From positions 2,331 to 66,330 of the forward strand of contig CAYTBG010000001.1 in assembly GCA_964435925.1 (NCBI GenBank): DNA of 64,000 nucleotides, read 5' to 3'. The DNA is from an uncultured Eubacteriales bacterium (lineage in GTDB: Bacteria > Acidobacteriota > Aminicenantia > Aminicenantales > Aminicenantaceae). A program made the translations under genes and the position numbers. Every line of letters begins with the position of its first letter. Within the stretch, counting starts at the first letter, position 1. Below, one piece after another: positions 1 through 64,000 of this stretch. The notes beneath the pieces were generated by a model. That model saw nothing but the letters and a program-made list of their open reading frames with translations. It was not told the origin of the DNA and did not search any database.

Positions 1-45
1 TGAAGGCTTTCACGTATATAAAGTCAAGGACAAAAAAAGCAGACA

Positions 46-579
46 ATGAAGAATAGGGATTATAGAGAACTTCAACTTTCGAGTTCGCAACTTTTCTTTA
101 TTTTCTTGGCAATTCTGATCCTGGGTGTAGTCATTTTTCTCTTAGGAGTCTCAGTGGGTAAAAAGCAGGTTCAAATCATGAAAAGTGCGCAGATGACTAC
201 AAAAGAAAAGGTTGAGCCGGCTGGAGATCAAACTTCGCCGCCAGCCGAAGAGTCGAAGGAATCCATAAGCAAAGAATTAGCCTCTCTCCAAAAAACAAAG
301 GAAGAAACTCAAAAGCAGCCCACAATGAGCGATGATAGGACGCTATTCTATGTCCAGGTCGGAGCTTTTAACAGAAGAGAGATAGCACTTTCCTTTGCCG
401 ATGTATTCAATCAGAGAGGCTATCCCGCTATTGTCCTTGATCCTTTTCCATCAGACAGAAGAGAGATATTTCGCGTGAGAATCGGTGGATACGCAACCAG
501 AGAAGAAGCCGAAGAAGTCAGAACTAAGTTGAAGACAGAGACCAGTAGAACGACCGATTACTTCATAATTCGAAGCTAA
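46..579 (+). CDS. SPOR domain-containing membrane protein
   Basis: N-terminal TM helix (LFFIFLAILILGVVIFLLGV), a low-complexity linker, and a C-terminal SPOR-like module (FYVQVGAFNRRE...FRVRIGGYATREEAEEV). Confidence 0.75.
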   Translation: MKNRDYRELQLSSSQLFFIFLAILILGVVIFLLGVSVGKKQVQIMKSAQMTTKEKVEPAGDQTSPPAEESKESISKELASLQKTKEETQKQPTMSDDRTLFYVQVGAFNRREIALSFADVFNQRGYPAIVLDPFPSDRREIFRVRIGGYATREEAEEVRTKLKTETSRTTDYFIIRS

Positions 580-654
580 ACTCCGATAGCCCTTTTATCT
601 CTTCTTCTATCAAGAACCAGGAAAATAAAAAAAAGTCCTGTAGGTATCCATATC

Positions 655-2211
655 TTGAAAGTCAAATTAAGGGATGTTCTCCTAGCTGTGGCGAGCGGAG
701 GCCTGACCGCTCTTTCTTTTCCTAAGTTTTACCTTACATTTCTGGGTTGGATTTCCCTCATCCCTCTTCTATACATTATCTCAAAAAAAACTCCCAAGCA
801 GTCCTTCCTTCTAGGACTTGCGGCCGGATTTTCATACTATGCCGTCCTGATCTACTGGATCCCTTTTGTCCCGGCTCACTACGGTAATCTATCCATCGGA
901 GTTAGCCTTTTAATCTATATCATCCTTGTTCTTGTTCTGGCCCTTTTCTGGGCTTTATTCTGTCTCCTTTGGACGAAAATCTATCAGTCTTTTCCAAAAT
1001 TAGCTTTTCTCCTCACACCTTTTATCTGGATATCTTTTGAATACACTCTTACTCATTTCTTAACAGGCTTTCCCTGGGGACTCCTCGGCTCAAGCCAGTA
1101 TTCAAACATCTACTTCATCCAGCTTGCTTCGATCACCGGAGTTTATGGACTTTCTTTTGTGCTCGTTCTCTTCCAGTGCCTGTTTCTCTACTCCATGAAA
1201 TACAAAGAAAAAGCCCCTTTTTTCATAGGCCTAGCTTTAGTGCTTCTTATCCATTTAGGCGGCTTTCTAAGCTTGAAAAAGATCCCTCACACAGAAAACT
1301 CCTTTACCGCTTCTGTCATCCAAGGAAATGTATCTTCTGATATCTACTGGGATAGGGTATCCAGCCAAGAGATCTGGGATCTCTTTAGCCAACACCTTCA
1401 ACTGAGCCGACAGGCTTATGAGAAGGGATCTCGCTTTATCGTCTGGCCCGAATTCTCTGTTCCTCTCTGTTTCAGCTGTTCCGAAGATATTTATCTGGCT
1501 TTTAAGGGAAAGCTCTATCAATTTGTTCAAGGAACAAGATGCACTCTTCTCCTCGGCACAAATGAAAAAACTGGCACCCAAGAAAATATCCAGTACCACA
1601 ACGCAGCCTTATGCCTTAGTCCGGATCTCTCCATGAGTCGTTACTATAAAATGCATCTTGTCCCGTTCGGGGAATACACCCCTTATAAAAAAATCTTTTT
1701 CTTTATCGAAAAAATGACCCATGCCATCGGAGATGTCACTCCCGGGACTCAGTATTCCCTGCATCAATTCAAAAATACAGAATTTGGCTCCCCAATATGC
1801 TATGAAATCATCTTTCCTAATCTTGTGAGAAAATTTGTGAAAAAAGGGGCAAGCTTTCTGGTCACCATCACCAATGATGGCTGGTACGGAAAAAGTGCAG
1901 CTCCTTACCAGCATTTCTCTATGGCTGTTTTAAGAGCCGTGGAAAACAGGAGATATCTTCTTCGAGCAGCCACCACAGGCATAAGCGGGATCATCGATCC
2001 CTTTGGCCGCACCCTATCCAAGTCTGAACTGATGACCCAGACGCATCTCACCGGAAACATCACTCCTTCCCAAAAACTCACCTTTTATACAAAATTCGGT
2101 GATATTCTCCCCAGGGCAAGCTTGACTTTAACGGCGATGTTTCTTATTCTGACTTTGGCGAAGAGAAAAGATGAAAGAAAAAAGTTCCGTTTCAAAAGCA
2201 AGTCACACTGA
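655..2211 (+). CDS. lnt: apolipoprotein N-acyltransferase
   Basis: Polytopic N-terminal half followed by a CN-hydrolase domain with WPEFSVP, KMHLVPFGEY, ICYEIIFP and NDGWYG motifs. The TTG start at 655 is tentative. Confidence 0.85.
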   Translation: MKVKLRDVLLAVASGGLTALSFPKFYLTFLGWISLIPLLYIISKKTPKQSFLLGLAAGFSYYAVLIYWIPFVPAHYGNLSIGVSLLIYIILVLVLALFWALFCLLWTKIYQSFPKLAFLLTPFIWISFEYTLTHFLTGFPWGLLGSSQYSNIYFIQLASITGVYGLSFVLVLFQCLFLYSMKYKEKAPFFIGLALVLLIHLGGFLSLKKIPHTENSFTASVIQGNVSSDIYWDRVSSQEIWDLFSQHLQLSRQAYEKGSRFIVWPEFSVPLCFSCSEDIYLAFKGKLYQFVQGTRCTLLLGTNEKTGTQENIQYHNAALCLSPDLSMSRYYKMHLVPFGEYTPYKKIFFFIEKMTHAIGDVTPGTQYSLHQFKNTEFGSPICYEIIFPNLVRKFVKKGASFLVTITNDGWYGKSAAPYQHFSMAVLRAVENRRYLLRAATTGISGIIDPFGRTLSKSELMTQTHLTGNITPSQKLTFYTKFGDILPRASLTLTAMFLILTLAKRKDERKKFRFKSKSH

Positions 2212-3305
2212 GCTCCTGGCAAAGATCAAAGAACAATTTTCTAAATTTGAAGAACTAAGAGGTTTTCTTTGACCTCAACCAAAAAAAGGCCAAGATCGAG
2301 GCCATAAACAAAGAGCTCTCCGCCCCCTCTACCTGGGAAAACAAAAAAAAATCCCAATCACTCCAGAAAGACAAAAAAAAATTAGAGAAAGAGGCCGAAC
2401 TTTTCTCCAGGCTCTACGGGAAAAAAGAAGAGCTTGAAGTTTTGGTGGAGCTGTCTGAGGAAGGGGAAAATGTTGACGAAGAGATTAGGGAGAGTCTGGC
2501 TTTTTTTGAAAAAGATCTGGCAGAGGCGGAGCTCCAAATGCTTTTTATCGATGAAGATGATGCTCGAAACGCCATACTCACCATCCACCCTGGAGCAGGA
2601 GGCACTGAATCCCAGGACTGGACTCAGATGCTTCTCAGGATGTACCTTAGATACGCCGAAAGAAAAGGCTTTAAAGTTGAAATCATTGACTCTCTTCCTG
2701 GAGAAGAAGCTGGCCTGAAAAGTGTTACGGTTCGAATAGAGGGAGATTATGCCTACGGCAATTTAAGCCAGGATTCAGGAGTCCATCGCCTCGTCAGAAT
2801 ATCACCTTTTGATGCCAACAAAAGACGACACACCTCCTTTGCTGCTGTCTTCGTTTATCCTGAGGTCGATGAAGACATCGAGATTGAAATAGATCCTGAA
2901 GAACTACGCATTGATACATATCGCTCTTCGGGACGAGGGGGACAGCACGTCAATGTCACCGACTCTGCAGTAAGAATAACTCACCTTCCCACGCGCATTG
3001 TCGTTCAATGTCAGAACGAAAGGTCTCAGCACAAGAACAAAGCCAGTGCGATGAAAGTTCTAAGGGCCAGGCTTTACGAGCTGGAGAAGAAAGCAAAGCT
3101 CGAAAAGATAGAAAAATTGGAGGATGCAAAATCAGATATTGCCTGGGGAAACCAAATTAGGTCCTACGTGCTCCACCCCTACCGGATGATAAAGGACCTC
3201 CGGACAAAAGTCGAAATAGGGGATGTGGACAGGGTTCTGGACGGCGATATCGATGAATTCATCAAATCAAGCCTCCTCCTGCGAAAATCAGAATCTAAAT
3301 CATAA
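2171..3305 (+). CDS. prfB: peptide chain release factor 2, requiring a programmed +1 frameshift at 2267-2273
   Basis: The ORF track lists only 2442..3305, which contains SPF (RISPFD) and GGQ (SGRGGQHVN). An ORF from ATG 2171 (MKEKSSVSKASHTELLAKIKEQFSKFEELRGFL) ends at CTT TGA C. Reading GAC from 2271 continues in the frame of the 2442 ORF with no stop. Confidence 0.9.
2258..2273 (+). promoter_or_regulatory. RF2 autoregulatory +1 frameshift site (SD-like AGAGGT, 3-nt spacer, CTT TGA C)
   Basis: The sequence aga ggt ttt ctt tga c matches the canonical architecture of an internal Shine-Dalgarno-like element 3 nt before the slippery CUU, followed by UGA C. Confidence 0.85.
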
Positions 3306-3315
3306 GGAATTATCT

Positions 3316-3476
3316 TGTAGGAGCTTGACTCATCAAACCCACCTTTTATTAATATATTGATATATGGATTCGACTTATATTGTAGGGGCTTGATTCATCA
3401 AGCCCACCTTTAAAATTTTATAAATAACCTGATCTTATAAATAAATTGCGGGAGTTCGGTTCATCAAACCTGAGAG
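3316..3476 (+). repeat. REP-like hairpin repeats, 3 copies (3316-3345, 3381-3410, degenerate 3448-3476)
   Basis: tgtaggagcttgactcatcaaacccacc, tgtaggggcttgattcatcaagcccacc and gggagttcggttcatcaaacctgagag. Each is a 9-bp stem (gggcttgat/atcaagccc) around a 3-nt loop with a GTAG head. They lie between the convergent prfB and mazG genes. Confidence 0.8.
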
Positions 3477-3492
3477 AAAAGGGACGAACGGA

Positions 3493-4281
3493 TTATTTGA
3501 TCTTACCCTTGGATTCTTCCCATATCCTGTCCATCTCTCCCAAGGTAACTTCGCCAAGCTCTTTTCCTTCCTCGTCCAATTTCTTCTCTATGAATTTAAA
3601 TCTTTTTATAAATTTTTTATTGGCCTGTCTTAGAGCAATCTCCGGATTTATCCCTAGAAGGCGGGAGACATTGGCCATCGAAAAGAAAACATCTCCTATT
3701 TCACGGAATATTTCATCCTCTTTTTTCTCTTCTAAGGCCTTTTCTAACTCAGATATCTCTTCCTTTGCCTTTTTAAGGGCATCTAAAGGCTGACTCCAGT
3801 CAAATCCATAAGACGAAGCGCGGTTTCCGATTTGGAATGCTTCAATAAGGGAAGGAGAACATTTAGCCAATCCATCCAAAATTGATTGTCTTGCTTTCTC
3901 TTCTTTTTTCTGTCGATACCACTCATCGATAACTTTCTTTGAAGTCCTGATGCGCTTTTGAGCAAATATATGGGGGTGTCGACGGATCATTTTCTGGTTG
4001 ATTCCTTCCAAAACATCAGAAATTGAAAATTTTTCTTTTTCTTTGAAAATGCGGGCTAAAAAAACAACCTCCATGAGAACATCCCCCAATTCCTCGGCCA
4101 ATGACCTGGGGTCACCAGTACTGATTGCATCTACAGCCTCGTAGACTTCTTCTAAAAAATAATTGGCAATAGATTTTTCATCCTGTTCCCTATCCCAGGG
4201 ACATCCTTTTTCACTCCTGAGATTGTCCAGGATCTCGACCAATTGCTCAAATTTTTTTCCTGCATTCTTAGTATCTCTCAT
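3493..4281 (-). CDS. mazG: nucleoside triphosphate pyrophosphohydrolase MazG (tandem MazG domains)
   Basis: CPWDREQ, EEVYEAVDAI, ELGDVLMEVVFLA and a second-domain EIGDVFFSMANVSRLLGINPE. The ORF extends to 4332, but the internal Met (MRDTKNAGKKFEQL) fits typical MazG N-termini, so the start is uncertain. Confidence 0.8.
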   Translation of the reverse strand: MRDTKNAGKKFEQLVEILDNLRSEKGCPWDREQDEKSIANYFLEEVYEAVDAISTGDPRSLAEELGDVLMEVVFLARIFKEKEKFSISDVLEGINQKMIRRHPHIFAQKRIRTSKKVIDEWYRQKKEEKARQSILDGLAKCSPSLIEAFQIGNRASSYGFDWSQPLDALKKAKEEISELEKALEEKKEDEIFREIGDVFFSMANVSRLLGINPEIALRQANKKFIKRFKFIEKKLDEEGKELGEVTLGEMDRIWEESKGKIK

Positions 4282-4411
4282 TTCTCTTCCCCATTGAATT
4301 ATTCCATGGAATATCATAGAATTATATACCAATTCATTAAAAATATTTTAAACCAGAAAAAATTTCAATCCCACAAGTTTCTGAATAATTTTTTTAAAGA
4401 TAGAGGAAAAA

Positions 4412-4738
4412 ATGCCAGAAAAAGAAAAAAGCAAAAAGAAACAAACAAAAAAGAAAAAACCTGAGGAGACACAAGGAATCATTCCTCCTCTTGATTTCAG
4501 CTCGCTCGTTCTTCCTTTTTACACTCAGGCTGTAATAAAGCTGGGCCTGGCCAAAGATCCCTTAACCAACAAAGAAGAAAAAAACCTGGAATTGGCCAAG
4601 AGATCGATTGATTTACTCGAGCTTCTGAAAAAGACGACAAAAGGAAATCTCAAGCCTGAAGAGGAAAAATTCTTAGACGCTTGTCTTTACCAGCTCAGGA
4701 CGGCCTACATGGAGAAATTAGATATAATCAAGTTGTAA
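4412..4738 (+). CDS. small conserved protein, DUF1844-like
   Basis: Lys-rich N-terminus followed by PPLDFSSLVLPFYTQAVIKLGL, a pattern I recall from the DUF1844 family. The family assignment is from memory only. Confidence 0.55.
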   Translation: MPEKEKSKKKQTKKKKPEETQGIIPPLDFSSLVLPFYTQAVIKLGLAKDPLTNKEEKNLELAKRSIDLLELLKKTTKGNLKPEEEKFLDACLYQLRTAYMEKLDIIKL

Positions 4739-4742
4739 TCTC

Positions 4743-5666
4743 ATGCAAGTTATAAAAGGCTTTGAAAAATACTTACCCTTTTCCAGCGAATCAATTTTGG
4801 CCATAGGAAATTTTGATGGCATTCATTTAGGACATCAAAAAATTCTGCAACTACTTGAAGAAAAAGCCAAAAATCATGCTCTCCCCTCCCTGGTCCTGAC
4901 ATTTTCTCCCCATCCAGAAAAAATTCTGGGAGGGAAAATAATAAAAATGATTCAAACACTCGATCAGAGAGTGAGAGAGATAAAAAAAATTGGTATTAAG
5001 GCTGTTTTAATCGTGCCTTTCGATGAGAAATTTTCAAGCCTTTCCGGTCAGGATTTTATACAAAAGATCGTTGTAAATACCCTTAAAGCAAAGGTAGTTA
5101 TTGTCGGAGAAAATTTTCGCTTTGGAAAAAATCGTGAAGGAGATATTTCACTTCTCCAACAATCGGCTTCAAGATTCAACTTTCAGGTTTATTCAATCCC
5201 TCCAGTAGTCAAGGATAGGATGACTGTAAGCAGCAGTCTTATCCGAAGCTCTCTCCTGGATGGAAAGATAGAACTTGCTAATGACTTGCTGGGAAAACTT
5301 TATGAAATAGAGGGCAAAGTGATAAAGGGCAAATCCCGAGGAAAAACTCTTGGTTTTCCGACTGCCAACATTGAGGCAGAAAATGAAATCGTCCCTCCCG
5401 GGGTCTTTATTACAACTGCCTGGATAGATTCTAAATCATTTCCGTCTCTGACCAACGTAGGAAATCGCCCTACATTTAACCAACAAGAAACAATTATCGA
5501 ATCCTTTATCATAAACTTGAACAAGAATCTTTATGGAGAGAAAATAAGAGTCAATTTTATAAAAAAGATAAGGAATGAAATGAAATTCAAAACTCCAGAT
5601 GACCTCTCCCAGCAGATTAAGAAAGATCTTGAAAAGGCGAAAGATTATTTCAGCTTAAAGAGCTAG
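4743..5666 (+). CDS. ribF: bifunctional riboflavin kinase / FAD synthetase
   Basis: N-terminal nucleotidyltransferase motif GNFDGIHLGHQ, and a C-terminal riboflavin kinase region (GKSRGKTLGFPTANI, TNVGNRPTF). Confidence 0.9.
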   Translation: MQVIKGFEKYLPFSSESILAIGNFDGIHLGHQKILQLLEEKAKNHALPSLVLTFSPHPEKILGGKIIKMIQTLDQRVREIKKIGIKAVLIVPFDEKFSSLSGQDFIQKIVVNTLKAKVVIVGENFRFGKNREGDISLLQQSASRFNFQVYSIPPVVKDRMTVSSSLIRSSLLDGKIELANDLLGKLYEIEGKVIKGKSRGKTLGFPTANIEAENEIVPPGVFITTAWIDSKSFPSLTNVGNRPTFNQQETIIESFIINLNKNLYGEKIRVNFIKKIRNEMKFKTPDDLSQQIKKDLEKAKDYFSLKS

Positions 5667-5794
5667 ATCATGTTCCCCCTATTCCCCGCATATATCCTTG
5701 ACTTTTTCCCTAATATATTGCATTTTCTTAGGGAAAGAATGAATTTTTTCTCAAAAAAGGAACAAAACCTTCCCCTTAAATCAGGAGTCATTTT

Positions 5795-6349
5795 ATGGTA
5801 GAAAAAATTAAAGCTAGGGTAATGGATTCCCACAAGATTAACAGAGCCATCCAGCGAATGACTACAGAGATAATTGAACGCAACCGCAACCTAAAAAATC
5901 TGGTTATAGTCGGAATAAGGACAAGAGGGATCTATCTGGGAAAGAGAATATCAAAATTGATTAACGAACTAGAAAAGAAAAATATTCCCGTAGGGGTTTT
6001 GGACATAACTCTTTATCGAGATGATTTCTCAGAATCGGAAGCCCAGCATATGGTCAAAAAGACAGAAATAAATTTTTCTGTAGCTAAAAAAGATGTTCTC
6101 CTTGTGGATGACGTTCTCTTTACCGGGAGAACAATCCGAGCTGCCATGGACAGCCTGATCGACCTGGGGCGACCCAAGACAATTCAGCTTCTAGTCCTCA
6201 TCGACCGCGGTCATCGTGAGCTGCCTATCAGAGCTGATTACGTAGGGAAGTTTCTTCCAACCTCTAAACGAGAGGTTGTCCAAGTCCAGCTCAAAGAAAT
6301 CGACAAAATCGATGAGGTCCTTATCACAGAGCCACCTGGAATAAAATAG
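5795..6349 (+). CDS. pyrR: pyrimidine operon regulator / uracil phosphoribosyltransferase PyrR
   Basis: PRPP-binding loop VLLVDDVLFTGRTIRAA, typical length, and position immediately upstream of pyrB-pyrC. Confidence 0.85.
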   Translation: MVEKIKARVMDSHKINRAIQRMTTEIIERNRNLKNLVIVGIRTRGIYLGKRISKLINELEKKNIPVGVLDITLYRDDFSESEAQHMVKKTEINFSVAKKDVLLVDDVLFTGRTIRAAMDSLIDLGRPKTIQLLVLIDRGHRELPIRADYVGKFLPTSKREVVQVQLKEIDKIDEVLITEPPGIK

Positions 6350-6359
6350 GATAAGGTAA

Positions 6360-7298
6360 TTGGCCTTCAAACACAAACATCTACTTGGTATCCAGGCCTT
6401 AACTCCTTCAGAGATTATTACAGTGCTGGATACAGCAGAATCCTTTTATGAGATTTCTACTCGGGAAGTAAAGAAAGTCCCGACTTTAATAGGAAAAACT
6501 ATAATCAACCTCTTCTTTGAACCCAGCACCCGGACCAGGAGTTCTTTCGAGCTGGCAGCAAAAAGATTGAGCGCAGATATTGTTAACTTTAATCAGCAGA
6601 CAAGCAGCGCAGTTAAGGGAGAAAGCCTGAAGGACACTATCTTAAACCTCGAGGCCATGAATCCCGATGCCATAATAATCAGGCATTCTTGCTCAGGAGT
6701 TCCCCACTTCACAACTATCTTCTGTCAATCCCACATTATAAACGCGGGTGATGGATCCCATGAACATCCAACTCAGGCACTTCTTGATGCCTTTACTATT
6801 AGACAGGAAAAAAAGAATTTTAAAGGCCTGAAGGTTACAATTGTTGGAGATATCCTTCACAGTCGAGTCGCACGATCCAACATCTTTCTCCTCCAAAAGC
6901 TCGGAGCAAGAGTCGTTCTTGTTGGACCACCCCCTCTTCTTCCCCTGGAAATGAAGAAATTTGGAGTCGGCATAGACTTCAACCTCGATAGAGCTCTAGA
7001 AGGAGCAGATGTGATCATGATGCTCAGAATCCAGATGGAAAGGCAGCAAAAAAATTTCTTCCCGTCTATTCGAGAATACAGAAATCTTTACAGTCTGACA
7101 GAAAAAAGGTTCCGACGCGCGAAAAAAAAGGCCATCATTATGCATCCTGGTCCCATAAATAGGGGTATCGAAATCTCAGCAGATATGGCTTATTCGGCGA
7201 AATCCGTCATACTCAAGCAGGTTGAAAACGGGATTGCAGTCAGGATGGCGGTTCTCTACCTTTTGCTGGGAGGAAAAGAACGTGAAACTTTTGCTTAA
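6360..7298 (+). CDS. pyrB: aspartate carbamoyltransferase catalytic subunit
   Basis: [23 protein letters not shown] and [10 protein letters not shown] motifs. TTG start preceded by aggataagg. Confidence 0.9.
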
Positions 7299-8577
7299 GA
7301 ACGGAAGAGTCATTGATCCCTCTTCGGGAACAGATGGCAAGTTAGATATTTTAATAGAAAAGGGGAAAATTGTTGATATAAAAGCAAGGATTGAAGCCAA
7401 GGGAGCAAAAGTCATCGATGCCTCAAGGTTAGTAGTTGCTCCGGGCTTTATCGACATGCATGTCCATCTCCGAGAGCCAGGCCAAGAGGATAAAGAAACC
7501 ATAGCGACCGGCGCCGCTGCCGCAGCCAAAGGAGGTTTCACTTCCATCGCCTGCATGCCCAACACTGACCCTGTTAATGATAATCGGGGATTGACCGAGT
7601 ATATTCTCTCTGAGGCAAAGAAAAGAGCTGTGGTCAATATCTTTCCCATAGCCTCCATAACCAAGGGGCAAAAAGGCGAAGAGCTAACAGATATGGCTGA
7701 CTTGGTGGATGCAGGAGCTGTTGCCTTTTCTGACGACGGTCAGTCTGTAGAAAGCAGCCAGATCATGCGTCGTGCTCTGGAATATTCAAAACCTTTAAAC
7801 ACTCTTATCATCGAGCACTGCGAGGATAAAAATTTAAGCAGTGAAGGTGTAATGCACGAGGGGTATTATTCCTATCTTTTTGGTCTGGCGGGCATTCCTG
7901 CTTCCTCAGAGGAGATAATGGTTGCTCGAGACACTATACTTGCCCAAGAGGCTGAGGCAAATATTCATATTGCGCATTTGAGTACTAAAGGAGCTGTAGA
8001 CATTGTCAGAAATGCAAAGAAAAAAAAGATAAAGGTCACTGCAGAAGTGACTCCCCATCATCTTTTTTTAACCGATTCTTATCTTGAAAATTATGACACA
8101 AGCCTGAAAGTAAATCCTCCTCTCAGAAGCAAAGAAGATGTCCAAGCTTTAATTCAAGCAGTGAAGGAAGGAATTGTGGATGTCTTTGCAACTGATCATG
8201 CTCCTCATACGCCGGATGAAAAGGATGTTGAATTCGATAAAGCCCCCTTTGGCATAAACGGCATAGAAACTGCAGTTTCTCTCCTTCTGGATAGGCTTGT
8301 GAGCAAAAATATCATTTCACTCAAAAGATTCATTGAGATGATATCCACCACTCCCTCCCTTATTCTTGGACTCGAAAACAAGGGAAAAATATGTGTGGGA
8401 GCTGACGCTGATCTGACCATCTTGAACCTCAACAAAGAAATTGTTGTTGACGTCAGCACCTTTAAATCAAAAAGCAGGAATAATCCTTTTCAAGGCTGGA
8501 AATTGAAAGGAACTCCAGCGATGACAATCGTAGGAGGAAAAATCGTCTATCCTTTCCTTTCTTCGAAAAGCTTATAA
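7282..8577 (+). CDS. pyrC: dihydroorotase
   Basis: [13 protein letters not shown] (HxH metal site) and [12 protein letters not shown] at 7282 gives the typical [14 protein letters not shown]-terminus. The ORF-track start at 7222 would overlap pyrB by 77 nt. Confidence 0.85.
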
Positions 8578-8616
8578 AAGATAGGAGTCGAACCAGGAGG
8601 AAAAACAAATTTCGTC

Positions 8617-9363
8617 ATGAAAACAAATATCCCCCTATTTGAAAAAAAGTTAGGTTATAGTTTCAAAAACAAGTCTCTGCTGGTCCAGGCATTAACCCAC
8701 AGTTCTTACGCTTACGAAAATCTACAAACTGTAGAATCGGACAATGAAACTTTAGAATTCTTAGGAGATTCTGTTCTTGGCCTCATCATTGCTGACTACC
8801 TCTGTACCACCTATCCTGACATATCCGAAGGTGAGCTCTCCAAGCTCAAATCCTCTGCAGCAAAAACATCTTCGCTTTCTTACTTCAGCAAAAAAATAAA
8901 ACTTGATAAAAATATACTCCTGGGCAAGGGTGAGGAAAAAAGCGGAGGGAGGAAAAAGAAGACTATCTTAGCCGGAGCCTTTGAAGCAGTGGTAGCAGCT
9001 ATATATATAGACGGTGGATTTGATGCTGCCAGAAATTTTCTCCTCTCCCTCCTTGAATCTTTGTTCAAAAAAATCAAGGCCGATAGTCACATGATCAACA
9101 ACTACAAATCGGCTCTGCAAGAATATCTCCAGAAGGAAGATCTCCCTGCTCCTCTTTATAAAACCATCACAACCATAGGACCTGACCATAGAAAAAATTT
9201 TGTGGTTGAAGTTTTCTTCGAAAAGGAATCTCTGGCAAAGGCAAAAGGTAATTCCAAAAAGCAAGCTGAACAAAATGCCGCTCAAAAAGCTCTAAAGAAT
9301 TTTCTGGGGAAAAAAATGAAGGCATTCACATCTGATACATTCATCATGAAGAAAAAGAGATGA
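8617..9363 (+). CDS. rnc: ribonuclease III
   Basis: RNase III signature NETLEFLGDSVLG and a C-terminal dsRBD (YKSALQEYLQK...KKQAEQNAAQKAL). Confidence 0.9.
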   Translation: MKTNIPLFEKKLGYSFKNKSLLVQALTHSSYAYENLQTVESDNETLEFLGDSVLGLIIADYLCTTYPDISEGELSKLKSSAAKTSSLSYFSKKIKLDKNILLGKGEEKSGGRKKKTILAGAFEAVVAAIYIDGGFDAARNFLLSLLESLFKKIKADSHMINNYKSALQEYLQKEDLPAPLYKTITTIGPDHRKNFVVEVFFEKESLAKAKGNSKKQAEQNAAQKALKNFLGKKMKAFTSDTFIMKKKR

Positions 9364-9698
9364 TTGAATCTTACGCTTTTGGACGCATGGATGTGGATAG
9401 TCACACATACACCTCTGACCTTATCATTTTTCCTGATAGGGTAAATGACTCCTGGTGGCGAAAATCTGGCCATAACCTTTGTCTCGAAGACATAGAAGAT
9501 GTCCTCAAGGAGAAGCCTGAAGTCCTGGTAGTCGGCACCGGCTTCTACGGTATAGTGAACGTGGAAGAAGAAGTGAAAAGCCAAGCTCAATCTCAGGGGA
9601 TAGAGCTTATCATCGAAAAGACAAAAAAGGCTGCTCAAAGTTTCAACAAATTCGCTTCTAAAAAAAAGACGATCGGTGCCTTCCACTTGACCTGTTAA
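9360..9698 (+). CDS. Mth938-like (DUF498) domain protein
   Basis: 112 aa. FGRMDVDSHTYTSDLIIFPDRV...PEVLVVGTGFYG resembles the Mth938/NDUFAF3-like fold family. There is a 4-nt overlap with rnc. Confidence 0.55.
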   Translation: MIESYAFGRMDVDSHTYTSDLIIFPDRVNDSWWRKSGHNLCLEDIEDVLKEKPEVLVVGTGFYGIVNVEEEVKSQAQSQGIELIIEKTKKAAQSFNKFASKKKTIGAFHLTC

Positions 9699-9751
9699 AT
9701 ACCTGATTTTTTCTTTATAATTTTAAAAGCGCACTCTTTAACCTATCTCAA

Positions 9752-10399
9752 ATGGCTAAATGCTCTAAATGTAAAAAAAGAAAGGGAAAAAGGTATTGTG
9801 TTGCTTTAGGAGATTATCTGTGCAGCCTTTGCTGTGGTCTCCTCAGGGAAAAAGAAATACACTGCCCTCAAAGCTGTACTTTTCTCAAAAAACACAAACC
9901 TTACCAGGAGCAGCGAATTATTGAAAAGAAGCCAGTATCCTCCCCAAGAGCTTTATCCCCAGAAGAAGATATTTTGAATGATGAGAGGATGGCCTGGCTT
10001 GCTGTTCATATAGAAGCGCCTTTGAAAGAATACTCAGAAAAAAAAGAGTCTTTTACTGACAGAGAAGCCCTTTTGTCTCTGGAATATGCCAGAGAGAAAA
10101 TTGAAAAAGATAAAAGACTTCTCTTTATTCCGGAAGAAAAGAGTAAGCCAAAAAATGAAATCGGAGAAGCGATCTTTCAGAATATAGAGAGATGCCGGTA
10201 TGAGCGAAAGATCATCCTTCCGGGAGAAGTAGCAATCTACAAGAAAGAAGAAAAAATCCAGTGCCTTGAGCGGATTATATTTGGAGTCAAATTCTGGGCA
10301 AAGGAAAACTTCGAAGGCAGAAATTACATCGATCAGGTTATAAAGCGTTTCGCCAGAATAAAAGATCTATCCCGCCAGAAAAAAATCATCACCACCTAA
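9752..10399 (+). CDS. hypothetical protein with Cys-rich N-terminus
   Basis: 215-aa ORF. The N-terminus reads CSKCKKRKGKRYCVALGDYLCSLCCGLLREKEIHCPQSC (9 Cys in 45 aa). I recognise no family. Confidence 0.5.
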   Translation: MAKCSKCKKRKGKRYCVALGDYLCSLCCGLLREKEIHCPQSCTFLKKHKPYQEQRIIEKKPVSSPRALSPEEDILNDERMAWLAVHIEAPLKEYSEKKESFTDREALLSLEYAREKIEKDKRLLFIPEEKSKPKNEIGEAIFQNIERCRYERKIILPGEVAIYKKEEKIQCLERIIFGVKFWAKENFEGRNYIDQVIKRFARIKDLSRQKKIITT

Positions 10400-10416
10400 T
10401 TTTAGGGAGGATAATA

Positions 10417-11235
10417 ATGGAAAAGAAAAAAAGAAGGCCAATAGTGGCTGCAATTTTATCCTCGCTGGCTCCCGGCCTGGGTCAGCTCTATAACGGTCAA
10501 GTTATAAAAGGAATTATCTTCCTTTTATCTCTTATTTTGCTACCAATTATAATGTTCAGAATAGGACTCCATTATAGCTATTACGGATTGGCTATCATTC
10601 TCCTAATTTTTATGTTTTTCCTGTTATTTATTATAGGTGAAGCATTCTTTACGGCCATCAAAAAAAAAGAGTTCATCCTCAAGTCATACAATAAGTGGTA
10701 TATCTATCTCCTCATTATTCTTCTGATCAACAGCATTGTCCTGATCCCTACAAATTTTTTGACGAATAAAGTTTTAGGGTTCAGTGCATACAAAATGCCG
10801 ACAGGAAGCATGGAGCCAACTCTACGCATCGGTGATTATTTAGTCGCAGATCTTAAATATTTCAAGAAAAACGAACTGCAAAGGGGGAACTTAATAATAT
10901 TCAAGTATCCCGAAGATCCCGCTAAAATTTTCATCAAAAGGATTATCGCCCTGGAAGGGGAAAAAATCGAGATCAAGAGCAAACAGGCTTACATAAACGA
11001 TGTTCCCCTCCCGGAAGGCTACAAAGTCCATCTTGATAATAAGGTTTACCCAGGAATAGATAATTTTGGCCCTGTTATTGTGCCTTCTGATCACTGTTTT
11101 GTTCTGGGGGATAACCGTGATAACACTATGGACAGCCGACACTGGGGTTCTTTGCCTCTCAGGAATATAAAAGGAAAACCTCTCTATATCTATTGGGCCA
11201 GGGATATAACCCGAATCGGCATGAAGATAAAATAG
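10417..11235 (+). CDS. lepB: signal peptidase I with an extended multi-TM N-terminus
   Basis: Catalytic Ser box PTGSMEPTL, Lys box FIKRIIALEGE, and GDNRDNTMDSRHWG. It is preceded by about 120 aa of TM segments that include a PGLGQLYNG motif. RBS is ggagg. Confidence 0.85.
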   Translation: MEKKKRRPIVAAILSSLAPGLGQLYNGQVIKGIIFLLSLILLPIIMFRIGLHYSYYGLAIILLIFMFFLLFIIGEAFFTAIKKKEFILKSYNKWYIYLLIILLINSIVLIPTNFLTNKVLGFSAYKMPTGSMEPTLRIGDYLVADLKYFKKNELQRGNLIIFKYPEDPAKIFIKRIIALEGEKIEIKSKQAYINDVPLPEGYKVHLDNKVYPGIDNFGPVIVPSDHCFVLGDNRDNTMDSRHWGSLPLRNIKGKPLYIYWARDITRIGMKIK

Positions 11236-11254
11236 GAATAAGAAGATAAAATTT

Positions 11255-12277
11255 TTATCCCTTGCTCATAAGCTCCCCGACAAAGCTAAGCGGAGGGATG
11301 TTGTCGCAGACGATTTTTATAGTTGCAGCAGTGGGAACAGCTAGGATCATGCCCGCAATTCCCCACATCCAACCCCAGAAAAAAAGGAAAAAAAGAACAA
11401 CAAGAGTACTCAACCCCAATCCTTGTCCCATCACCCTTGGCTCAATAAAGTTTCCTATGATCATCTGGATTGAACCCAGAATGATCAAAATCCAAAAAGC
11501 CGGCCAGAGCGTTTCGAATTGAAAAGCTGCGACGGTTAAAGGCAGAGCAGTGGCTATTATGGATCCAATATTAGGAACGTAATTCAGGATAAATGTAAAA
11601 AAACCAAAAACTATGGCAAAATCGACACCAAAAATCATCAGGACAACTGTCGCCAGAACACCTGTGACAAAGCTAACTATTGTTTTTATTGCCAAGTACT
11701 TCTGGATTTGATTATCGATCTTCTGAATAACATTGATAATCTGCGAGGATTTCTCTTTATTAAATGATTTTTCAATTTTTACTTTTATATTTCCCCGGCC
11801 TGCTAAAATAAAAATTAGAAAAATAAAAACTAGAAAAAGAAGGGCAATAAAAGAGAAAAAGGGACCGAGAGATGAAAGAAGAAAACCTCCTATTCTGTTC
11901 ATATCAAGTTGTTCAACCCAACCCACGTTTTCCCATTTAGGAAAGGTGAGCTTTAGTTGCTCTTGGATCGAAGCTAAAATCGAGCTTATTTTCTGACCGT
12001 ATTTTGGAAACTCAGAAGCAAAACTTTTGCCGCTCGAATAAAAAAGAAGCCCCAAGAGGTAGATAATAAAAAAACTGAATATTATGATAAATAAAATAGA
12101 AACAGCTCTAGGAATTTTCTTGCGAGTCAAGAAATCCAGGATCGGAGAGAGGATAAAGGAAAGAAACATAGCTAAAAAAAAGGGAAAAAGAACAGGCTTT
12201 GCCTGTTGTAAAACAACCCCCGCGGCAAAAACAACAAGAATTATAAGAGCGGCAGCGACAACTTTATTCCCTTGCAT
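11255..12277 (-). CDS. AI-2E family transporter (PerM-like permease)
   Basis: 340-aa polytopic protein with the AI-2E-like C-terminal pattern (NYVPNIGSIIA...IGNFIEPRVMG...WGWMWGIAGMILAVP). Confidence 0.75.
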   Translation of the reverse strand: MQGNKVVAAALIILVVFAAGVVLQQAKPVLFPFFLAMFLSFILSPILDFLTRKKIPRAVSILFIIIFSFFIIYLLGLLFYSSGKSFASEFPKYGQKISSILASIQEQLKLTFPKWENVGWVEQLDMNRIGGFLLSSLGPFFSFIALLFLVFIFLIFILAGRGNIKVKIEKSFNKEKSSQIINVIQKIDNQIQKYLAIKTIVSFVTGVLATVVLMIFGVDFAIVFGFFTFILNYVPNIGSIIATALPLTVAAFQFETLWPAFWILIILGSIQMIIGNFIEPRVMGQGLGLSTLVVLFFLFFWGWMWGIAGMILAVPTAATIKIVCDNIPPLSFVGELMSKG

Positions 12278-12344
12278 TGGCCCTTCTTAAATTCTTTGCT
12301 CATTATAATCTATTTAGAATTAAAATCAAAATTAAAAAAAGCAG

Positions 12345-12429
12345 AAAAGGGGACAGGCTACTTTTCTGTATGAGCTGTCCCTGAGCATAATTAGTCCCCC
12401 TTCTTCCAGAAAAAGTAGCCTGTCCCCTT
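12345..12429 (-). terminator. long hairpin formed by a 20-bp perfect inverted repeat; possible terminator of the 12500-13432 gene
   Basis: aaaggggacaggctactttt (12345-12364) is the exact reverse complement of aaaagtagcctgtccccttt (12410-12429), with a 45-nt loop. On the minus strand the hairpin is followed by ttctgcttttttt. Confidence 0.45.
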
Positions 12430-12499
12430 TCTTATCAATTTGCTCCCTTTTTAAATTACAAACACGCAAATTCAGGATGTAATCAGACTAATAAAAAAG

Positions 12500-13432
12500 T
12501 TATTTTTTTAAAGACTCGATCAACATCCCAAAATACTTATCCCCTACTTCTAGAGATTCGTCCTTTATTTTCATTACCCCGCAGAGGTAATTCTCAACTC
12601 TGGCCAGGTAAATGTTGTGGTAGTAACGGTCTTTGATGCAAAACCCTGCGGAGATTTCCTCGACGCTCTGCTTGCCTTTTTTTCCCAGATATTTCTTTAG
12701 CATATTCCGGGCATCGTCTGCATTTTCTCCCTCTATTAAAAAACAATCAAACTCAAGGTCCTCAAGTTTATAATTAGCCAGATAACCACTGTGGAGAAAA
12801 CTGTAGCCCATAAAATTGCGCAAGATAAACTTTTCACTGTTTCGAACGAGCCCTTGCTGAGGGAAAAAGGCTAGGGCAGGCGGGAGAGTTCCTTTATCTT
12901 TGACTCTCTTCACAACTTCCTGAGAAAAGAGCTTCAGGAAGTCAGCAGAATCTTCCCCGCTGTCAAAACAGAGAAGCTTTACATAATATTTCCCGACGAT
13001 AAAATTCAGAGTTTCTTCTTCTAGATATCCTTGGTTACCTAAGGAGATAAATTGGCTATCAGGAAATCGCTCCGCACTGTAAATCCCGAATGAATTTATT
13101 TCGTTTCCCATATCATAAATTTCTATAATAAGAGAGGCGTTACTATCTCCTTTTTCATACTGCCCTATGGTCAATTCTTTAAAATCATAGGAAAGGTAGA
13201 TCTCAGCAGCACCATTGATATACTCGAAAAGTATTTCCGGAAAATAATCCTGGGGAGCTTCAGGAATCTTCCAAGCAACAACGTCAGGTAAGAGGAAATG
13301 GAGCGAAGAAACATTCCCCTCTTCTAATAGAGCTCCTTTCGCATTTAAAAAAGAAAAAAACAGAACAAAAGGAAGGAAGAGTTTTAATAATTCTTTGGGC
13401 TTCGAAATTCTCATCATTATTACTCCATACAT
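12500..13432 (-). CDS. hypothetical secreted protein
   Basis: Signal-peptide-like N-terminus (LLKLFLPFVLFFSFLNAKG). No catalytic motif recognised. The start could be the internal Met at 13414. Confidence 0.6.
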   Translation of the reverse strand: MYGVIMMRISKPKELLKLFLPFVLFFSFLNAKGALLEEGNVSSLHFLLPDVVAWKIPEAPQDYFPEILFEYINGAAEIYLSYDFKELTIGQYEKGDSNASLIIEIYDMGNEINSFGIYSAERFPDSQFISLGNQGYLEEETLNFIVGKYYVKLLCFDSGEDSADFLKLFSQEVVKRVKDKGTLPPALAFFPQQGLVRNSEKFILRNFMGYSFLHSGYLANYKLEDLEFDCFLIEGENADDARNMLKKYLGKKGKQSVEEISAGFCIKDRYYHNIYLARVENYLCGVMKIKDESLEVGDKYFGMLIESLKK

Positions 13433-13649
13433 TAAACGAGGCTTTTTTCACTATAAGCTCAAATCCCTTTTTTGACAAGTCAAAATTAACTCCAGTAAGC
13501 ATCTCCATTTATGTGATAACTGGTTGCAATGTTCAGGACAAAGGTTTTGGGAATAAGATATTTCCCAAAACCTTCTCCAATCACAGATTTGGAGATGCTT
13601 CCTCAACCCCATTGACATCAAATTGAAAGAGGAGTACTTTTTAATTGCC

Positions 13650-14543
13650 ATGGCATCAAAAGTCGTTCTAATCAGAGGAAAGGGAGTCCTGAAAGAAGGG
13701 GGAAATATAGATCGAAAAAAGCTACTTAACATGTATAATCGGGGAATTAAAATCTTGATGGATAAGCAAAATCCAAAAGATGGCCTTCGTCTAATCTTCC
13801 AAAGCTCCGACAGAGTCGGGATAAAAATAAACACCATCGGCGGAAGAAAGCTTTCTTCCCGCCCTGAAGTTTCCTTCTTATTAGCCAAATTGCTTCAAGA
13901 AAGCGGAATCCAGCCTAAAAACATAATCATCTGGGACCGAACTAACAGGGAACTGAGGGAAGCAGGATACAGTCTGAACCTCAACGGCAGCGGCATCAAG
14001 GTTTTTGGAACAGATACCCAAGGAATCGGCTATGATTCTCAACTCACTTCTCATCTCAATATCGGCAGTCTTTTCTCTTCGATTCAATCGAATAAGATCA
14101 CAGCCTCCATAAGCCTTGCCATTTTAAAGGACCACGGCATGGCAGGAGTCACGGCGGGAATGAAAAACTATTTCGGAGCCATCCATAATCCCAATAAATA
14201 CCATGATTTTAACTGCAATCCCTTTGTAGCTGAGCTTTTTGAGACAAAACATATAAAAAGAAAGCACAAACTCACCATCCTGGACAGCCTGATTGTTCAA
14301 TATCATCGTGGACCTTCCTACCATGCCCCATGGGCAGAAAAATACGAGGCTCTTATTTTCAGCCTGGATCCTTTGGCAGCAGACTATGTCGGCTGGCAAG
14401 TCATTGAAAAGCTCAGAGCCAAGAAGGGACTTCCCTCTTTAAAAGAAGAAAAAAGAGCCCCTGTTTATCTTAAAACTGCTGAAAAAATGGGATTGGGAAA
14501 AGCAAGTCCGGAAGAGATACAAATTATAGAAGAGGAAGTATGA
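13650..14543 (+). CDS. DUF362 domain-containing protein
   Basis: The RVGIKINTIGG...DRTNREL...NYFGAIHNPNKYH pattern is typical of DUF362. ATG 13650 (MASKVVLIRGKG) is preferred over TTG 13623. There is a 4-nt overlap with the next gene. Confidence 0.65.
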   Translation: MASKVVLIRGKGVLKEGGNIDRKKLLNMYNRGIKILMDKQNPKDGLRLIFQSSDRVGIKINTIGGRKLSSRPEVSFLLAKLLQESGIQPKNIIIWDRTNRELREAGYSLNLNGSGIKVFGTDTQGIGYDSQLTSHLNIGSLFSSIQSNKITASISLAILKDHGMAGVTAGMKNYFGAIHNPNKYHDFNCNPFVAELFETKHIKRKHKLTILDSLIVQYHRGPSYHAPWAEKYEALIFSLDPLAADYVGWQVIEKLRAKKGLPSLKEEKRAPVYLKTAEKMGLGKASPEEIQIIEEEV

Positions 14544-15682
14544 AAAGAAGACAATTCTTCAAAACAGCAGGGGGAACCACCCTTCTAGCAAGTACGGGTT
14601 TGATGAATAGAACCTCTACATTTCCGGCACTCCTCATGGATCTCTATGCTCTTGGTGGGGAAGCAAACCTTTCAAAGGTTGAAGCGCGCTACTATAAAAA
14701 ACACCCTGACAGGGAAGTAGAATGTACTCTTTGCCCTCGCTTCTGTAAATTGGGGGATAAAGAAAGAGGCTACTGCGGAGTTAGAGAAAATATAGGAGGC
14801 ACTTACTACACGTTAGTTTACGGCAAGGCCTGCTCTATCGCAGTTGATCCCATAGAAAAAAAACCTCTCTTTCACTATCTACCCAAAAGCTCTGCTCTGT
14901 CTATCGCTACTGCGGGCTGCAATGTGAACTGCAAATTCTGCCAGAACTGGGAGATATCCCAGGTCAGACCGGAACAGGTCCAAAACTATGACTTCCCTCC
15001 CCGGGCAGTCGTGGAAGCTGCCCAGAAGTACCACTGTGCTGTAATCGCCTATACGTACACAGAACCTGTTATCTTCTATGAATACATGTACGACACGTCT
15101 TTAGAAGCCCGGAAAAAAGGAGTCAGGAACGTTGTCATCACTGGAGGACATATAAACCCTGAACCTATGGAGGATCTGACAAAAGTTGTGGATGCAATAA
15201 AGATCGATCTTAAAGCTTTCTCCCAGGACTTTTACACAAATTATGTGAGAGGAGAGCTCCAGCCAGTCCTTGAAGCCATAAAGATCGTGCATAAAAGCTC
15301 TACCTGGTTGGAACTCGTTTATCTTGTCATCCCTACCCTAAACGATAGTTCGGATGAAATCCGCAAGATGTGCCAGTGGATTATGAAAGAAATCGGTCCT
15401 GATGTACCTCTCCATTTTTCCCGCTTTGTTCCTATGTATCTTGTGAAAAACCTTCCTCCAACTCCTGTATCCACCCTGGAAAAAGTTCGAAAAATCGCTC
15501 TCGAAGAGGGGATTCATTACGTTTACATAGGAAATGTCCCCGGTCATTCAGCAGAAAGCACGTATTGTCCCCAATGTAAAGAAATTGTTATTGAGCGGAA
15601 AGGCTATAGTATAAGTAAAATTGCGCTCAAAGGAGGCAGATGCAAATATTGTGATAATCCCATTCCAGGGATCTGGATTTGA
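14540..15682 (+). CDS. radical SAM enzyme of the AmmeMemoRadiSam (AmrS)/PflA-like type, with an N-terminal twin-arginine signal-like sequence
   Basis: CNVNCKFCQNW (CxxxCxxC), upstream CTLCPRFCKLGDKERGYCGVR, AYTYTEPVIFYEY, and a C-terminal CPQC...CKYC. The N-terminus MKRRQFFKTAGGTTLLAS matches the Tat consensus (RRxFFK). Confidence 0.8.
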   Translation: MKRRQFFKTAGGTTLLASTGLMNRTSTFPALLMDLYALGGEANLSKVEARYYKKHPDREVECTLCPRFCKLGDKERGYCGVRENIGGTYYTLVYGKACSIAVDPIEKKPLFHYLPKSSALSIATAGCNVNCKFCQNWEISQVRPEQVQNYDFPPRAVVEAAQKYHCAVIAYTYTEPVIFYEYMYDTSLEARKKGVRNVVITGGHINPEPMEDLTKVVDAIKIDLKAFSQDFYTNYVRGELQPVLEAIKIVHKSSTWLELVYLVIPTLNDSSDEIRKMCQWIMKEIGPDVPLHFSRFVPMYLVKNLPPTPVSTLEKVRKIALEEGIHYVYIGNVPGHSAESTYCPQCKEIVIERKGYSISKIALKGGRCKYCDNPIPGIWI

Positions 15683-17814
15683 TTACTTTTCTCCCGCCTT
15701 TTCTTCTGGGTTTCCTTGCTCTCTCCTTCCAAATTTTTTTGTTGAGAGAATTCTCTGTTCATTTCTACGGAAACGAGATCACTTTTGGTTTCATTCTTGC
15801 TTCCTGGCTTTTGTGGGGTGGGCTGGGAAGTATTTCTGCCTCGAAACTGAAATTTCATCCCCACAGGTTTCCCCAAGCTTATTATGCTGTTATACTTTTT
15901 CTCCCTCTCTGTCTCGTAGTCCTCAGGTTTTCCCGGTTCGTCCTGAGAGTGCTTCCCGGGGAGATCACGGGAATAATCCCGATGTTGTTCTATTCTCTTG
16001 TACTTACTTTTTTTATAAGTTTCCCTCTGGGAATTCTTTTTGTCTTCAATGCTCATTTCCAGAAGGGGGATCTTTATCGCGTTTATTTGTTGGAGTCTCT
16101 GGGTTCTTCTGTAGCAGGATTAATTGTCTATCTTTTTCTAATTCCGGCTTTCTCCAACTGGCAGGGAGCTGCGATTGTTGGAGCATCTGTTTCTCTCTTG
16201 ATTTTCTTTTCCTTTGGCAAAAAAAAACAAGTTATTCTCCCTCTTTCCATTCTCATTTTCCTGGCGGCTTTCATCATCTTTGACATCCCCAGCCAGAAAA
16301 TTTACTGGAAGCCCTTTTCTCTTATAAAAAGCAAAGATACACCCTACGGCAAACTCCAGATTCTGAAAACCGAGGAGCAGATTTCCCTGTATAACAACAA
16401 CCTTCATGATTATTCCTACCCTAATCTAGCTGCTTCTGAGGAATCTGTCCATTTTGCTCTTCTCCAGAATCCCAGGGCGAAAAATGTTCTGATGGTGGGC
16501 GGAGGAGCTGGTGGAGGCTTGAGCCAGATTCTTAAATATTCTCAGGTCGAGGTGGACTATGTCGAGCTCGACCCTGAAATTATTCGACTCTCCCTCCAAT
16601 TTCTACCCGAAAAAGAGAAGAGTGTCTTAAGGCATAAAAGGATCCATATATTCTATCAGGATGGAAGAGCCTTCCTCACCGAAACTCAGAAAAAATACGA
16701 TATGATAATCCTCAACCTGCCTGAACCGGCTACAGCCCAAATCAATCGTTTTTATACCAAAGAATTCTTCTATGAAGCGAGAGAAAAGTTGACTGAGAAA
16801 GGTGTGTTTTCTTTTCGAGTCCACTCGGCAGAAAATTATATAAGCCTTGAGCTTCAAAGCTTCCTCTCCTCCCTGTATTTCACCCTCAAGGAAGCATTCT
16901 CTTTCGTAGAAGTTGTACCTGGAGATACAAACATATTCCTGGCTTCGTCTCAGCCTCTATCCATAGAATTCGAGGAACTCAGCCAGAAAATAGAGGACCT
17001 AAACCTCCAGAATTCCTATGTAAGCCCCGAGCTCCTGTTTTCTCGTCTCAGCCCACTCAGGATAGAATTTATAAAAGAGAAAGTATCTTCGGGTAAGCAA
17101 ACAATAAACCAGGACTTCTCCCCAATAAGCTATTTCTATAACTCTGTGCTCTGGAGTACTCAGTTTAAAGGATTGGAGAGGAAAATATTTTCTTTTTTCT
17201 CCGAGGTTCATTTCTTCTGGCTCTTGGATTTTCCTCTAATTCTTTTTATCTCTCTGCTGATTATCCTCTGGTTGAGACGGAAAAAATCAACTTTTCCCCT
17301 CGTTCCTCTGGCTGTTATGGGTTTCACCACCCTAGTCGTTGAGATCATCGTTATCATCTCCTTCCAAACTATGTATGGATACGTTTATCGCCGGATTGCG
17401 CTGCTTCTCACCTGCTTTATGATGGGCCTTTTTTTTGGCTCTTTCAGGGGCAAGAAGAGAAAAAGAATTTATTTCGCTCAGTTACTTTTCATCCAATTTG
17501 GCATTCTTCTCCTTGTCCTCCTTCTCCATCTTTCTTTGAAGATACATCCCCCCGAGCTTTTTTTCTTTATTTATCTTCTTCTCCTTGGCTTTTTGGGAGG
17601 AGATATGTTTGTCGTTTCCAACAATCTCTTTTTAAGAGAGAAAAAGAACTACGGCCTGGGCTATGGCTTAGACTTGCTGGGTTCTTTCTTTGGAGCACTT
17701 GTCGCCTCTTCTTTCCTTATCCCTTTAATCGGGCTTCCTCTTCTTCTTAAATATCTCTTCCTCCTTAATTCATTCTGCATTCTCTTTCTCTTCGGAGGAC
17801 TGAAAAGAAATTAA
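15679..17814 (+). CDS. polytopic membrane protein with a central spermidine-synthase-like (class I SAM-dependent transferase) domain
   Basis: About 7 N-terminal and about 6 C-terminal TM helices flank VLMVGGGAGGGLSQIL...VDYVELDPEII...DMIILNLPEP. The TTG start overlaps the upstream stop (TTGA). Confidence 0.75.
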   Translation: MITFLPPFLLGFLALSFQIFLLREFSVHFYGNEITFGFILASWLLWGGLGSISASKLKFHPHRFPQAYYAVILFLPLCLVVLRFSRFVLRVLPGEITGIIPMLFYSLVLTFFISFPLGILFVFNAHFQKGDLYRVYLLESLGSSVAGLIVYLFLIPAFSNWQGAAIVGASVSLLIFFSFGKKKQVILPLSILIFLAAFIIFDIPSQKIYWKPFSLIKSKDTPYGKLQILKTEEQISLYNNNLHDYSYPNLAASEESVHFALLQNPRAKNVLMVGGGAGGGLSQILKYSQVEVDYVELDPEIIRLSLQFLPEKEKSVLRHKRIHIFYQDGRAFLTETQKKYDMIILNLPEPATAQINRFYTKEFFYEAREKLTEKGVFSFRVHSAENYISLELQSFLSSLYFTLKEAFSFVEVVPGDTNIFLASSQPLSIEFEELSQKIEDLNLQNSYVSPELLFSRLSPLRIEFIKEKVSSGKQTINQDFSPISYFYNSVLWSTQFKGLERKIFSFFSEVHFFWLLDFPLILFISLLIILWLRRKKSTFPLVPLAVMGFTTLVVEIIVIISFQTMYGYVYRRIALLLTCFMMGLFFGSFRGKKRKRIYFAQLLFIQFGILLLVLLLHLSLKIHPPELFFFIYLLLLGFLGGDMFVVSNNLFLREKKNYGLGYGLDLLGSFFGALVASSFLIPLIGLPLLLKYLFLLNSFCILFLFGGLKRN

Positions 17815-18096
17815 ATTTAGGCCAAATATTTATGCTGTTAATAGAAAAAATAAAAATGGGGACTGTCTCCGTTTTCGAAAAGAGAAAAGTGGCAGGATTT
17901 GTAATAAAAAAAGAACGCTTCACAAAATGGACCTCTCCCCTTTTTTGCTCTTTTTATTGTCCCCTTATAAAAAAAAAGGCCTGTCCCCTTTTTTGAAAAG
18001 ATTCTGAGTTTTTATAAAATTTTTGCCTCTATAACTAAAAATTGCCTAAAAAGATGGGAAAAGTGGCAGGATTTGTGCCGAAATAACATAATTTTC

Positions 18097-18125
18097 TTGA
18101 CAGAATTCACGAATTATGTTGTACT
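18097..18125 (+). promoter_or_regulatory. weak candidate promoter for hdrC (TTGACA -35 only)
   Basis: TTGACA at 18097-18102. The best -10 candidates 17-19 nt downstream (tgtact / tactaa) are poor matches. Confidence 0.25.
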
Positions 18126-18203
18126 AAGAATTAATTCATTTCTATACTTATCCTATATTACCTATAGGAAATTGCGTTCTATAATATAAATGAGTAAACT
18201 CTG

Positions 18204-18611
18204 ATGAGAATCAACATCTCCAGAAAAAAAATCAAAGATCCCTTTGTGACCAAGGTGGAAGAACTAAGCGGCCAGAATCTTCTTGCCTGTTATCAATGCG
18301 GCAAGTGCTCTGCGGGCTGTCCTGCTATCTCTGAAATGGACATCCTTCCCAATCAAATAATCCGTTATGCCCAGCTTGGCATGAAGGATGAGCTTTTGAA
18401 GTCAAAGTCCATCTGGATTTGCGCTTCCTGCTTTACCTGCAACGCTCGCTGTCCTAAAGGAATAAACATTGCAGAAGTTATCGAAGCCTTAAGGCAAATA
18501 TTGCTGCGCAAAAGAGAAGATCACCTCAAGGTTGAAAAGCTTTCAGATGCAGAAAAGGCAGGTGTCCCTCCCATTGCCATCATAAGCAGCATGAGGAAAT
18601 TTACCTCATAA
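18204..18611 (+). CDS. hdrC: heterodisulfide reductase subunit C-like (2x[4Fe-4S])
   Basis: CYQCGKCSAGCP and CASCFTCNARCPKGI. The size (135 aa) and position next to hdrB fit. Confidence 0.8.
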   Translation: MRINISRKKIKDPFVTKVEELSGQNLLACYQCGKCSAGCPAISEMDILPNQIIRYAQLGMKDELLKSKSIWICASCFTCNARCPKGINIAEVIEALRQILLRKREDHLKVEKLSDAEKAGVPPIAIISSMRKFTS

Positions 18612-18664
18612 ATTTTGAATTATGATATATAATTTTTTTTATCAAAATAGCATAAGGAATCATA

Positions 18665-19543
18665 ATGAAAATAAGTTATTATCCTGGTTGCACTCTGAAA
18701 AACAATGCGAAAAATTTTGAAGACTCAGCCTTATGTTCCTTAAAACACCTCGAAGTAGAAGTTGAGGAACTTGAACGATGGAACTGCTGTGGAACTGTCT
18801 TCTCTTTGGCAACTGATGACTTGATTCATCACGTAGCTCCTATCCGAAACCTCATCCGAGTCAAGGAAGCCAACACAAACAAAGTAATGACTCTCTGCGC
18901 CATGTGTTTCAACACCTTGAAAAGAGCAAATGAAAGAGTAAGATCCGACCCGGAGAGCCTTGATAAGATAAATAAATTTATGTATCGCGAGGAAGTCAAA
19001 TACCAAGGAGACGTTAACGTCCTCCACCTCTTGGAGCTGCTGAGAGATGAGATAAAATTCGAAAACATCGCCAAAAAAGTCGTCAAGCCTTTGAAAAACC
19101 TGAAAATAGCTAATTACTATGGCTGTCTTTTAGTCCGTCCCAAAGAAATTGGTCTTGACGATGTTGAAAATCCGACTGTTTTAGAAAATCTCATGACTGC
19201 TCTGGGGGCAGACGCCATAGATTTTCCTTATAAGACTGAATGCTGTGCTTCTTACCAAACTGTCGATAAACCTGAAAACGTAGCTGATAGAACATACCAA
19301 ATCCTCACCTCGGCTCAATCACAGGGCGCTGAGCTTGTATCTTTGAGCTGTCCGCTCTGTGCTTTTAATCTTGACCACCGTCAGAAAGTAACTGTCCAGA
19401 AATATCCTGAGTTCAAAAATATGCCAATCCTTTATTTTACCCAGCTCATGGCTCTTGCCTTAGGTTGTCCTGAGAAAGATTTAAGGTTAGATCTCCATTA
19501 TATTGACCCGAAGCCCATTTTGAAAGAAAAAGGATTACTCTGA
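18665..19543 (+). CDS. hdrB: heterodisulfide reductase subunit B-like (two CCG domains)
   Basis: YPGCTL...WNCCGT and YYGCLL...ECCASY...CPLC, the duplicated Cx(n)CCGx(n)CxxC type pattern. Confidence 0.8.
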   Translation: MKISYYPGCTLKNNAKNFEDSALCSLKHLEVEVEELERWNCCGTVFSLATDDLIHHVAPIRNLIRVKEANTNKVMTLCAMCFNTLKRANERVRSDPESLDKINKFMYREEVKYQGDVNVLHLLELLRDEIKFENIAKKVVKPLKNLKIANYYGCLLVRPKEIGLDDVENPTVLENLMTALGADAIDFPYKTECCASYQTVDKPENVADRTYQILTSAQSQGAELVSLSCPLCAFNLDHRQKVTVQKYPEFKNMPILYFTQLMALALGCPEKDLRLDLHYIDPKPILKEKGLL

Positions 19544-19550
19544 GGAGCAA

Positions 19551-19826
19551 ATGGTTTATTTCGGCGATTTAAAAGAAAAAAAGGGCAAAATCCACATCGA
19601 CAAGGACAGATGCAAGGGATGTGGATTCTGTGTGGAGTACTGCCCAAAAGATGTGCTCGAGATGTCTGAAGAATTCAATTTAAAGGGCTATCATCCTCCC
19701 TATATCAAGAATGAGGATGAATGCTGTTATTGTCAGCTGTGCGAGACAATTTGTCCTGAGTTTGCCATATTTGTCACTCTTAAAAAAGAGGAGGAAGAAG
19801 GTGAAAAAGGTGAAAGCAGACCCTAA
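19551..19826 (+). CDS. korD: 2-oxoacid:ferredoxin oxidoreductase delta subunit (2x[4Fe-4S] ferredoxin)
   Basis: CKGCGFCVEYCP and CCYCQLCETICP. It lies directly upstream of the alpha, beta and gamma subunits. Substrate specificity cannot be read from the sequence. Confidence 0.75.
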   Translation: MVYFGDLKEKKGKIHIDKDRCKGCGFCVEYCPKDVLEMSEEFNLKGYHPPYIKNEDECCYCQLCETICPEFAIFVTLKKEEEEGEKGESRP

Positions 19827-20967
19827 AGGAGTTTTAACCGGAGCTCATTATATAGACGGGGATTTTTCTCTTGCTGAGGGAGCTCTGGCGGCTGGATGCC
19901 GTTTTTTTGCAGGTTACCCTATTACACCATCAACTGAAACAGCGGAAAGATTTTCTGAAAGAATTCCCACTGTGGGAGGAGTTTTTATCCAGATGGAAGA
20001 CGAGCTCGCATCCATGGCAGCTCTGATAGGAGCCTCCTGGGGAGGGAAGAAAGCCATGACCGTTACTTCTGGACCCGGTTTTTCGTTGATGATGGAGAAT
20101 ATAGGATTAGCCTGTATGATGGAAACTCCCCTTGTGATTGCCAATGTCCAAAGAGGAGGCCCTTCAACAGGACTTCCCACCTTAACTGGTCAGCAGGACA
20201 TGATGCAGGTAAGGTGGGGATCCCACGGGGATTATGAGATAATTGCCCTCGTCCCTGATTCTCCTCAGGAGTGTTTCGACCTCACTATAGAAGCTTTCAA
20301 TCTATCTGAACTATACAGGGTTCCCACCTTTGTCATGACCGACGAATGCGTGGGCCATATGACTGAGAAAGTTGTCATCCCGCCACCTGAAGAAATTGAA
20401 CTGGTCGAAAGAAAATGGTACACAGGTCCAAAGGATAAATATCTTCCTTACAAGCCTGACAAAGACATGATCCCTTTCATGGTCAAGGCAGGCGACGGCT
20501 ATCGTTTCCACTCAACCGGATTAACCCGGGACGAACGCGGCTACCCTGCTATCAACGCCGAATGGCAGGATGTCTGTGTTCGCCATCTGGTGGATAAAAT
20601 CAATATGAATGCCGACAAAATCATTAAACTTGAAGAAGATGAAACCGATACTGCAGAAATCATAGTCATCTCCTACGGAATCACCTCAAGAGTTACGACA
20701 AGAGCTGTCCAGCAGGCAAAAAAAGCAGGTATAAAAGTGGGATCGATAAGGCTTATTACTGTCTGGCCTTTCCCTGAGAAGCGAATAAAAGAGCTGGCGA
20801 AGAAAATAAAGGCATTCGTCGTTCCTGAGATAAATTATGGTCAAGTTGTCCTAGAAGTGGAACGGTGCGCTGAAGGCCAAGCTCCGGCCATCCGTGTTCC
20901 TCACTGCGGTGGATGGGTCCACGATCCAGATGATATTTTTAAAGCTATCAAGGAGGCTTCAAAATGA
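19801..20967 (+). CDS. korA: 2-oxoacid:ferredoxin oxidoreductase alpha subunit
   Basis: LAEGALAAGCRFFAGYPITPSTE is typical of the OFOR alpha N-terminus. GTG 19801 (or 19810) is preferred. The ORF-track start at 19711 lies inside korD. Confidence 0.85.
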   Translation: MKKVKADPKGVLTGAHYIDGDFSLAEGALAAGCRFFAGYPITPSTETAERFSERIPTVGGVFIQMEDELASMAALIGASWGGKKAMTVTSGPGFSLMMENIGLACMMETPLVIANVQRGGPSTGLPTLTGQQDMMQVRWGSHGDYEIIALVPDSPQECFDLTIEAFNLSELYRVPTFVMTDECVGHMTEKVVIPPPEEIELVERKWYTGPKDKYLPYKPDKDMIPFMVKAGDGYRFHSTGLTRDERGYPAINAEWQDVCVRHLVDKINMNADKIIKLEEDETDTAEIIVISYGITSRVTTRAVQQAKKAGIKVGSIRLITVWPFPEKRIKELAKKIKAFVVPEINYGQVVLEVERCAEGQAPAIRVPHCGGWVHDPDDIFKAIKEASK

Positions 20968-21836
20968 AAGAAGAAGGTCATCTCGAAGAAAAAAACCCTA
21001 TGGAAGGTTTATTGAGGATGGACAGAATCCCCCACATCTGGTGCCCTGGCTGTGGAATAGGAACTGTTGTCACTTCTTTCGCCGAGGCTCTAAGGAAAAG
21101 TGAAATCGACCTGGATAAGACCACCATTGTATCCGGAATAGGATGTACTGGAAGAGTAGCTGGCTACGTGAAGCTTGATTCTTTCCATACTACCCACGGC
21201 CGAGCTATCCCCTTTGCCACTGGATTAAAACTGGCAAATCCCGAGTTAAAAGTCATTGTCTTCAGCGGAGACGGAGACCTCGCAGGAATCGGGGGCAACC
21301 ACTTCATCCATGCCGCCAGGAGAAATATGGATCTCGTCGTTATCTGTGTCAATAACTTTAATTACGCCATGACAGGAGGTCAGGTAGCAGCCACAACCCC
21401 TATCATGGCTAATGCCTCCACCGCTCCTTACGGCAATTATGAATATCCTTTCAGCCTTCCTTATCTTGCTGAGGCCAGTGGTGCAACTTATGTTGCTCGC
21501 TGGACTGCTCTTCATCTGAGGAGGGTGACCAAATCGATCCAGGAAGCTTTCGGCAAGAGAGGCTTTTCTTTCATCGAAGTCATTACTCCCTGTGTAACTC
21601 TTTATGCTCGCAGAAACCGTCTCGGCGATGGATTGAACCTGCTGAAATATTATTACGAAAAATCTGAAATTCAGCATGGAGCGGATACCAGAACTCTTGA
21701 TATCAGTTACCAAGGGAAACTCATAGTCGGGAAGTTTGTTGATAAAGATAAGCCAACTTTTCTCGATTGCATGAATGAGCATCTCGGCAAAGTTTTGGGC
21801 GATAAATACGAGCCTTACGGAGGAAACCATGACTGA
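20964..21836 (+). CDS. korB: 2-oxoacid:ferredoxin oxidoreductase beta subunit (TPP-binding)
   Basis: WCPGCGIG...GIGCTGR...FSGDGDLAGIGGNHFIHAARRN (TPP motif GDG...N). There is a 4-nt overlap with korA. Confidence 0.85.
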   Translation: MKEEGHLEEKNPMEGLLRMDRIPHIWCPGCGIGTVVTSFAEALRKSEIDLDKTTIVSGIGCTGRVAGYVKLDSFHTTHGRAIPFATGLKLANPELKVIVFSGDGDLAGIGGNHFIHAARRNMDLVVICVNNFNYAMTGGQVAATTPIMANASTAPYGNYEYPFSLPYLAEASGATYVARWTALHLRRVTKSIQEAFGKRGFSFIEVITPCVTLYARRNRLGDGLNLLKYYYEKSEIQHGADTRTLDISYQGKLIVGKFVDKDKPTFLDCMNEHLGKVLGDKYEPYGGNHD

Positions 21837-22392
21837 GATCAGGTTTTCTGGTTTTGGCGGTCAGGGAATCATTCGCTGCGGCCTTATTGCTGGAAAGGCC
21901 CTTTCTCTTTTTGACAATAAGCAGGCGACAATGACCCAGAGTTTCGGTCCTGAAGCCAGGGGAAGTGCCTGCAGTTCTCAACTCGTTGTCTCTGACGACC
22001 GAGTCCTGTATCCTTATATCTCCTCTCCGGAAATTCTTGTCTCCATGTCCCAGGAAGCCTATGACAAGTACGAGCCAGAATTGCAGGAAGATGGACTTCT
22101 TCTCATAGACAAGGATTTAGTCAAGGTAACGCCCCCTCGAGGAAAAATTAAAAGCTATTCTGTTCCTTCGACAAGGTTTGCCGAAGAATTAGGGAATCGT
22201 ATTATTGCCAACCTGGTTATGCTGGGATTTTTCACGGCAATAACTCGTATCGTTTCTCCCGAAGCCATGAAAAAAGCACTCCCCGGCCTAGTCCCGGAAA
22301 GATTTCTTGAGCTTAACAAGAAAGCTTTTGACAAAGGTTATGAATACGGCAAGAAAATCATGACTGAAGAGAAAAAACCAAAAAAGAAATAA
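21829..22392 (+). CDS. korC: 2-oxoacid:ferredoxin oxidoreductase gamma subunit
   Basis: MTEIRFSGFGGQGI is the typical gamma N-terminus. ATG 21829 is preceded by ggagga. The ORF-track start at 21775 lies inside korB. Confidence 0.85.
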   Translation: MTEIRFSGFGGQGIIRCGLIAGKALSLFDNKQATMTQSFGPEARGSACSSQLVVSDDRVLYPYISSPEILVSMSQEAYDKYEPELQEDGLLLIDKDLVKVTPPRGKIKSYSVPSTRFAEELGNRIIANLVMLGFFTAITRIVSPEAMKKALPGLVPERFLELNKKAFDKGYEYGKKIMTEEKKPKKK

Positions 22393-22428
22393 ACATTAGA
22401 CTATGTCTAAAAGCTATATGATAAGAGG

Positions 22429-22512
22429 TCATTGCGAGGAACGAAGTGACGAAGCAATCTCATATTATAAACATGTTGAGATTGCCGCACTCCCTTCGGT
22501 CGCTCGCAATGA
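22429..22512. repeat. 84-bp imperfect palindromic element (tcattgcgag...aatctca / tgagatt...ctcgcaatga)
   Basis: The outer arms tcattgcgag/ctcgcaatga and the inner arms aatctca/tgagatt are exact complements, and the middle pairs partially. It sits in the 183-nt korC-hdrA gap. The spurious ORF 22407..22664(-) reads through it (RLLRHFVPRND). Confidence 0.7.
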
Positions 22513-22575
22513 CAACAATAAGAGGAAAAAAATACAAATAAAAATGGGGCCTGGCCCCAATTTAAAGGTAAAAAA

Positions 22576-24522
22576 ATGAAACGAACAGGCGTCTTTGTTT
22601 GCCACTGCGGCATAAATATAGCCGGAACAGTAGATGTCAAAAAGGTTGCCAAAGAGCTTTCCAAGCACAGGGGAGTCGTCCACTCTGAAGATTATATTTA
22701 CATGTGTTCTGATCCGGGTCAGAACCTGATTATTGAAGCCATAAAGGAAAAAAAGCTGGACAGCGTGGTTGTAGCCTGTTGTTCTCCAACTCTCCATGAA
22801 ACAACCTTCCGCAATGCTTCCAAATCTGCTAATCTTAACCCTTTTCAATGTGAAATTGCCAATATCCGAGAGCAATGCAGCTGGGTTCATAAAGATATGG
22901 AAAAGGCGACAGAAAAAGCGATGAAAATTACTAAAAGTGCTATACAAAGAGTTCGAAGGAATGAATCTCTGGAGCCGATAAGCGTCCCTGTCACCAGGAA
23001 AGCTCTGGTTATTGGCGGCGGAATAGCAGGCATCCAATCTGCGTTAGACTTAGCCAACACTGGCTTTGAAGTCATTCTGGTAGAAAGGGAACCTTCCATC
23101 GGGGGCCATATGATTCAGCTCTCTGAAACCTTCCCTACCCTCGATTGTTCCCAGTGTATCCTGACTCCGAAAATGGTGGAAGTCTCCAAACACCCCAAGA
23201 TTAAACTCATGACCTACAGCGAAATTCAGGATATCTCCGGGTATGTGGGAAATTTCAAGGTTAAAATTCTCAAAAAGCCCACCTATGTTGACCCAGACAA
23301 ATGTACTCTCTGTGATGAATGCACCAAAGTATGTCCCGTGGTCGTGCCCAACGAATTTGATCTCGGTTTAACCGAACGGCGAGCCATCTATATTCCTTTC
23401 CCTCAAGCAATTCCAGCTACCTTTACTCTGGACATAAAAAATTGCCCCGGCCTTCTGCCGATTGCCTGCGGCAAGTGCGCAGATGTTTGCGAACCAGATG
23501 CAATTGATTATGATATGAAACCTGAAATCGTCGAGGAAGAAGTAGGAGCCATCATCGTTTCCACTGGATACGATCTCTATGATAAGAAATTGTTGGGTGA
23601 ATACGGGTATGGAAAATACCCGGATGTCCTGGATGGGCTCCAATTTGAAAGATTGCTCTCTGCCTCTGGACCGACAATGGGAAAAATTCTCAGACCGTCA
23701 GATCACAAAGAACCCAAGGAAGTTGTCTTTATCCAATGCGCTGGTTCCCGCGATCCTGAACTTCACTGCGCTTACTGCTCAAAAATATGCTGCATGTACA
23801 CGGCCAAACATGCCATGCTCTACAAACATCACGTCCATGATGGCCAGGCCTATATTTTTTATATCGATATCAGGTCAGGGGGAAAAGACTACGAGGAATT
23901 CGTCCAGAGAGCCATAGAAGAGGATGGAGTCCTTTACCTCAGAGGAAAGGTTTCGAAAATATTTGAAGATAACGGCAAAATCAAGGTCTGGGGCGTGGAT
24001 ACCCTGGCCGGAAAAGACATCGAGATCGATGCCGATATGGTCGTCCTGGCTACGGCCACGCGGCCCTCTAAGGGAGCAGATGAACTGGCCAAGAAACTCA
24101 AAATCGCCCTGGACAAGGACGGCTTTCTCGCCGAAGCCCATCCAAAACTCAGACCTGTAGAGAGTGTTACATCTGGAATGTTCCTGGCAGGAGCAGCCCA
24201 GGCACCTAAAGACATTCCTGAAGCTGTGGCTCAAGCTAGCGGGGCGGCGGCTAAGGCTATCTCCATCTTATCCCAGGACAGACTTTACCATGCTCCCACA
24301 GTGGCCAAGGTTAACGTCAATCTCTGCACAGGCTGCGGAATGTGTGTTGATGTCTGTCCTTATGATGCTCTCTCTCTCAAAGATGGCAAAGCCGAGGTGA
24401 ATGAAGTCCTCTGCGAAGGGTGTGGTACTTGCTCGGCTACGTGCTTGAGAGCAGCCATCCACGTCAAAAATATGACTCCTTTGCAGGTAAACGAAATGAT
24501 AAAAGCATCACTCGGAGGCTAA
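22576..24522 (+). CDS. hdrA: heterodisulfide reductase subunit A-like (FAD, multiple Fe-S clusters)
   Basis: MKRTGVFVCHCGINIAG N-terminus, FAD fold ALVIGGGIAGIQSALDLA, ferredoxin motifs CTLCDECTKVCP and CGKCADVCEP, and C-terminal CTGCGMCVDVCP and CEGCGTCSATC. Confidence 0.9.
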   Translation: MKRTGVFVCHCGINIAGTVDVKKVAKELSKHRGVVHSEDYIYMCSDPGQNLIIEAIKEKKLDSVVVACCSPTLHETTFRNASKSANLNPFQCEIANIREQCSWVHKDMEKATEKAMKITKSAIQRVRRNESLEPISVPVTRKALVIGGGIAGIQSALDLANTGFEVILVEREPSIGGHMIQLSETFPTLDCSQCILTPKMVEVSKHPKIKLMTYSEIQDISGYVGNFKVKILKKPTYVDPDKCTLCDECTKVCPVVVPNEFDLGLTERRAIYIPFPQAIPATFTLDIKNCPGLLPIACGKCADVCEPDAIDYDMKPEIVEEEVGAIIVSTGYDLYDKKLLGEYGYGKYPDVLDGLQFERLLSASGPTMGKILRPSDHKEPKEVVFIQCAGSRDPELHCAYCSKICCMYTAKHAMLYKHHVHDGQAYIFYIDIRSGGKDYEEFVQRAIEEDGVLYLRGKVSKIFEDNGKIKVWGVDTLAGKDIEIDADMVVLATATRPSKGADELAKKLKIALDKDGFLAEAHPKLRPVESVTSGMFLAGAAQAPKDIPEAVAQASGAAAKAISILSQDRLYHAPTVAKVNVNLCTGCGMCVDVCPYDALSLKDGKAEVNEVLCEGCGTCSATCLRAAIHVKNMTPLQVNEMIKASLGG

Positions 24523-24525
24523 AAA

Positions 24526-24948
24526 GTGGCAGAAGAATTTGAACCAAAAATAGTTGCTTTTCTCTGTAAGTGGTGTTCCTCAGCCGGAAGCGACCTGGCT
24601 GGAGTCTCCCGCATGGAGTATCCACCCAATGTTATTCCCATCACTGTCATGTGTTCGGGGAGCGTGTCTCCTCTCTACATATTCTCTGCCTTTAACAAAG
24701 GAGCAGACGGAGTGCTCGTTTCAGGTTGTCATCCAGGCGACTGCCACTACATCAAAGGTAACTTCTATGCCCGGCGCAGAATTGCCCTGGTTAAGAAGCT
24801 TTTGGAGTATGTCGGCCTTGAGCCCCAGCGCTTCCAGATGTCCTGGATTTCGGCAGCAGAAGGAGTAAAATATACTCAAGTTATAAAAGATTTTGTCCAA
24901 GAACTAAAGCCACTCGGTCCTCAAAAAAAACTGAGGAGAACTCAATAA
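24526..24948 (+). CDS. mvhD: MvhD/FlxD-like hydrogenase iron-sulfur delta subunit
   Basis: KIVAFLCKWCSSAG...VMCSGSVSP...VSGCHPGDCHY is the MvhD family pattern. It starts 3 nt after hdrA. Confidence 0.85.
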   Translation: MAEEFEPKIVAFLCKWCSSAGSDLAGVSRMEYPPNVIPITVMCSGSVSPLYIFSAFNKGADGVLVSGCHPGDCHYIKGNFYARRRIALVKKLLEYVGLEPQRFQMSWISAAEGVKYTQVIKDFVQELKPLGPQKKLRRTQ

Positions 24949-25979
24949 TGGTAAACGTGGAAGAGCTCAAGAAAGAAGCCAGCCAAATCTTAAAAGAAAG
25001 AAAAGTTAAATACATCATTGGCTTCCAAAGAGGCTCAAACGGCCTCCTTCCTGTCCCGGCTTTCATAAAAAATCCTGAAGATGTTGATAAATTAATTTGG
25101 GATCCAACCTGCGTCCATAACCTCACCCGCTTCCTGCACGATGAAAAAAGAAGAAAAGCTAAGGAGAAGGAACCTGATGAAAGGCCAGTAGGAATCGTCG
25201 TAAAAGGATGTGACAGCCGAGCTATCAATGTCTTGCTTCAAGAAGAATTCATCAAAAGAGATGATGTTTATATATTAGGAGTCTCCTGCGAAAATACCGG
25301 GGTTTTGGATAAGAAGAAACTTGCCAAAAAATTGAAAGGAAAAAAAGCTAAAAAAGTTGGGTTTGGCGCCAAGGACGATTTTGTTATCACGACAGAAGAT
25401 GGAAAGATTAAAATTGCGGCTCAAGAAGTGCTTTCTGAGAGATGTCTTGAATGCAAAGCCAATTTCCCGGTGATATATGATGTCTTAATAGGAGAAAAAA
25501 CCAAGCGCAATTTAGAAAATCCTTTTAAATCTCTGGAGAAAATTGAATCTTTGCCTTCAGAGGAAAGGTGGAAATTCTGGAAGGAACAAATTGACAAATG
25601 CATTAGATGTTATGCCTGCCGGTCTGTATGCCCCATGTGCTATTGTGATGAATGTGTGGCCGACACCATAAATTTTGTTATAACACCAGAAACCACAGCC
25701 GAAGAGAAGGCCCAAAAAATAAAGTGGCTGGAAAAATCGCCTGTTACTTCAGAAAATTTTGTCTATCACTTCGTCAGAGCTATCCATCTCGCAGGACGCT
25801 GCATTGACTGCGGAGAGTGCGAGAGAGTTTGTCCTCTGGATATTCCCCTTCGTCTCTTGAATAAGAAATTGGAAAAAGAAGCCAAAGAGCTTTTTGACTA
25901 TGATGCCGGCTTTGATCCTGACAAACCTTCTCTTGTCTCCAGTTTTAAGGATGAAGACCCGGAAGACTTTATAAGGTAA
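24948..25979 (+). CDS. HydB/AsrA-like iron-sulfur protein (FlxC-like)
   Basis: VVKGCDSRAI motif plus Cys clusters CIRCYACRSVCPMCYC and CIDCGECERVCP. The start overlaps the mvhD stop (TAATG). Confidence 0.6.
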   Translation: MVNVEELKKEASQILKERKVKYIIGFQRGSNGLLPVPAFIKNPEDVDKLIWDPTCVHNLTRFLHDEKRRKAKEKEPDERPVGIVVKGCDSRAINVLLQEEFIKRDDVYILGVSCENTGVLDKKKLAKKLKGKKAKKVGFGAKDDFVITTEDGKIKIAAQEVLSERCLECKANFPVIYDVLIGEKTKRNLENPFKSLEKIESLPSEERWKFWKEQIDKCIRCYACRSVCPMCYCDECVADTINFVITPETTAEEKAQKIKWLEKSPVTSENFVYHFVRAIHLAGRCIDCGECERVCPLDIPLRLLNKKLEKEAKELFDYDAGFDPDKPSLVSSFKDEDPEDFIR

Positions 25980-25983
25980 GTAA

Positions 25984-27024
25984 ATGGAAAAAGTGCTGTC
26001 AAAAAAAGCCTTCCCCCAATGGGTGAAGAAGCTTGAATCTTACACAATATATGCTCCGCAAAAAGATGGCGATCTCTGGAACTTCGAGGTTATCAAGAAT
26101 TCTGAAATCATAGACCTGGATTATCTCACTACTGTCCTCTCTCCTAAAAAAATCATCTTTCCCCAAAGAGAAGTCTTCCTCGAGTTCAGCACTTCAGATG
26201 AAAATCGCCTTGAGGTGAAAGAGGTTCTCCCAGATGAGAAGCTAACTGTTATTTTTGGCGTGAGACCATGCGATGCGAAGGCTCTAACCTTAACAGATAA
26301 GGTTTTTGGCGGTGACATTGAAGACCCATACTATTGGAAAAGAAGAAACTCAACAACCCTTGTCGGACTTACCTGTAACACACCTCCTTCTGCGAATTGC
26401 TTCTGTCTCTCTGTCGGTGGCTCGCCCCATTCCAAAGAAGGCCTGGATATCTTGATGACGGATTTAGGAGATAAATATTATGTACAATCCTTCACAAAAA
26501 AAGGAGACGAACTCCTGAATTTAGCCAGGGCCCTCTTTAAGAACCCAACAGCCAAAGATAAGAAGGATTTAGCCCAAATTAAGGCGGAATCTGAGAAGAA
26601 AATTAAAAGGCAAATCAAAGAGCTGGAAAAAATTCCTCCCAAGCTCAAAGAAATGTTTGACTCATCCTTTTGGGACGAAGAGTCTTTAAGCTGCATACGC
26701 TGCGGCATCTGCACTTATCTCTGCCCAACCTGTCACTGCTTTGATATAAGCGATGAAGTTACTTCTTCTTCCCCGGTCAAAGGAAAGAGGGTGAGGACTT
26801 GGGATAACTGTCAGTTTCCTGATTTTACTATGCATTCTTCAGGGCACAACCCAAGGCCCGATAAGGCCTCACGATTGAGACAGAGAATCCTTCATAAGTT
26901 TCAGTATTTTGTCGAACGATATCAAAATTACCAATGCATAGGCTGTGGAAGGTGCATCTCGAAATGCCCTGTTGGGATAGATATCATAGAAGTTCTCGAA
27001 AAGGCGAGAGATTATGGATCATAA
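25984..27024 (+). CDS. HydB/AsrA-like iron-sulfur protein (FlxB-like)
   Basis: GVRPCDAKAL motif, CIRCGICTYLCPTCHC and CIGCGRCISKCP, as in the sulfhydrogenase beta / anaerobic sulfite reductase A family. Confidence 0.65.
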   Translation: MEKVLSKKAFPQWVKKLESYTIYAPQKDGDLWNFEVIKNSEIIDLDYLTTVLSPKKIIFPQREVFLEFSTSDENRLEVKEVLPDEKLTVIFGVRPCDAKALTLTDKVFGGDIEDPYYWKRRNSTTLVGLTCNTPPSANCFCLSVGGSPHSKEGLDILMTDLGDKYYVQSFTKKGDELLNLARALFKNPTAKDKKDLAQIKAESEKKIKRQIKELEKIPPKLKEMFDSSFWDEESLSCIRCGICTYLCPTCHCFDISDEVTSSSPVKGKRVRTWDNCQFPDFTMHSSGHNPRPDKASRLRQRILHKFQYFVERYQNYQCIGCGRCISKCPVGIDIIEVLEKARDYGS

Positions 27025-27838
27025 TACCTATATTCCACAACTGGCAAAAATAATCGAAATCAAAGAAGAAGTGGGTGGAGAAAGGCCTATCAAGACTTTC
27101 AGGACTCAGTTTCTAAACATGAATGATTTCTCCTTCCGTTCTGGACAGTGCGCTATGCTTTCCGTGTTTGGCAGGGGAGAATCAATATTTGCTATCTCCT
27201 CTTCCCCTCTTATGAAGGATTACCTTCAATTCAACATATTGAAGATGGGAAGGGTCACCTCATCCCTTCACGATATGCAAGTCGGAGATATCATCGGAAT
27301 AAGAGGGCCTTATGGCAATGGTTTTCCCCTCGAAGATTGGAAAGGAAAAAACCTTATCTTTATCGGCGGTGGCATCGGCTTGGCTCCTATCTGGTCTATC
27401 CTCAACACGGCCCTAAGCAGAAAAGAATATTACGGAGATCTCATGCTGATTTACGGAGCGAGGACATCCAAAGACCTTGTTTTCAAAGAAGAACTCAAAG
27501 AGCTCAGGAAGAAAATGCCCGTCCATCTTTCAATAGATGTCGAGGAGCCGGATTGGAAGGAGTTTGTCGGATTCGTTCCTCAGAATGTTACAGATAAAAA
27601 ACCTTCCCCAAAAAATGCAATAACAGTTACCTGCGGTCCCCCGATCATGATTAAATTCGTCATCAAAGCCCTCGAGGAACTCGGCTTTAAGGACGAACAG
27701 ATTTACACGACTGTCGAGAACAAAATGAAATGTGGTATCGGGAAATGCGGAAGATGCAACATTGGCTTTCACTATGTTTGTAAAGATGGTCCTGTTTATT
27801 CATGGGCCGAACTTAAAAAATTACCACAAGAATATTAA
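27014..27838 (+). CDS. FAD/NAD(P)-binding oxidoreductase with a C-terminal [2Fe-2S] (HydG/AsrB/PyrK-like; FlxA-like)
   Basis: FRSGQCAML...ISS (FAD-binding barrel), LIFIGGGIGLAPI (NAD(P) fold), and a C-terminal CGIGKCGRCN...CKDGPV cluster motif. Confidence 0.75.
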   Translation: MDHNTYIPQLAKIIEIKEEVGGERPIKTFRTQFLNMNDFSFRSGQCAMLSVFGRGESIFAISSSPLMKDYLQFNILKMGRVTSSLHDMQVGDIIGIRGPYGNGFPLEDWKGKNLIFIGGGIGLAPIWSILNTALSRKEYYGDLMLIYGARTSKDLVFKEELKELRKKMPVHLSIDVEEPDWKEFVGFVPQNVTDKKPSPKNAITVTCGPPIMIKFVIKALEELGFKDEQIYTTVENKMKCGIGKCGRCNIGFHYVCKDGPVYSWAELKKLPQEY

Positions 27839-28006
27839 CAAGAACCCAAAGATGAAAAAAAAGGTTCAAAAATTCGGAAATTTAAGGCTAATTAATCCAA
27901 AAAATTGGCACGAAAGCTCGAATAGTTGTCTTTTTGAATCACAGTTTTTCCCTTTACATCGTAATTTTGGACATGGGTTTTTGATTCTTTCCCTGAGGAG
28001 GAAACT

Positions 28007-28762
28007 TTGAAAGAGAAAATAAGCATTATGGATAGAATTGCAGAGTCAAACAAATCTGTAACTACAGGAATTGATGAGAAGGATATTAAGGATTGGGTTA
28101 CAATTTATATAATGGGAAAGGCTTATAAGGTTCCAGCTGCGCTAACAATTATGCAGTCCATGGAGTTTGCTGGGTATAGGTTTGTCAGGTCTGCAGGATG
28201 CAGGGCAGGATTCTGTGGCGCCTGTGCTACAGTTTACAGAAAAGCTGGCGACTATAAACTACAGACTGCCATGGCCTGCCAAACAAGAGTTGAAGAAGGA
28301 ATGTACTTGGTTCAGATACCTTTTGCACCCGCAGAAAAAGCCACTTACGACATTAACAAAGAAAAATACGATATCGGTGTATTATTCAAACACTACCCAG
28401 AGCTTGCAAGGTGTGTAGCCTGCAATACATGTACAAAATCATGTCCTCAGGAACTCGAGGTCATGGATTATATCCAAGATGCAATCAAAGGAGATTTTAA
28501 AGCTGTTGCTGAGGAATCATTTGATTGTATTCAGTGCGGGCTTTGTGCCATCAGATGTCCTGCAGAACTTGTCCAGTATCATATTGCTCAGCTAGCCAGA
28601 AGAATGTATGGCCGATACGGACGCCCAGAGCCAGAACATCTAAAAAACAGGTTGAAAGAGATAGAAAAAGGTAAATATAAAGAAGATTGGAACAAACTTA
28701 TTAAGGCTACGATCAAAGATCTTGAAAAATTTTATGCTGATAGAGAAAGGGAGCCAGATTAA
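28007..28762 (+). CDS. succinate dehydrogenase/fumarate reductase iron-sulfur subunit-like protein
   Basis: [2Fe-2S]-type CRAGFCGACA...C followed by CVACNTCTKSCP and CIQCGLCAIRCP. TTG 28007 lies 6 nt after gaggagg; ATG 28028 is an alternative start. Confidence 0.7.
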   Translation: MKEKISIMDRIAESNKSVTTGIDEKDIKDWVTIYIMGKAYKVPAALTIMQSMEFAGYRFVRSAGCRAGFCGACATVYRKAGDYKLQTAMACQTRVEEGMYLVQIPFAPAEKATYDINKEKYDIGVLFKHYPELARCVACNTCTKSCPQELEVMDYIQDAIKGDFKAVAEESFDCIQCGLCAIRCPAELVQYHIAQLARRMYGRYGRPEPEHLKNRLKEIEKGKYKEDWNKLIKATIKDLEKFYADREREPD

Positions 28763-28777
28763 TAAAGGAGGAGAAAA

Positions 28778-30436
28778 ATGTCTGAAATAAAATATATCAG
28801 AGGTTATCCAGAATATATGTGTGAGCTTATAAAGATAGTGAATAAGACAAGGATGAAGAGAAAAGATTATGATCCTCCTGCCATGAGCAAAGAAGAAAGG
28901 AAAGAAGTGCTCAACCTGCATCCAGATTATGCTCACGGTGGTAAAAGAAAGATATCCATAGCGCAGAATAAAGGTGATATAGGACCTAATGAAGTCGTGG
29001 ATCTCCTTGAGGCATATCCTCTCATAGAAGAAGGAGAAATTGATCTTTCTCAAATAGACTACGACGTAGATATTCTAATAATAGGCGGTGGCCTAGCAGG
29101 AACAACAGCAGCAATCTGGGCAAATAATCAAGGCGTTCCACCTGAAAAAATTCTTCTTACAAATAAACTTAGGCATGGTGATTCCAATTCGATGATGGCT
29201 GAAGGAGGAACTCAGGCTGCTGATCGTCAAAATGATTCGCCGCTTATACATTTCTTGGATGCCATGGGGGGAGGACATTTTGCTAATAAGCCAGATGTTG
29301 TTAAAGGACTGGTTGAAGATGCTCCCCTAATCATGCATTGGCTTTTAGAATTAGGAGCAATGATTGATAGAGAGGAGAATGGAGATTTTACAGAGAAATG
29401 GGGTGGCGGCACTTGCAGAAAAAGAATGCATGCCTGCAGAGATTATACAGGCCTTGAAGAATTGAGAGTCATAAGAGATGAGTTCAGAAACAGGAAAATT
29501 TTGTGCTTAGAATATTATCCCGCAATTGAGCTTCTCACAGATGGCGAAGGAAGGGCTACAGGAGCCGTTCTCTGGAATTGTGAAACAGGCGACTATAAAA
29601 TTGTAAGAGCTAAAACCACTATTCTTGCGACAGGCGGCTTTGGAAGGTTACATATTAGAGGTTTCCCTACCACAAATCATTACGGCGCTACATGTGATGG
29701 AGTGGTCCTTGCCTACCGTACTGGAGCTAAACTGAGGGATGTCGACACAGTCCAGTATCACCCAACAGGAGCTGCCTATCCCCAACAGATAATCGGTCTC
29801 CTCCTTACAGAAAAACTCAGGAGCATGGGTGCTCAACCGGTAAATAAGGACGGAGAAGCCTTTGTCTTTCCTCTTGAACCGAGAGATGTTGAAGCCTCTG
29901 CATTTATAAGAGAATGTTATGTGAGAGAAAAAGGAGTTACAACTCCGACAGGCATGAGAGGTATCTGGCTTGATACTCCTCTCATTGAAATTAAAAATGG
30001 TGAAGGTACCATAGATAATGCCTTCCCAGGAATGAGAAGGATGTTCAATAGATTTGATATTGACATGCGAAAGGATCCGGTTCTAGTCTTTCCTACGCTC
30101 CATTACCAAAATGGAGGAGTAGAAACAGATCCCGAAGGAAAAACAAACGTGCAAGGACTGTTTGTCGCAGGCGAAGTATCGGGTGGAGTCCACGGTAAAA
30201 ATAGACTTATGGGAAATTCTACCCTTGACTGCATAGTCTACGGAAGGAGATCTGGAATCTATGCTGCAAAATATGCTAAAACTGTCAAAGGAAGAGGGAA
30301 GCTTTCATTGGAGCACATGAAAAAATATGTAAATATGCTTAAAAAAGCAGGAATAAAACCCGAGAGAAGAGCTCCAATACTTTTGCCGGAATATAGAGGT
30401 AAAGCAGTATTGGCAAGGATGATTGATATATTTTAA
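28778..30436 (+). CDS. FAD-dependent fumarate reductase/succinate dehydrogenase flavoprotein-like subunit, with an N-terminal extension of about 95 aa
   Basis: DILIIGGGLAGTTAA (FAD fold), VQYHPTG (the family HPT motif), TEKLRSMGA (Arg retained), and GLFVAGEVSGGVHGKNRLMGNSTLDCIVYGRRSG. RBS is aggagg. No membrane-anchor gene is adjacent. Confidence 0.75.
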   Translation: MSEIKYIRGYPEYMCELIKIVNKTRMKRKDYDPPAMSKEERKEVLNLHPDYAHGGKRKISIAQNKGDIGPNEVVDLLEAYPLIEEGEIDLSQIDYDVDILIIGGGLAGTTAAIWANNQGVPPEKILLTNKLRHGDSNSMMAEGGTQAADRQNDSPLIHFLDAMGGGHFANKPDVVKGLVEDAPLIMHWLLELGAMIDREENGDFTEKWGGGTCRKRMHACRDYTGLEELRVIRDEFRNRKILCLEYYPAIELLTDGEGRATGAVLWNCETGDYKIVRAKTTILATGGFGRLHIRGFPTTNHYGATCDGVVLAYRTGAKLRDVDTVQYHPTGAAYPQQIIGLLLTEKLRSMGAQPVNKDGEAFVFPLEPRDVEASAFIRECYVREKGVTTPTGMRGIWLDTPLIEIKNGEGTIDNAFPGMRRMFNRFDIDMRKDPVLVFPTLHYQNGGVETDPEGKTNVQGLFVAGEVSGGVHGKNRLMGNSTLDCIVYGRRSGIYAAKYAKTVKGRGKLSLEHMKKYVNMLKKAGIKPERRAPILLPEYRGKAVLARMIDIF

Positions 30437-30655
30437 GCACATTTTTTTTAAAAAACAAAATATACCCAATTCTGTGAGGCAAAACTGTTAATTTTAGTCA
30501 ATAGAATTTGCCATATTATGTTCAGCCTTATTCTAAAACGGATATCCCCACCAAAGGGAGCTGAAGTATAGAAAGCATAGTTGTTGTGTGTCAAACTTGC
30601 TAAAGGGGGAATAGATTAGAAGATTAAAAGAGATGGATGTTCATTCTAAAAAAAA

Positions 30656-31189
30656 TTAACTACCGCTTCTAGAACCAATTCTTGGATACCGTATCCAGTT
30701 GCCATTCCACATAATCAAATCTTTATCGAAATCAGAAATAGAGAAGACCTGAAAGGTTCCAGCTCCAAACGAACCCACATCGAAGACAAAACTTTCTTGC
30801 GTTTTATCACGTCCAAAAGAAGCAACCAAAAAATCATCGCCTAAGGAGTCAGAAATTCCGTATTCCGCGGCAGCAGAGCCACACCACACTCGGTAGCCAG
30901 ACCCCCACTTGTCATTAAGGGGGAGGGTTTTGACATAAAAAGGAGACATCGCATTATAGAAAGCCGAACTGCCATCATAAATACCTTCTTGGGCAGGAGT
31001 GCTTCCATTATCAGTAACATAGTCTGTAATAGCTACGGCTATGGTTCTTATATCTCTCATCGTGCTTTTCTGTTTGCTTTTATGGATAGCTGTTAGGGCA
31101 TTAGGAACAAACAGAGCAGCCAGAAGTCCAATAATCGCAACTGAGATAAGTAGCTCAATGAGTGTAAACCCTCTTATCGTTTTTTTCAT
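30656..31189 (-). CDS. prepilin-type N-terminal cleavage/methylation domain protein (type IV pilin / pseudopilin)
   Basis: MKKTIRGFTLIELLISVAIIGLLAALFVP is the class III signal (G/FTLIE). The Met at 31189 is preferred over the ORF-track start at 31258. Confidence 0.8.
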   Translation of the reverse strand: MKKTIRGFTLIELLISVAIIGLLAALFVPNALTAIHKSKQKSTMRDIRTIAVAITDYVTDNGSTPAQEGIYDGSSAFYNAMSPFYVKTLPLNDKWGSGYRVWCGSAAAEYGISDSLGDDFLVASFGRDKTQESFVFDVGSFGAGTFQVFSISDFDKDLIMWNGNWIRYPRIGSRSGS

Positions 31190-31464
31190 GCAAGCTTCCT
31201 TTCCTCTCCTCACTTTTTTAGTCGATAAGAGCACTTGGAAATTGAATGCAACATTCACATTTTCTTTTGACTTTTAGAAGGAATTTGATATATTAAATGC
31301 GTTTTTCAAGGAAAGGGGGCGTTTATTTTAACTTTGACGCAGATAAAATAAATTTTTAGAAGCATGTTTGGAAAAGATAAAAAAATTAAGGCCAAACTTT
31401 TTCCTAAATCGCTGCTTCGGACGAAAATCCTTGGCTAAAGCACGACAAGGGAAGGATATCATTC

Positions 31465-31869
31465 ATGGAAGATAAGGAAGCCGCAAAAAGAACATGCATC
31501 CGGTTTGCAATTCCCGGGACTACAATCAGTTATGAGCTCAAGAATTACGCAGAGGAATTTTCCCCTCTTGTCGATATCAGCCGCGGGGGAGCTAAATTTC
31601 TGGGTAAATATCCTCTCGAGATAAATGCAGATATAACCCTGAAAATATCCGTTCCAGGTGAAAGGATTCCCTTAATCCTCCACGGGAAGGTCCGGTGGAT
31701 ATCTATCATTGAGGGAAAAGATCAATACCAGGTCGGAGTTCAATTTAATCCATATGGAGAAAAGGAAAGACAAAATTACCCTGGAAATCTGGTGAAAATC
31801 ATTTCACTCGAGCAAAAATTTGCCCCTACAGATAAAGCCAAAGTCGGGAAATATGAAATTGACAGTTGA
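31465..31869 (+). CDS. PilZ domain protein (paralog 1)
   Basis: KRTCIRF...DISRGGAKF matches the PilZ RxxxR / DxSxxG c-di-GMP binding pattern. 134 aa. Confidence 0.75.
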   Translation: MEDKEAAKRTCIRFAIPGTTISYELKNYAEEFSPLVDISRGGAKFLGKYPLEINADITLKISVPGERIPLILHGKVRWISIIEGKDQYQVGVQFNPYGEKERQNYPGNLVKIISLEQKFAPTDKAKVGKYEIDS

Positions 31870-32028
31870 TAAATATCCAATAAATCAGCATAATATCTAA
31901 AAAAGAAATTTACTAATAGGATTTAAATATTAAAACTCTTGTTGCTTTCTTAGAATAGGATGACGATCTCGAACGACACTGTCAAAAGATCAAATGAAAT
32001 GCTCTAGGACAAACAAAGGAGACTTTAG

Positions 32029-32430
32029 ATGGAAGAAGAGGGAATAGAAAAAAGGACATGCATCCGGTTCCAAATTCCTGGAGCTACTGTCAGCTATCAG
32101 TTCAAGGAACATGTAGAGGAATTTTCCCCTCTTGTTGATATAAGCCGCGGGGGACTCAAGTTTATAGGAAAGAAACCTCCGGAGATGAACACTGAAGTAA
32201 CCCTGAATATTTCCATTCCCGGTGAAAGAATTCCTTTTACTATGCAGGGAAAAGTGCAGTGGATATCTTATGTTGAGGCCAAAGATCAATACTTTATCGG
32301 GGTCCAGTTTAATCCCTACGGAGAAAAACAAGGGGAAAATTACCCCGGAAACATGGTAAAAATCATCGCCCTTGAGCAAAAATACGCAATTAAAGATAAA
32401 GCTAAAACCGGGAAATTTGAAATTAACTAG
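32029..32430 (+). CDS. PilZ domain protein (paralog 2)
   Basis: KRTCIRF...DISRGGLKF. Collinear with, and highly similar to, the 31465 gene over its full length. Confidence 0.75.
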   Translation: MEEEGIEKRTCIRFQIPGATVSYQFKEHVEEFSPLVDISRGGLKFIGKKPPEMNTEVTLNISIPGERIPFTMQGKVQWISYVEAKDQYFIGVQFNPYGEKQGENYPGNMVKIIALEQKYAIKDKAKTGKFEIN

Positions 32431-32470
32431 CTAGAAGAGATGTAGCCTGGGGACGTTCCCTTTTTTCTTT

Positions 32471-34543
32471 TTATTTTTCTTGTCCTTCGATGACTATTTG
32501 AGAGTAATCTGCGACTTGGATCAATAGTTTGCTTATGGCTTGGAGGAGAGCCAGACGGTTTCGCCTCATTCTTTTATCATCAGTCATTACCAGAACATTA
32601 TCAAAAAACTTATTTATTGAAGATCTAATCCTGAAAATAATTCTCTGCACCTGAGGAAAATCTCCTTTAGAAATTAATGGAAGGACATTATTCTTTACTA
32701 TGGAAAAAGTAGTATAAAGCTCCCTCTCTTCCTTTTCAGCCAGCAGTGCTTGATTGATTTTAAACAGAGGTTGATCTTTCAGAATATTGTTTACTCTTTT
32801 GGCGATGATGATCAAAGGTGCAAAATTCGGACTTTCCTTAAGACTATCCAGCGCTTTAAGCCTGAGATAGGAATGATAGATGTTATCAATCCCCACGGAA
32901 ACGGAAGCACTGATCAAGTCATACCGGTATCCTTGCCTCTCAAAAATGTAGCGCAACCTGTTTGAAAAGAAGTCCAGGCAGTAACTTTTTATTTTATCTT
33001 TAGGCTCTCGGAGTTTCTCTCCGTAAATGGCCATCACTTTGTCCAGAAGCCGCGAGAAAGAAAAGCAAAGCTTTCTCTCAATTATCACCTTACAGATACC
33101 TTGGGCATTTCGTCGCAAACCAAAGGGATCCTTGGACCCTGTCACTTTTATCCCGGTTCCAACCACTCCCACGACAGAGTCCAATTTATCAGCTATGGAT
33201 AGTACGGCTCCAGTCAAGGAAGAGGGAGATTCATCATCCAAGTTTACGGGCTGATAGTGTTCATAAACTGCTTTCCAAACCAGGGCAGGATATTTCTCTT
33301 CCCTGGCATAGAGCCCGCCTACATTTCCCTGAAGTGAGGGAAATTCTCTTACCATCTCTGTGAGAAGGTCTGCCTTGGAAAGCTCAGCCGCCTGAATAAC
33401 CTGTTTCTTTTCCTTTTTAGCCTCGATCTTATCAGCCAGGTAAGAAACTGCTTTCTTTAATCTCTGAGTTTTATCCCCATAGCTCCCCAGTTTTTCCTGA
33501 AAGACAATCTTATTTAAGTCTTTTGTTCTGTCTTTTAAGGTTATCTTTTTGTCTTGTTCCCAGAAAAATTTGGCATCCTCCAATCGAGCTTTAAGCACTC
33601 TCTCATTTCCCTTTCGAATAAGAGACTTTGAATCCTGGTAGGCATCAGCCACACCTAAAAAGAAAGGCCGTTGTTTCTTCTCTTTGACAATAGAGAACAA
33701 TTTCTGCCCTTCTCTCATAGCAGTGCTTAATACTTCCAGAGGTAAATTTAAATATTCTTCCGGAAACGAGCCCAGGAAAACATGAGGATATTCGATATCA
33801 TAGACAATGCATTCAAGAAGATCTTCATCCGGATGAAGGCTGGCTTTGAGAGAGGCCAACTTCCGCACTATCTGATTTAAAATCATCGTTCTTCTTTCTT
33901 CCTGATCAATCACAACCTTCATCTTTTTTAGAGCGTCTTGGTACTCTCTGAAGGATCTCACTTTAATTTTCTTGGGAAAATATATCTTATGACCGGTTGT
34001 TGAATTCCCAGCGTGTATTCCTTCAATCGAAAAGGGAAGCCTCTTCCCGCCGAAAAGACAGAGGATATTTTTTATCGGGCGGGAAAATCTAAAAGAACTT
34101 TCCCCCCATCTCATCATTTTAGGGAACGAAAGGGAAGAGACAATTTGAGGCAGAACCTCGGAAAGAATATCTTGAGTGGGCTTTCCCCTTTCGATCTTTT
34201 TTAAACCCAGATACTCTCCCTTTGCGGTCTTTATAACTTTAAGTTCACTGACTCTAACTCCTTGAGACTTAGCAAATCCCTTGGCCGCAGGCGAAAAAGA
34301 TCCGTCCTTTTTTACGGCAACATCTTTAGGAGGACCGGTAATTTCCTCTTCTCTATCTTTTTGGGATGGAGCAAAATCACCGACAACAACCATACGACGG
34401 CAGGTTCCATATGTTTCGATTTGTCCTCCATCAATATTCTGCGAAGAGAGCTCTTCCTTTAATTTTTCCTTCAGTTGTACAAGAGCAGCTTTTACGTGCG
34501 CAGGAGGCATTTCTTCGGTGTTTATCTCTAAGATAAATTCCAT
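32471..34543 (-). CDS. glyS: glycine--tRNA ligase beta subunit
   Basis: 690 aa. MEFILEINTEEMPP N-terminus and overall GlyS architecture. It overlaps the glyQ stop by 1 nt. Confidence 0.9.
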   Translation of the reverse strand: MEFILEINTEEMPPAHVKAALVQLKEKLKEELSSQNIDGGQIETYGTCRRMVVVGDFAPSQKDREEEITGPPKDVAVKKDGSFSPAAKGFAKSQGVRVSELKVIKTAKGEYLGLKKIERGKPTQDILSEVLPQIVSSLSFPKMMRWGESSFRFSRPIKNILCLFGGKRLPFSIEGIHAGNSTTGHKIYFPKKIKVRSFREYQDALKKMKVVIDQEERRTMILNQIVRKLASLKASLHPDEDLLECIVYDIEYPHVFLGSFPEEYLNLPLEVLSTAMREGQKLFSIVKEKKQRPFFLGVADAYQDSKSLIRKGNERVLKARLEDAKFFWEQDKKITLKDRTKDLNKIVFQEKLGSYGDKTQRLKKAVSYLADKIEAKKEKKQVIQAAELSKADLLTEMVREFPSLQGNVGGLYAREEKYPALVWKAVYEHYQPVNLDDESPSSLTGAVLSIADKLDSVVGVVGTGIKVTGSKDPFGLRRNAQGICKVIIERKLCFSFSRLLDKVMAIYGEKLREPKDKIKSYCLDFFSNRLRYIFERQGYRYDLISASVSVGIDNIYHSYLRLKALDSLKESPNFAPLIIIAKRVNNILKDQPLFKINQALLAEKEERELYTTFSIVKNNVLPLISKGDFPQVQRIIFRIRSSINKFFDNVLVMTDDKRMRRNRLALLQAISKLLIQVADYSQIVIEGQEK

Positions 34544-35391
34544 CAGGGTGAACTCTCCCTAGCTGTGTATTTTTCAGCAATCTGACTGACCAGGCCTCTT
34601 ATCTGAGCAATCATTTTGACTCTCTCTGTAACACTTATTGCCCCTCTGGAGTCCAGAAGGTTAAAAAAATGGGAGCATTTTAGACACATGTCGTATGCGG
34701 GAAGGAGCAGATCTTTATCGATGAGCTGCCTGGCCTCTTTCTCGTTCAAAAGGAAAGAGTCCTTAAGTCTCCTTACGTTGGCCAGGCTGAAATTGTATTC
34801 TGAAAACTCCCTTTCCTCAATGAACCGTAAATCCTGGTAGCTGACATCGTCAGACCAGTTCAGGTCATAAATATTATCTTTTCCCTCCAGAAACATTTCT
34901 AACCTTTCCAGGCCGTAAGTGATTTCAACGGGTACCGGAAAAAGCTCAATCCCGCCTGCCTGCTGGAAGTAAGTAAACTGAGTAATCTCCAGCCCATCCA
35001 GTAAAACCTGCCACCCAACACCCCAGGCGCCAATGGAGGGAGCTTCCCAGTCATCTTCGTCGAATCGAATATCATGATCCTGGAGATTGATGCCCAGAGC
35101 ACCCAAGCTCTTAATGTAGATTTGCTGAATGTCCGAAGGAGATGGCTTCATGATAACCTGGTATTGGAAGTGCTTCTGGACTCGGTGAGGGTTTTCTCCG
35201 TAGCGGCCATCCGCAGGTCTCCGCGACGGCTGAACATAGGCAACTTTCCACGGTCTTTTATCAAGAACTCTGAAAAACGTATCAGGAGTCATGGTTCCCG
35301 CACCAACCTCAAGGTCATAAGATTGAGCAAGATAGCATCCTCGGTTAGCCCAGAACTTCTGAAGATTCATAATAAGGCTTTGAATACTCAT
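34543..35391 (-). CDS. glyQ: glycine--tRNA ligase alpha subunit
   Basis: LQKFWANRGC...YVQPSRRPADGRYGENP...GLERL are highly conserved GlyQ blocks. Confidence 0.95.
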   Translation of the reverse strand: MSIQSLIMNLQKFWANRGCYLAQSYDLEVGAGTMTPDTFFRVLDKRPWKVAYVQPSRRPADGRYGENPHRVQKHFQYQVIMKPSPSDIQQIYIKSLGALGINLQDHDIRFDEDDWEAPSIGAWGVGWQVLLDGLEITQFTYFQQAGGIELFPVPVEITYGLERLEMFLEGKDNIYDLNWSDDVSYQDLRFIEEREFSEYNFSLANVRRLKDSFLLNEKEARQLIDKDLLLPAYDMCLKCSHFFNLLDSRGAISVTERVKMIAQIRGLVSQIAEKYTARESSP

Positions 35392-35392
35392 T

Positions 35393-36859
35393 TTATCCTT
35401 TTCTGGACGACTTTTTTTTCTCCATCCACATTAAAACAGGATTCCGCGCAGCACTGGTCTCGTCCAGGCGCCGCACGTAGGATGTATGTGGAGCAGACCT
35501 CACAACCTCTGGATTCTTTTTTGCTTCTTTCGAGATCTGCTTCATGGCGTCAATAAAAAGATCAAGATCTCTCTTGCTTTCAGTCTCTGTGGGTTCGGTC
35601 ATTAAAGCCCCATGAATGATCAACGGAAAAGACATGGTCGGAGGGTGCAGGCCAAAATCGATGAGCCTTTTGGCTATGTCAATGTTCCCGACACCGTGTT
35701 CTCTCTGAAACTTATCTGAAAAAACACACTCATGAAGAGTAGGTGTCTTGTACTTCAGATAATACTCTCTTTCCAGGCTCTTGCGAACATAATTAGAATT
35801 CAAAACTGCAACCTCTGATACCTCCTTTAATCCTTCGTGTCCTAAGGATAAAATATATGCCAGTGCTTTGACAATAACTAAAAAATTCCCGTAGAAGCTG
35901 TGGACTTTTCCGATACTCTTCGGCCGGTCAAAGTTAAGGAAGTATTTTTCTTCTTTCCTTTCTATGATGGGAAGAGGAAGATAAGGCTTCAACATCTGCT
36001 TTACCCCTACTGGTCCAGAACCGGGGCCGCCACCGCCATGCGGTGTGGAAAATGTCTTGTGCAGGTTCAGATGGATCACATCAACATCCATATCTCCAGG
36101 TCTGCAGACTCCTATAAGAGCGTTCATGTTGGCTCCATCCATGTAGACAAAGCCACCTTTGGAATGAACAATTTCGGCCATTTTTTTTATATCAGCTTCG
36201 AAAACTCCCAATGTATTCGGGTTAGTTATCATCAAGGCAGCCACTTCTTCTGTCATGTTCTGGGCAAGACTCTTCAGATCAATCGTTCCCTTTTTATTGG
36301 ATCGGATTTCTTGAACACGATAACCGCAGAGGTGAGCGCTTGAAGGATTGGTTCCATGAGCTGAATCCGGAATGAGGACGATTTTTCTCGGGTTTCCCCT
36401 CTCTTCAAAATAGGCACGGATGAGCATCATGCCCACTAGCTCACCTTGAGCCCCGGCAGAAGGCTGAAGACTAAAGGCATCCATTCCTGTCAACTCAGCC
36501 AGAAGCTCCTCTGTTGTTTTGAGAACCTCGAGATTTCCCTGGATTAAATCAAGCGGAGCAGCAGGATGGGAGGAGTTAAATTCCAAGAGAGAGGCTATTT
36601 TTTCGTTTATTTTAGGATTGTACTTCATAGTACACGAACCCAGAGGATAAAAACCAACATCTATACAATGATTTGTCTGGGAAAGCCGGGTAAAATGCCT
36701 GACAATTTCCACTTCTGAAACCTGAGGAAAACCTTCTATTTCATCCCTGGAGGGAAGATTCCGAAGTAGGTCCTTTTTAGAAGGAACATCAAGCTCGGGC
36801 AGAGAAAAGGCTTTTTTTCCCTTCTCGCTAATTTCAAATATCAAAGGTTCACGAATCAT
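35393..36859 (-). CDS. gcvPB: glycine dehydrogenase (aminomethyl-transferring) subunit 2
   Basis: PLP-Lys region HLNLHKTFSTPHGGGGPG, with GcvPB length and order. Confidence 0.9.
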   Translation of the reverse strand: MIREPLIFEISEKGKKAFSLPELDVPSKKDLLRNLPSRDEIEGFPQVSEVEIVRHFTRLSQTNHCIDVGFYPLGSCTMKYNPKINEKIASLLEFNSSHPAAPLDLIQGNLEVLKTTEELLAELTGMDAFSLQPSAGAQGELVGMMLIRAYFEERGNPRKIVLIPDSAHGTNPSSAHLCGYRVQEIRSNKKGTIDLKSLAQNMTEEVAALMITNPNTLGVFEADIKKMAEIVHSKGGFVYMDGANMNALIGVCRPGDMDVDVIHLNLHKTFSTPHGGGGPGSGPVGVKQMLKPYLPLPIIERKEEKYFLNFDRPKSIGKVHSFYGNFLVIVKALAYILSLGHEGLKEVSEVAVLNSNYVRKSLEREYYLKYKTPTLHECVFSDKFQREHGVGNIDIAKRLIDFGLHPPTMSFPLIIHGALMTEPTETESKRDLDLFIDAMKQISKEAKKNPEVVRSAPHTSYVRRLDETSAARNPVLMWMEKKKSSRKG

Positions 36860-36861
36860 TT

Positions 36862-38214
36862 TTATTTTTCTTTTATGCCTTCTTTTAAAACCGCGGCCAG
36901 TTTATCAATCTCTTCTCTCTTATGCATCTCGGTCACACACACCAGGGCACATTTCTTAAGCTCTGGATAGTATTCACCAAGGTTCAAGCCTCCGACAATT
37001 CTTTTTTTTCTGAGAAAGCCACTGATTTTTTCGAAACCTCCTGAGAATTCAAGTACAAATTCGTTGAAAATATTTCCCTTGAATTTTCTTTTTATCCCTT
37101 TTATCTGGCTAAGTTTTTCCAGGGCATAATTGGCTTTCTGGATATTCTGCCAGGCAAGCTCTTTTAATCCCTCCCGGCCCAATGTTTCCAAGAAGATCGT
37201 AGTCCTCAATGCACACCAGGCCTGGTTGGTGCAGATGTTTGAAGTGGCTCTTTCTCGTCTTATATGCTGTTCTCTCGTGGATAAAGTCAGAACAAATCCT
37301 CTTTTCCCATCTACATCCTTTGTCTGACCTGCAATACGCCCCGGGAACTGGCGAATATATTCCTTGCAACAGGCCATGAATCCCAGATAGGGACCGCCAA
37401 AACTCAAAGGAAGCCCAAAGGACTGCCCTTCCCCTACTACGATATCAGCTCCCAGCTTTCCCGGGGCCTCCAGAATGCCAAGTGATACTGGTTCTGTGAC
37501 CACAACTATGGATAAAGCCTGGACGCTGTGAGCAAGGTCAGATATCTTTTTAAGGTTTTCTATTATCCCCATAAAATTGGGCGACTGAAAGACAACAGCT
37601 GCTGTCTTATCATCCAGCTTTTTTCTTAAATCCTTAAGGTCGAACTCTCCCGTCTCTGAATATTTGATCTCCTCAATCTCAACTCCCAAGTTTTTCACAT
37701 ACGTTTGGATTACTCTTCTGTAATGGGGGTGGAGGGTTTTGGCTATTATAACCTTTGATTTTCCTTTCAAGCGATGGGCCATAAGAACTGCCTCAGCCGC
37801 AGCAGAAGCCCCGTCATAAAGGGAAGCATTGGCGATATCCATTCCCGTCAACTGGCAGATGAGAGTCTGAAACTCAAAAATGACCTGGAGTGTTCCCTGA
37901 CTGACTTCAGGCTGGTAAGGAGTATAGGGGCTTATAAACTCTCCTCTGGAGCTTAAATAATCCACGATGCAGGGAATCACATGGGAGTAAGCTCCTGCTC
38001 CCAAGAATGAAAGATAATGCTGATAGTTGTTTTTCTGTGTTATTTTCTCGAAAAGCTGAATTAGCTCGAGTTCTGTCATAGGAGAAGGAACATTAAGCTC
38101 CCTTTTCAACATTATGTCTTTGGGGATTGTGCTAAAAAGCTCATTAAGGGAAGAGATGCCGATTTTGGCCATCATCTCTTTCCTGTCTTTATCGCTCAGT
38201 GAGATGTAACTCAT
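36862..38214 (-). CDS. gcvPA: glycine dehydrogenase (aminomethyl-transferring) subunit 1
   Basis: FLGAGAYSH...YTPYQPEVSQGTLQ...NASLYDGASA are GcvPA conserved blocks. Confidence 0.9.
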   Translation of the reverse strand: MSYISLSDKDRKEMMAKIGISSLNELFSTIPKDIMLKRELNVPSPMTELELIQLFEKITQKNNYQHYLSFLGAGAYSHVIPCIVDYLSSRGEFISPYTPYQPEVSQGTLQVIFEFQTLICQLTGMDIANASLYDGASAAAEAVLMAHRLKGKSKVIIAKTLHPHYRRVIQTYVKNLGVEIEEIKYSETGEFDLKDLRKKLDDKTAAVVFQSPNFMGIIENLKKISDLAHSVQALSIVVVTEPVSLGILEAPGKLGADIVVGEGQSFGLPLSFGGPYLGFMACCKEYIRQFPGRIAGQTKDVDGKRGFVLTLSTREQHIRRERATSNICTNQAWCALRTTIFLETLGREGLKELAWQNIQKANYALEKLSQIKGIKRKFKGNIFNEFVLEFSGGFEKISGFLRKKRIVGGLNLGEYYPELKKCALVCVTEMHKREEIDKLAAVLKEGIKEK

Positions 38215-38232
38215 AAGCTAAATATTCCCTTT

Positions 38233-38619
38233 TTACTCTTCGATCCCCTCAATGAATTCTTCGTATTCAGAGGCTGTAATCAACTTTTCGAGTTCTGTCT
38301 CATCCTTTATTTTAAGACGAATAAACCAACCTTTGCCCTGAGGGTCTTGATTAACAAGTTCGGGGGAATTATCCAATCCCTTGTTTACCTCTATGACTTC
38401 TCCGGAAACAGGAGAGTAAACATCGGAAACCGCCTTAACGGATTCAATGACTCCCATTGATTGATGAAATTCCAGTTTCTTTCCGACTTCAGGCAACTCG
38501 ACATAGACAACATCTCCCAGCTGCTTTTGAGCAAAATCTGTAATCCCCACAGTCGCCTTATCGCCTTTCACCTGAATCCATTCATGGTCCTTAGTGTAGT
38601 AAAAGTCGTCAGGATACAT
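38233..38619 (-). CDS. gcvH: glycine cleavage system H protein
   Basis: YTKDHEWI...GITDFAQ and the lipoyl-Lys site VIESVKAVSDVYSP. ATG 38619 has AGGAGG 6 nt upstream. The ORF-track extension to 38658 runs into a REP copy. Confidence 0.9.
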   Translation of the reverse strand: MYPDDFYYTKDHEWIQVKGDKATVGITDFAQKQLGDVVYVELPEVGKKLEFHQSMGVIESVKAVSDVYSPVSGEVIEVNKGLDNSPELVNQDPQGKGWFIRLKIKDETELEKLITASEYEEFIEGIEE

Positions 38620-38630
38620 CTTGCGCCTCC

Positions 38631-38964
38631 TGTAATGGCTTGATTCAGCCAAGCCCACCTTTTATGGGTATGGTTTCTCAAACCTGCTTTCTATTCAATC
38701 TTGTACGTGCTTGATTCACAAAGCACACCTTTTACTTCTTTTTGTAGGGGTTTGATTCATCAAACCCACCTTATTTCTTCTTGTAGGGGCTTGATTTATC
38801 AAGCCCACCTTATGTTTTTCTATGTAGGTACTTGATTTATCAAACCTACCTTTATGGGCTTTGTTTCTCAAACCACATTTCATTTCTTCTTGTAAGGGCT
38901 TGATTTATCAAGCCCACCTTATGTTTTTCTATGTAGATAACTTGATTCACCAAGCATACCTTTA
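38631..38964 (+). repeat. array of about 9 REP-like hairpin units filling the gcvT-gcvH spacer
   Basis: Units start at about 38631, 38664 (degenerate), 38701, 38743, 38782, 38823, 38855 (degenerate), 38891 and 38932. The consensus is tgtaggggcttgatttatcaagcccacctt. A higher-order duplication with a period of about 109 bp links 38776-38854 and 38885-38964. Confidence 0.85.
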
Positions 38965-38973
38965 TCGAATGGC

Positions 38974-40068
38974 TCAACTCTCCTCACCTTTTTTGTAAAA
39001 AGGAGTGGGAACCACTCGGGCTTTGATCTTTCTGTCCCTTATTCCAATCTCAAATTCTGTTCCTATCTCTTTATATTCAACGGGAAGATAGGTTAAACCT
39101 ATGCTCTTTTTCAAGTAAGGAGAAAAAGTGCCTGAATTTACCTCAGAGACTTTATTGCCTTCTATGAAAACTGGGTAATGCGGCCGGGCTATTCCCCTCT
39201 CTATGACCTCAAAACCAACTAATCTTCTAATGATTCCCTCTTCCTTCTGCTTTAGGAGAGCTTCCCTCCCTAAAAACTCTCCTTTTTTATATTTCACAAG
39301 CCAGCCCAAACCAGCTTCAAGCACTGTTGTAGTCTCATCTATATCATTTCCATAAAGCATGAGTCTTGCTTCCAGGCGAAGAGTATCTCGAGCGCCCAAC
39401 CCTATAGGAACAACACCCAAGTTTTTTCCTCTTTCTAAAATAACGTCCCAGATCTTTTCCGGCCGGGAAGAAAGAGTGTATACCTCAAAACCATCCTCTC
39501 CTGTATAGCCAGTGCGAGAGACAAGAACTTCCTCTTCCTCTATTTCTCCCCAACTCGATCCGAACAAATTCATCTCCTCTATATTAACATCAATCAAAGG
39601 CTTAAGAATTTCCAAAGCCCTGGGTCCCTGAAGAGCAAGCTGAGTATAGTCATCACTTTTGTTCTCAACCTCTACATCAAAACCTTCTTTATGACTGAGA
39701 ATCCATTCATAATCCTTATTAGAATTAGAACAGTTCACGACCAGCAGGTATTTCTCCTGCTCCAGGCAATAGACCAAAAGGTCATCAACAAAAGTCCCCT
39801 GCGGAGTGGTCAAGCAGGAGTACTGTGCTTTCTCAGGGGTTAGACGAGCAGCATCGTTGGGTGTCAAATACTGAACAAAATCAAGAGCCTGTCTTCCTGA
39901 AATTACAATTTCTCCCATATGACTCACATCAAAAAGTCCTGCCTTCCGGCGGACAGCCAGATGCTCATCAATAACTCCACTATACTCCACCGCCATCTCC
40001 CAGCCGAAAAATTCAATCATCTTGGCGCCAAGCTTTTTATGGGAAGAATTAAGGCGGGTTTTTTTCAA
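38974..40068 (-). CDS. gcvT: glycine cleavage system aminomethyltransferase T
   Basis: HKKLGAKMIEFFGWEMAVEYSG is the typical GcvT N-terminus. TTG start with gaggaaag upstream. Confidence 0.9.
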   Translation of the reverse strand: MKKTRLNSSHKKLGAKMIEFFGWEMAVEYSGVIDEHLAVRRKAGLFDVSHMGEIVISGRQALDFVQYLTPNDAARLTPEKAQYSCLTTPQGTFVDDLLVYCLEQEKYLLVVNCSNSNKDYEWILSHKEGFDVEVENKSDDYTQLALQGPRALEILKPLIDVNIEEMNLFGSSWGEIEEEEVLVSRTGYTGEDGFEVYTLSSRPEKIWDVILERGKNLGVVPIGLGARDTLRLEARLMLYGNDIDETTTVLEAGLGWLVKYKKGEFLGREALLKQKEEGIIRRLVGFEVIERGIARPHYPVFIEGNKVSEVNSGTFSPYLKKSIGLTYLPVEYKEIGTEFEIGIRDRKIKARVVPTPFYKKGEES

Positions 40069-40110
40069 AATCTTTCCTCTGCGAAATTAATTTACTAACA
40101 TATAACTTTT

Positions 40111-40198
40111 CCCGATGCAAGAAAAATCGTCAGAAGTCTTGTCCAAAAACACAAATCTGATATAATTAGAAACCAATCATGCTTGAATTTAAAAATTA
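40111..40198 (+). repeat. left copy of the 88-nt direct repeat (argS promoter plus first 7 codons)
   Basis: 40111-40198 matches 50957-51044 at 87 of 88 positions, with the single mismatch at 40148 a versus 50994 g. Weaker similarity continues for about 13 nt to the left. Confidence 0.9.
40139..40166 (+). promoter_or_regulatory. duplicated sigma70-type promoter (TTGTCC-16-TGaTATAAT) facing the GHKL ATPase gene
   Basis: TTGTCC at 40139-40144 and TATAAT at 40161-40166, with TG 1 nt upstream of the -10. It is identical to the argS promoter copy apart from one spacer base. Confidence 0.55.
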
Positions 40199-40211
40199 CC
40201 TAAATTTGTGA
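40179..40211 (+). pseudogene. argS 5' remnant (MLEFKNY + 3 codons, then stop)
   Basis: atg ctt gaa ttt aaa aat ta is identical to the argS start at 51025. It diverges after 40198 and ends at TGA 40209-40211. Confidence 0.6.
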
Positions 40212-40247
40212 GAGTTTAAATGATATTCTTTGGAACACGAAGAGAAT

Positions 40248-41723
40248 ATGGAAGTTAAAGAAAGGAAAGAATTAGAAGTCGCTGTCGATAAAAGACACAT
40301 TGTCTCTATCGGCGAACGCCTCTATACAGAAAGCGTAGAGCTTCTCAGAGAACTTGTCAACAATGCCTATGATGCTGACGCAACCAAAGTCCACGTAGAG
40401 ATCACTCCTGAAAGAATTGTAGTCAGAGATAATGGCTCAGGCATGGACGAAGAAGGTCTAAAACAATATTTTATCATCGGTTCTGAAGAGAAAGTCATTC
40501 ATTCTCGCTCTCCAAAATTCGGAAGAACTAGAATAGGACAGTTTGGTATCGGAAAATTTGCGTCATTATCTGCTGCTTCCTGTTTTGAGGTTATAACTCA
40601 ACATAAAAATTTTGCAGCGCGAGTCATTTTTGACAAAAAAGCCTGGAAGAAGGCAAAAGACAGGTGGCGTCTTCCGCTAGAAATTCTTGAGCCTGATCAT
40701 CAAAGAGCAAACGGCACAACTGTCATTCTTTCTGAACTTTCTAAATCATTTGCCTTTGAAGAAGTGGAAAAAAAATTAATAGAAGGGGTTCCACTTAAAG
40801 CCCCTGATTTTACAGTGTATTTAAATAATCGCCGGCTTTTACCAAGAAGCCTTGTTGGCCAAAGGATTCCCATCATGGAAGGCTGCAAATACGGGCTTGT
40901 CTCAGGAGAGATTGTCATCACTCCCAGCTCGATGGCTTTGTTAAAAGATTTGGGTATCGATGTAAAAGTAAAGGCAGTTACTATAAAAAGGGAACTCTTC
41001 GGAATGGAAACCTGGGGAAAAGTTGTAGCCAGAGTAAAAGGGGAAATTAACGCAGATTTTCTTCCTATAACCAGCGACCGTTCAAATTTCGTGATTGATT
41101 CAGATGAATATCAAGAATTCCTCAAAATTATGAAAAAGCTTGTAGATATTATCAAAAAAACTTTGGGAAAGGAAGCTGATAGGAGGGAAGACCGAAAAGC
41201 CAGCCGTGTAGTAAAAGAAGCTCTGCAAAGAATTCATAAATCATTAGCCCGAAACCCGGAATTATCACCGTTCGGTCCTATTCCTTACGGTGAAGAAGGA
41301 GGGATAGGAGGAGGTGCTGTGGCTGAAGGGGAAAAGAAAAAAGCTGAAGATGAATCTGAAATTAGACCGCAAAAAAAAGAGGCCAAACAGAAACCAAAAA
41401 CCAAAAGACGACATCATCCTCTGGTGAAAAAAATCACCCCTAATGCCATTGTGCGCAGGATGAGGATGGGAGATAGTAGCGTCTCTGTCTGCCTTGATTT
41501 TTTTGGGGAATCAGGGCCGGAGTGCTTTTCTGAAGGGAATGTTATTTACATCAACCGGGACCATCCTCTCTTCAAGAGAGAGTCAAAGAAAGCTGCTACC
41601 TATACCATGTACTTAGCACGCCTTTTAACACAAGAGATCTCTTTGATGAAAGAGACGCGAAGCCCCCGCCTTGCTTTCAGCCGCCAGAGTAAACTTCTCA
41701 AAGACGCCTTTGTAGAAGAATAA
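40248..41723 (+). CDS. GHKL-superfamily (HATPase_c_3 / MORC-like) ATP-binding protein
   Basis: N box ELVNNAYDADA, G1 box VRDNGSGMD, and G2 box IGQFGIGKFAS. The C-terminal half has a Lys/Glu-rich linker and an unassigned domain. The start is ATG 40248 or TTG 40230. Confidence 0.75.
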   Translation: MEVKERKELEVAVDKRHIVSIGERLYTESVELLRELVNNAYDADATKVHVEITPERIVVRDNGSGMDEEGLKQYFIIGSEEKVIHSRSPKFGRTRIGQFGIGKFASLSAASCFEVITQHKNFAARVIFDKKAWKKAKDRWRLPLEILEPDHQRANGTTVILSELSKSFAFEEVEKKLIEGVPLKAPDFTVYLNNRRLLPRSLVGQRIPIMEGCKYGLVSGEIVITPSSMALLKDLGIDVKVKAVTIKRELFGMETWGKVVARVKGEINADFLPITSDRSNFVIDSDEYQEFLKIMKKLVDIIKKTLGKEADRREDRKASRVVKEALQRIHKSLARNPELSPFGPIPYGEEGGIGGGAVAEGEKKKAEDESEIRPQKKEAKQKPKTKRRHHPLVKKITPNAIVRRMRMGDSSVSVCLDFFGESGPECFSEGNVIYINRDHPLFKRESKKAATYTMYLARLLTQEISLMKETRSPRLAFSRQSKLLKDAFVEE

Positions 41724-41737
41724 AAAGCAAAATAAAG

Positions 41738-42460
41738 CTAAAGCCTAAAAATCGTTGTATTATTTTTCAGCCAATCTTTTCGTTTTTGGTAATCTGGTAT
41801 TACAATAGAAACAAGCTTCCAAAAATCCGAGGAGTGATTTTTGATTTTTAAATGGCACAGCTCATGTACAACTATATAATCGGCGATGGAAACCGGAGCC
41901 ATTGAGATCCGCCAGTTAAACCTTAATGTGCTATCTTTCGAACAGCTTGCCCAACGCTTTTTCTGATCTTTTATTATTATCTTTTTAGGAAACAAATTCA
42001 GCAACTTACTATAGCGGTTAACCCTTTGTTTGATAATCTTTGTTGATTTTTCAAAATACCATTTTATCAAAGTATCTTTGATTATTTCTTTTCTGTCTTC
42101 GGGAGCTAAATTACTATGAACATATATGAATAATCTTCTTCCAGATAACTTCGGGATACTTAGATAATTTTCTTCCTTTATTTTTAACCGATATTTTCTA
42201 CCCAACAACAAAATTTGTTCTCCGCTTACAAGCTCTTTTTCTGGAAAGAGCATAGCCAATCTTTTGAAATGTTCTTGTTTTTCCAGAATCCACAGGGCCT
42301 TTTTTTTTACAATTGTCTTGATTTTTTCCCTGCTGAAATTATTTGGAGCCAACACAATAACCTGGGAAGCAAGAGTTACATTGATAGCCAGAGTTTTTTT
42401 GCGATTTCCCCTTTTAATAGTGTAGTCAATGCGTTTTGTGCCGAAATTAATATAATCCAT
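41738..42460 (-). CDS. DUF45/YgjP-like (M48/WLM-type) zinc metallopeptidase
   Basis: HExxH motif (VVHELCHLKIKNHSSDFW). It starts 1 nt after the hsdR stop. Confidence 0.75.
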   Translation of the reverse strand: MDYINFGTKRIDYTIKRGNRKKTLAINVTLASQVIVLAPNNFSREKIKTIVKKKALWILEKQEHFKRLAMLFPEKELVSGEQILLLGRKYRLKIKEENYLSIPKLSGRRLFIYVHSNLAPEDRKEIIKDTLIKWYFEKSTKIIKQRVNRYSKLLNLFPKKIIIKDQKKRWASCSKDSTLRFNWRISMAPVSIADYIVVHELCHLKIKNHSSDFWKLVSIVIPDYQKRKDWLKNNTTIFRL

Positions 42461-42461
42461 T

Positions 42462-45400
42462 CTAATCCTTAAATCTGGCTCTTGCTAATTCCAAGACTTC
42501 CCTAGTAAATAATTCCAGTTTGCGATCAGGAAAGTTAATTTTTCTCAAACGATTTTTGATATCTCTTCGCATTTCTTTCTGAATATCTTCTTTTTCTACC
42601 CAATCAATAACTCTCTTTCTTTTTATGATTTCAACAATGTCTCGGGTCAAAAGACATCTTTTCTCATCGTCCCCACTAAAAAGTTTATTACTATAGGGTT
42701 CCAATAATCCATAAAAAGCAAATTCATCCAGTGTGAATCCTTTTTCTTTAGCAATAGCTTCTTTTTTCACTTCTTGTTTTCCGAGTTCTACTAGATCTTT
42801 AAGCAATTCCGCCTCATCTTTACGCCTTTGGCTGTCTTCTTCAATAATTGCTTCAAGTTTCTCCTCCAGGGACTCGTAGAAATGCGGATCTTCCCCAACT
42901 TTGGAATGTATCGTTTCACGTATAGCCTGTTCAACATGGCTCGCCTTGGCTCTTGTACTTCCCTTAATATCCAGTTTTTCTTCAAAATCAGGCGCAGTGA
43001 TTTTTATAGGCTCCAAGATTTTTTCAATCCCTGTATCAACGATATGAGCATGTATGAGTTTCTCAACTTTCCGGCTGCAATTCTCAAGACTCAATCTCTC
43101 ATCACGATAAAGATTTCTTGCCCCTTCCCGGACCATCCCCAGAAATTTGAAATCACCAATAAACGGCTCAACACTGGGATCAGGAATGAGCATATCCATG
43201 CTCTTTGCAAATTCCCTGAATAACACTTCAAATCTAGACCTTACATCTTCAGGTTTAAGGATTTCGAGACACTTCTGGAGTATTTCTGCAGGATTGGCCT
43301 TCCGATCAACAGTTTTAAATAATTGCATGGCCTTTTGATGAGCATCCTGGAGGGATGAGATTTCCCTGTGCCAGTCATCCACGCTGAATAAACCGACGAG
43401 GTCTTCACTGTCAAAGATCGCCAAAGCTTTTACCAGCTCCTTTCCAACACCCACATAATCAACGACCAACCCAAAATGTTTCCTTGGATAAGGCCTGTTG
43501 GTCCTGGCAATGGCCTGAAGCAGCGTATGTTCTTTCAATCTCTGGTCAAGATACATAACCTGCTCAATTGGGACATCAAATCCTGTCAGCAATTTATCAC
43601 ATACTATAAGAAACTTAAGAGGATTCGATGGACTGAGAAAAACATCTTTTCCTGTAATCCGGTCTTCTTCCTGGGCTGTGCGGCGGTATTTATTCTTCCA
43701 TTCTTTAGGGTCATCGTTATTAACCGTCATGACAACTGTCGACCAGGAAGGATCGACAAACTTATCCATCGCTTTCTTATACATAACCGCTGTTTTCCGT
43801 CCTGAAGCAACAAGCTGGGCTTTGAGTCCATTGGGCTCAATTTTTTCCACATAATGATTCACGATATCTATTGCAATGCGCTCTATTCTCCGCGGAGCAC
43901 TTAAGATAGCATCTACTGTTGCGTACCGTCTTTTTATTTCAGCCAATTCCTTTGGAGTTTTTTCGGGAAAGAGCTCTTTGAGCAGCCTGTCAATCGAAGC
44001 TCCCACAACCTGAAGATTGGTCAGCCGGCTTTCATATTTAACCGGAACAGTAGCTTCATCCTCCAGTGACTGTCGCATATCATATCTGTCCAGATATTTT
44101 TTGCCTGGAGGACTGAAATGCCGGTAAGTGTTTCTGTCTCTTTTATCAAGCGGAGTTCCGGTAAAAGCAAAGAGACTTGCACTGGGAAACGCTTTTCTTA
44201 GGTTTAGAGCATAAAAGCCATACTGTGTTCTATGCGCCTCGTCTGTCAGAATGATTATGTTTTTAGCCTCGGATAAAGGTTTTGCAAGAGCCTTGCGGAA
44301 TTTTTGAACGGTCGTCATAACTGTAATTCCGATTTCGCTGCTCAACAGGTCGTAGAGTTCTAGATGGGGCATTTTCTCTGCCATAATCGGATTGGGGAAA
44401 TTGCAATTCCTGAAGGTTTCAGTAATCTGTCTGTTCAATTTCTTCCTGTCCGTAACAATAAGGATTATGGGATTCTTTAATTTTTCCTGCTCTCGCCTCA
44501 ATTTCACAACGGCAAAAAGCATGATCAGTGACTTGCCCGAACCCTGCCAGTGCCAGATAATTCCTCTTTTATCAGGTTCGCTTTTCACAGTTCTAACTAT
44601 TTTATTAACTGCGGAAAACTGCTGATAGCGGCAGACTTTTTTGACGATTCTATGCTCTTCTTTGCTGTAGTCAAAAACTATAAAATTCTGAATAATATCC
44701 AATAAATTTGGCTTTCTCAAAAGCCCTGCAATCAAGACCTCCTGCATCGGAGGATGGCCGCTGATATCTTTTTCATCAATCAACCCCAGCTTTAGCATTT
44801 CTTTAACTGAGGGATGTTCAGCCATGTTGGGAAACTTGCCATCACCCGGATCCTTCCATTCATGATATTGCTCTTCTGACACATCAATGCAACCGTATTT
44901 GGCTCCGAAGAGATTGCAGCCGATAAGAATCTCGTTAGTCCAAAAAAGCTGGGTGATTTCTTCCTGATAGCGGATAAGCTGCCTCTGCGCTTTTAGAACA
45001 CCGGTTTTTTTTGCGACCGGGCTTTTGCATTCGATGACGACAACAGGAAGGCCGTTAATAAAAATAACAATATCCGGACAATCTGTGGTTCTATGCTTTC
45101 TGACCCAGAATTGATTAACCGCTAAGAACTCGTTGTTCTCGATGTTTTCAAAATCTATAAAATTGACAGTTTGTTTTTGCCGTCTGGCACCGATGTCCTG
45201 ATCAATGGAAATACCGGAAATAAGGTAACTGTGAAAAATGCGGTTGGTCTCAAGCGTGCCTTCAGATTGAATATGTGTGACTCTCCTGACCGCTTTTGTT
45301 ATAGAATCCTCGGTAAGATGAGGATTAATTTTGGCCAACGACTTTTTGAGGCGTTCCTCTAAAATGACATCTCTTCGGGATTTTCGTTCGCAATCTTCTT

Positions 45401-45512
45401 TAAGATCAGGGTCTAGCTGGTCTCCATGTATATATTTATATCCAAGCCGCTTTAGCTGCTCGATGGCAGGCTTTTCTGATAAAGTATCTTCGTTAAATTT
45501 TTTTCCTGACAT
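42462..45512 (-). CDS. hsdR: type I restriction enzyme R subunit
   Basis: 1016 aa. Typical N-terminus (EKPAIEQLKRLGY), Walker A WQGSGKSL, DEAH box LTDEAHRTQ, and helicase C-terminal motifs (QAIARTNR). Confidence 0.9.
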   Translation of the reverse strand: MSGKKFNEDTLSEKPAIEQLKRLGYKYIHGDQLDPDLKEDCERKSRRDVILEERLKKSLAKINPHLTEDSITKAVRRVTHIQSEGTLETNRIFHSYLISGISIDQDIGARRQKQTVNFIDFENIENNEFLAVNQFWVRKHRTTDCPDIVIFINGLPVVVIECKSPVAKKTGVLKAQRQLIRYQEEITQLFWTNEILIGCNLFGAKYGCIDVSEEQYHEWKDPGDGKFPNMAEHPSVKEMLKLGLIDEKDISGHPPMQEVLIAGLLRKPNLLDIIQNFIVFDYSKEEHRIVKKVCRYQQFSAVNKIVRTVKSEPDKRGIIWHWQGSGKSLIMLFAVVKLRREQEKLKNPIILIVTDRKKLNRQITETFRNCNFPNPIMAEKMPHLELYDLLSSEIGITVMTTVQKFRKALAKPLSEAKNIIILTDEAHRTQYGFYALNLRKAFPSASLFAFTGTPLDKRDRNTYRHFSPPGKKYLDRYDMRQSLEDEATVPVKYESRLTNLQVVGASIDRLLKELFPEKTPKELAEIKRRYATVDAILSAPRRIERIAIDIVNHYVEKIEPNGLKAQLVASGRKTAVMYKKAMDKFVDPSWSTVVMTVNNDDPKEWKNKYRRTAQEEDRITGKDVFLSPSNPLKFLIVCDKLLTGFDVPIEQVMYLDQRLKEHTLLQAIARTNRPYPRKHFGLVVDYVGVGKELVKALAIFDSEDLVGLFSVDDWHREISSLQDAHQKAMQLFKTVDRKANPAEILQKCLEILKPEDVRSRFEVLFREFAKSMDMLIPDPSVEPFIGDFKFLGMVREGARNLYRDERLSLENCSRKVEKLIHAHIVDTGIEKILEPIKITAPDFEEKLDIKGSTRAKASHVEQAIRETIHSKVGEDPHFYESLEEKLEAIIEEDSQRRKDEAELLKDLVELGKQEVKKEAIAKEKGFTLDEFAFYGLLEPYSNKLFSGDDEKRCLLTRDIVEIIKRKRVIDWVEKEDIQKEMRRDIKNRLRKINFPDRKLELFTREVLELARARFKD

Positions 45513-45526
45513 TCAACCAGGCCCCT

Positions 45527-46771
45527 TTATATTTTTGCCCTAATTTTACCAGTTAACAAAACCTGCATCAATCCTTTCTTTATACCTTCTAATCTTTCTT
45601 TATTAGCTATTTCATTCTCTATTTCTTCATCCACCGATGTTAAAGCCTCTGCAATCTTTTTTTGTTCGTGAAGTGGAGGGAGTGGAACCTTTATACTTGA
45701 AAGAGATGATGCATTAACTCCCCCCTGGGCACTACCACCAATCTGTTCTTTTATTTGTCTCCAGTAAATAAAAGAATTAAAAACTAGGTAAAGAAAGTTA
45801 GAATTAATTCTTCCTTTTGTAACTACTCTAATAAGATAGGACGCAAAGACCGCTTCTGGGCACTTTTTTATAATGTAACTTTTTCCTGTAGTTGCACCTG
45901 TTCTTACAAATAAAATATCTCCTGGCTTAAGAACGTATTTTTCTTTTATTGAATTTGAACAATGACAAAATGGAACATTTTCCCAATTTACTTTTCCATC
46001 CTGAATATCTGATATTCGTAAAAATTTCGGGCCAATTGGCTTTTCAGTCGCACTTTCGGTATAACCATACTCAGGCTTTTCACAAACATCTTGGACTTTA
46101 ACAACCTCCCAATCCACAGGAATCTCACCAATTTCTGTCTTCTTGAATTTTTTATGTCCTATTCCGCGGGTAAACAATTCCTGCATCAGGCTTTTTTTCA
46201 ACTTCCTTGTTTTATCAATGATCTCTTGCTTTTTCTCAATTGCTTCATCCATCGATGTTAAAATTTCCGCAATCTTTTTCTGTTCTGAAATGATTGGAAA
46301 AGGAATTTTTAGCTTAAATAAATCTTTTTTATTTATTGCTTCAAAAGTGCTCCCTTGCCCGATTTTCACTAATGTGTCTTTAAAGTAATTCATTACAAAA
46401 TACAAATAATCATTATAAATTTTCGTTCCTCGCAGAGCTGCCAATCCTCTCCCTATACAACATTCTACAGGAGCAATGTTAATATCTCCCACAGGAGCCC
46501 GCACACTTACAAGAATATCTCCTTTTTCAGCTAGTTTCCTAGGAGAATTACACCATTTTAGAATTTTAGGAAACTTAGTTCCAAATTCTGCATTTCCCTG
46601 AAAAAAGGGAACGCCATTCATAAATTCAAAACAACTTTCAGACGGAGGTGATTGTCCCATAATCAATTGTGTAACTTCACCAAGATTTACAACTTCCCAA
46701 TCCACAGGAATTTCACCTATATCTGTTTTTTTTAATTTATTTTCAGTTCGTAAACTCTCTACTCGTCCCAT
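45527..46771 (-). CDS. hsdS: type I restriction enzyme S (specificity) subunit
   Basis: Two target-recognition domains, each preceded by TDIGEIPVDWEVV / TEIGEIPVDWEVV, and conserved coiled-coil spacers (EQKKIAEILTSMDEAIEKK / EQKKIAEALTSVDEEIE). Confidence 0.9.
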   Translation of the reverse strand: MGRVESLRTENKLKKTDIGEIPVDWEVVNLGEVTQLIMGQSPPSESCFEFMNGVPFFQGNAEFGTKFPKILKWCNSPRKLAEKGDILVSVRAPVGDINIAPVECCIGRGLAALRGTKIYNDYLYFVMNYFKDTLVKIGQGSTFEAINKKDLFKLKIPFPIISEQKKIAEILTSMDEAIEKKQEIIDKTRKLKKSLMQELFTRGIGHKKFKKTEIGEIPVDWEVVKVQDVCEKPEYGYTESATEKPIGPKFLRISDIQDGKVNWENVPFCHCSNSIKEKYVLKPGDILFVRTGATTGKSYIIKKCPEAVFASYLIRVVTKGRINSNFLYLVFNSFIYWRQIKEQIGGSAQGGVNASSLSSIKVPLPPLHEQKKIAEALTSVDEEIENEIANKERLEGIKKGLMQVLLTGKIRAKI

Positions 46772-46781
46772 TCTTCCCTCT

Positions 46782-47828
46782 TTATTCTCCTCCTCCGGTT
46801 CTTAACAATCTGGTAATGAAATTCTGAAATTCCTCTTCATACTTGTCTGGGCTAGTTTTTTCACCTGGAACAGCAGGCAAATCCAGACCGCTTTTTGAAA
46901 ATTCAATGCTTATGGTTTCCATGGCTTCGCGCAACTTAGAACTTCGCAAATAATCTGATATGACCTGTTCAACTTCATTCAGAACATCCCAAACATTATT
47001 CAATGCAGAAAATAGCGAAATCCAATCAAGCCATACAGGCAATTTTTGATCATCTAAATTCGCTCCTAAAAGAAACTCTCCCCACCTTTTTTGAGATAGC
47101 CAGTATTCGATTTTTCTCTTCCCTTTGATTCTTGTCAGCACCAACCCAGACTCTGCAAACTCAATCAAAGCATCCTGCACAGCCCTTAGAGAAATACCGA
47201 TTGCATCAGCCACCTCTGAAGGATGGCCGGCTTCATGAGTAAGGAGATAAAGGATGCATTCTGAACGGGAGCCTATCCCAAAAAGAGCCCTTAGCGAAAA
47301 ACGCATATTGCTTCTTGCTGCAACAGATACGGGTCTTGACATTTTTCGTAATGAAAAACTTTCCCGCAAAAATCCATACTCATGAAATGGTTCTGATATT
47401 TCTCCAGGTTTGGGGAAAGGTTCTTCTTCCCTAGTATTAAACAGCATTTCCTCTTTAACTCTTAAATCAGATGATTTCGATCTTGCTAATGCCTGCCATT
47501 TTCTCCTGTAAGACCTGGCCTCATGTGATAAAAAATGTGCCACTGCACTCATCAGACGTCGTGTTTTCTCATTTTTACTTTTGACTATCCCCCGAAGTCT
47601 CTGAATATCTATCCATTTGCCATTAACCACCATCCAATCCAGAACCTCATCAAAAAGCCGAGGCTCATATCTACTCATTTCAATCGAGAATAGGAGAAGA
47701 GCTTCAGGATCTATAACCCATTCGTCCTCAGATCTTGCACCTCCGGCAACACCCAGAGAAGACCACTGTCGCCAAAGAAAATTTAAAATGTTCTCCAGGA
47801 AAAAATGCTTAAATTCTTTCTGCGACAT
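46782..47828 (-). CDS. hypothetical 348-aa protein with a central winged-HTH-like segment
   Basis: ECILYLLTHEAGHPSEVADAIGISLRAVQDALIEFAESGLVLTRIKGKRKIEYWL looks like an ArsR/MarR-type wHTH, and the flanking regions are unassigned. The start overlaps the upstream NTase gene by 20 nt. Confidence 0.6.
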   Translation of the reverse strand: MSQKEFKHFFLENILNFLWRQWSSLGVAGGARSEDEWVIDPEALLLFSIEMSRYEPRLFDEVLDWMVVNGKWIDIQRLRGIVKSKNEKTRRLMSAVAHFLSHEARSYRRKWQALARSKSSDLRVKEEMLFNTREEEPFPKPGEISEPFHEYGFLRESFSLRKMSRPVSVAARSNMRFSLRALFGIGSRSECILYLLTHEAGHPSEVADAIGISLRAVQDALIEFAESGLVLTRIKGKRKIEYWLSQKRWGEFLLGANLDDQKLPVWLDWISLFSALNNVWDVLNEVEQVISDYLRSSKLREAMETISIEFSKSGLDLPAVPGEKTSPDKYEEEFQNFITRLLRTGGGE

Positions 47829-48411
47829 CTTTGTATCCTATTTTTTTCAGAAAATCCTTGAGGACTTTTTTATACGTATCCGAAGGATCATGGGTTATAG
47901 TCCAGCGTGCTGCATCTTCCGTTTCTTGTGCTGTGGGTCGTAAGGTCATCAAGTCGTCAAAATGGACATCAGGCCGGCCTCGATCAACGGCTGCAAAGAG
48001 CTTAAAATGAATCTGATCATAGCGACTCAGAAAATGAATGATAAGGCTTCTTCCATAAGTACGAGTCTCTACTCTTTTCATAAGACCTTCGGGCAGGCCA
48101 AAATCCAAAACTGATGCAGGGCCTGTGTTAAGCCAATTCTCCGGTAGATTAAAGTCTCTCTGCACTCTTTTGGCTGCGGCCGTAATCGCGGGGTTTAGAG
48201 GGCTTTCTTTTGCTAAAAATGCCGTGCCATCTCTATTCCTCTCAACAAACGCGACAACATCTACGTCTTTAGTTGTGCGTTGGACATAGCCAATTATGTT
48301 CAAAGCAGCACCTCCACAAACAACCATTTCAATTCGTCCTGCTCTCTCTGCATCTAGCTGTTCGGAAAGTGCCATTAGGACAGCTTCAATATCTTTTTTT
48401 CCTTTAAACAT
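47809..48411 (-). CDS. pol-beta-superfamily nucleotidyltransferase-fold protein (AbiEii-like N-terminal motif)
   Basis: VVCGGAALNIIGYVQRTTKDVDVV matches the GG-x(n)-R-x-T-x-D-x-D NTase signature. 200 aa. It starts 2 nt after the hsdM stop. Confidence 0.6.
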   Translation of the reverse strand: MFKGKKDIEAVLMALSEQLDAERAGRIEMVVCGGAALNIIGYVQRTTKDVDVVAFVERNRDGTAFLAKESPLNPAITAAAKRVQRDFNLPENWLNTGPASVLDFGLPEGLMKRVETRTYGRSLIIHFLSRYDQIHFKLFAAVDRGRPDVHFDDLMTLRPTAQETEDAARWTITHDPSDTYKKVLKDFLKKIGYKDVAERI

Positions 48412-48413
48412 GT

Positions 48414-49901
48414 TTATACCTTATAATTCAACTCTCTCAAGTAATTAAAAACTTTATCCTCTGCTTTCTTGAATCCTTTCTTTAACTCACTCAATTCATT
48501 TATTGTTTTCTGGATGTCGATTTTCTCTTCTTCTTCTGCAGTATCAATATAGCGGGTTATATTAAGATTGAAGTCATTTTCTTGAATTTCACTTACAGGA
48601 ACAGGACGACAATATTTCTCAGTGGTTTTGTATTCCCTGAATGCTGAGACAATATTTTCAATATCTTCATCCCGTAATCTATTCTGCTTCTTTCCCTCCA
48701 GATACTCATTCGCTCCATATAGAAAAAACACTCTTCCTTTTCTTTCTTTGGGCTTATTTTTATTCAAGATGAACAAACAGGCTGGAATACCTGTCCCATA
48801 AAACAATTTAGGCGGCAACCCTATAACAGCTTCAAGCAAATCTTCTCCGATTATCCCTATTCTTATTTTCTCTTCTGCTCCTCCGCGGAATAATGCACCA
48901 TGCGGCAGAACAACCCCGACTTTTCCCTTTGGATGGATGGTTGCAAGCATGTGCTGGACAAAGGCATAATCGGCATACCCTTTCGGGGGAATGCCGAATC
49001 GGAATCTTTTATAAGGGTCATTCTGGGCCTTCTCATATCCCCAATTCTTTAAGGAGAAGGGCGGATTGGCGATGACAACATCAAATTGCATCAATTGTCC
49101 ATGAGACAGCAATTGGGGATCCCGTAAAGTATCGCATCTTTTGATCTGGGCGTTTTTTAAGCCATGAAGGAGCAGATTCATCTTACAAATTGCCCATGTT
49201 CCTACATTTATTTCATGTCCATAAAGCGAAACATTTTTAGGATTCTGTTTGTTTTCTTTCAAATGCTGAACAGATTGGATCAACATTCCGCCTGAGCCGC
49301 AGGCTGGATCACAGATTCTCATCCCCTCTTGTGGATCTAAAATTTTGACTAACAACTCAACAACTTCTTTTGGCGTATAAAACTCTCCCCCTTTTTTCCC
49401 GGCACTTGAAGCGAATTGAGCTATTAGATATTCATAGGCATCACCCAAGATATCCGGTTTTTCCAAATCAGCATTACCCAACCTGATTTTAGAAAAGTGA
49501 TTGACCAATTGAGAAAGAATATGATCAGGCAGGCGATCTTTATCATTAAAATCAACTGCAGATAGGACTCCTTCTAAACTTTCCGGATTTTCTTCTTCCA
49601 ATAAATCGTTGGCCTTGTTAATAGCCTGACCGATATCATGTGTTAATGATTTGAGACGATCCCAGCTAGCTTTTTCAGGGACAAAAAACTCGTGATAATC
49701 CCGATCTTCGTATGCAATCTTTTTATCGCCGGTTTCTCTTACTATTTTCTCCGCTTCCTCTTTAAAAACATCGGATATTCTCTTCAAGAAAAGAAAGCCA
49801 AAAATATAATTTTTATAGTCTGCTGCATCAATATGGCCTCTTAAAATATCAGCAGATTTCCAAAGGTGAGTTTTCAATACTTCCAGATTAATTTTTTCCA
49901 T
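48414..49901 (-). CDS. hsdM: type I restriction-modification N6-adenine DNA methyltransferase subunit
   Basis: HsdM N-terminal domain (LWKSADILRG), SAM motif DPACGSGGML, and catalytic NPPF (VIANPPFS). Confidence 0.9.
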   Translation of the reverse strand: MEKINLEVLKTHLWKSADILRGHIDAADYKNYIFGFLFLKRISDVFKEEAEKIVRETGDKKIAYEDRDYHEFFVPEKASWDRLKSLTHDIGQAINKANDLLEEENPESLEGVLSAVDFNDKDRLPDHILSQLVNHFSKIRLGNADLEKPDILGDAYEYLIAQFASSAGKKGGEFYTPKEVVELLVKILDPQEGMRICDPACGSGGMLIQSVQHLKENKQNPKNVSLYGHEINVGTWAICKMNLLLHGLKNAQIKRCDTLRDPQLLSHGQLMQFDVVIANPPFSLKNWGYEKAQNDPYKRFRFGIPPKGYADYAFVQHMLATIHPKGKVGVVLPHGALFRGGAEEKIRIGIIGEDLLEAVIGLPPKLFYGTGIPACLFILNKNKPKERKGRVFFLYGANEYLEGKKQNRLRDEDIENIVSAFREYKTTEKYCRPVPVSEIQENDFNLNITRYIDTAEEEEKIDIQKTINELSELKKGFKKAEDKVFNYLRELNYKV

Positions 49902-49953
49902 ATTTTCTGCCTTTTTGTAAAATATTCAACCTATTTATTAATTTCTGAAGGAA

Positions 49954-49982
49954 AATATACAAAAAACGGATATAAATGTCAA
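49954..49982 (-). promoter_or_regulatory. candidate promoter of the hsdM operon (TTGACA-17-TATATT on the minus strand)
   Basis: The minus strand reads attattgacatttatatccgttttttgtatatt. The -35 is at 49982-49977 and the -10 at 49959-49954, about 50 nt upstream of the hsdM ATG. Confidence 0.45.
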
Positions 49983-50050
49983 TAATTATATTTAATATTA
50001 TAGTTTATCTACAATTATTGTGAAGTTAAACTACATTTATTATTGAAATC

Positions 50051-50812
50051 TTATATTCCAAATAAGCCTTCGCTTTTTAAGCTAATATGACCATGAGTAT
50101 AAATTATAATGTGATCTAGTGGAGTAATGTCAACGGCTTTGCATGCTGAAATAAGCCTCTTGGTTATATCAATATCAAACTGGCTTGGTTTTCTGCTTCC
50201 AGAGGGATGATTATGTACAAAAATGACGGCACTCGCATCTTTATTTATTGCACCTTTTATTACTTCTCTAGGATAGATGGAAGCCTGGTCCACAGTACCT
50301 TTGGCGATAGTTTCGACTTCCAAGACTTTATTGGCTTTGTCTAAATAAACGACCTTGAAAAACTCTTCTTTTAGATCTCTCATAGATAAAGAAAGATAAT
50401 CCAGAATATCCTTATCATTTTCCATATATTCTTTCCCTATTATTTCTTCTTTAAGCTGACGTTTGGCAATTTCTATAGCAGCTAAAAGCTGAGCTATTTT
50501 TGCACTGCCTAAGCCATTAATTTTCTCAAGCTCTGATTTATTAGCACTCAGCAATCCTCTCAGCCCTCCAAATTGCTTAATCAGGCCTCTGGCTAAAGAC
50601 ACTGCATCTTTTCCTCTTGTACCGGACCGCAATAAAATAGCAATCAACCCGGCATCAGAAACATAATCAGATCCCTTCTCTAAAAGTAATTCTCTCGGCC
50701 GTTCATATTTCGGCCAAAATTTTATAGAACTCTTTACTTTCTTCTTTTCAGTCGTCACTATTATCTCTTCAAGAATGACGCCAAAAGATAAATAAATTCT
50801 CTTGGGTTTCAA
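50051..50812 (-). CDS. radC: RadC-family (JAB/MPN domain) protein
   Basis: YERPRELLLEKG N-terminal motif, HhH region (LEKINGLGSAKIAQL), and the JAMM-like HNHPSG motif. Confidence 0.85.
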   Translation of the reverse strand: MKPKRIYLSFGVILEEIIVTTEKKKVKSSIKFWPKYERPRELLLEKGSDYVSDAGLIAILLRSGTRGKDAVSLARGLIKQFGGLRGLLSANKSELEKINGLGSAKIAQLLAAIEIAKRQLKEEIIGKEYMENDKDILDYLSLSMRDLKEEFFKVVYLDKANKVLEVETIAKGTVDQASIYPREVIKGAINKDASAVIFVHNHPSGSRKPSQFDIDITKRLISACKAVDITPLDHIIIYTHGHISLKSEGLFGI

Positions 50813-50956
50813 ACAACTCTATTTTTAGGTTCAATATGTTCTACACGTCCAGATCATTCATATGCAATTCTAAATTTATAAAATTTTTGGCGCCACTCTC
50901 AGCCAAACACTTATAGAAAATAGTTTTTTACTTAGTGCCATTTAATTATAATTTCC

Positions 50957-51044
50957 CCCGATGCAAGAAAAATCGTCAGAAGTCTTGTCCAAAGACACAA
51001 ATCTGATATAATTAGAAACCAATCATGCTTGAATTTAAAAATTA
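50957..51044 (+). repeat. right copy of the 88-nt direct repeat
   Basis: See 40111-40198. It includes the argS promoter, ATG 51025 and codons 1-7. Confidence 0.9.
50985..51012 (+). promoter_or_regulatory. argS promoter (TTGTCC-16-TGaTATAAT), implying a very short leader
   Basis: TTGTCC at 50985-50990 and TATAAT at 51007-51012. The ATG lies 13 nt after the -10 and no SD is visible. Confidence 0.55.
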
Positions 51045-52962
51045 TTTAAAAGAAAAAATTCACAAACTGCTGAAAGAAAAATACCATCTTGATCTTTCAG
51101 AGCTTGAAATAAGCTATACTCCACAGCAAAAAATGGGTGACTTGGCCCTGACCTTCCCTTTCCAACTGGCTAAAAAAATGAAAAAAGAGCCAAGAAAGCT
51201 CGCCCTGGAAATAATTCCCCTTCTTTCTCCTCTTGAAGGAGTGGAAAAAATCGAAGCAGCAGGGCCAGGCTATATCAACCTTTTCCTGGAGCGAGAAAAA
51301 TTCTTTTCCAGCCTACTTCACTCAATAGGGCAAACATCTCTCTCACCCGAGGAAGAAAAGATCATAATCGAGCACACCAACATCAACCCCAATAAAGCAG
51401 CCCACATAGGCCATCTAAGGAATGCCTGTCTCGGCGATACCCTGGGGCACTGTCTTAAATACAAAGGAGAAAACGTCGAAATTCAAAATTACATAGACGA
51501 CACTGGAGTCCAGGTGGCAGATGTTGTCTTCGGCTTCATGGAGCTTGAGAAAAAGAGCTTGTCCCAGATCAAAAAAATAAAGGAAAAATTTGATTATTAC
51601 TGCTGGAATCTTTATGTACGCGTCTCTTCTTATCTAGATAATAATCCCCAAGCAGAGGCAAGAAAATCTGAAATCCTTAAAAAAATAGAGGAAGGTAAAA
51701 ATCCTGAACACGAGACAGCCCATTATATCTCCCGCCGAATAATAAAAGCCCATCTCCAGACCATGGGAAGAATCGGAATCGGCTATGACCTTCTCCCCTG
51801 CGAAAGCAGCATACTCCATCTTAAATTCTGGGAAAAAGCTTTCTCGCTCTTGAAGGAAAAAAAGGCTATTTCCTTCGTAAAGAGCGGGGAAAACAAAGGC
51901 TGTTGGGTGATGTACCTTGAAGACGAATCAGAAAAGGAAAAGATCATAGTCCGCTCTGACGGGACAGTAACCTATGTCGGGAAGGATATTGCCTATCAGC
52001 TCTGGAAATTCGGTCTTCTGGAAGAAGATTTTTATTATGAACCCTTTATCAAAGAGGATAGCAAGATTGTCTGGATAAGTACTACAACGCCAGAGAAGGA
52101 ATCTCCTTCATTCGGAAAAGGAAGTCAGGTCTATAATGTTATAGATACAAGACAGGCCTATCTCCAGAAAATTGTCGTTCAAGGTCTCAAATCTCTGAAA
52201 TTCCCCGCTCAAGCAAAAAAATCCATCCATTTCTCTTACGAAATGGTTGCCCTTTCTTCAAAAAGCCTGAAAGAGCTTAATCTGAGTGTTTCGAAAGGAG
52301 AAAAGGAAAAGGACTTCCTTGAAGTCTCCGGGAGAAAAGGGCTGGGTGTGAAAGCCGATGATCTGCTGGACAGACTGGAAGAAAAGGCTTTAGCTGAGGT
52401 GGAGAAAAGAAATCCAGAGCTTTCGGAAAACCTGAAAGAAGATACAGCTCACAAGATAGCCAGCGGGGCGCTCCGCTACTTCATGCTCAAATTCGCCCTA
52501 AATTCTCTCATCGTTTTTGACTTCGAAGAAGCCCTTAGTTTTGAGGGAGAAACAGGCCCTTATCTTCAGTACACGTTGGTCAGGATCAACAGCATCTTCC
52601 GCAAGCTGAAGGAAATAGAAAGCTTTGAGGAGAAGGATCTCCAGACCCTTCTCTCTTCAGAGAGGATTCCGTTGGAAAAGCTTTCTGAATCAGAGCAGGC
52701 TGATTTCTGGAATCTAGTTCGCTATGCTTCCCAGTTTGAAGAAGAGGTTCTCCATTCTATCCGTTCTCTGGAATTCTCGCATTTAGCTAAGTTCTCTTTT
52801 AATCTATGTCAGAAGTTTAACGCTTATTACCACCTTTATTCTATCTTGGCTGAAGAGAATAAAGAGATAAAACGCATTCGTATCTTAACCATCTATTACA
52901 TCAGAGAAGTGCTCAAGCGCGCTCTTTCTCTCATGGGCATCCCGCAACCAGAATTGATGTAA
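51025..52962 (+). CDS. argS: arginine--tRNA ligase
   Basis: Class I HIGH motif (NPNKAAHIGHLRN), ArgRS-type N-terminal additional domain, and a C-terminal DALR-like anticodon-binding region. Confidence 0.9.
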   Translation: MLEFKNYLKEKIHKLLKEKYHLDLSELEISYTPQQKMGDLALTFPFQLAKKMKKEPRKLALEIIPLLSPLEGVEKIEAAGPGYINLFLEREKFFSSLLHSIGQTSLSPEEEKIIIEHTNINPNKAAHIGHLRNACLGDTLGHCLKYKGENVEIQNYIDDTGVQVADVVFGFMELEKKSLSQIKKIKEKFDYYCWNLYVRVSSYLDNNPQAEARKSEILKKIEEGKNPEHETAHYISRRIIKAHLQTMGRIGIGYDLLPCESSILHLKFWEKAFSLLKEKKAISFVKSGENKGCWVMYLEDESEKEKIIVRSDGTVTYVGKDIAYQLWKFGLLEEDFYYEPFIKEDSKIVWISTTTPEKESPSFGKGSQVYNVIDTRQAYLQKIVVQGLKSLKFPAQAKKSIHFSYEMVALSSKSLKELNLSVSKGEKEKDFLEVSGRKGLGVKADDLLDRLEEKALAEVEKRNPELSENLKEDTAHKIASGALRYFMLKFALNSLIVFDFEEALSFEGETGPYLQYTLVRINSIFRKLKEIESFEEKDLQTLLSSERIPLEKLSESEQADFWNLVRYASQFEEEVLHSIRSLEFSHLAKFSFNLCQKFNAYYHLYSILAEENKEIKRIRILTIYYIREVLKRALSLMGIPQPELM

Positions 52963-52993
52963 ATGAGTTAGTAATAAATGAGGCTGACTTGAA

Positions 52994-53096
52994 TGTAGGA
53001 GCTTGATTTATCAAGCCCACCGTTTTTATTTTGTTGGGTCATGACTCATCAAACCCATATTTTGGTTCTGTAGGGGCTTGATTTATCAAGCCCACA
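52994..53096 (+). repeat. REP-like hairpin repeats, 3 copies (52994-53022, 53034-53060, 53069-53096)
   Basis: tgtaggagcttgatttatcaagcccacc, ttgggtcatgactcatcaaacccatat and tgtaggggcttgatttatcaagcccac. Confidence 0.8.
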
Positions 53097-53138
53097 TTTT
53101 ATAATTTATAATTTATTATCCACGAACAGGAGTAGAAA

Positions 53139-54065
53139 ATGATTGAAGTTGAAAATCTGACCAAAAAATACGGGGATCTGGTAGCCGTTAAAAACTTAAA
53201 TTTCAAAGTTGAAAAAGGAAAAATCTGGGGGCTTCTCGGACCAAATGCTGCTGGAAAAACAACAACCATGAGAATTCTCACAGGCTATTTGCCTGCTACT
53301 GACGGAAAAGCATATGTTGCTAACTATGATGTCTTTGAGAAACCCAATGATGTCAAAAAAATTACTGGCTACCTCCCTGAGAATGTCCCCCTTTACCCTG
53401 AAATGACGGTTCATTCCTACCTGAGTTTTGTCTCAGAAATCAAACAAATCCCCGCATCCAAAAGAAAAGAAGCTGTAGAGAAAGCCGTAGAAATAAGCGG
53501 CTTAGAAACGGTACGAAGGAGGCTTATCAAGAATATTTCTCGGGGATTCAAGCAGAGAGTGGGTATCGCTCAAGCCCTTATTCATGATCCTCAAGTTCTC
53601 GTTTTAGACGAGCCAACTGCCGGCCTTGACCCAGCCCAAATCATAGAAATAAGAAAGCTCATAAAGTCCCTCAAGGAAGAACGGACTATCCTCCTCTCGA
53701 CTCATATCCTTGCTGAAGTGACTCAAACATGCGATGGAGTTGTCATTATTAACGAGGGCAATCTCATGGCTTCAAGCTCCTTAGAGGAGCTCACCGCTTC
53801 CTTCAAGGAAAAAGAAGGAATCGTTATTAAACTCAAAAAGGGAGGAAAAGATGTCCTTTCACTCCTGCAGAAAATGCATGGCGTCGACAAAGTCAGCCAT
53901 CCAGATGACGAGTTCAAGATAGAATGGACCAAAGGAAAAGACATGAGGGATGAAATAACAAAGCTCATCGTTGATAAAGAATTAGGCCTTATCGAAATGA
54001 GGCCTCTCGCCATGAATATCGAAGACCTCTATCTCAAAGTTATTTCAGGAGGTGTCGCACAATGA
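53139..54065 (+). CDS. ABC transporter ATP-binding protein (GldA-like)
   Basis: Walker A GPNAAGKTT, signature ISRGFKQRVGIA, and Walker B VLVLDEPTAGLD. Confidence 0.85.
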   Translation: MIEVENLTKKYGDLVAVKNLNFKVEKGKIWGLLGPNAAGKTTTMRILTGYLPATDGKAYVANYDVFEKPNDVKKITGYLPENVPLYPEMTVHSYLSFVSEIKQIPASKRKEAVEKAVEISGLETVRRRLIKNISRGFKQRVGIAQALIHDPQVLVLDEPTAGLDPAQIIEIRKLIKSLKEERTILLSTHILAEVTQTCDGVVIINEGNLMASSSLEELTASFKEKEGIVIKLKKGGKDVLSLLQKMHGVDKVSHPDDEFKIEWTKGKDMRDEITKLIVDKELGLIEMRPLAMNIEDLYLKVISGGVAQ

Positions 54066-54829
54066 AAAACATATGGGCTATCTGCAAGAAAGAAATAAAA
54101 ACCTACTTCACCTCCCCTATTGCCTATGTGGCTATAACTGTGTTTCTGGTTCTGATAGGATTTTTCTTTTACAGTCTCATCTGGTGGTTTAATTCCCAAT
54201 CTCTTCAAATGGCACAAAATCCATCTTATTATCAGCAACTCAACATAAACCAGATGGTTTACTCTCCGCTCTTTCACAATATGAGCATTATCCTCCTCCT
54301 CATGGTACCTCTCCTCACCATGCACCTTTTCTCAGAAGAAAAGAGAAGACAGACTGATGAGTTGCTCTTCACCTCTCCTATTTCCGTTAACCAGATAATC
54401 CTTGGAAAATATTTTGCCTCTCTTTTTGTCCTGCTGGTGATGCTCTTTTTGACTGGAATCCTTTCCATTTTTGTTTTTGCTTACGGAAATCCAGAGCCTG
54501 CCCCCGTCCTGAACGGCTATCTCGGACTGTTCCTTATGGGAGCGGCTTTTATAGCTGTAGGAATTTTCTTCTCTTCTCTTACCGAAAACCAGATTGTCTC
54601 AGCAATTCTGACTTTCGGCGCTCTTCTTCTCTTCTGGATTCTGAACTGGGCTTCTTACTCAGCAGGAGGGATATGGAAGAGTGTCCTCAATTATCTTTCC
54701 TTTTTTCAGCACTTTGACGACATGACACGAGGAATTCTGGATACAACCGATCTCGTCTATTACCTCAGCTTCATCTTCCTCTGTCTTTTTCTAACTCACT
54801 CTGTCATTCAATCCAGAAGGTGGAGGTAA
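54062..54829 (+). CDS. ABC-2 type permease (GldF-like)
   Basis: Six predicted TM segments and a 4-nt overlap with the ATPase gene. Confidence 0.7.
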   Translation: MKNIWAICKKEIKTYFTSPIAYVAITVFLVLIGFFFYSLIWWFNSQSLQMAQNPSYYQQLNINQMVYSPLFHNMSIILLLMVPLLTMHLFSEEKRRQTDELLFTSPISVNQIILGKYFASLFVLLVMLFLTGILSIFVFAYGNPEPAPVLNGYLGLFLMGAAFIAVGIFFSSLTENQIVSAILTFGALLLFWILNWASYSAGGIWKSVLNYLSFFQHFDDMTRGILDTTDLVYYLSFIFLCLFLTHSVIQSRRWR

Positions 54830-54832
54830 AAA

Positions 54833-56389
54833 ATGGAAAAAATCAAACAATACCTGAATTACATAGCCCTAGCCCTGATATTCCTTTCTCTGGTCTCCCT
54901 TAGAATCTGGCCTTATAAAAAAACAATCGCCCTCGTCTTAGGGCTCTGTGGAATAGCCGCCTTAGCAGCATACATCATCCTAAATCTTTCTGTTCTCAAA
55001 CAAAGCTTTAAGCGAAAATCCTTCATCTATTCCGGCAACTTGATTTTTATTGTTGTCCTTGTCCTCGCTATTCTGGTTCTCATCAATTATTTCTTTTCCC
55101 ACCACCACCACAGGTTCGACTTTACCGAAGCAAAACTTCACAGTCTCTCTGACCAATCCATAAAAGTCTTGGAAAATTTGAAAGACGAGGTTAGTGCCTT
55201 ATGTTTCTTCCGTGAAGGAAACATCAGCCAGGCTAAAATGGAAAGCCTGTTGAAAATCTACAATTATCATTCCAAAAAAATAAAGTATGAATTTATCGAT
55301 CCTGACAAAAATCCAGGCATGATCAAAAGATATGACGTAACACAAGACGGAACAACCATCCTTGAGAGCGGAGATAAAGAAAGCCGCATAACTTCTTCAG
55401 ATGAAGAGGATATCACCAACGCCATCATCAAAATCTCAAGGGAAAAGAAAAAAGTGCTCTATTTTCTCGAAGGCCACGGCGAGGCAAGCATCGAAGTAAG
55501 TGAGGAGAAAGGCTATACTTTAGCTAAAGAAGAGTTAGAAAAACTAGCTTACGAAGTAAAAAAGCTGACTCTAGCTCTCTCTGATACTTTTCCCCAGGAT
55601 TGCTCTCTCCTCGTTATTCCCGGCGCTGAAAAGGACTTCTTTCCCAACGAACTGGAGACAATCCGAAACTACATAAGCGAGGGAGGCAGGGTCTTTTTAA
55701 TGGTCGATCCGGAGACTGCCCCAGGTCTTAAATCCTTCCTCACAGAATACGGGATTCAACTCGAAGATGACCTGATCGTGGATACTGTATCTCGCCTCAT
55801 GGGAGGAGATTATTTCATGCCCATGGTGAGTGAGTATGAATACCACCAGATCACGAGCAAATTCCGGTATGCAACCTTCTTCCCTTTTGCCCGCTCGGTG
55901 AGTGTAGCTGAGGAAAAACCAGAGGGAATCTCGGTAGACATCCTGGCCAAAACAAGCCCCAACTCATGGTCGGAAAGACAGCTCAAAGAGACGCAGGTGG
56001 CTTTCAATAAAGACAAAGATAAAGAAGGACCCATCTCTATTGCAGCAGTTGTGACCGTTGAGCCGAAGGAAGAAACAAAGGAAGAAAAAGAGACAGAAGA
56101 AACCGAGAAGATAAAACAAGAAGGTCGCCTGGCAGTTTTCGGTGATTCAGATTTCGCCACTAACCGCTATTTTAACTTCTCTGGCAACGGAAATTTCTTC
56201 CTGAATACAGTAAATTGGCTGACTGAAGAAGCAGATCTTATTTCCATACAGCCCAAAACTTCCTCTCCCCGGACGATTCACATGACTGCTACCCAGGGAA
56301 GAATACTCTTCTTCGTCTCCCTCATTATTCTTCCTCTTATCGTTCTTGTCACAGGAATTTCAGTTTGGGTAAGGAGAAGGTCCCTATGA
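54833..56389 (+). CDS. GldG-like ABC transporter auxiliary protein
   Basis: N- and C-terminal TM anchors flank a large soluble domain. LYFLEGHGE and AVFGDSDFATNRYF are GldG-family-like blocks. Confidence 0.6.
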   Translation: MEKIKQYLNYIALALIFLSLVSLRIWPYKKTIALVLGLCGIAALAAYIILNLSVLKQSFKRKSFIYSGNLIFIVVLVLAILVLINYFFSHHHHRFDFTEAKLHSLSDQSIKVLENLKDEVSALCFFREGNISQAKMESLLKIYNYHSKKIKYEFIDPDKNPGMIKRYDVTQDGTTILESGDKESRITSSDEEDITNAIIKISREKKKVLYFLEGHGEASIEVSEEKGYTLAKEELEKLAYEVKKLTLALSDTFPQDCSLLVIPGAEKDFFPNELETIRNYISEGGRVFLMVDPETAPGLKSFLTEYGIQLEDDLIVDTVSRLMGGDYFMPMVSEYEYHQITSKFRYATFFPFARSVSVAEEKPEGISVDILAKTSPNSWSERQLKETQVAFNKDKDKEGPISIAAVVTVEPKEETKEEKETEETEKIKQEGRLAVFGDSDFATNRYFNFSGNGNFFLNTVNWLTEEADLISIQPKTSSPRTIHMTATQGRILFFVSLIILPLIVLVTGISVWVRRRSL

Positions 56390-57780
56390 AATTCAAAACT
56401 ACGATCATTCTCTTTGCGGTTTTCATCGTTCTTCTGGCTTTTGTCTTATTCTTCGAATACAAAGGCATGGGTGAAAAGGATGAAGAGGAGAAACTCCTCG
56501 CCCTTTCTTCATACGATGTTGAGAAGATAACTTTTAAAAGAGAAGATGAATCCATCTCCTTCCAGAAAGACGAAGAAGGAGAATGGCTCATCACAGAACC
56601 CCTTGAAGCAAAAGCGGATAAGTACGAAGTCGACCGCCTTGCTGATGACTTCTCAGACCTCAGAATAGAGAGAGTTGTGGAGGAAGTGCCAGAGGAGATT
56701 GAAAAATATGGAATTCCTCAAAAGGAGATAAGTCTCTGGTTTAAAGACAAAGATAAGCCAATAAAAATCCTCATCGGCATGGAAAACCCCCTGGGCAACA
56801 CTTTTTTTGCCAAAAGGGAGGACGAAACAAAAGTTGTCCTCATCCCCAGCAGTCTTAAAAGTCTGATGGAGAAAAGTCTCTTTGATTTTCGCGAGAAAAA
56901 CATCTTTAAGTTTGAGACAGATGATGTAAAAAGTGTAAAACTCCGTGCAAAAAAAACTCGATGGGAAGCCTCGAAAAAAGGAGAGGAATGGTTTTTTAAA
57001 AATCCTGTCAATGCTCTTGCCAAATCAAGCAAAATCGATGATATTCTTTCCTCTCTATCTAGCCTAGAAGCAAAAGAGTTTGTCTCAGAAGAAAAGAAAA
57101 AGGACGATATAAAAAAGTACGATCTTAACCGCCCAGAATACGAAATCACTCTGGGTATGCCTCTTGAAAACCAGGAAGTGACATTTTCCCTCCATAAAGA
57201 AGAGGATAAACTTTATGCCACCACTTCCCTCTCCACCAAAATTGTCGAAGCAGAAGATTCCCTCCTCTCCGATTTAGAAAAGGAGGCAGAGGAATTAAGA
57301 GAAAAAAAAGTTGCCAGTTTCTACAGTTGGGAAGCAAACCGCCTTCATCTGAAGATAGGAGAGATAGATTGGGAGCTTGTAAAAGATGAGGAGGATAACT
57401 GGCACTTCGAATCTCCTATTAAAGAAGAAGCAAATAAAAGCAAAATTGAAACATTTATCCGCAAAATAGAAAGCCTTGAAGCCATAGAATTTATTGATCC
57501 TCCTTTGAGCTTGAAAGATTATGGCCTTGACAATCCTCAAGCTGAAATCAAAATCTGGGTGGAAGAGGATGAAGAAAAGGTTAAGGACATCATAGTGCTT
57601 ATCGGTACTGAAGACAAAGAATCAAAAAATGTCGCAGTGAAAAACGCCCGATTCGACTATCTTTTCCGGTTGGATTCAGTCTTTCTTGAAGAATTCCCCC
57701 AAGACATCAAAAATTGGAAACTAGAGAAAGAAGAGGAACAAGGGAAAGAAGAAGAGAAAGAAAAAGAGCTAAAAGAATAA
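56386..57780 (+). CDS. DUF4340-like protein with an acidic C-terminal tail
   Basis: N-terminal TM (TTIILFAVFIVLLAFVLFF) and repeated beta-rich modules. ATG 56386 follows aaggagaagg and overlaps the upstream stop (ATGA). This family commonly follows gldG-like genes. Confidence 0.6.
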   Translation: MKFKTTIILFAVFIVLLAFVLFFEYKGMGEKDEEEKLLALSSYDVEKITFKREDESISFQKDEEGEWLITEPLEAKADKYEVDRLADDFSDLRIERVVEEVPEEIEKYGIPQKEISLWFKDKDKPIKILIGMENPLGNTFFAKREDETKVVLIPSSLKSLMEKSLFDFREKNIFKFETDDVKSVKLRAKKTRWEASKKGEEWFFKNPVNALAKSSKIDDILSSLSSLEAKEFVSEEKKKDDIKKYDLNRPEYEITLGMPLENQEVTFSLHKEEDKLYATTSLSTKIVEAEDSLLSDLEKEAEELREKKVASFYSWEANRLHLKIGEIDWELVKDEEDNWHFESPIKEEANKSKIETFIRKIESLEAIEFIDPPLSLKDYGLDNPQAEIKIWVEEDEEKVKDIIVLIGTEDKESKNVAVKNARFDYLFRLDSVFLEEFPQDIKNWKLEKEEEQGKEEEKEKELKE

Positions 57781-57784
57781 AAAG

Positions 57785-57805
57785 AAAGACCATAAAGGTC
57801 TTTTT
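57785..57805 (+). terminator. rho-independent terminator candidate
   Basis: aaagacc-ataaa-ggtcttt followed by tt, 5 nt after the stop codon. Confidence 0.5.
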
Positions 57806-58087
57806 GATCTGATGGCTTCAACTCTTTAAGTCATAAATTCTCTTTTTTCCCAGATAGGAAAAAAATCCCTTTATTTTCTTCATAACAATCATCCATGGAG
57901 AAGACACAATCCATCGCTACACCACAACTCGTACCTAGAGAGAGTTTAGGCAATGAGTAAACCGGAAATTTTCACGTTGCTAAGATCCGGAAGTTTTTAC
58001 TTTGCCTTGACAATTTCGATATTTTTACTTGACATATAATTTTCTTCTGTGTTATTAATTTAGCACCTTTTGGGGAAAAGGAGGAAT

Positions 58088-58279
58088 ATGATCCCAAATC
58101 AGCAAAAATCGCAAATTATCATTAATAGAGAGCCTATTTCTCTAGAATTCAAAGACGTTCTCTGTTTTCAAAGCAGCTCAAGGGCTTTTTCTTCTTTCCT
58201 CCAAAATATCTTAATGCCCCTGGAAGTGTTTCGCTGTCCCAGGGGAATTAATAACTATATGCCAAAAATGGATACTTAA
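58088..58279 (+). CDS. hypothetical small protein (63 aa)
   Basis: ATG 58088 lies 5 nt after a strong AAGGAGG, and the ORF ends 13 nt before the giant ORF. No similarity recognised. Confidence 0.35.
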   Translation: MIPNQQKSQIIINREPISLEFKDVLCFQSSSRAFSSFLQNILMPLEVFRCPRGINNYMPKMDT

Positions 58280-58292
58280 TAAGGGGAGAATC

Positions 58293-61200
58293 ATGTCAAT
58301 ACGTCGTTTATCTTTCTTTTTATTGGTTGCTGTCTCATTTTTATTAGCAACCGGTATGCCAACAACATCATCTTCAAATGGCGACCCAACTCAAAGTTAT
58401 GGATTAATCGTCGGACGAAATGTGAACATGGTTTCAGGCACACAAGCGCCTCACGGCGATCCATACCTTCAACGCCAGAATGAGCCTTCGGTTGCTGTCT
58501 CCACTCGAAATCCGATGCATCTCCTCGCCGGTGCAAACGACTACCGCACGATCGATGTGCCTTATCAGGATGTTCTACCTGGGATGGAAGAAAACTTAGC
58601 GCAAATACGCGATGCCTGGGTGGGTGTATTCAAATCGTTCAACGGGGGTGAATCCTGGATAAGCACTCTTCTTCCAGGATATCCACAGGACACTTCTCCT
58701 GAAGGAACATCGTCACCTCTATACGGATACGATTTCGCCTGTGATCCGACCGTTCGCGCAGGAGCCAACGGCCTTTTCTATTACAGTGGTATCGCTGCCG
58801 ATAGAGCAGAGCGAGGAGCTGGAGTTGTCTTTGTTGCTCGATATATCGATAACAATAACAGTGAATTCCTGGATACAATAGAATACGTCGATACAAATAT
58901 CCCCGATCAAGGAAACTCGGGACAATTCATAGATATGCCGTATATAGCCGTTGATGTACCAAGAGACAGTGGCACGGTTACAATTAAAGGACAAGAAATT
59001 CCTGTAAGCAATGTTTATATCGCTTACAGCCTCTTTCCTGGGCATTCGAAAAAAAACGTTCGTAGTAAAATACTTTTTGCTAGGTCAACCGATTGTGGTA
59101 CCACCTGGAGCAAGCCCATCAAATTGAGCGAAAGCCAGCATATCCTTCAACGACCGACAATCGCCATTGATCCGAGTGATCCCACAGGCAACACAATTTA
59201 TGTCGCCTTCCGGCGGTTTGCTAAGGCGAATAAAAAAGGGAAGATAAATCAGCCCCATGCAATCATTATCCTCAAATCCACTGATAGAGGCCGAAAATTC
59301 ACTAAAGCCATTGAGGTTACTTCTTTCTATCCCTTCGATCAGGGATCATCCAACTTTTCCTTCCGCACAAACGCCTATCCATCTTTAACCGTTGACGGCA
59401 ATGGAATTGTCTATTTAGCCTGGGCACAAAGGATGAATGGACCAGAAGGATTTGCACGGCTTGTTATCGCAGCTTCTGAGGATGGATTAGACTGGCCTAC
59501 AGGGCAAATGAAATATGTCGAGCTTGACCATGCAGAAGAAGAGGTTAAAGGTCATCAGTTTATGCCCTCTTTAACCTACGCAGGTGGCAAGTTGATGCTG
59601 GCCTGGTATGACCAGCGTCATGATATTGCTCAGGATTATATTGGAGATCAAGCTTTTACTCCTTACATTGAAGACTCTCTTTGTCGCCATACGATCGACG
59701 TTCGCGTCGCTTATGGCACGCTAGGTCTGTATCCCTCATTTAGCCCCTCGAGACAGGTTTCTCGATACCTCTATACATTGTATGTAGACGAATACGGCAA
59801 CCCAATTGAAGATGGGGAAGGCAATTGGATAATCGACCAAGCTGAGTTTAATCCAATCAATTTCCCACTCTTCCAGCAGGGCACAACACCTTTCAGTGGT
59901 GACTGGATGGATGCTGCACCCTCTCCCTGGATTTTGCCTTCATCGAACGGACAATGGTCCTTTAATACAAGCCCGCTTCAGCCAACAACATCTCTAATGG
60001 TCTGGACTGATAACCGGGATGTGAATCCTCCTGGGGGTTTCTGGTGGGGAAATTGGCAAAATTATCCGGAGTGGCCCCTATACAACGCACCAAATTCTGA
60101 CGAAACTCCTCCGCGAGAACCTTGTTCGAATGATCTCAATACAGGAATGCGCAACCAGAATATCTATACTGCCAACATCAGCGATGGATTAATCGTCGGC
60201 TCACCCCAGAACACAAAGCAACTCGGCGTCCCATTCATTCAGCGTACGTTTGTCGTGTACGCAAATAACACAACTGCAGAGGAAAGATATTTTCAATTCA
60301 GGATCAATGAGCTTGGATCCGCAACTGCTTCTTTCGAACAAGAACTATATTCAAATGATCATAAGTTGAATGTGACGATTGCACCCTTATCATCCGCTTC
60401 TGTTACGGTCTTCGTTGATCCATATACTGGGGAAAATTCTACTGCCATCAGGATCGATGTTGTCGAAATGGATGTGTCAGGACCTTCTCCAGTTCCCGTT
60501 CCAGGTGGTCTTTATGGCTATGTTTTATTAAATCCTGATCCCACAAATCCTGGTGTAATCGATTATTCTGACCCCAATAATCCCGAATATTTAGGTGATG
60601 AATACCATAATCCCCGGGTTTGGGGTCCTCGCGTTTGGGGTTATGACCTTGGAAATGCAAGCGAGCTCAACCCTCGCGTCCAAGGACCCCGCGTTCAGGG
60701 TTTTTCCCCTATCAACACAGGTTTTATCAACCCGCGCGTCCAGGGCGAAGATCCTCTCAACCCACGTGTCCAAGGTCCTCGAGTCTGGGGTCCCCGCGTC
60801 CAAGGCCCCCGCGTGCAAGGTATCAACATCCTAAACCAGGGTATTATTAATCCCCGTGTACAAGGCCCCCGCGTTCAGGGCACAGCTCTAACTGACGTCA
60901 CCTATCCTATAGTGAATGACGGCAACACCACCTCAGCTTACAGTATCAATGTCCGCTCACTTTTCGCCAAAGATTTTGATGAAGGAAAATTAATAGCCCA
61001 GCTTCTCATCTATAAGGTCCACACTTCCCCTGTTTCTGATGGTTGTGAGCTGAAACAGGTACACTATGATAAACTCGTCGCTAACATATACAATCCCCGC
61101 GTCCAAGGCCCCCGCGTTCAGGGTAGCGCCCCAACAAGCAGAGCAACAAGCCAGAGTGTTGGGGATTGGCAAATCCCAGAGCCTACGATCTACCTAGAGC

Positions 61201-64000
61201 CGAATCAAATAGGCTATGTCACCGTGCGCGTATGGGATGATGATACGACTGATAGCATTGTTTTTAGCCCTAACAATGTCACAATCGATATGCCTGCGCA
61301 GGCGCCTGATACAGGAGAAACTGAACCAAAAATAGGATACCCCCCTGGACATGGACCTGGAGAATGGCCAGATCCTGCTCCTAAGATATGGCGTTCGCCT
61401 GAATCGATGTCATTTACAGCTCAAGAGGGAGGAGCGAATCCCGCTCCTCAGACCTTCCAAGTAATGAATATAGAAGAAGTAACAACCTTGGAGTATGCTG
61501 TAACAAAGGATGTTCCCTGGTTAACTGTTTCCCCCAGCGGTGGACCTTTATCTTATAACGAATCATATCCTCACACTGTCTCAGTCAATATCACTAGCCT
61601 TTCAGCCGGAACCTATACGGGTAATATCGCCATCTATAATCCGACTTACGAGGCATCCAACAATCCTCAGTTTGTGCGCGTGAAATTATATGTGATTTCA
61701 TCAACTACGACAGCATCTCAAGTCAAGTTGTCAGGACCGACCTGGGTACAGGCAGGGGAAATCTCTAAGGCCTATACTTTGGTCAGTTTGGATAGTGACG
61801 GAAATCCTGCCAAAGTCTCAGGAAGCATAGTATTTAACCTTAATTCTACTTCTTTAGAAGCTAAATTCTACTCTAATTCTGGAGAACCCAGCGAGACTAC
61901 TCACGTGGAAATCATCTCTGGTTCAAGCAGTCCGATGTTTTATTACAAAGATACGCAAGTAGGTGACCACGAAATCACAGCAGCCTATGCTTCAGGACCT
62001 GATGATTTAGATTCTGCCAGCCATCCGATTTCGGTCATTATAGGCGCTGCCGAGTATCTCAAGGTAACAGGAAACAGCACTGTGAATGCCGGTGAATCAA
62101 AAGAGTTAACCATAGCTGCCTATGACAAATACGACAATGTAGCTATTGGATACAGTGGGCCGAAATTTCTAACGTTCTCAGGACCAGGTGATGCCCCTGA
62201 TGGGACAGTGCCCACTGTAGAAGGCGCAGATATCGGCACAACCATTATAGTTAATTTTACAGAAGGTGTGAGTGATACTGGGGCCGCAACTTTAATCGCC
62301 TATAATGCAGAGACAGCCTTGATTAACGTATCTGATGGGCTGATCGACTCTCTTGCAGATCCGAGCTATGGCTTTGGTTTAACCGTAGATCCTGCTGGTT
62401 TCGATCCCAATGAGAGCTCAGTATCAAATGTATATCCATTTCCAGCAGTGGCAGGGGACACTGTTACCATAGAAATAACGAATTATGACGAATTCCAGAA
62501 TCTAAGGACAGTCGGAGGAGATTCAGTATCTATTTCTATTATTGCAGGAAGTGCTAATCCACAAGTTTTAAGCAATATCATTTTTGATAACGGTATTTAT
62601 TCAGCAACCTATATGCCGACCGTAAGCGGCATTGATGATATCGTTGGAGAAATAAATAGCTATCCCACAAAAAGGGATGCTGATGGTACGAGTGATGGGA
62701 CATATAATCTGACAATCAATCCAGGAGATGCCAACTACCTCACGGTAACTGGCAATAGTACAGTGACAGCCGGAGGCTCGAAAGAACTCACTATTACTGC
62801 CTTTGATCAGTATCACAATGTGGCCATCGGATATACAGGCACTAAAGGATTAATCTTCTCAGGTCCTCATGATGCACCTGATGGGACTCCTCCTACAGTG
62901 GCAGGAATAGAGATTGGAGATACCACGACAATCAACTTCAATGATGGTGTCAGTGTTACAGGAACTGCAACCTTAGTTGTCTACAGGGCTGAAACTATTT
63001 CTATTGAGGTGGATGATGGAACAATCAATTCTTTTGCAAATGAGGCATATGATTTTGATTTAACTGTTGAACCTGCTGCATTGCACCATTATAAAACGAC
63101 CCGTGAGGACGCAGGTCCGGATCTTGTGCCCGCAGACGGCACCACACCCATCAGTATTAAAATCTGGCCCCTTGATGAGTATGGAAACGACCGTGCGGGA
63201 AGTGCCAACGTCAGTCTTAGCTTTGTCAGCCTCTCAGGGCCGTCCACAAGCTCAACCCTTGGCGGCACGACCACGGGTATTGACACCTCAACAGGCCCCG
63301 CACAGGTTGACGACATCACCTACACTGTAGCGCAACAGATCCGCATCCACGCAGACGACAGCAGCATCTCAACGCCTGATCAAGAAGCTGTTGTGGTGCA
63401 GTATGTGGAGACCCTCGACACCATCGATCACTATGAAATCAGCCTGGGAACCACCAATCCTGCAGCTGGCCAGTCTTTTACGACAACTGTCACCGCCCAA
63501 GATGAAGCTAACAACGTAATAACTAGCATCGACGCTCTGCTTAATGGCTTAACCTATACTATAAGCGGCGCGGGGACTCCTCCGAGCGGGGATCATCCCG
63601 TATTCGCCAATTCAATCCCCTTCTCATCCGGCCAGGCAAGTTTTACAACTACCCTTTACAATGCCGAGATCCTCGCTACAGGTACTTTCATCGTGAGTGA
63701 CGATCAAGCTATTCCCAAGACAAACACCACCTCCCCTGAGTTAATTGTTAATCCTGCTCCTGCGAGTGGTGGAGAGAGCTCTATATCGTCAGTCTCACCT
63801 GATCCAGCAACGGCTGGAACCAGTGTCACAATAACAGTGACCGCATATGACCAGTACCAAAATGCTCTCATTTTAGGAGAGGATACGGTAGTCATAGAGG
63901 TCACAGAATCCAACCCGGCTACTCCAACAGTAAACTATATTGGTAATGGAACCTATACTGCAAGTTACACGCCTACAGTAAGCGGCCCCGACGAGATTAC
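58293..64000 (+). CDS. giant secreted surface protein (partial, more than 1900 codons): BNR/sialidase-like propeller, PRV(Q/W)G repeat region, BACON/Ig-like and Big-like modules
   Basis: ATG 58293 follows aaggggag. The frame stays open to the window end, so the gene is absent from the ORF track. Signal peptide MSIRRLSFFLLVAVSFLLATG. Asp-box-like motifs SFNGGESW, STDCGTTWS, STDRGRKF and SEDGLDWP. Later repeats have ...LTI(A/T)A(Y/F)D(K/Q)Y(D/H)NVAIGY... Ig-like modules. Confidence 0.85.
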   Translation, partial: MSIRRLSFFLLVAVSFLLATGMPTTSSSNGDPTQSYGLIVGRNVNMVSGTQAPHGDPYLQRQNEPSVAVSTRNPMHLLAGANDYRTIDVPYQDVLPGMEENLAQIRDAWVGVFKSFNGGESWISTLLPGYPQDTSPEGTSSPLYGYDFACDPTVRAGANGLFYYSGIAADRAERGAGVVFVARYIDNNNSEFLDTIEYVDTNIPDQGNSGQFIDMPYIAVDVPRDSGTVTIKGQEIPVSNVYIAYSLFPGHSKKNVRSKILFARSTDCGTTWSKPIKLSESQHILQRPTIAIDPSDPTGNTIYVAFRRFAKANKKGKINQPHAIIILKSTDRGRKFTKAIEVTSFYPFDQGSSNFSFRTNAYPSLTVDGNGIVYLAWAQRMNGPEGFARLVIAASEDGLDWPTGQMKYVELDHAEEEVKGHQFMPSLTYAGGKLMLAWYDQRHDIAQDYIGDQAFTPYIEDSLCRHTIDVRVAYGTLGLYPSFSPSRQVSRYLYTLYVDEYGNPIEDGEGNWIIDQAEFNPINFPLFQQGTTPFSGDWMDAAPSPWILPSSNGQWSFNTSPLQPTTSLMVWTDNRDVNPPGGFWWGNWQNYPEWPLYNAPNSDETPPREPCSNDLNTGMRNQNIYTANISDGLIVGSPQNTKQLGVPFIQRTFVVYANNTTAEERYFQFRINELGSATASFEQELYSNDHKLNVTIAPLSSASVTVFVDPYTGENSTAIRIDVVEMDVSGPSPVPVPGGLYGYVLLNPDPTNPGVIDYSDPNNPEYLGDEYHNPRVWGPRVWGYDLGNASELNPRVQGPRVQGFSPINTGFINPRVQGEDPLNPRVQGPRVWGPRVQGPRVQGINILNQGIINPRVQGPRVQGTALTDVTYPIVNDGNTTSAYSINVRSLFAKDFDEGKLIAQLLIYKVHTSPVSDGCELKQVHYDKLVANIYNPRVQGPRVQGSAPTSRATSQSVGDWQIPEPTIYLEPNQIGYVTVRVWDDDTTDSIVFSPNNVTIDMPAQAPDTGETEPKIGYPPGHGPGEWPDPAPKIWRSPESMSFTAQEGGANPAPQTFQVMNIEEVTTLEYAVTKDVPWLTVSPSGGPLSYNESYPHTVSVNITSLSAGTYTGNIAIYNPTYEASNNPQFVRVKLYVISSTTTASQVKLSGPTWVQAGEISKAYTLVSLDSDGNPAKVSGSIVFNLNSTSLEAKFYSNSGEPSETTHVEIISGSSSPMFYYKDTQVGDHEITAAYASGPDDLDSASHPISVIIGAAEYLKVTGNSTVNAGESKELTIAAYDKYDNVAIGYSGPKFLTFSGPGDAPDGTVPTVEGADIGTTIIVNFTEGVSDTGAATLIAYNAETALINVSDGLIDSLADPSYGFGLTVDPAGFDPNESSVSNVYPFPAVAGDTVTIEITNYDEFQNLRTVGGDSVSISIIAGSANPQVLSNIIFDNGIYSATYMPTVSGIDDIVGEINSYPTKRDADGTSDGTYNLTINPGDANYLTVTGNSTVTAGGSKELTITAFDQYHNVAIGYTGTKGLIFSGPHDAPDGTPPTVAGIEIGDTTTINFNDGVSVTGTATLVVYRAETISIEVDDGTINSFANEAYDFDLTVEPAALHHYKTTREDAGPDLVPADGTTPISIKIWPLDEYGNDRAGSANVSLSFVSLSGPSTSSTLGGTTTGIDTSTGPAQVDDITYTVAQQIRIHADDSSISTPDQEAVVVQYVETLDTIDHYEISLGTTNPAAGQSFTTTVTAQDEANNVITSIDALLNGLTYTISGAGTPPSGDHPVFANSIPFSSGQASFTTTLYNAEILATGTFIVSDDQAIPKTNTTSPELIVNPAPASGGESSISSVSPDPATAGTSVTITVTAYDQYQNALILGEDTVVIEVTESNPATPTVNYIGNGTYTASYTPTVSGPDEI
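60609..61124 (+). repeat. coding repeat region with 13 PRV(Q/W)G pentapeptide units (11 in 60609-60881, 2 in 61092-61124)
   Basis: The translation reads NPRVWGPRVWG..NPRVQGPRVQG..NPRVQG..NPRVQGPRVWGPRVQGPRVQG..NPRVQGPRVQG....NPRVQGPRVQG. The DNA unit is ccccgcgtccaaggc. Confidence 0.85.

Follow-up and report, generated by a model that had tools for sequence, protein, structure and literature searches.

At 18204-30436 of the window, the whole 64,000-nucleotide stretch of DNA analyzed here, lie 13 genes in a single orientation: hdrC, hdrB, korDABC, hdrA, mvhD, flxCBA, frdB′, and frdA′, with FrdB′A′ being the name adopted here for the terminal Fe-S/flavoprotein gene pair. All gene assignments were confirmed by Pfam and NCBIfam profile searches.

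17993-18020, plus strand: candidate sigma-70-type promoter 5′ of hdrC, TTGAAA-16-TAAAAT (consensus scan; a pattern match alone, not evidence of function)
18204-18611, plus strand: hdrC, HdrC-like protein with two [4Fe-4S] clusters, 135 aa (Fer4_8/Fer4_17; two CX2CX2CX3C motifs)
18665-19543, plus strand: hdrB, CCG-domain protein, 292 aa (two Pfam CCG domains)
19551-19826, plus strand: korD, ferredoxin-like delta subunit of a 2-oxoacid:ferredoxin oxidoreductase (OFOR), 91 aa (two Fer4 domains)
19801-20967, plus strand: korA, OFOR alpha subunit (POR_N, PFOR_II)
20964-21836, plus strand: korB, TPP-binding OFOR beta subunit, 290 aa (TPP_enzyme_C)
21829-22392, plus strand: korC, OFOR gamma subunit (Pfam POR; PRK08537, 198.7 bits)
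22428-22515, plus strand: long imperfect hairpin (inverted repeat) in the korC-hdrA spacer (predicted RNA fold -40 kcal/mol, z-score -6.9)
22576-24522, plus strand: hdrA, full-length flavo-iron-sulfur protein, 648 aa (HdrA2 model, 845 bits, positions 1-640)
24526-24948, plus strand: mvhD/flxD, MvhD-type [2Fe-2S] adaptor, 140 aa (Pfam FlpD, 175.5 bits; 5 Cys)
24948-25979, plus strand: flxC-like Fe-S protein, 343 aa, 16 Cys (Fer4 families only; two CX2CX2CX3C motifs)
25984-27024, plus strand: flxB-like, HydB/ShyB/AsrA-type Fe-S protein, 346 aa (Fer4_22, 117 bits)
27014-27838, plus strand: flxA-like NAD(P)H/FAD-binding subunit with a [2Fe-2S] site, 274 aa (NAD_binding_1, DHODB_Fe-S_bind)
28007-28762, plus strand: frdB′, Fe-S subunit, 251 aa (ATG at codon 8; Fer2_4, Fer4_9)
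28778-30436, plus strand: frdA′, soluble fumarate-reductase-like flavoprotein, 552 aa (FAD_binding_2, residues 98-481 only)

The cluster is operon-like. Gaps separate hdrC from hdrB (53 nt), hdrB from korD (7 nt), korC from hdrA (183 nt), hdrA from mvhD (3 nt), flxC from flxB (4 nt), flxA from frdB′ (168 nt), and frdB′ from frdA′ (15 nt), and overlaps join korD to korA, korA to korB (4 nt), korB to korC (8 nt), mvhD to flxC (1 nt), and flxB to flxA (11 nt); the ORF list and coordinates thus agree with the 13 co-directional genes and three larger gaps of the preliminary description. A spermidine-synthase-like gene lies upstream and a pilin-like gene on the minus strand downstream, and because these flanking genes are unrelated, we regard the cluster as a bounded unit. 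The korC-hdrA hairpin occurs once in the window, and a search for exact matches to a 30-nt pattern of slight degeneracy from its 5′ arm found no match in the 85 loci covered; it is possibly an inserted repeat element or a structure for mRNA processing or stability.

Hdr, Flx, and Kor subunits

HdrB has two complete CCG motifs, C9...C41C42...C78xxC81 and C154...C193C194...C229xxC232, and is predicted to hold two non-cubane [4Fe-4S] sites. It scores 175.8 bits against TIGR03288 and a similar 173.5 bits against the type-E SdhE model, and it matches solved methanogen HdrB structures at 126-145 bits; HdrC reaches 87.6 bits against TIGR03290, under the NCBIfam model cut-off. HdrA, the predicted site of the bifurcating FAD, aligns over residues 3-642 with the Methanothermobacter wolfeii HdrA structure (5ODC_A, 731 bits) and has 30 Cys, three CX2CX2CX3C motifs among them; MvhD matches the C-terminal MvhD portion of the HdrA2 model. 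FlxA, with 190-241 bits against HydG/AsrB-type models, is the predicted entry point for NADH. FlxB resembles ShyB (207.6 bits), HydB (193 bits), and AsrA (157.8 bits), none of which reaches its cut-off, and in related loci a flxC-like gene accompanies flxB and flxA.

A complete four-subunit OFOR between hdrB and hdrA, recognized earlier, is borne out by the Pfam and NCBIfam matches of KorD, KorA, KorB, and KorC. Translation of korA probably begins at GTG 19801 (the mechanical ORF starts at 19711) and that of korC at ATG 21829, just after GGAGGA. The best matches suggest specificity for 2-oxoglutarate: KorD is closest to OGOR_delta (69.9 bits) and OorD (58.5 bits), both under their cut-offs; KorB to a 2-oxoglutarate ferredoxin oxidoreductase beta model (227 bits, cut-off 364); and the top PDB matches of KorA are 1yd7 and a 2-oxoglutarate synthase, 8ys5. 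Among the Kor subunits only KorA exceeds a cut-off (PRK08659, 554 bits, cut-off 411), and the model that it passes is generic.

The FrdB′A′ pair

FrdB′ contains a single [2Fe-2S] motif of the plant type and two complete CX2CX2CX3CP motifs, which together hold all 12 of its Cys; its Cys/motif map shows no CCG domain, and its matches to TfrB and SdhB models are weak and local. FrdA′ is a member of a highly conserved, distinct family, about 552 aa in length, that has a conserved N-terminal extension of ~95 aa and lacks the Sdh C-terminal domain. It falls under every curated NCBIfam cut-off (TfrA, the best, 285 bits against a cut-off of 718; Sdh/Frd, 258 bits; NadB, 243 bits), its identity to characterized fumarate reductases is only 28-34%, and its AlphaFold model, with a mean pLDDT of 65.6, has low confidence. 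Judged by sequence, FrdB′A′, earlier labeled "FrdAB-like," is a separate family of its own; canonical FrdAB, considered for the last pair, is rejected on the sub-cut-off scores. Upon alignment, H328, T344, E345, R348, R369, H442, and R476 of FrdA′ correspond to H232, T244, E245, R248, R287, H355, and R390 of Escherichia coli FrdA, so that the residues that bind or protonate fumarate there are all kept, and they are invariant across the FrdA′ family. The position of the covalent-FAD His44 is taken by N137, as one would expect of a soluble enzyme of low potential.

Could FrdA′ act on something else, be it a different enoate or dicarboxylate or, like L-aspartate oxidase, an amino acid, with the kor/hdr co-location reflecting a different pathway? 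The sub-cut-off scores, the family's unique extension and missing C-terminal domain, and the presence of urocanate and other reductases in the superfamily would be in keeping with this idea, yet the invariant fumarate-site residues argue against it, as do the recurrent metabolic neighbors (fumarase, malic enzyme, sucCD, and OGOR-type kor), and we consider it very improbable. Affiliation with L-aspartate oxidase, a possibility raised at the outset, is disfavored by W208, which occupies the position of the diagnostic NadB residue E121, and by the Fe-S partner that, unlike in NadB, always accompanies FrdA′; AprA is not among the best 25 of the 44 NCBIfam families matched by FrdA′.

Conserved neighborhoods and published precedents

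The FrdA′ family has about 600 matches among GTDB species genomes, spread over many anaerobic candidate phyla and archaea. Neighborhoods were counted in the 80 best GTDB loci, and hdr presence in 46 loci with at least 4 kb on each side. FrdB′ and FrdA′ are an obligate pair: frdB′ lies directly upstream of frdA′ in 72/72 loci, the two are naturally fused in P0123, and the pairing persists in distant relatives. A contiguous hdrC-hdrB-frdB′-frdA′ order, the commonest arrangement, occurs in 28/80 loci, with hdrB 11-105 nt 5′ of frdB′, and the window-type order hdrB-korDABC-hdrA in nine of the 80; the hdr/kor/frdAB-like association noted in the source genome therefore recurs across phyla. Among the well-flanked loci, hdrA is present in 34/46 and hdrB in 31/46, and 12/46 have no hdr gene within 10 kb, so FrdB′A′ can operate without Hdr or, at any rate, be encoded away from it. 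Identity to the window proteins tracks FrdA′ identity (Spearman 0.72 for HdrB, 0.89 for KorA, and 0.94 for KorB). The Hdr-Frd′ core is constant while the donor module is exchanged, being Flx, an Mvh [NiFe] hydrogenase, or NuoF-like. Unbiased neighbor clustering recovered class I fumarase (alpha in 11 loci, beta in 10), sucCD, and malic enzyme (eight loci, in three of them 4-26 nt 3′ of frdA′).

This arrangement has precedents. Placement of korABCD between hdrA and hdrBC, together with "tfrAB," was published for Endoriftia, the Escarpia symbiont, and Thioflavicoccus mobilis (2019, 2024; PMC6315080 and its Text S1 Note 3; PMC11636981), and a bifurcating fumarate reductase of the same design was proposed in 2019 for the tubeworm-symbiont/Thioflavicoccus clusters (PMC6315080); a related operon and a similar proposal for Pseudoclostridium thermosuccinogenes are cited in PMC7282089. 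A homologous-looking cluster is co-expressed in Endoriftia, with tfrAB showing a differential-expression pattern unlike that of the rest (PMC11636981). The literature yielded no biochemical proof for any member. The claim that a hard-wired Hdr/Flx-Frd-Kor unit is uncharacterized thus holds for its biochemistry but not for the arrangement and hypothesis, which are already in print (PMC6315080, PMC11636981); the present cluster is a further member of a kind proposed but biochemically uncharacterized.

Proposed electron flow and its probable direction

We propose, with a probability of roughly 0.6, that the cluster encodes two cooperating enzymes. The first would be a soluble, multi-subunit, flavin-based electron-bifurcating NADH:fumarate/ferredoxin oxidoreductase, in which FlxA (FAD, 2Fe-2S) takes in electrons from NADH and FlxB/FlxC and MvhD relay them to the bifurcating FAD in HdrA. 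The low-potential electron would then pass through the HdrA ferredoxin domains to ferredoxin, and the high-potential electron through HdrC, either alongside HdrB (the CCG protein) or by way of it, to the three FrdB′ clusters and the non-covalent FAD of FrdA′, which would reduce fumarate to succinate. The net reaction would be 2 NADH + fumarate + Fd(ox) -> 2 NAD+ + succinate + Fd(red, 2 e-). The second enzyme, KorDABC, a four-subunit 2-oxoacid (probably 2-oxoglutarate):ferredoxin oxidoreductase, would consume or provide that ferredoxin 1:1 with succinate. Fumarate would thus fill the role that the CoM-S-S-CoB heterodisulfide has in methanogen Mvh-Hdr and DsrC has in Desulfovibrio Flx-Hdr.

The earlier suggestion of an NADH-dependent bifurcating fumarate reductase tied to an OFOR is strengthened by the conserved gene association, the fumarate-site residues, the fumarase, malic enzyme, and sucCD neighbors, and the lack, as first noted for the locus, of a DsrC-like gene in the window and in the related loci searched; the physical complex, bifurcation, substrate, and direction we infer. 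Points against are the location of frdB′A′ in the window, 168 nt from flxA and 9 kb from hdrCB, the 12/46 loci with no hdr nearby, the divergent expression of tfrAB in Endoriftia, and the low identity of FrdA′ to characterized fumarate reductases.

Electrons could instead travel by a thiol shuttle, with Flx-HdrABC reducing a disulfide (DsrC-like or low-molecular-weight) and a separate FrdB′A′ thiol:fumarate reductase re-oxidizing the thiol, as in methanogen Tfr. This option, put forward as one possibility by Rubin-Blum et al. and in the P. thermosuccinogenes work, would fit the retention in HdrB of both CCG motifs, which form the disulfide-reducing site of methanogen HdrB, the rank of TfrA as best curated model for FrdA′, and the loci without nearby hdr. 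We nonetheless find it quite unlikely: with no CCG domain and all Cys of FrdB′ in cluster motifs, FrdB′A′ alone would lack the thiol-oxidizing site of TfrB. Each cluster encodes a single CCG protein, which, together with the negative DsrC search of the window and related loci, favors direct wiring. The methanogen TfrB model matches FrdB′ at positions 16-82, HdrC at 127-233, and HdrB at 262-471, a fusion that provides Rosetta-stone evidence and, along with the hdrB-frdB′ proximity in the commonest arrangement, points to one electron wire.

Bifurcation toward fumarate would be energetically plausible: with fumarate/succinate at +33 mV and NAD at -320 mV (PMC5861303), NADH:fumarate yields -58 kJ/mol, and OGOR carboxylation costs +2 to +10 kJ/mol with ferredoxin at -480 to -440 mV (PMC13147460). 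The same complex might also run backward in vivo, Fd(red) and succinate jointly reducing 2 NAD+ via Hdr-Flx while Kor oxidizes 2-oxoglutarate, e.g., from glutamate fermentation, and supplies one reduced ferredoxin for each succinate formed. As a rule, flavin-based bifurcating enzymes can work in either direction, the 1:1 Fd:succinate stoichiometry would be equally compatible, the relatives are mostly fermentative candidate phyla, and glutamate dehydrogenase recurs beside loci without Hdr. A published MAG reconstruction, moreover, reads "TfrA" as converting succinate to fumarate (PMC9723716). Against this, our calculation from standard potentials places the mean donor potential at (-480 + 33)/2 = about -224 mV, above that of NAD, rendering the reverse reaction endergonic unless fumarate and NADH are very low, and for the Mvh-hydrogenase variants reversal would mean producing H2 from succinate, an even more difficult step. 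The position of malic enzyme and fumarase 3′ of frdA′ is compatible with both directions. We judge reversal unlikely.

A link to a reductive TCA branch, also put forward earlier, finds no footing in the window: nothing there shows such a cycle, ATP-citrate lyase is absent, and the flanks are housekeeping. Were the reverse direction true, the unit could tie 2-oxoglutarate oxidation to otherwise difficult succinate oxidation, and an anaerobe without quinones could then convert succinate to fumarate within an oxidative TCA segment. In the favored, fumarate-reducing direction, the whole unit could run fumarate to succinate, succinyl-CoA, and 2-oxoglutarate on NADH alone.

Gene content and order

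The open reading frame (ORF) table of the window places 13 + strand genes at 18204-30436, in the order hdrC-hdrB-[korDABC]-hdrA-mvhD-flxC-flxB-flxA and then frdB'-frdA', the terminal Fe-S/flavoprotein pair (FrdB'A'). The larger gaps measure 53 nt (hdrC-hdrB), 183 nt (korC-hdrA), and 168 nt (flxA-frdB'); at the remaining junctions the genes overlap or lie at most 15 nt apart, with korA starting at GTG 19801 and korC at ATG 21829. Together with the Pfam and NCBIfam matches, which support every gene name, the table bears out the preliminary description of a co-directional 13-gene cluster with these gaps. The cluster encodes FlxA, FlxB/FlxC plus an MvhD homolog, a full-length HdrA, an HdrB with two CCG motifs, and HdrC, as expected of an Flx-Hdr module, in an order that departs from a contiguous flxABCD-hdrABC.

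Proteins encoded by the cluster (18204-30436, + strand), in gene order
HdrC: two CX2CX2CX3C motifs
HdrB: both CCG motifs complete; solved structures of methanogen HdrB match at 126-145 bits
KorD, KorA, KorB, KorC: four-subunit 2-oxoacid:ferredoxin oxidoreductase (OFOR; delta, alpha, beta, and gamma, respectively), TPP and Fe-S motifs present
HdrA: full length; 731 bits, residues 3-642, to Methanothermococcus HdrA structure 5ODC
MvhD (FlxD): Pfam FlpD, 175 bits
FlxC: Fe-S protein with generic Fer4 matches alone; 16 Cys
FlxB: HydB/AsrA-like; matches Fer4_22 and ShyB/HydB/AsrA
FlxA: NAD(P)H/FAD-binding protein with a 2Fe-2S site; NAD_binding_1 and DHODB_Fe-S_bind, with HydG/AsrB-type matches
FrdB': Fe-S protein of the terminal pair, 251 aa
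FrdA': flavoprotein of the terminal pair, 552 aa

Pattern matching yields one plausible promoter, before hdrC, and a pattern scan finds no convincing + strand terminator inside the cluster; an Rfam scan of the window gave zero matches. The 183-nt korC-hdrA spacer contains a long imperfect inverted repeat (22428-22515; RNA fold -40 kcal/mol, z-score -6.9). It occurs once in the window, and a 30-nt pattern of its 5' arm, slightly degenerate and searched exactly, had no match in 85 related loci. The repeat may represent an inserted element or a hairpin for mRNA processing or stability.

The flanking genes are unrelated to the cluster: DUF362, radical-SAM, and spermidine-synthase-like genes upstream; a pilin-like gene (- strand), PilZ, glyQS, the glycine cleavage system, and type I restriction-modification genes downstream. 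There is no adh in the cluster flanks and no ATP-citrate lyase or fumarase gene in the window. DsrC and dsr genes are missing from the window, as the preliminary description had it, and a DsrC query sequence had no match in the window or in the related loci searched. Elsewhere, the window holds the following features.

2442-3305, +: release-factor ORF that begins at PCRF model position 60, leaving about 230 nt 5' uncovered, as expected for a prfB with a programmed +1 frameshift
42462-49901, -: type I restriction-modification genes (hsdR, hsdS, hsdM); hsdS and hsdM are separated by two additional genes, a 348-aa ORF without a Pfam match and a DUF6036 nucleotidyltransferase-like gene
about 58200-64000, +: ORF of more than 1,928 codons that runs off the window end; its N-terminal hydrophobic stretch resembles a signal peptide, so the product is probably a giant secreted or surface protein

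The terminal pair and its family

On sequence grounds, the terminal pair is best classed as a separate family and not as canonical FrdAB, an identity ruled out by curated model scores, missing domains, and diagnostic residues. In FrdA', the FAD_binding_2 domain covers residues 98-481 only, an N-terminal extension of about 95 aa is conserved, and the Sdh C-terminal domain (Succ_DH_flav_C) has no match. Scores fall far below every curated NCBIfam cut-off, including those for TfrA (285 bits against 718), Sdh/Frd (258 against 567), and NadB (243 against 453), and the TfrA equivalog match spans only model positions 6-410 of 546. Alignment of FrdA' to E. coli FrdA, and to FrdA together with NadB (the NadB sequence having been verified against 1CHU), nevertheless places every residue of the dicarboxylate site: E. 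coli FrdA H232, T244, E245, R248, R287, H355, and R390 correspond to FrdA' H328, T344, E345, R348, R369, H442, and R476, all invariant in 33 family members. The histidine that carries covalent FAD in E. coli FrdA, His44, is replaced by Asn137, and this Asn is invariant in the family.

Two other flavoprotein identities were considered and rejected. L-aspartate oxidase, raised in the preliminary description as a possible confounder, is excluded by the replacement of NadB Glu121 (E. coli numbering) by Trp208, a position occupied by H, A, or T in other family members, by the ever-adjacent Fe-S partner, and by a score of 243 bits against NadB cut-offs of 453-639. AprA is absent among the best 25 of 44 matching NCBIfam families. 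A poor AlphaFold2 model of FrdA' (mean pLDDT only 65.6) led Foldseek to the Sdh/Frd flavoprotein fold and to nothing useful on the N-terminal extension.

FrdB' contains one CX4CX2CX17C and two CX2CX2CX3CP motifs, which account for all of its 12 Cys residues. It matches Fer2_4, not the Fer2_3 type with a 3Fe-4S cluster, and two of its motifs are four-Cys motifs. FrdB' has no CCG domain, the CCG domains of the cluster residing on the separate HdrB, and the cluster has no membrane anchor gene. A natural fusion of both subunits in one polypeptide exists in a database relative, P0123 (locus L086, 5250-7433), whose N-terminal 221 aa are 32% identical to FrdB' (E = 1e-42) and whose FrdA' part is 46% identical. 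The two genes are also adjacent in a relative annotated as Prochlorococcus.

The FrdA' family is very large and unusually conserved: identity is 70% or more across phyla, and GTDB species genomes hold about 600 matches, among them Bathyarchaeia and Asgard relatives. Identities of 77-97% to FrdA' are reached by more than 120 database proteins, whose sources include Aminicenantes and WOR-3. Scanning GTDB species genomes for two family-specific peptide patterns recovered at least 596 relatives, of which the best 80, 69-98% identical, were used; these represent Aminicenantes, WOR-3, Stahlbacteria, TA06, Aerophobetes, Sumerlaeota, Cloacimonadota, Fermentibacteria, Bipolaricaulota, Caldisericota, Spirochaetota, Phycisphaerae, KSB1, Atribacterota, and Bathyarchaeia. 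A library clustered at 50% identity reduces the entire 552-aa family to one representative (P0121, 58% identical to FrdA'), and a homology search seeded with P0121 returned archaeal members only, namely, Bathyarchaeota and Asgard MAG proteins. Remoter relatives (40-46% identical) retain the N-terminal extension, and canonical Sdh/Frd/NadB proteins appear only at 33-38% identity. Locus L004 shares the gene order of the window, and its flavoprotein is 98% identical to the window protein. L004, L008-L010, and L019, with FrdA' proteins 78-98% identical, are labeled "uncultured Eubacteriales," while other MAGs at 89-95% are labeled Candidatus Aminicenantes; the former labels look unreliable.

Gene neighborhoods across phyla

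The window's 13 proteins, along with MvhAG and SucCD, were compared by tblastn with all related loci (those given L numbers here). In 72/72 loci, frdB' lies immediately 5' of frdA'. A contiguous hdrC-hdrB-frdB'-frdA' string occurs in 28 of 80, with 11-105 nt between hdrB and frdB'; nine loci have the window-type order hdrB-korDABC-hdrA, and three have frdB'-frdA'-hdrC-hdrB. Of the 46 loci flanked by 4 kb or more on each side, hdrA is found in 34, hdrB in 31, mvhD in 28, kor in about 20, flx in about 10, mvhAG in 7, and sucCD in 5, and 12 lack any hdr gene. When all ORFs of the loci were clustered without bias and the recurrent clusters annotated with Pfam, hdrA, hdrB, hdrC, mvhD, kor, and flx again came out as the top neighbors. 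The association thus extends beyond this genome into many phyla, and this synteny, together with the unbiased clustering, rules out chance co-location.

The electron-input module is interchangeable: Flx is the donor module in the window, L003, L065, and L067, and the Mvh [NiFe] hydrogenase in L001, L035, L042, L073, L075, and L079; a NuoF-like gene takes this place in a gammaproteobacterial subfamily (L084/L085). L014 and L019 carry the same cluster without flxCBA; the genes after frdA' in L014, considered as an alternative NAD(P)H module, proved to code for a glycerate-kinase-like protein and a HAD hydrolase. In L014 and L009, whose FrdA' proteins are 79% and 86% identical to that of the window, ORF lengths and PilZ Pfam matches indicate that the downstream order of window 30656-40068 (PilZ, glyS, glyQ, gcvP subunits, gcvH, gcvT) is apparently kept; therefore, the redox cluster seems to occupy a stable chromosomal position in the lineage.

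After the redox genes, the commonest same-strand metabolic neighbors are class I fumarate hydratase alpha (11 loci) and beta (10) and malic enzyme (8), the last starting 4-26 nt 3' of frdA' in L027, L067, and L074; L001 reads frdA'-x-SIR2-sucC-sucD-korAB... Since fumarase, malic enzyme, and sucCD recur near frdA', the recurrent metabolic partners are fumarate-making and succinate-consuming enzymes. In several phyla (L027, L036, L067, L074, L075, and others), the genes immediately 3' of frdA', in the same orientation, are those for malic enzyme and class I fumarase alpha/beta, and the combined string hdrC-hdrB-frdB'-frdA'-maeA-fumA-fumB amounts to a pyruvate-to-succinate reductive branch. A doubled OFOR set, korA-korB-korA-korB-korC (in some with korD), stands beside frdA' in L012, L018, L030, L034, L048-L052, and L059 and presumably resembles the multi-subunit "For"-type 2-oxoglutarate oxidoreductases (OGORs).

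Loci without Hdr have other company. In L084/L085 (9366-12891), from marine gammaproteobacterial or Thiotrichales MAGs, frdB' (212 aa) and frdA' (545 aa, 43% identical) are directly followed by a NuoF-like gene (Complex1_51K plus NADH_4Fe-4S), and Hdr is absent; this compact three-gene variant may represent a plain NADH:fumarate reductase that uses the same terminal module. In L024-L026, L029, L033, L058, L063, and L070, the next gene after the pair, on the minus strand, codes for a GltB-like FMN protein, and one for a Fer2_4/Fer4 protein lies farther 3'; a large NuoF-like protein is also encoded downstream in L026 and L063, and a divergent glutamate dehydrogenase gene lies nearby in an overlapping set (L038, L058, L063, L064, L066, L070, and L081). 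The immediate neighbors of the pair in L026 and L070 are unrelated. The GltB-like, Fer2_4/Fer4, NuoF-like, and glutamate dehydrogenase proteins could constitute another redox partner set, one linked to 2-oxoglutarate and glutamate.

A proposed bifurcating fumarate reductase: mechanism, precedents, and significance

In the simplest reading, the cluster would encode a methanogen-type Hdr bifurcating core in which fumarate, at FrdA', replaces heterodisulfide as the high-potential acceptor. We posit that electrons from NADH would pass through FlxA, FlxB/FlxC, and MvhD to the FAD of HdrA, whence one would go to ferredoxin and the other, via HdrC/HdrB and FrdB', to the FAD of FrdA'. Each fumarate reduced would then yield one two-electron-reduced ferredoxin, plausibly the amount that KorDABC needs for carboxylating the derived succinyl-CoA. 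The potentials are +33 mV for fumarate/succinate and -320 mV for NAD (PMC5861303), NADH:fumarate comes to about -58 kJ/mol, and OGOR carboxylation is put at +2 to +10 kJ/mol (PMC13147460). The preliminary proposal is partly supported: its mechanistic core, a bifurcating NADH:fumarate reductase linked to the OFOR, has withstood the tests applied and several of the refuting conditions set for it, but the terminal pair is not a canonical FrdAB.

The best models for Kor delta, beta, and gamma are of OGOR/Oor types, all below their cut-offs, and KorA passes the generic 2-oxoacid model only; 1yd7 and the 2-oxoglutarate synthase 8ys5 are PDB neighbors. These models and structures, together with the adjacency of sucCD in 5 of the 46 well-flanked loci, suggest that Kor may be specific for 2-oxoglutarate. 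Operation in the reverse, confurcating direction also fits, the 1:1 ferredoxin:succinate stoichiometry agreeing equally well, but only very low fumarate and NADH would bring it near equilibrium; the gene cluster is compatible with either direction and cannot tell between them.

A thiol shuttle between Hdr and FrdB'A' is less favored than direct wiring because FrdB' has no CCG domain, a single CCG protein is encoded, and the DsrC query matched near none of the loci. A fourth reason is that FrdB', HdrC, and HdrB each match a different piece of the methanogen TfrB model, a Rosetta-stone fusion. In a bolder and, in our estimate, unlikely version, KorDABC would dock on Hdr-Flx-Frd', with the HdrA flavin feeding KorD without free ferredoxin. 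All 13 subunits would then work as one machine, with fumarate-pulled NADH oxidation directly driving reductive carboxylation of succinyl-CoA, or the reverse. More generally in this version, the "orphan" Hdr/Mvh and Hdr/Flx complexes of hundreds of uncultivated bacterial and archaeal species would have in FrdB'A' their long-sought physiological acceptor module of high potential.

Parts of this scheme have relatives. Methanogen MvhADG-HdrABC (5ODC, 7BKB, 8RVU) is the bifurcation template and shares full-length HdrA, a two-CCG HdrB, HdrC, and MvhD with the window, and some relatives of the window cluster carry mvhA/mvhG in place of flx. The methanogen donor is H2 and the acceptor CoM-S-S-CoB at HdrB, whereas in the window the genes point to NADH via Flx as the donor and an extra Fe-S/flavoprotein pair is attached genetically, with fumarate as its probable substrate. 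In type E complex II, a CCG protein (SdhE/MfrE) partners an SdhB-like subunit in which 3Fe-4S is replaced by a second 4Fe-4S. The window HdrB scores 173.5 bits on the SdhE model, nearly equal to the HdrB model, and FrdB' has its two four-Cys motifs; SdhABE(F)/MfrABE, however, is membrane-associated and quinone-linked and has a canonical SdhA, whereas the window adds HdrA, HdrC, MvhD, and Flx, and its FrdA' has neither the covalent-FAD His nor a C-terminal domain of that kind. The genes for the fumarate reductase of Hydrogenobacter thermophilus are reportedly dispersed in the genome. By its description, this five-subunit enzyme (Miura et al. 2008) is soluble, multi-subunit, and NADH-dependent and acts in the reductive TCA cycle, but is reported as non-bifurcating, unlike what is proposed for the window cluster (PMC13147460).

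Methanothermobacter TfrAB (Heim et al. 1998) provides the best curated model for FrdA' and is soluble with non-canonical Fe-S content. TfrB unites 2Fe-2S, 4Fe-4S, and a C-terminal CCG domain in one polypeptide, where the window has three separate proteins plus HdrA/MvhD/Flx; the TfrAB donor is CoM-SH/CoB-SH, and FrdA' relatives are mostly bacteria that show no sign of CoM/CoB. Desulfovibrio vulgaris FlxABCD-HdrABC (Ramos et al. [quoted passage not shown] Its acceptor is the DsrC disulfide and an alcohol dehydrogenase gene lies beside it; the window cluster has neither DsrC nor adh, and its order is inverted, split by kor, and extended by frdB'A'. A further relative is the "succinate operon" of Pseudoclostridium thermosuccinogenes, in which, as PMC7282089 describes it, Flx-Hdr stands beside a two-gene fumarate reductase and a fumarate-ferredoxin link is proposed; a novel, potentially bifurcating fumarate reductase beside Flx-Hdr and fumarase is attributed there to a preprint (Koendjbiharie and van Kranenburg 2019). 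That operon includes fumarate hydratase, as do 10-11 related loci but not the window, and the description reports no kor genes, whereas the window has korDABC.

The claim of novelty made for the unit in the preliminary description was overstated, as both the arrangement and the hypothesis had already been published (PMC6315080, PMC11636981). Rubin-Blum et al. (2019; PMC6315080, Text S1 Note 3) reported that korABCD and "tfrAB" are scattered among the flxABCD-hdrABC genes of tubeworm symbionts, of Thioflavicoccus mobilis, and of an aquifer MAG, and Mitchell et al. (2024; PMC11636981) placed a four-subunit OGOR between HdrA and HdrBC, exactly as in the window, in a co-expressed cluster with tfrAB behaving differently. 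By published description, the reductive TCA module of Endoriftia, the Escarpia laminata symbiont, and T. mobilis has the same parts (flxABCD, hdrABC, a two-gene "tfrAB," and a four-subunit korABCD), its kor genes lie between hdrA and hdrBC with flx and tfrAB in the same orientation, as in the window, and its proposed function, bifurcation of NADH electrons to fumarate reductase and ferredoxin or OGOR, is that proposed here. The hosts of that module are sulfur-oxidizing autotrophs, and its surroundings comprise aclAB, acn, idh, mdh, pntAB, and rnf; the window cluster, in contrast, belongs to a probable Aminicenantes-type bacterium and has housekeeping, glycine-cleavage, and restriction-modification genes on its flanks. 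Given these flanks and the absence of ATP-citrate lyase, the part in a reductive TCA branch first suggested for the cluster is not borne out by the window. The bifurcating fumarate reductase model was restated in a 2026 survey (PMC13147460), and recent WOR-3 and Cloacimonadota MAG papers assign Mvh-Hdr to CoM-S-S-CoB reduction and leave the adjacent frdB'A' genes unmentioned; our literature search found no biochemical characterization of an Hdr/Flx-Frd'-Kor module. The window is therefore one more example and not a new concept: an Aminicenantes-type genome with an arrangement already described in Gammaproteobacteria, its lineage possibly close to the donor of the transferred gammaproteobacterial arrangement.

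If the proposed mechanism is true, fumarate would become one of the high-potential acceptors in flavin-based electron bifurcation, alongside heterodisulfide, DsrC, crotonyl-CoA, and the like, which would explain what the widespread HdrABC/MvhD proteins of non-methanogenic, non-sulfate-reducing anaerobes reduce. Quinone-free fermenters would store the energy of fumarate reduction in reduced ferredoxin, which could serve Rnf, hydrogenase, or CO2 fixation, and the two hardest steps of a reductive TCA branch would run on NADH alone. If proven, this would be an important enzyme class, and the breadth and modularity of its loci make testing easy.

Follow-up and report, generated by a model that had tools for sequence, protein, structure and literature searches.

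A restriction-modification island between two copies of the argS promoter in Candidatus Aminicenantes, and insertion-duplication as its probable explanation

Introduction

How does an island of about 10.8 kb of defence/restriction-modification cargo come to be flanked on both sides by the promoter and opening codons of argS, the essential arginyl-tRNA synthetase gene, when no recombinase gene accompanies it? The locus belongs to a 64,000-nt stretch of DNA (the window) whose host is an uncultured Candidatus Aminicenantes bacterium, and an original prediction, made from the sequence alone, read the two copies as an attL/attR pair left by site-specific integration within the 5' end of argS, a target type that it called unusual. 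The observation behind that reading is borne out, with an 87/88 match, two copies and the genes as described, whereas the interpretation survives only in part: the insertion, the empty site, the intact argS 5' end and the lack of a recombinase all stand, the attL/attR reading finds no support, and the rarity of the target was overstated. The account that I favour, with slightly better than even confidence, is a homology-driven insertion-duplication at a recurrent spot, by which an island devoid of mobility genes was acquired and later spread by homologous recombination.

The duplicated start of argS

The left copy (40111-40198, plus strand) and the right copy (50957-51044, plus strand) differ at a single position, A at 40148 against G at 50994, and the pair extends to 104 nt at 94% identity (40101-40204 and 50947-51050). 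As predicted, both contain TTGTCC-16-TATAAT, the argS ATG and the codons MLEFKNY, and in both the TATAAT is preceded by TG. In the left copy the promoter (TTGTCC-16-TGnTATAAT) occupies 40139-40166, and the ATG at 40179 and its 7 codons run, again as described, into a remnant ORF of 10 codons (MLEFKNYLNL, 40179-40211, plus strand, stop TGA at 40209-40211), a truncated argS start. The right copy holds the working argS promoter (50985-51012) and the ATG at 51025, from which argS (51025-52962, plus strand, Pfam match) continues, and the duplication has left the promoter and 5' end of argS intact. The left copy keeps the ancestral distance of 110 nt to the start of gcvT, the aminomethyltransferase gene on the other side (38974-40068, minus strand, Pfam GCV_T 4e-91), which has a TTG start codon and the ribosome-binding site GAGGA.

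With 12 nt between the end of the argS -10 box and the ATG, and with no Shine-Dalgarno sequence, the argS mRNA is, going by sequence, probably near-leaderless. Because of that same short distance, the promoter and start codon could hardly be separated without killing this essential gene, which would make duplication of the two a necessity for any insertion here.

Could the repeat pair be trivial, that is, an assembly error, two members of a family of dispersed repeats or a transposon's target-site duplication? It is true that the short contigs L004, L087 and L097 break inside the repeat, a sign that it confuses assemblers, but no fewer than four independent assemblies, those of the window, L094, L085 and L086, run through both copies with the same arrangement, and because the three independent contigs show the same structure as the window, the duplication is not an assembly artefact. 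A 37-nt core of the repeat, with up to 3 mismatches allowed, occurs at two sites only in the 64-kb window where 100 shuffles lead one to expect 0, which disposes of the dispersed family that the original prediction had itself named as the finding that would speak against it. Neither a transposase nor terminal inverted repeats are present, and the known target duplications of transposons are far shorter than 88-139 nt, so that a trivial origin of any of these kinds must be called highly improbable.

A recurrent insertion spot

Among 80 related species (one representative each), gcvT and argS are divergent neighbours in 69, and the spacer measures at most 130 nt in 31 of these 69 loci. In the four closest island-free species (L005, L007, L008 and L009, with ArgS 88-94% identical to that of the window) it is exactly 110 nt and colinear with one repeat copy, the left one in the window. 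Deleting one repeat and the insert thus restores a simple gcvT/argS region, as had been proposed, and the opposite outcome, in which all relatives would carry the same genes, is contradicted by these four empty sites. The island was therefore inserted into what had ancestrally been a compact spacer between divergent gcvT and argS genes; the nearest empty site is that of L005, at about 94% nucleotide identity, none having been found in the species of the window itself.

The same spacer has received unrelated cargo in L026, L049, L058, L082 and L083. Over all the occupied loci, the cargo consists of GT2, DegT and methyltransferase genes in L049, L058 and L083, an M49 peptidase in L026, unknown genes in L082 and L046, a 7TM-PAS sensor with an HD-GYP fragment in L067 (where 365 nt of the same region have been duplicated independently), and the restriction-modification island in the window's species and in the L010/L085 species. 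With conserved flanking core genes, variable occupancy and cargo, and no mobile-element hallmark genes, the gcvT/argS spacer is a general, recurrent insertion spot.

A comparable case is cDHS1 of Pseudomonas aeruginosa, a core-gene-flanked defence hotspot without mobile-element genes, and homologous recombination via the conserved flanks has been proposed as the transfer route for such hotspots (PMC10250203). The Aminicenantes locus resembles them in placing defence genes between core genes, in its variable occupancy and cargo and in having no integrase or transposase genes. It differs in four respects: a long direct duplication, made up of the promoter and 5' coding end of one flank, encloses the island; the insertion site lies in a divergent promoter region of 110 nt; the island is small (one restriction-modification system plus accessory genes); and in other species non-defence cargo has entered the spot as well.

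Island genes and the search for a recombinase

Domain searches confirm that only accessory-type genes lie between the repeats and that core genes lie outside. Next to the left copy is the only plus-strand gene of the island, encoding a GHKL (MutL/paraMORC-like) ATPase (40245-41723; Pfam HATPase_c_3 5e-20) that matches the NCBIfam BbrUII/HgiDII restriction-enzyme N-terminal region at 7e-29 and has more than 2000 homologues in a wide and patchy distribution. All the others are on the minus strand. They include hsdM, the type I methyltransferase (48414-49901; Pfam N6_Mtase 2e-111 and HsdM_N; PADLOC MTase_I 7e-165), hsdS, the specificity subunit with two target-recognition domains (45527-46771; Pfam Methylase_S; PADLOC Specificity_I 5e-76), and hsdR, the restriction subunit (42462-45512; Pfam HSDR_N, SWI2_SNF2 and T1RH-like_C; PADLOC REase_I 1e-157); with all three genes present and full length, the type I system is complete as judged from the predicted proteins. 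A YgjP-like (DUF45) metallopeptidase gene (41738-42460; Pfam 1.8e-57) is the last of this operon, upstream of which, by consensus match, two strong sigma-70-like promoter candidates precede hsdM at 49954-50024, minus strand (TTCACA-16-TATAAT and TTGACA-17-TATATT, each 11/12). The right-end gene is radC (50051-50812), with a JAB domain and a UPF0758 N-terminal domain (Pfam; NCBIfam NF000642, 238 bits).

Two further genes sit inside the operon, between hsdM and hsdS. One encodes a DUF6036 nucleotidyltransferase-like protein (47809-48411; Pfam DUF6036 2.5e-7), and the other an all-alpha protein of 348 aa (46782-47828) that gave no Pfam, NCBIfam or PDB sequence match. In its AF2 model (pLDDT 82, pTM 0.83) residues ~175-245 form a winged helix-turn-helix; against PDB folds the best E was 0.49, with local resemblance to winged helix-turn-helix regulators only, and its homologues carry the names of HTH/MarR regulators. 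The idea that this protein might be a recombinase was rejected, since the confident predicted structure makes it a winged helix-turn-helix protein. Together with the DUF6036 protein it may form a toxin-antitoxin-like pair.

Scans of the eight island proteins with Pfam, PADLOC, NCBIfam and PHROGs found no recombinase, nor was there one among the 30 other ORFs of the window, which are housekeeping genes; in the islands and about 10 kb of flank of L001-L003 and L085-L086, the precomputed Pfam matches listed include no integrase, resolvase or transposase family. The statement that the island has no integrase, excisionase or transposase thus holds up, on profile scans and on the predicted structure of the 348-aa protein. 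As the scans covered a 64-kb window and MAG contigs, a recombinase acting in trans from elsewhere in the genome may still exist.

Site-specific integration reconsidered

If the repeats were attL and attR, the island would be a mobilisable or decayed integrative element whose integrase was lost or acts in trans, and there is a good deal that fits: direct repeats flank the island exactly, an empty site equals one copy, and the same island occupies the same site in a distant species with restriction-modification genes less diverged than core genes. Moreover, the 10,969-nt contig L097 is the island with 93-nt identical ends, the form that a circle would give; the contig opens on the final 99 nt of the repeat and breaks off 6 nt short of where the repeat stops, and a de Bruijn collapse of a 131-nt repeat fits equally well. 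There is precedent too, in that SXT/R391 ICEs in prfC and the dusA elements enter the 5' ends of their target genes and restore them with a new promoter, so the description of the target type as unusual was overstated (PMC2791158, PMC8409611). Like those elements, the island inserts at the 5' end of a conserved gene, keeps that gene expressed through a promoter and N-terminal codons placed beside it, and has direct repeats at both junctions.

However, the SXT/R391 and dusA elements encode a tyrosine integrase of their own together with a directionality factor and recombine attP with a nearly identical attB, and the replacement 5' end of the dusA element is divergent, with 61% identity to the native 5' end over 35 residues (PMC2791158, PMC8409611). 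Here the junction repeats are found and a recombinase gene within or next to the island is not: neither the window nor any version of the island in the two fully recovered species contains a recombinase or a directionality factor, those specific to the SXT/R391 and dusA families included. Over 88-131 nt the two copies consist of almost identical host sequence, and the identity block (88-139 nt) varies in length by lineage and decays from one end, unlike a conserved core and arm sites. The left junction was inherited, also across species, and not re-created in each lineage, the copies evolve in concert, and unrelated insertions and an independent 365-nt duplication have arisen at the same spacer. 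The likeness to SXT and dusA elements is one of outcome only, and site-specific integration seems to me unlikely. Of the three fates that the original prediction left for the element (decayed, mobilised in trans, or acquired by another mechanism), the evidence favours the last.

A single proposed insertion-duplication

A second species (L010, L085 and L086), with ArgS 80-82% identical to that of the window, has the same island in the same position. There the repeat is longer, 131 nt at 99.2% or 139 nt at 97%, as compared with 88-104 nt in the window, reaches argS codon 21 and leaves a 21-codon remnant ORF (read from the L085 sequence) at the place corresponding to the window's remnant, and the left junction is common to both. 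That junction (AAATGA followed by TATTC) is the end of a decayed distal part of the duplication in the window (40199-40229, plus strand), recognised by alignment to the left copy of L085 as argS codons ~8-19 with an 8-nt deletion; the alignment scores 30 against 13.7 +/- 2.5 in shuffles, 0/500 of which reach 30. The shorter repeat is a decayed form of the longer. It is the L085/L174-type argS codons that the window's remnant resembles, its match to the window's own argS not being significant. The junction also occurs in L094-L096 of the window's species and in a third lineage, L174, which has the left part of the island behind it, and its homology across all three lineages speaks for a single original insertion-duplication.

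Single-crossover, Campbell-type insertion-duplication is used for laboratory plasmid integration. The island has exactly its topology: a target fragment, the insert and a target fragment again in direct orientation, with promoter and truncated gene upstream and a downstream copy that leads into the intact argS. Unlike the laboratory procedure, this would be a natural event, and an old one, that became fixed in two or more species, with a fragment of only ~130 nt and a hypothetical circular donor; a literature search found no natural example. In the proposed mechanism, a circular DNA carrying a target fragment would have recombined once with the chromosome, and this one ancestral event would have duplicated a contiguous ~125-140 nt, from ~-70 to ~+53..+65 of argS, that is, the promoter and the first 18-21 codons, with foreign DNA between the copies. 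I regard such a Campbell-type origin as an inference from this topology.

The two copies then appear to have stayed alike. They are 97-99% alike within each species, and about 9/88 positions (counted by eye) differ between species; in the window both carry a derived T (GAATTT, at 40190 and 51036) where all relatives, including L094-L096 and the empty sites, have C. Because this derived base is common to both copies, it points to concerted evolution by gene conversion, although the sites are few, this being, beside the between-species pattern, the one clean shared derived base in the window's species. Such conversion would preserve the likeness of the copies over their first 88-98 nt and leave the distal remnant to decay.

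Inheritance, loss and exchange

After the original duplication, was the island simply inherited? On a purely vertical account the common ancestor of the window's and the L010/L085 species underwent the insertion-duplication once, the L005, L007, L008 and L009 lineages each lost the island by deletion between the repeats, and the lower divergence of the restriction-modification genes reflects later cassette exchange or stronger constraint. The common left junction agrees with this, as does the ease of deletion between direct repeats of 88-131 nt, which regenerates the 110-nt site exactly, and within the window's species island and flanks diverged together (95-98% versus 94-95%). Between window and L085, core genes have dS 0.98-2.28 and pS 0.55-0.71, dS values near or above 1 being close to saturation, and the GHKL gene, with dS 0.98, equals gcvT, a likewise near-saturated value that is core-like and unlike that of the restriction-modification operon.

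From YgjP to radC, however, dS is 0.41-0.70 and pS 0.32-0.46, and for hsdR, hsdM, the 348-aa gene and the DUF6036 gene pS is 0.32-0.40, a gap from the core values that I estimate, on the numbers of synonymous sites, at over 4 standard errors; the sliding identity is 85-92% inside the island versus 74-81% in the flanks. The island is a mosaic, then, of which some part may have descended vertically. The trees of ArgS and of GcvT are ladder-like, (L010/L085,(L009,(L008,(L007,(L005,window species))))), so that vertical descent needs four independent and precise losses, and the window's left remnant does not resemble the argS of its own clade. A purely vertical history is accordingly, in my estimation, rather improbable.

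Gene conversion, the lower synonymous divergence of the restriction-modification genes and the four losses together favour spread through homologous recombination, with loss through deletion between the repeats. The island would have passed from one Aminicenantes species to the same site in another by way of the conserved repeat and flanks, and its loss would be recombination between the repeats that regenerates the 110-nt empty site. I infer this inter-species transfer also with the island's composition in view, its tetranucleotide profile lying within ~1 SD of the remaining window, as is expected for exchange among relatives. In the window's species the island keeps to the same site, but its interior has turned over by hsdS swap, hsdR deletion and deletion of the whole operon: hsdS of the same-species contig L094 is only 42% identical and has been swapped, hsdR is deleted in strain L171, and radC is mostly deleted in strain L095.

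A possible promoter for the GHKL gene

The GHKL gene brings the island close to the MORC/paraMORC GHKL ATPases that have been linked to restriction-modification systems (PMC2292703, PMC8011034). As there, an N-terminal GHKL ATPase adjoins restriction-modification genes and its family is wide and patchy; unlike there, the gene is convergent with the type I operon and not inside it, and its paraMORC placement is putative. While the right copy of the repeat would drive argS, the left copy would now transcribe the 10-codon remnant ORF and then the GHKL gene, for which no other promoter is visible. Between the junction and the GHKL ATG there are just 34-45 nt here, and where upstream regions were compared, GHKL homologues elsewhere have promoter-like sequences of their own.

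The duplicated start of argS

The essential gene argS begins twice in the window, since an 88-nt segment holding its promoter and first codons occurs at 40111-40198 and again at 50957-51044, with 87 of 88 positions identical (the single mismatch is A at 40148 against G at 50994), and a repeat search of the window extends the pair to 104 nt at 94% identity (40101-40204 and 50947-51050). Both copies contain TTGTCC-16-TATAAT with TG before (40139-40166 and 50985-51012), the ATG and the codons MLEFKNY, so that the repeat and its contents are just as the original prediction had described them; the left copy opens a reading frame that reads MLEFKNYLNL and stops at TGA 40209-40211. That prediction had named membership in one more dispersed repeat family as the alternative that would undo it, and this I reject because the 37-nt core, searched with up to three mismatches, has just two sites in the window and none are expected in shuffled sequence. 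A duplication reaching the gcvT 5' end, or extending farther upstream of the right copy, was also rejected, as the corresponding alignments did not surpass shuffled sequence (the score was attained in 185 and in 93 of 500 cases, respectively). The whole window contains no tRNA genes and no Rfam matches, hence no tRNA, tmRNA or known RNA at the site.

The argS -10 box ends 12 nt 5' of the ATG (51007-51027; 40161-40181 in the left copy) and no Shine-Dalgarno sequence precedes the gene, which is why its mRNA is probably near-leaderless; promoter and start codon would then be inseparable, and this would explain why viable insertions at this place carry a duplication. Across many Aminicenantes species a GATGCAAGAAAAATC box upstream of argS is conserved. 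A consensus scan of the left part of the repeat for a gcvT promoter found a minus-strand TTGCAT and no acceptable -10 box.

An insertion into a divergent promoter region

An ArgS-based scan taking one genome per species provided 80 loci, nearly all of them in MAGs assigned to Candidatus Aminicenantes or bearing vague or other names ('uncultured Eubacteriales', for example), and in 69 of the 80 gcvT lies divergently upstream of argS, with a spacer of at most 130 nt in 31 loci and of 131-520 nt in another 29. It is exactly 110 nt in the four nearest island-free species (L005, L007, L008 and L009; ArgS 88-94% identical), where it is colinear with one repeat copy, almost identically so in L005, and runs directly into argS; the left copy in the window lies at the same 110-nt distance from the gcvT start. 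The 10.8 kb has thus been inserted into what was ancestrally a compact, divergent promoter region, and the promoter and 5' end of argS were duplicated with it. The proposal of an insertion with empty-site relatives is thus supported, with the empty site present in these four species and none found within the window's own, where exact-protein look-ups returned only three contigs for ArgS, all island-bearing, and for GcvT only a 1.2-kb contig ending 30 nt into the repeat.

Between the copies lie the same eight genes that had been listed from the sequence: a GHKL ATPase gene, which comes first (40245-41723), and genes for a YgjP/DUF45 peptidase, HsdR, HsdS, an unknown 348-aa protein, a DUF6036 nucleotidyltransferase-like protein, HsdM and RadC. 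The left flank is gcvPB-gcvPA-gcvH-gcvT and the right flank is argS with an ABC transporter. Judged by consensus matches, the hsdM operon would have two strong promoters of its own (49954-50024), and the duplicated argS promoter would be the sole visible promoter for the GHKL gene, whose ATG follows the junction by only 34-45 nt here; at other loci, GHKL homologues come with their own promoter-like sequences. The promoter and start of an essential gene are present twice, one copy sustaining that gene and the other probably recruited for the expression of a defence gene.

Read across the loci, the gcvT/argS spacer is a general insertion spot, for in other species it contains unrelated cargo: genes for a GT2 glycosyltransferase, a DegT aminotransferase and a methyltransferase in L049, L058 and L083, an M49 peptidase gene in L026, unknown genes in L082 and L046, and inserts of approximately 87 and 250 nt inside the promoter region in L011 and L013. 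The locus also fits the notion of hotspots flanked by core genes (PMC10250203). On a MAG scaffold from Lake Pavin (L067) the insert is 2.2 kb, with a 7TM-PAS sensor gene and an HD-GYP fragment, and is bracketed by a 365-nt direct duplication (96%) of -72 to +293 of argS (7364-7728 and 9929-10288), the left copy being frameshifted; caution is needed with this MAG scaffold, which has an inner 217-nt direct repeat and lacks an internal segment in both argS copies; it may be a genuine second instance or in part a product of misassembly. If real, it would mean that the argS start was duplicated independently, at another length and with other cargo, which argues against a fixed att site.

One junction in three lineages

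The island is present in every contig with an identical ArgS (L001-L003), and contigs of the same species, meaning approximately 96% nucleotide identity, carry it in various states: whole in L094 with hsdS replaced (42% identical; L094 6677-7939), without hsdR in L171 (deleted at about 2205-2217), and in L095 without the R-M operon (window 41751-49973) and most of radC (50205-50911), the deletion site being L095 2873-3104, with the GHKL gene and both repeats retained. It also lies between gcvT and argS in a second species, represented by a Black Sea MAG (L010) and by L085 and L086, approximately 98% identical to it, with an ArgS only about 80-82% identical to that of the window. The repeat in this species measures 131 nt at 99.2% (139 nt at 97%) and extends to argS codon 21, and window positions 40199-40244 are a decayed homologue of the distal part of this longer left copy (local alignment score 30 against 13.7 +/- 2.5 for shuffles, attained by 0 of 500), with an 8-nt deletion in an A-run. 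The left junction is common to both, AAAAAA followed by TATTCTTT in L085 and AAATGA followed by TATTCTTT in the window, and it recurs, preceded by argS-like codons KEKIYERLK, in a third lineage (L174, from SRR12235902; GHKL 89% identical) with the GHKL gene, YgjP and the start of the next gene. Metagenomes in which the island occurs are JGI 3300008516, 3300008517, 3300028837 and 3300009499, the samples with contig prefixes Ga0307379, Ga0307380 and Ga0209986, and ENA ERZ27249619. The window remnant resembles the L085 and L174 versions of argS; its likeness to its own argS is not significant. From this shared junction I conclude that a single original insertion-duplication, covering about -70 to +53..+65 of argS, would have been inherited and spread.

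Within each species the two copies are 97-99% alike, and at the approximately 9 of 88 positions (counted by eye on the sequences) where the window and L085 copies differ, both copies of each species carry the same state. The clearest instance is codon 4 of argS, which is TTT in both window copies (40190 and 51036) and TTC in both copies of same-species L094 and L095, in L096 and in all empty sites; when two copies share a change that is confined to one strain lineage, gene conversion from one to the other is indicated. Past 88-98 nt the homology is broken by an indel, and there the left copy decays.

Attachment site or insertion-duplication

The original prediction took the repeats for an attL/attR pair left by site-specific integration while noting that no integrase, excisionase or transposase was present, and the latter observation holds up, as Pfam, PADLOC, NCBIfam and PHROGs searches detect no integrase, resolvase, transposase or excisionase among the eight island proteins. 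Recombinase families are likewise absent from the Pfam matches listed for the islands and approximately 10-kb flanks of L001-L003 and L085-L086, and 30 further ORFs of the window, searched for a recombinase, are all housekeeping genes. A recombinase hidden in the 348-aa protein was considered and rejected on a confident AF2 model (pLDDT 82, pTM 0.83), which is all-alpha with a predicted winged helix at residues ~175-245; a PDB fold search with this protein yielded no significant match (best E = 0.49), and its more than 1500 homologues are named HTH or MarR regulators by their sources. One contig (L097) holds the island as 10,969 nt with 93-nt identical ends (1-93 and 10877-10969), which is ambiguous, being compatible with a circular form or with the 131-nt repeat collapsed in the assembly graph.

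With no recombinase found, and with the L067 duplication differing in length and cargo, the attL/attR integrase mechanism is not supported. A bolder reading, improbable in my estimation, makes the 88-131-nt argS segment a true attachment site. The island would then be a mobilisable defence element without an integrase of its own, carried from one Aminicenantes species to another either by a recombinase whose gene lies elsewhere or by some unrecognised function of the island, for which one candidate would be the uncharacterised C-terminal half of the highly conserved GHKL ATPase; the target of such an element would be the 5' end of a gene for an essential aminoacyl-tRNA synthetase. Such a target had been called unusual, but it is not unprecedented, given that SXT/R391 elements in prfC and dusA-specific elements are alike in outcome; their defining feature, however, is a dedicated integrase, which the island lacks. 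The arrangement here is target fragment, insert, target fragment, in which the upstream copy provides the promoter and a truncated gene and the downstream copy leads into the intact gene. This topology is the product of a single Campbell-type crossover with a circular DNA that carries a target fragment, whether by RecA or an integrase. I therefore favor an insertion-duplication in which a circular DNA carrying an argS fragment would have integrated by one such crossover. Literature searches found nothing specific on natural insertion-duplication islands and nothing relevant on argS as an integration site, the term matching 'ARGs' (resistance genes). The caution to be taken is that flanking direct repeats are not always attL/attR.

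Inheritance or exchange of the island

The ArgS and GcvT trees are ladder-like, (L010/L085,(L009,(L008,(L007,(L005,window species))))), so pure vertical descent needs four precise losses. Synonymous divergence (dS) between the window and L085 is 0.98 for gcvT, 1.09 for gcvPB, 1.31 for gcvPA, 1.75 for gcvH and 2.28 for argS, against 0.41 for hsdM, 0.48 for the 348-aa gene, 0.51 for DUF6036, 0.56 for hsdR, 0.61 for YgjP, 0.63 for hsdS, 0.70 for radC and 0.98 for GHKL, and sliding identity is 85-92% from hsdR to hsdM against 74-81% in the flanks. The lower dS and higher identity point to exchange of the R-M part between the species after their split, and either GHKL may have occupied the site for longer or the island may be a mosaic; within the window's species, island and flanks have diverged together. 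Composition, proposed as a sign of foreign origin, is not diagnostic, with the island within approximately 1 SD of the window in tetranucleotide distance and its GC at 0.38-0.40 against 0.41-0.44.

No recombinase is present, and nowhere in the region is conservation higher than in the promoter segment. The most economical transfer route is therefore homologous recombination that uses the repeat and flanks, and the 110-nt site is restored most economically by a deletion between the two copies. Transfer by homologous recombination has been proposed for core defence hotspots without mobile-element genes (PMC10250203), which agrees with the route preferred here.

The locus shows cleanly, in nature, how foreign DNA can occupy a divergent promoter region of 110 nt beside an essential gene without a dedicated recombinase. 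Because three lineages share the junction, the intervening species have empty sites and the copies evolve in concert, it offers a tractable case, in an uncultured phylum, for the study of island transfer by homologous recombination, of island loss by deletion between flanking repeats and of gene conversion between short repeats. Its interest is modest and lies in three things: an insertion-duplication without integrase where an essential gene begins, the persistence of this arrangement, with copies that evolve in concert, in at least two species, and the apparent recruitment of a housekeeping promoter by a defence gene.

The GHKL gene and other features

The cargo biology is ordinary: type I R-M, GHKL, YgjP, toxin-antitoxin-like accessories, hsdS swapping and decay in some strains. 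GHKL ATPases adjoining R-M genes are known from comparative genomics (PMC2292703), and homologues of this one number more than 2000 in many different neighborhoods. The family (62-98% identical) borders variable regions at at least three different core sites, including positions downstream of 5S rRNA (L088-L093, L098-L102) and of PGM_PMM and NTP_transferase genes (L176, L117-L122, L165, L173), and the genes that come next are often YgjP and type I R-M genes of unrelated sequence (hsdR only 29% identical). Where the cargo beside it varies, so conserved a gene could act as an anchor of homology through which cassettes are exchanged. Its C-terminal half (residues ~225-475) is highly conserved, with many invariant columns, and has no family match and an AF2 pLDDT below 50. 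In one contig (L152) 208-nt inverted repeats (97%; 8801-9006 and 20515-20722) surround an 11.5-kb segment with a GHKL homologue, and this segment may be an invertible or composite element; in two others the 3' part of a GHKL homologue lies within a direct duplication of 1062 nt (89%; L108 803-1845/3431-4486; L109 2620-3662/5248-6303).

Elsewhere in the window, a REP-like palindromic family, GGGCTTGATTYATCAAGCCC, fills the gcvH-gcvT spacer with approximately eight units at a 39-41-nt period (38631-38965) and has further copies in two intergenic spacers (3321-3405 and 52999-53093), with 7 sites in the window against 0.01 expected and copies also in related contigs such as L095. Lastly, a 1901-aa ORF (58293-63998) that runs off the window end lies in the window's strongest tetranucleotide outlier (0.028-0.032 against a mean of 0.014).

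What the first reader, a model, noticed from the sequence alone, without database searches (positions are those of the whole stretch)
46782..48411. Uncharacterised two-gene cassette (NTase-fold protein plus 348-aa wHTH protein) wedged between hsdM and hsdS
Seen in the sequence: a 200-aa protein with a pol-beta NTase signature (VVCGGAALNIIGYVQRTTKDVDVV; GG...R-x-T-x-D-x-D) starts 2 nt after hsdM. It overlaps by 20 nt the start of a 348-aa protein whose centre looks like an ArsR/MarR-type winged helix (SEVADAIGISLRAVQDALIEFAESGLVLTRIKGKRKIEYWL).

Established background: type I R-M operons are known landing pads for auxiliary defence or toxin modules such as PrrC/RloC anticodon nucleases, AbiE and HEPN/MNT pairs. 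In AbiE, a wHTH antitoxin (AbiEi) precedes a GGxAL...DxD NTase toxin (AbiEii).

Inference: here the order is reversed. The NTase is about 100 aa shorter than typical AbiEii, and the wHTH protein is larger, with two unassigned flanking domains. One of these contains a weak R-x6-H (RLMSAVAH) that I would not call HEPN without alignment. This may be a new AbiE-/MNT-related abortive-infection or toxin-antitoxin variant functionally tied to the R-M complex. I consider it the best candidate in the window for an undescribed defence module.
Basis: partly seen in the sequence, partly recalled or inferred. Interest (0 to 1): 0.7.

Follow-up and report, generated by a model that had tools for sequence, protein, structure and literature searches.

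The report
NTase–wHTH toxin-antitoxin-like pair inside type I R-M operon
Two overlapping genes between hsdM and hsdS encode a small MenT/AbiEii-like nucleotidyltransferase and an uncharacterised 348-aa DNA-binding partner; the pair is inherited as a unit across many bacterial phyla together with a conserved palindrome in front of the operon, so it looks like an undescribed toxin–antitoxin-type module that may also regulate the restriction operon.

Summary
On the minus strand, a 200-aa ORF (47809-48411) starts 2 nt after hsdM. It overlaps a 348-aa ORF (46782-47828) by 20 nt, and that ORF ends 10 nt before hsdS.

The first protein is a DUF6036 nucleotidyltransferase. Its GG, R-x-T-K-D-x-D, K137 and D153 motifs are invariant and match MenT/AbiEii toxins, including the phospho-acceptor position. 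The second protein belongs to a large family with no Pfam model (about 1,800 clusters at 50% identity). It has a strongly conserved N-terminal helical domain, an ArsR-like winged helix and a C-terminal helical bundle. The suggested HEPN R-x6-H is not conserved.

The pair is adjacent in 59 of 73 evaluable partner-seeded loci and 78 of 79 NTase-seeded loci. Most sit in hsdM-NTase-partner-hsdS-hsdR-ygjP operons. Some stand alone in toxin-antitoxin islands.

A 37-bp palindrome (TATAGTTTA-N19-TAAACTATA) lies just upstream of the operon's -35 box in about 77 loci. It also precedes four stand-alone pairs.

My best reading is an AbiE/MenAT-like toxin with a new antitoxin/autoregulator whose operator now fronts the whole R-M operon. 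No toxicity, DNA binding or phage phenotype has been tested. I classify it as a new variant of a known kind.

The parts
49999..50035 (.). 37-bp inverted repeat TGTAGTTTA-N19-TAAACTATA, a candidate operator lying between radC and hsdM
   Evidence: The same repeat, with an exact 19-nt spacer, is found in about 77 related loci (67 distinct sequences). The arms are 87-100% conserved while the flanks diverge. It also lies directly upstream of stand-alone NTase-partner pairs in L020, L085/L086 and L096. There is no Rfam match.
49954..49982 (-). sigma-70-like promoter (TTGACA-17-TATATT), 16 nt downstream of the inverted repeat
   Evidence: The scan scores it 11 of 12. TTGAC lies within 45 nt after the repeat in 67 of 70 distinct loci, most often 14-17 nt away.
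49997..50024 (-). second promoter-like site (TTCACA-16-TATAAT) lying inside the inverted repeat
   Evidence: The scan scores it 11 of 12. This is a consensus match only; its -10 is part of the right arm of the repeat.
48414..49901 (-). hsdM, type I R-M methyltransferase subunit
   Evidence: Pfam N6_Mtase at 1.8e-111 and HsdM_N at 1.6e-29.
47809..48411 (-). 200-aa DUF6036 nucleotidyltransferase, the predicted toxin or effector
   Evidence: Pfam PF19502 scores 31.1 bits against a cut-off of 23.6, and there is a weak AbiEii hit. G33 G34 T47 D49 D51 D132 K137 D153 D175 S177 are invariant down to 26% identity. The AlphaFold model has pLDDT 93.5. The nearest PDB folds are the NTase-like protein 5uvd and the MenT1 toxin, both weak matches.
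46782..47828 (-). 348-aa partner protein, the predicted antitoxin or transcriptional regulator. N-terminal helical domain at residues 1-115, linker, ArsR-like wHTH at about 172-245, C-terminal three-helix region at 269-344.
   Evidence: No Pfam, NCBIfam or PADLOC family scores above threshold. The family has 1781 clusters at 50% identity. The wHTH matches ArsR/SmtB at E 3e-4. The model has pLDDT 88.8. The motifs IDPE and RYEPRLFDE are invariant.
45527..46771 (-). hsdS, specificity subunit
   Evidence: Pfam Methylase_S at 3.2e-49, two domains.
42462..45512 (-). hsdR, restriction/translocase subunit
   Evidence: Pfam HSDR_N, SWI2_SNF2, ResIII and T1RH-like_C.
41738..42460 (-). YgjP-like metallopeptidase, last gene of the operon
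   Evidence: Pfam PF01863 at 1.8e-57. It follows hsdR in most related loci.

Best explanation
The two genes form a toxin-antitoxin-type module of the AbiE/MenAT kind, built from different parts.

The upstream gene encodes a minimal, catalytically intact nucleotidyltransferase of the DUF6036 family. By analogy with MenT and AbiEii, it would block growth by adding nucleotides to tRNA 3' ends or a similar RNA target.

The downstream, translationally coupled gene encodes a 348-aa protein. I infer that it neutralises the NTase through its highly conserved N-terminal domain. This might work by inducing autophosphorylation of the invariant Thr47 in the R-x-T-K-D-x-D loop, as MenA antitoxins do.

I also infer that its ArsR-like winged helix binds the 37-bp palindrome just upstream of the promoter. 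In this window and most relatives, hsdM lies between that promoter/operator and the pair, and hsdS, hsdR and ygjP follow. The module's regulator would therefore control the whole type I R-M operon. The module would then act as an addiction element and/or an abortive-infection back-up for the restriction system.

Shown here: gene structure, family assignment, motif conservation, linkage, autonomy, and the conserved palindrome.

Inferred: toxicity, which partner is the toxin, the neutralisation mechanism, DNA binding to the palindrome, and any defence role.
For: 1. NTase identity and intact active site. It scores above the DUF6036 cut-off. GG, R45-x-T47-K48-D49-x-D51, D132, K137 and D153 are invariant or nearly so across 26-99% identity. 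The loop matches MenT3 R76-x-S78-K79-D80, where S78 (T39 in MenT1) is the phospho-acceptor (PMC11375011). MenT1 is among the closest PDB folds.

2. Tight pairing. The NTase is intact and adjacent in 59 of 73 evaluable loci seeded with the partner. The partner lies directly downstream, with the same overlap, in 78 of 79 evaluable loci seeded with the NTase. The identities of the two proteins fall together across loci.

3. Autonomy. Twelve or more pairs lie outside any R-M operon. Their neighbours include CPSase and a two-component system, an integrase, Fic, GmrSD, RHS, AbiEi/AbiEii, HEPN/MNT, Phd/PIN and IS elements.

4. Asymmetric loss. The partner persists intact where the NTase is deleted (L004, L032) or internally deleted (L005, L011). 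It also persists where the NTase is replaced by DUF3800 or by an AAA_14-DUF4143 ATPase. Only one NTase lacks the partner, L149, which is rearranged. This is the pattern expected if the NTase is the harmful partner.

5. Operator-like palindromes. TATAGTTTA-N19-TAAACTATA occurs in about 77 loci, 14-17 nt upstream of TTGACA. The same site precedes the stand-alone pairs L020, L085/86 and L096. The Planctomycetota pairs carry a different palindrome with 15-nt arms that overlaps the -35 box. The partner is the only transcription-factor-like protein in the operon.

6. Other DUF6036 NTases pair with unrelated downstream partners (L085), as MenT toxins do with diverse MenA antitoxins.
Against: - No experiment exists, and no paper mentions DUF6036.
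- Strict AbiEii/MenT membership is not established. The Pfam AbiEii score is below the cut-off. hhalign against AbiEii gives probability 0.2-1.3%. Foldseek to MenT1 gives E 0.03-0.1 and TM about 0.4.
- The gene order, NTase first, is the order of the MNT antitoxin in HEPN/MNT pairs.
- The palindrome sits upstream of the -35 box. That position fits an activator site as well as a repressor site, and nothing shows which protein binds it.
- All sampled hsdM genes of this clade carry the pair. No natural control without the partner was available to test whether the palindrome depends on it.
- The asymmetry in loss rests on few loci: 4 of about 44 against 1 of 79 within the comparable identity range.
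- The close stand-alone copies may be derived from embedded operons, so they are not fully independent evidence.
Confidence: 0.5

Rival explanations
1. The module is a controller of the restriction operon, not a toxin-antitoxin pair. The 348-aa wHTH protein would be the transcriptional regulator of the type I R-M operon, analogous to the C proteins of type II systems. It would time hsdM against hsdR expression after transfer to a new host. The NTase would be a cofactor or modifier that tunes it, for example by nucleotidylylating the regulator or an Hsd subunit, and would not be toxic itself.
For: The palindrome lies upstream of the single strong promoter of the six-gene operon. The partner is retained where the NTase is lost or swapped for other genes. 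Every sampled hsdM of this clade carries the pair. The position of the site, upstream of the -35 box, suits activation.
Against: Twelve or more pairs exist with no R-M genes nearby, often in TA islands, and they keep their own palindromes. The NTase keeps a complete MenT-like catalytic motif set. The partner has no similarity to Xre-type C proteins. A pure regulator would not need a 115-residue invariant extra domain together with a coupled enzyme.
Confidence: 0.25
2. The roles are reversed, as in type VII HEPN/MNT systems. The upstream NTase would be the antitoxin, inactivating the 348-aa protein by covalent nucleotidylylation, for example on an invariant tyrosine such as Y54. The 348-aa protein would be the toxin.
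For: The gene order, with the NTase first, matches MNT-HEPN. The N-terminal domain of the partner is the most conserved part and carries invariant charged residues and Y54.
Against: The HEPN-like R-x6-H is not conserved. There is no HEPN or other toxin fold match. The partner survives intact without any NTase in L004 and L032, and beside unrelated genes in L050, L053, L054 and L060. A toxin that needs the NTase should not tolerate this.
Confidence: 0.07
3. The pair has an ordinary, non-conflict function. The NTase would be a small-molecule or antibiotic nucleotidyltransferase, and the wHTH protein would be its substrate-sensing repressor. Its place in R-M operons would be an accident of hitch-hiking.
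For: There is a weak Foldseek match to the aminoglycoside NTase ANT(2'')-Ia at E 0.6. ArsR-type regulators commonly sense small ligands.
Against: The placement is precise and conserved, with translational coupling inside hsd operons across many phyla. The stand-alone copies have TA or defence genes as neighbours. The R-x-T-K-D-x-D loop is typical of MenT/AbiEii. There are no hits in PLSDB plasmids.
Confidence: 0.05

Closest known systems
AbiE (AbiEi antitoxin / AbiEii NTase toxin; Pfam PF08843, DUF1814), type IV/VII TA and abortive-infection system
   Same: It is a two-gene operon with a pol-beta NTase carrying GG and R-x-[ST]-x-D-x-D plus downstream K and D motifs. The partner carries a winged helix and there is a palindromic site at the promoter. 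It is mobile and common in defence or TA islands. AbiE pairs are found next to stand-alone copies of this module (L079, L085, L173).
   Different: The NTase is about 200 aa rather than about 270-320 aa, and it scores as DUF6036, not AbiEii (16.2 bits against a cut-off of 22.5). The gene order is reversed. The partner has no AbiEi_1/AbiEi_4 domains. Its wHTH is central and ArsR-like rather than N-terminal, and it is flanked by two domains with no known relatives.
MenAT systems of Mycobacterium tuberculosis (MenT1/MenT3 tRNA nucleotidyltransferase toxins with diverse MenA antitoxins; PMC11375011, PMC10435456)
   Same: The toxin is small, as MenT1 is at just under 200 aa. The active-site loop is identical in form, R-x-[ST]-K-D, including the phospho-acceptor position. 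Unrelated antitoxin families serve related NTases. MenT1 is among the nearest PDB folds.
   Different: Sequence and structural similarity are weak (Foldseek E 0.03-0.1). The antitoxin family is new and far larger than MenA1. The module is embedded in an R-M operon. No tRNA activity or phosphorylation has been shown.
PrrC/RloC-type effectors embedded in type I R-M loci (PMC3710099)
   Same: An accessory, potentially suicidal enzyme is encoded inside an hsdMSR operon. This suggests a second line of defence coupled to restriction.
   Different: PrrC is a single ABC-ATPase-HEPN anticodon nuclease held in check by the R-M proteins. Here there is an NTase with its own dedicated wHTH partner, and the pair also lives without R-M genes.
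C (controller) proteins of type II R-M systems
   Same: A small DNA-binding protein is encoded within the R-M operon, with a palindromic site at the operon promoter.
   Different: C proteins are Xre-type HTH proteins of about 80-100 aa, and no NTase is involved. The protein here is a 348-aa, three-domain ArsR-like wHTH protein. As far as I know, type I systems have no described transcriptional controller.

Membership tests
DUF6036 nucleotidyltransferase (Pfam PF19502) | Score at or above the Pfam gathering threshold | tested here: met
   31.1 bits against a cut-off of 23.6, E 2.5e-7, residues 12-155. Most homologues carry a precomputed PF19502 hit.
AbiEii / DUF1814 NTase toxin (Pfam PF08843) | Score at or above the Pfam gathering threshold, or a significant profile-profile match | tested here: not met
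   16.2 bits against a cut-off of 22.5, covering motifs I-II only. PADLOC AbiEii E 0.017. hhalign probability 0.2% and 1.3%. A minority of homologues have a PF08843 hit on record.
AbiEii / MenT NTase toxins | Four conserved NTase motifs: GG; R-x-[ST]-x-D-x-D; K; D | tested here: met
   G33 G34, T47, D49, D51, K137 and D153 are invariant, and R45 is nearly invariant (present in at least 90% of sequences), across 26-99% identity. The non-significant hhalign alignment nevertheless puts GG, R..D.D, K and D in register with AbiEii. The motif definition comes from PMC11375011.
AbiE system | Cognate AbiEi antitoxin (N-terminal wHTH plus AbiEi C-terminal domain) encoded upstream of the toxin | tested here: not met
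   The partner is downstream and has no AbiEi_1 or AbiEi_4 hit. Genuine AbiEi proteins in L079, L065 and L085 do hit those models.
MenT toxins | Structural similarity to the MenT fold | tested here: inconclusive
   Foldseek to MenT1 (8an4, 8an5, 8rr5) gives E 0.03-1, TM 0.33-0.45 and probability up to 0.9.
MenT / AbiEii toxins | Growth inhibition, tRNA 3'-end nucleotidylation, antitoxin-induced autophosphorylation | not testable with these tools
   This needs expression, tRNA-seq and Phos-tag or mass-spectrometry experiments.
HEPN/MNT type VII TA | Partner with a HEPN fold and a conserved R-x4-6-H motif | tested here: not met
   H98 of RLMSAVAH is not conserved, and R91 is conserved only in the closer homologues. 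There is no HEPN Pfam hit and no HEPN fold match.
ArsR/SmtB-type winged helix-turn-helix | Sequence-profile and fold match of the DNA-binding domain | tested here: met
   The family profile hits ArsR/SmtB/HlyU/BigR chains at E 3e-4 to 9e-4 over residues 173-257. Foldseek matches SmtB, AspA, MarR and PadR folds in the same segment. Single-sequence Pfam hits are below threshold.
Toxin-antitoxin module (generic) | Two small co-directional, overlapping genes that occur as an autonomous mobile unit with a palindromic promoter site | tested here: met
   The 20-nt overlap is conserved. Stand-alone copies occur in unrelated contexts. Palindromes lie at the promoters.
Known anti-phage defence systems (PADLOC-DB v2) | Significant match of both proteins to models of a described system | tested here: not met
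   Only marginal hits were found: AbiEii at E 0.017, an orphan MTase at 9e-4 and Csa3 at 9e-4, the last in the wHTH only.

The most novel reading that the evidence does not exclude
The 348-aa protein would be the first transcriptional controller described for a type I restriction-modification operon. It would bind the conserved 37-bp palindrome upstream of the promoter and so set expression of hsdM, hsdS and hsdR. At the same time it would hold a MenT-like NTase toxin in check. Loss of the operon, or phage interference with its expression, would then release the toxin. A TA module would in effect have become the regulatory and fail-safe core of the R-M system.
Probability: 0.3. Interest if true: 0.75.

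Novelty: new variant of a known kind. Interest (0 to 1): 0.62.

Why it matters
NTase toxins of the AbiE/MenAT kind are among the most abundant phage-defence and TA effectors. The DUF6036 branch has no literature, and its 348-aa partner family of about 1,800 clusters has neither a domain model nor any literature.

If the model holds, three things follow:
- It adds a new antitoxin architecture to the family.
- It extends the antitoxin-induced autophosphorylation idea to a new branch of NTases.
- It gives a concrete, testable case of a TA regulator wired to control a type I R-M operon. As far as I know, type I systems are regulated post-translationally and no operon-encoded transcription factor has been described for them.

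The conserved operator sequence and the natural variants make the experiments straightforward. The variants include loci where the NTase is lost, loci where it is swapped for DUF3800 or an AAA ATPase, and stand-alone pairs.

Tried and rejected
- HEPN reading of RLMSAVAH. Rejected because H98 varies freely.
- Direct sequence search of the PDB with either protein. Only chance hits.
- Foldseek of the 348-aa model against PDB and BFVD. Only the wHTH matched, and nothing matched the N- or C-terminal domains.
Not significant.
- hhalign of the partner profile against the 222-aa partner of another DUF6036 gene in L085. Unrelated.
- Searches of PLSDB plasmids and of phage genomes with both proteins. 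No real hits.
- Scan of viral contigs for the palindrome. There were 13 hits, none near hsd or pair genes, and the number is about what chance gives in AT-rich DNA, so it was uninformative.
- Rfam scan of the region. Nothing.
- Natural control: related hsdM operons that lack the partner. All sampled hsdM relatives of at least 71% identity carry the pair, so the control could not be made.
- Literature. No paper mentions DUF6036, and searches for genes inserted between hsdM and hsdS gave nothing specific.
Full report
**1. Observation**

The region carries one co-directional gene string on the minus strand:
- radC, 50051-50812
- hsdM, 48414-49901
- a 200-aa ORF, 47809-48411
- a 348-aa ORF, 46782-47828
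- hsdS, 45527-46771
- hsdR, 42462-45512
- a YgjP-like metallopeptidase, 41738-42460

Pfam confirms the Hsd subunits, RadC and YgjP.

Reading the DNA gives these junctions. The hsdM TAA is followed by 2 nt and then the ATG of the 200-aa ORF. The two ORFs overlap by 20 nt. The 348-aa ORF ends 10 nt before the hsdS ATG, behind a GAGGGA Shine-Dalgarno-like stretch. There is no terminator-like site between hsdM and hsdS. The two best promoter-like sites (11 of 12 matches) lie upstream of hsdM.

**2. The NTase**

The 200-aa protein passes the Pfam threshold for DUF6036 (PF19502) with 31.1 bits against a cut-off of 23.6. It has a sub-threshold AbiEii hit (16.2 against 22.5) over motifs I-II. PADLOC and NCBIfam give nothing significant.

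It has 630 detected homologues, which NCBI variously names "DUF6036 family nucleotidyltransferase" or "AbiEii/AbiGii toxin family".

In 64 close homologues and in 20 sequences reaching down to 26% identity, these residues are invariant: G33, G34, T47, D49, D51, D132, K137, D153, D175 and S177. R45 is nearly invariant. The loop R45-T46-T47-K48-D49-V50-D51 has the same form as MenT3 R76-x-S78-K79-D80. S78 in MenT3, and T39 in MenT1, is the residue that antitoxins cause the toxin to autophosphorylate (PMC11375011).

AlphaFold gives a confident model (pLDDT 93.5). Its nearest PDB neighbours are an NTase-like protein (5uvd, E 1.8e-3) and the MenT1 toxin (E 0.03-0.1, TM about 0.4). Both matches are weak.

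Profile-profile comparison with the few AbiEii sequences at hand is not significant, although it aligns GG, R..D.D, K and D in register.

Conclusion: this is a catalytically intact minimal NTase. It is a member of DUF6036 and resembles MenT/AbiEii in its motifs, but it is not demonstrably a member of DUF1814.

**3. The partner**

The 348-aa protein has no family above threshold in Pfam, NCBIfam or PADLOC. It has 1549 homologues in the word-indexed search. An exhaustive HMM search finds 1781 clusters at 50% identity (1206 at E ≤ 1e-10). Nearly all are about 340 aa.

The model is confident (pLDDT 88.8, pTM 0.88). It has these parts:
- an all-helical N-terminal domain, residues 1-115
- an extended linker
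- a winged helix, about residues 172-245
- a C-terminal three-helix region, residues 269-344

The family profile hits ArsR/SmtB-type regulators in the PDB at E about 3e-4 over residues 173-257. Foldseek against PDB and BFVD matches only that segment. The flanking domains have no detectable relatives.

Across sequences down to 28% identity, the most conserved part is the N-terminal domain: W19, W22, G26, D40-P41, R53-Y54-E55-P56-R57-L58-F59, E61 and W111.

**4. Linkage**

Seeding with the partner in one genome per species gave 79 loci. They come from Aminicenantes, Spirochaetota, Omnitrophota, Desulfobacterota, Nitrospirota, NC10, Elusimicrobiota, Verrucomicrobiota, Planctomycetota, Acidobacteriota and Actinomycetota.
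- Of 73 loci with enough upstream sequence, 59 have an intact adjacent NTase, 6 have a partial one and 8 have none.
- 49 loci show the full hsdM-NTase-partner-hsdS context, usually followed by hsdR and ygjP.
- At least 12 pairs have no such flanks.

Seeding with the NTase in metagenomes gave 80 loci. The partner follows with the same overlap in 78 of the 79 that are evaluable. The exception, L149, is rearranged.

The identities of hsdM, the NTase and the partner decline together across loci. All hsdM relatives sampled independently, at 71-86% identity, carry the pair.

**5. Autonomy**

Stand-alone pairs sit between unrelated genes. The neighbours include carbamoyl-phosphate synthase and a two-component system (L075), an integrase (L064), Fic (L077), GmrSD (L073), RHS (L066), SbcCD-like genes (L057) and a replication-relaxation gene (L072). 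AbiEi/AbiEii lies next door in L079 and L065.

Three close relatives at 64-71% identity (L085, L086, L096) lie in TA islands. These hold HEPN/MNT, AbiEi/AbiEii, Phd/PIN, an IS element and a second DUF6036 gene with an unrelated 222-aa downstream partner.

The pair therefore behaves as a mobile two-gene module. Related NTases use different partners, as MenT toxins do.

**6. Which partner is dispensable**

- The partner is intact where the NTase is cleanly absent (L004, L032) or internally deleted (L005, L011).
- In some Elusimicrobiota, a DUF3800 protein (L050, L054) or an AAA_14-DUF4143 ATPase (L052, L053, L060) sits in the NTase's place.
- The reverse case, an NTase without the partner, was seen once.

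The numbers are small. The direction is what one expects if the NTase is the dangerous component and the partner its antidote or regulator. It argues against the MNT-antitoxin reading.

**7. A conserved operator-like palindrome (new in this stage)**

In the window, 50035-49999 reads TGTAGTTTA-N19-TAAACTATA. It lies 16 nt upstream of TTGACA-17-TATATT.

The same inverted repeat, always with a 19-nt spacer, occurs upstream of the operon in about 77 loci (67 distinct sequences). The consensus is TTATAGTTTAaCtTCA-N9-TGAaGaTAAACTATAA. The nine core positions of each arm are 87-100% conserved, while the surrounding intergenic DNA is not. One inner position switches symmetrically, with T:A in 27 sequences and A:T in 15. 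TTGAC follows within 45 nt in 67 of 70 distinct regions, most often at 14-17 nt.

The same repeat lies directly upstream of the NTase in the stand-alone pairs L020, L085/L086 and L096, which have no hsdM.

More distant pairs have other palindromes:
- The Planctomycetota clade has a site with 15-nt arms, GCAATAATATCACTTGACATAAGTGCTATTATTGC. It overlaps the -35 box, 13-30 nt before the ATG.
- The actinobacterial pair has TGATGACTAC-N6-GTAGTCATAA.
- The Elusimicrobiota operons have adjacent TATAGT/ACTATA half-sites.

The region has no Rfam match. The exact pattern also turns up 13 times in viral contigs, away from any related gene. That is about the number chance gives in AT-rich DNA. The argument therefore rests on position and conservation, not on uniqueness of the motif.

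The partner is the only transcription-factor-like protein in the operon. HsdS varies between loci (25-64% identity) while the repeat does not. I therefore infer that the partner binds this site.

**8. Interpretation**

The best-supported model is an AbiE/MenAT-like toxin-antitoxin module with new parts.
- A DUF6036 NTase serves as the toxin.
- A three-domain wHTH protein serves as antitoxin and autoregulator.
- The module's promoter and operator now drive the whole type I R-M operon.

Its effect would be addiction of the host to the operon and/or abortive infection when restriction fails, in the spirit of PrrC (PMC3710099).

I hold this at about 0.5. The main rival, at 0.25, is that the partner is chiefly a controller of R-M expression and the NTase is a non-toxic accessory. 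The two readings overlap.

The reversed-role reading (0.07) and the housekeeping reading (0.05) fit the data poorly. No toxicity, binding or defence data exist, and no paper mentions DUF6036.

**9. Novelty and score**

The kind of system, an NTase toxin with a DNA-binding antitoxin, is known. The following were not found described in the libraries and literature searched:
- the NTase branch
- the partner family
- the reversed order
- the systematic embedding between hsdM and hsdS
- the operon-level operator

I classify the finding as a new variant of a known kind, with interest 0.62.

The closest sequence relatives are Candidatus Aminicenantes MAGs, at 86-97% identity. The window probably comes from that phylum.

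Noticed in passing
window 50051-50812 (-); also L005, L177-L180: A radC (RadC-like JAB plus UPF0758_N) gene lies directly upstream of hsdM in the window. It does so too in several related loci whose further flanks differ (citrate synthase/aconitase in one, ruvABC in another). radC may therefore travel with the R-M/NTase operon, and the palindrome lies in the radC-hsdM spacer.
   Followed up: partly
window 40230-41723 (+): A 497-aa GHKL-type ATPase (HATPase_c_3) is convergent with the hsd operon. Its N-terminal region resembles the BbrUII/HgiDII family restriction enzyme model (E 7.7e-29, far below that model's cut-off) and PADLOC type II REase models. It may be another defence gene in the same island.
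   Followed up: no
L050 7074-7859, L054 6939-7742, L053 1519-3039, L060 6456-7970, L052 82-918: In some Elusimicrobiota operons the slot upstream of the 348-aa homologue holds a DUF3800 protein or an AAA_14-DUF4143 ATPase instead of the NTase. The wHTH protein may thus serve as a constant partner for interchangeable effectors.
   Followed up: partly
L085 7155-7736 and 7729-8397: A second DUF6036 NTase (193 aa, hhalign probability 86% to the window family) overlaps an unrelated 222-aa downstream gene that has no Pfam family. This may be another uncharacterised NTase-partner pair.
   Followed up: partly
P0252 (666 aa), P0257 (780 aa), P0296 (1509 aa), P0368 (1738 aa): Some family members carry the 348-aa module at the N-terminus of much longer proteins. 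One is fused to DUF5677 and one to a Schlafen AlbA_2 domain. The very long ones have no Pfam hit. These could be true fusions or gene-calling read-through.
   Followed up: partly
L064 about 2362-2502 and L076 about 6961-7313: Two verrucomicrobial 'stand-alone' pairs have only a fragment matching the C-terminal end of hsdM directly upstream. This suggests that the pair outlived a decayed R-M operon.
   Followed up: no
L173 7103-8425 compared with L174 7103-7783 and L175 5360-6040: Contigs that encode the identical HsdM protein carry hsdS genes of different length (440 aa against 226 aa). This points to half-size or recombined specificity genes within one population.
   Followed up: no
window about 28226-28263: There is a second, imperfect match to the palindrome pattern, with an 18-nt spacer and 2 mismatches, elsewhere in the window. 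It is probably a chance match.
   Followed up: no
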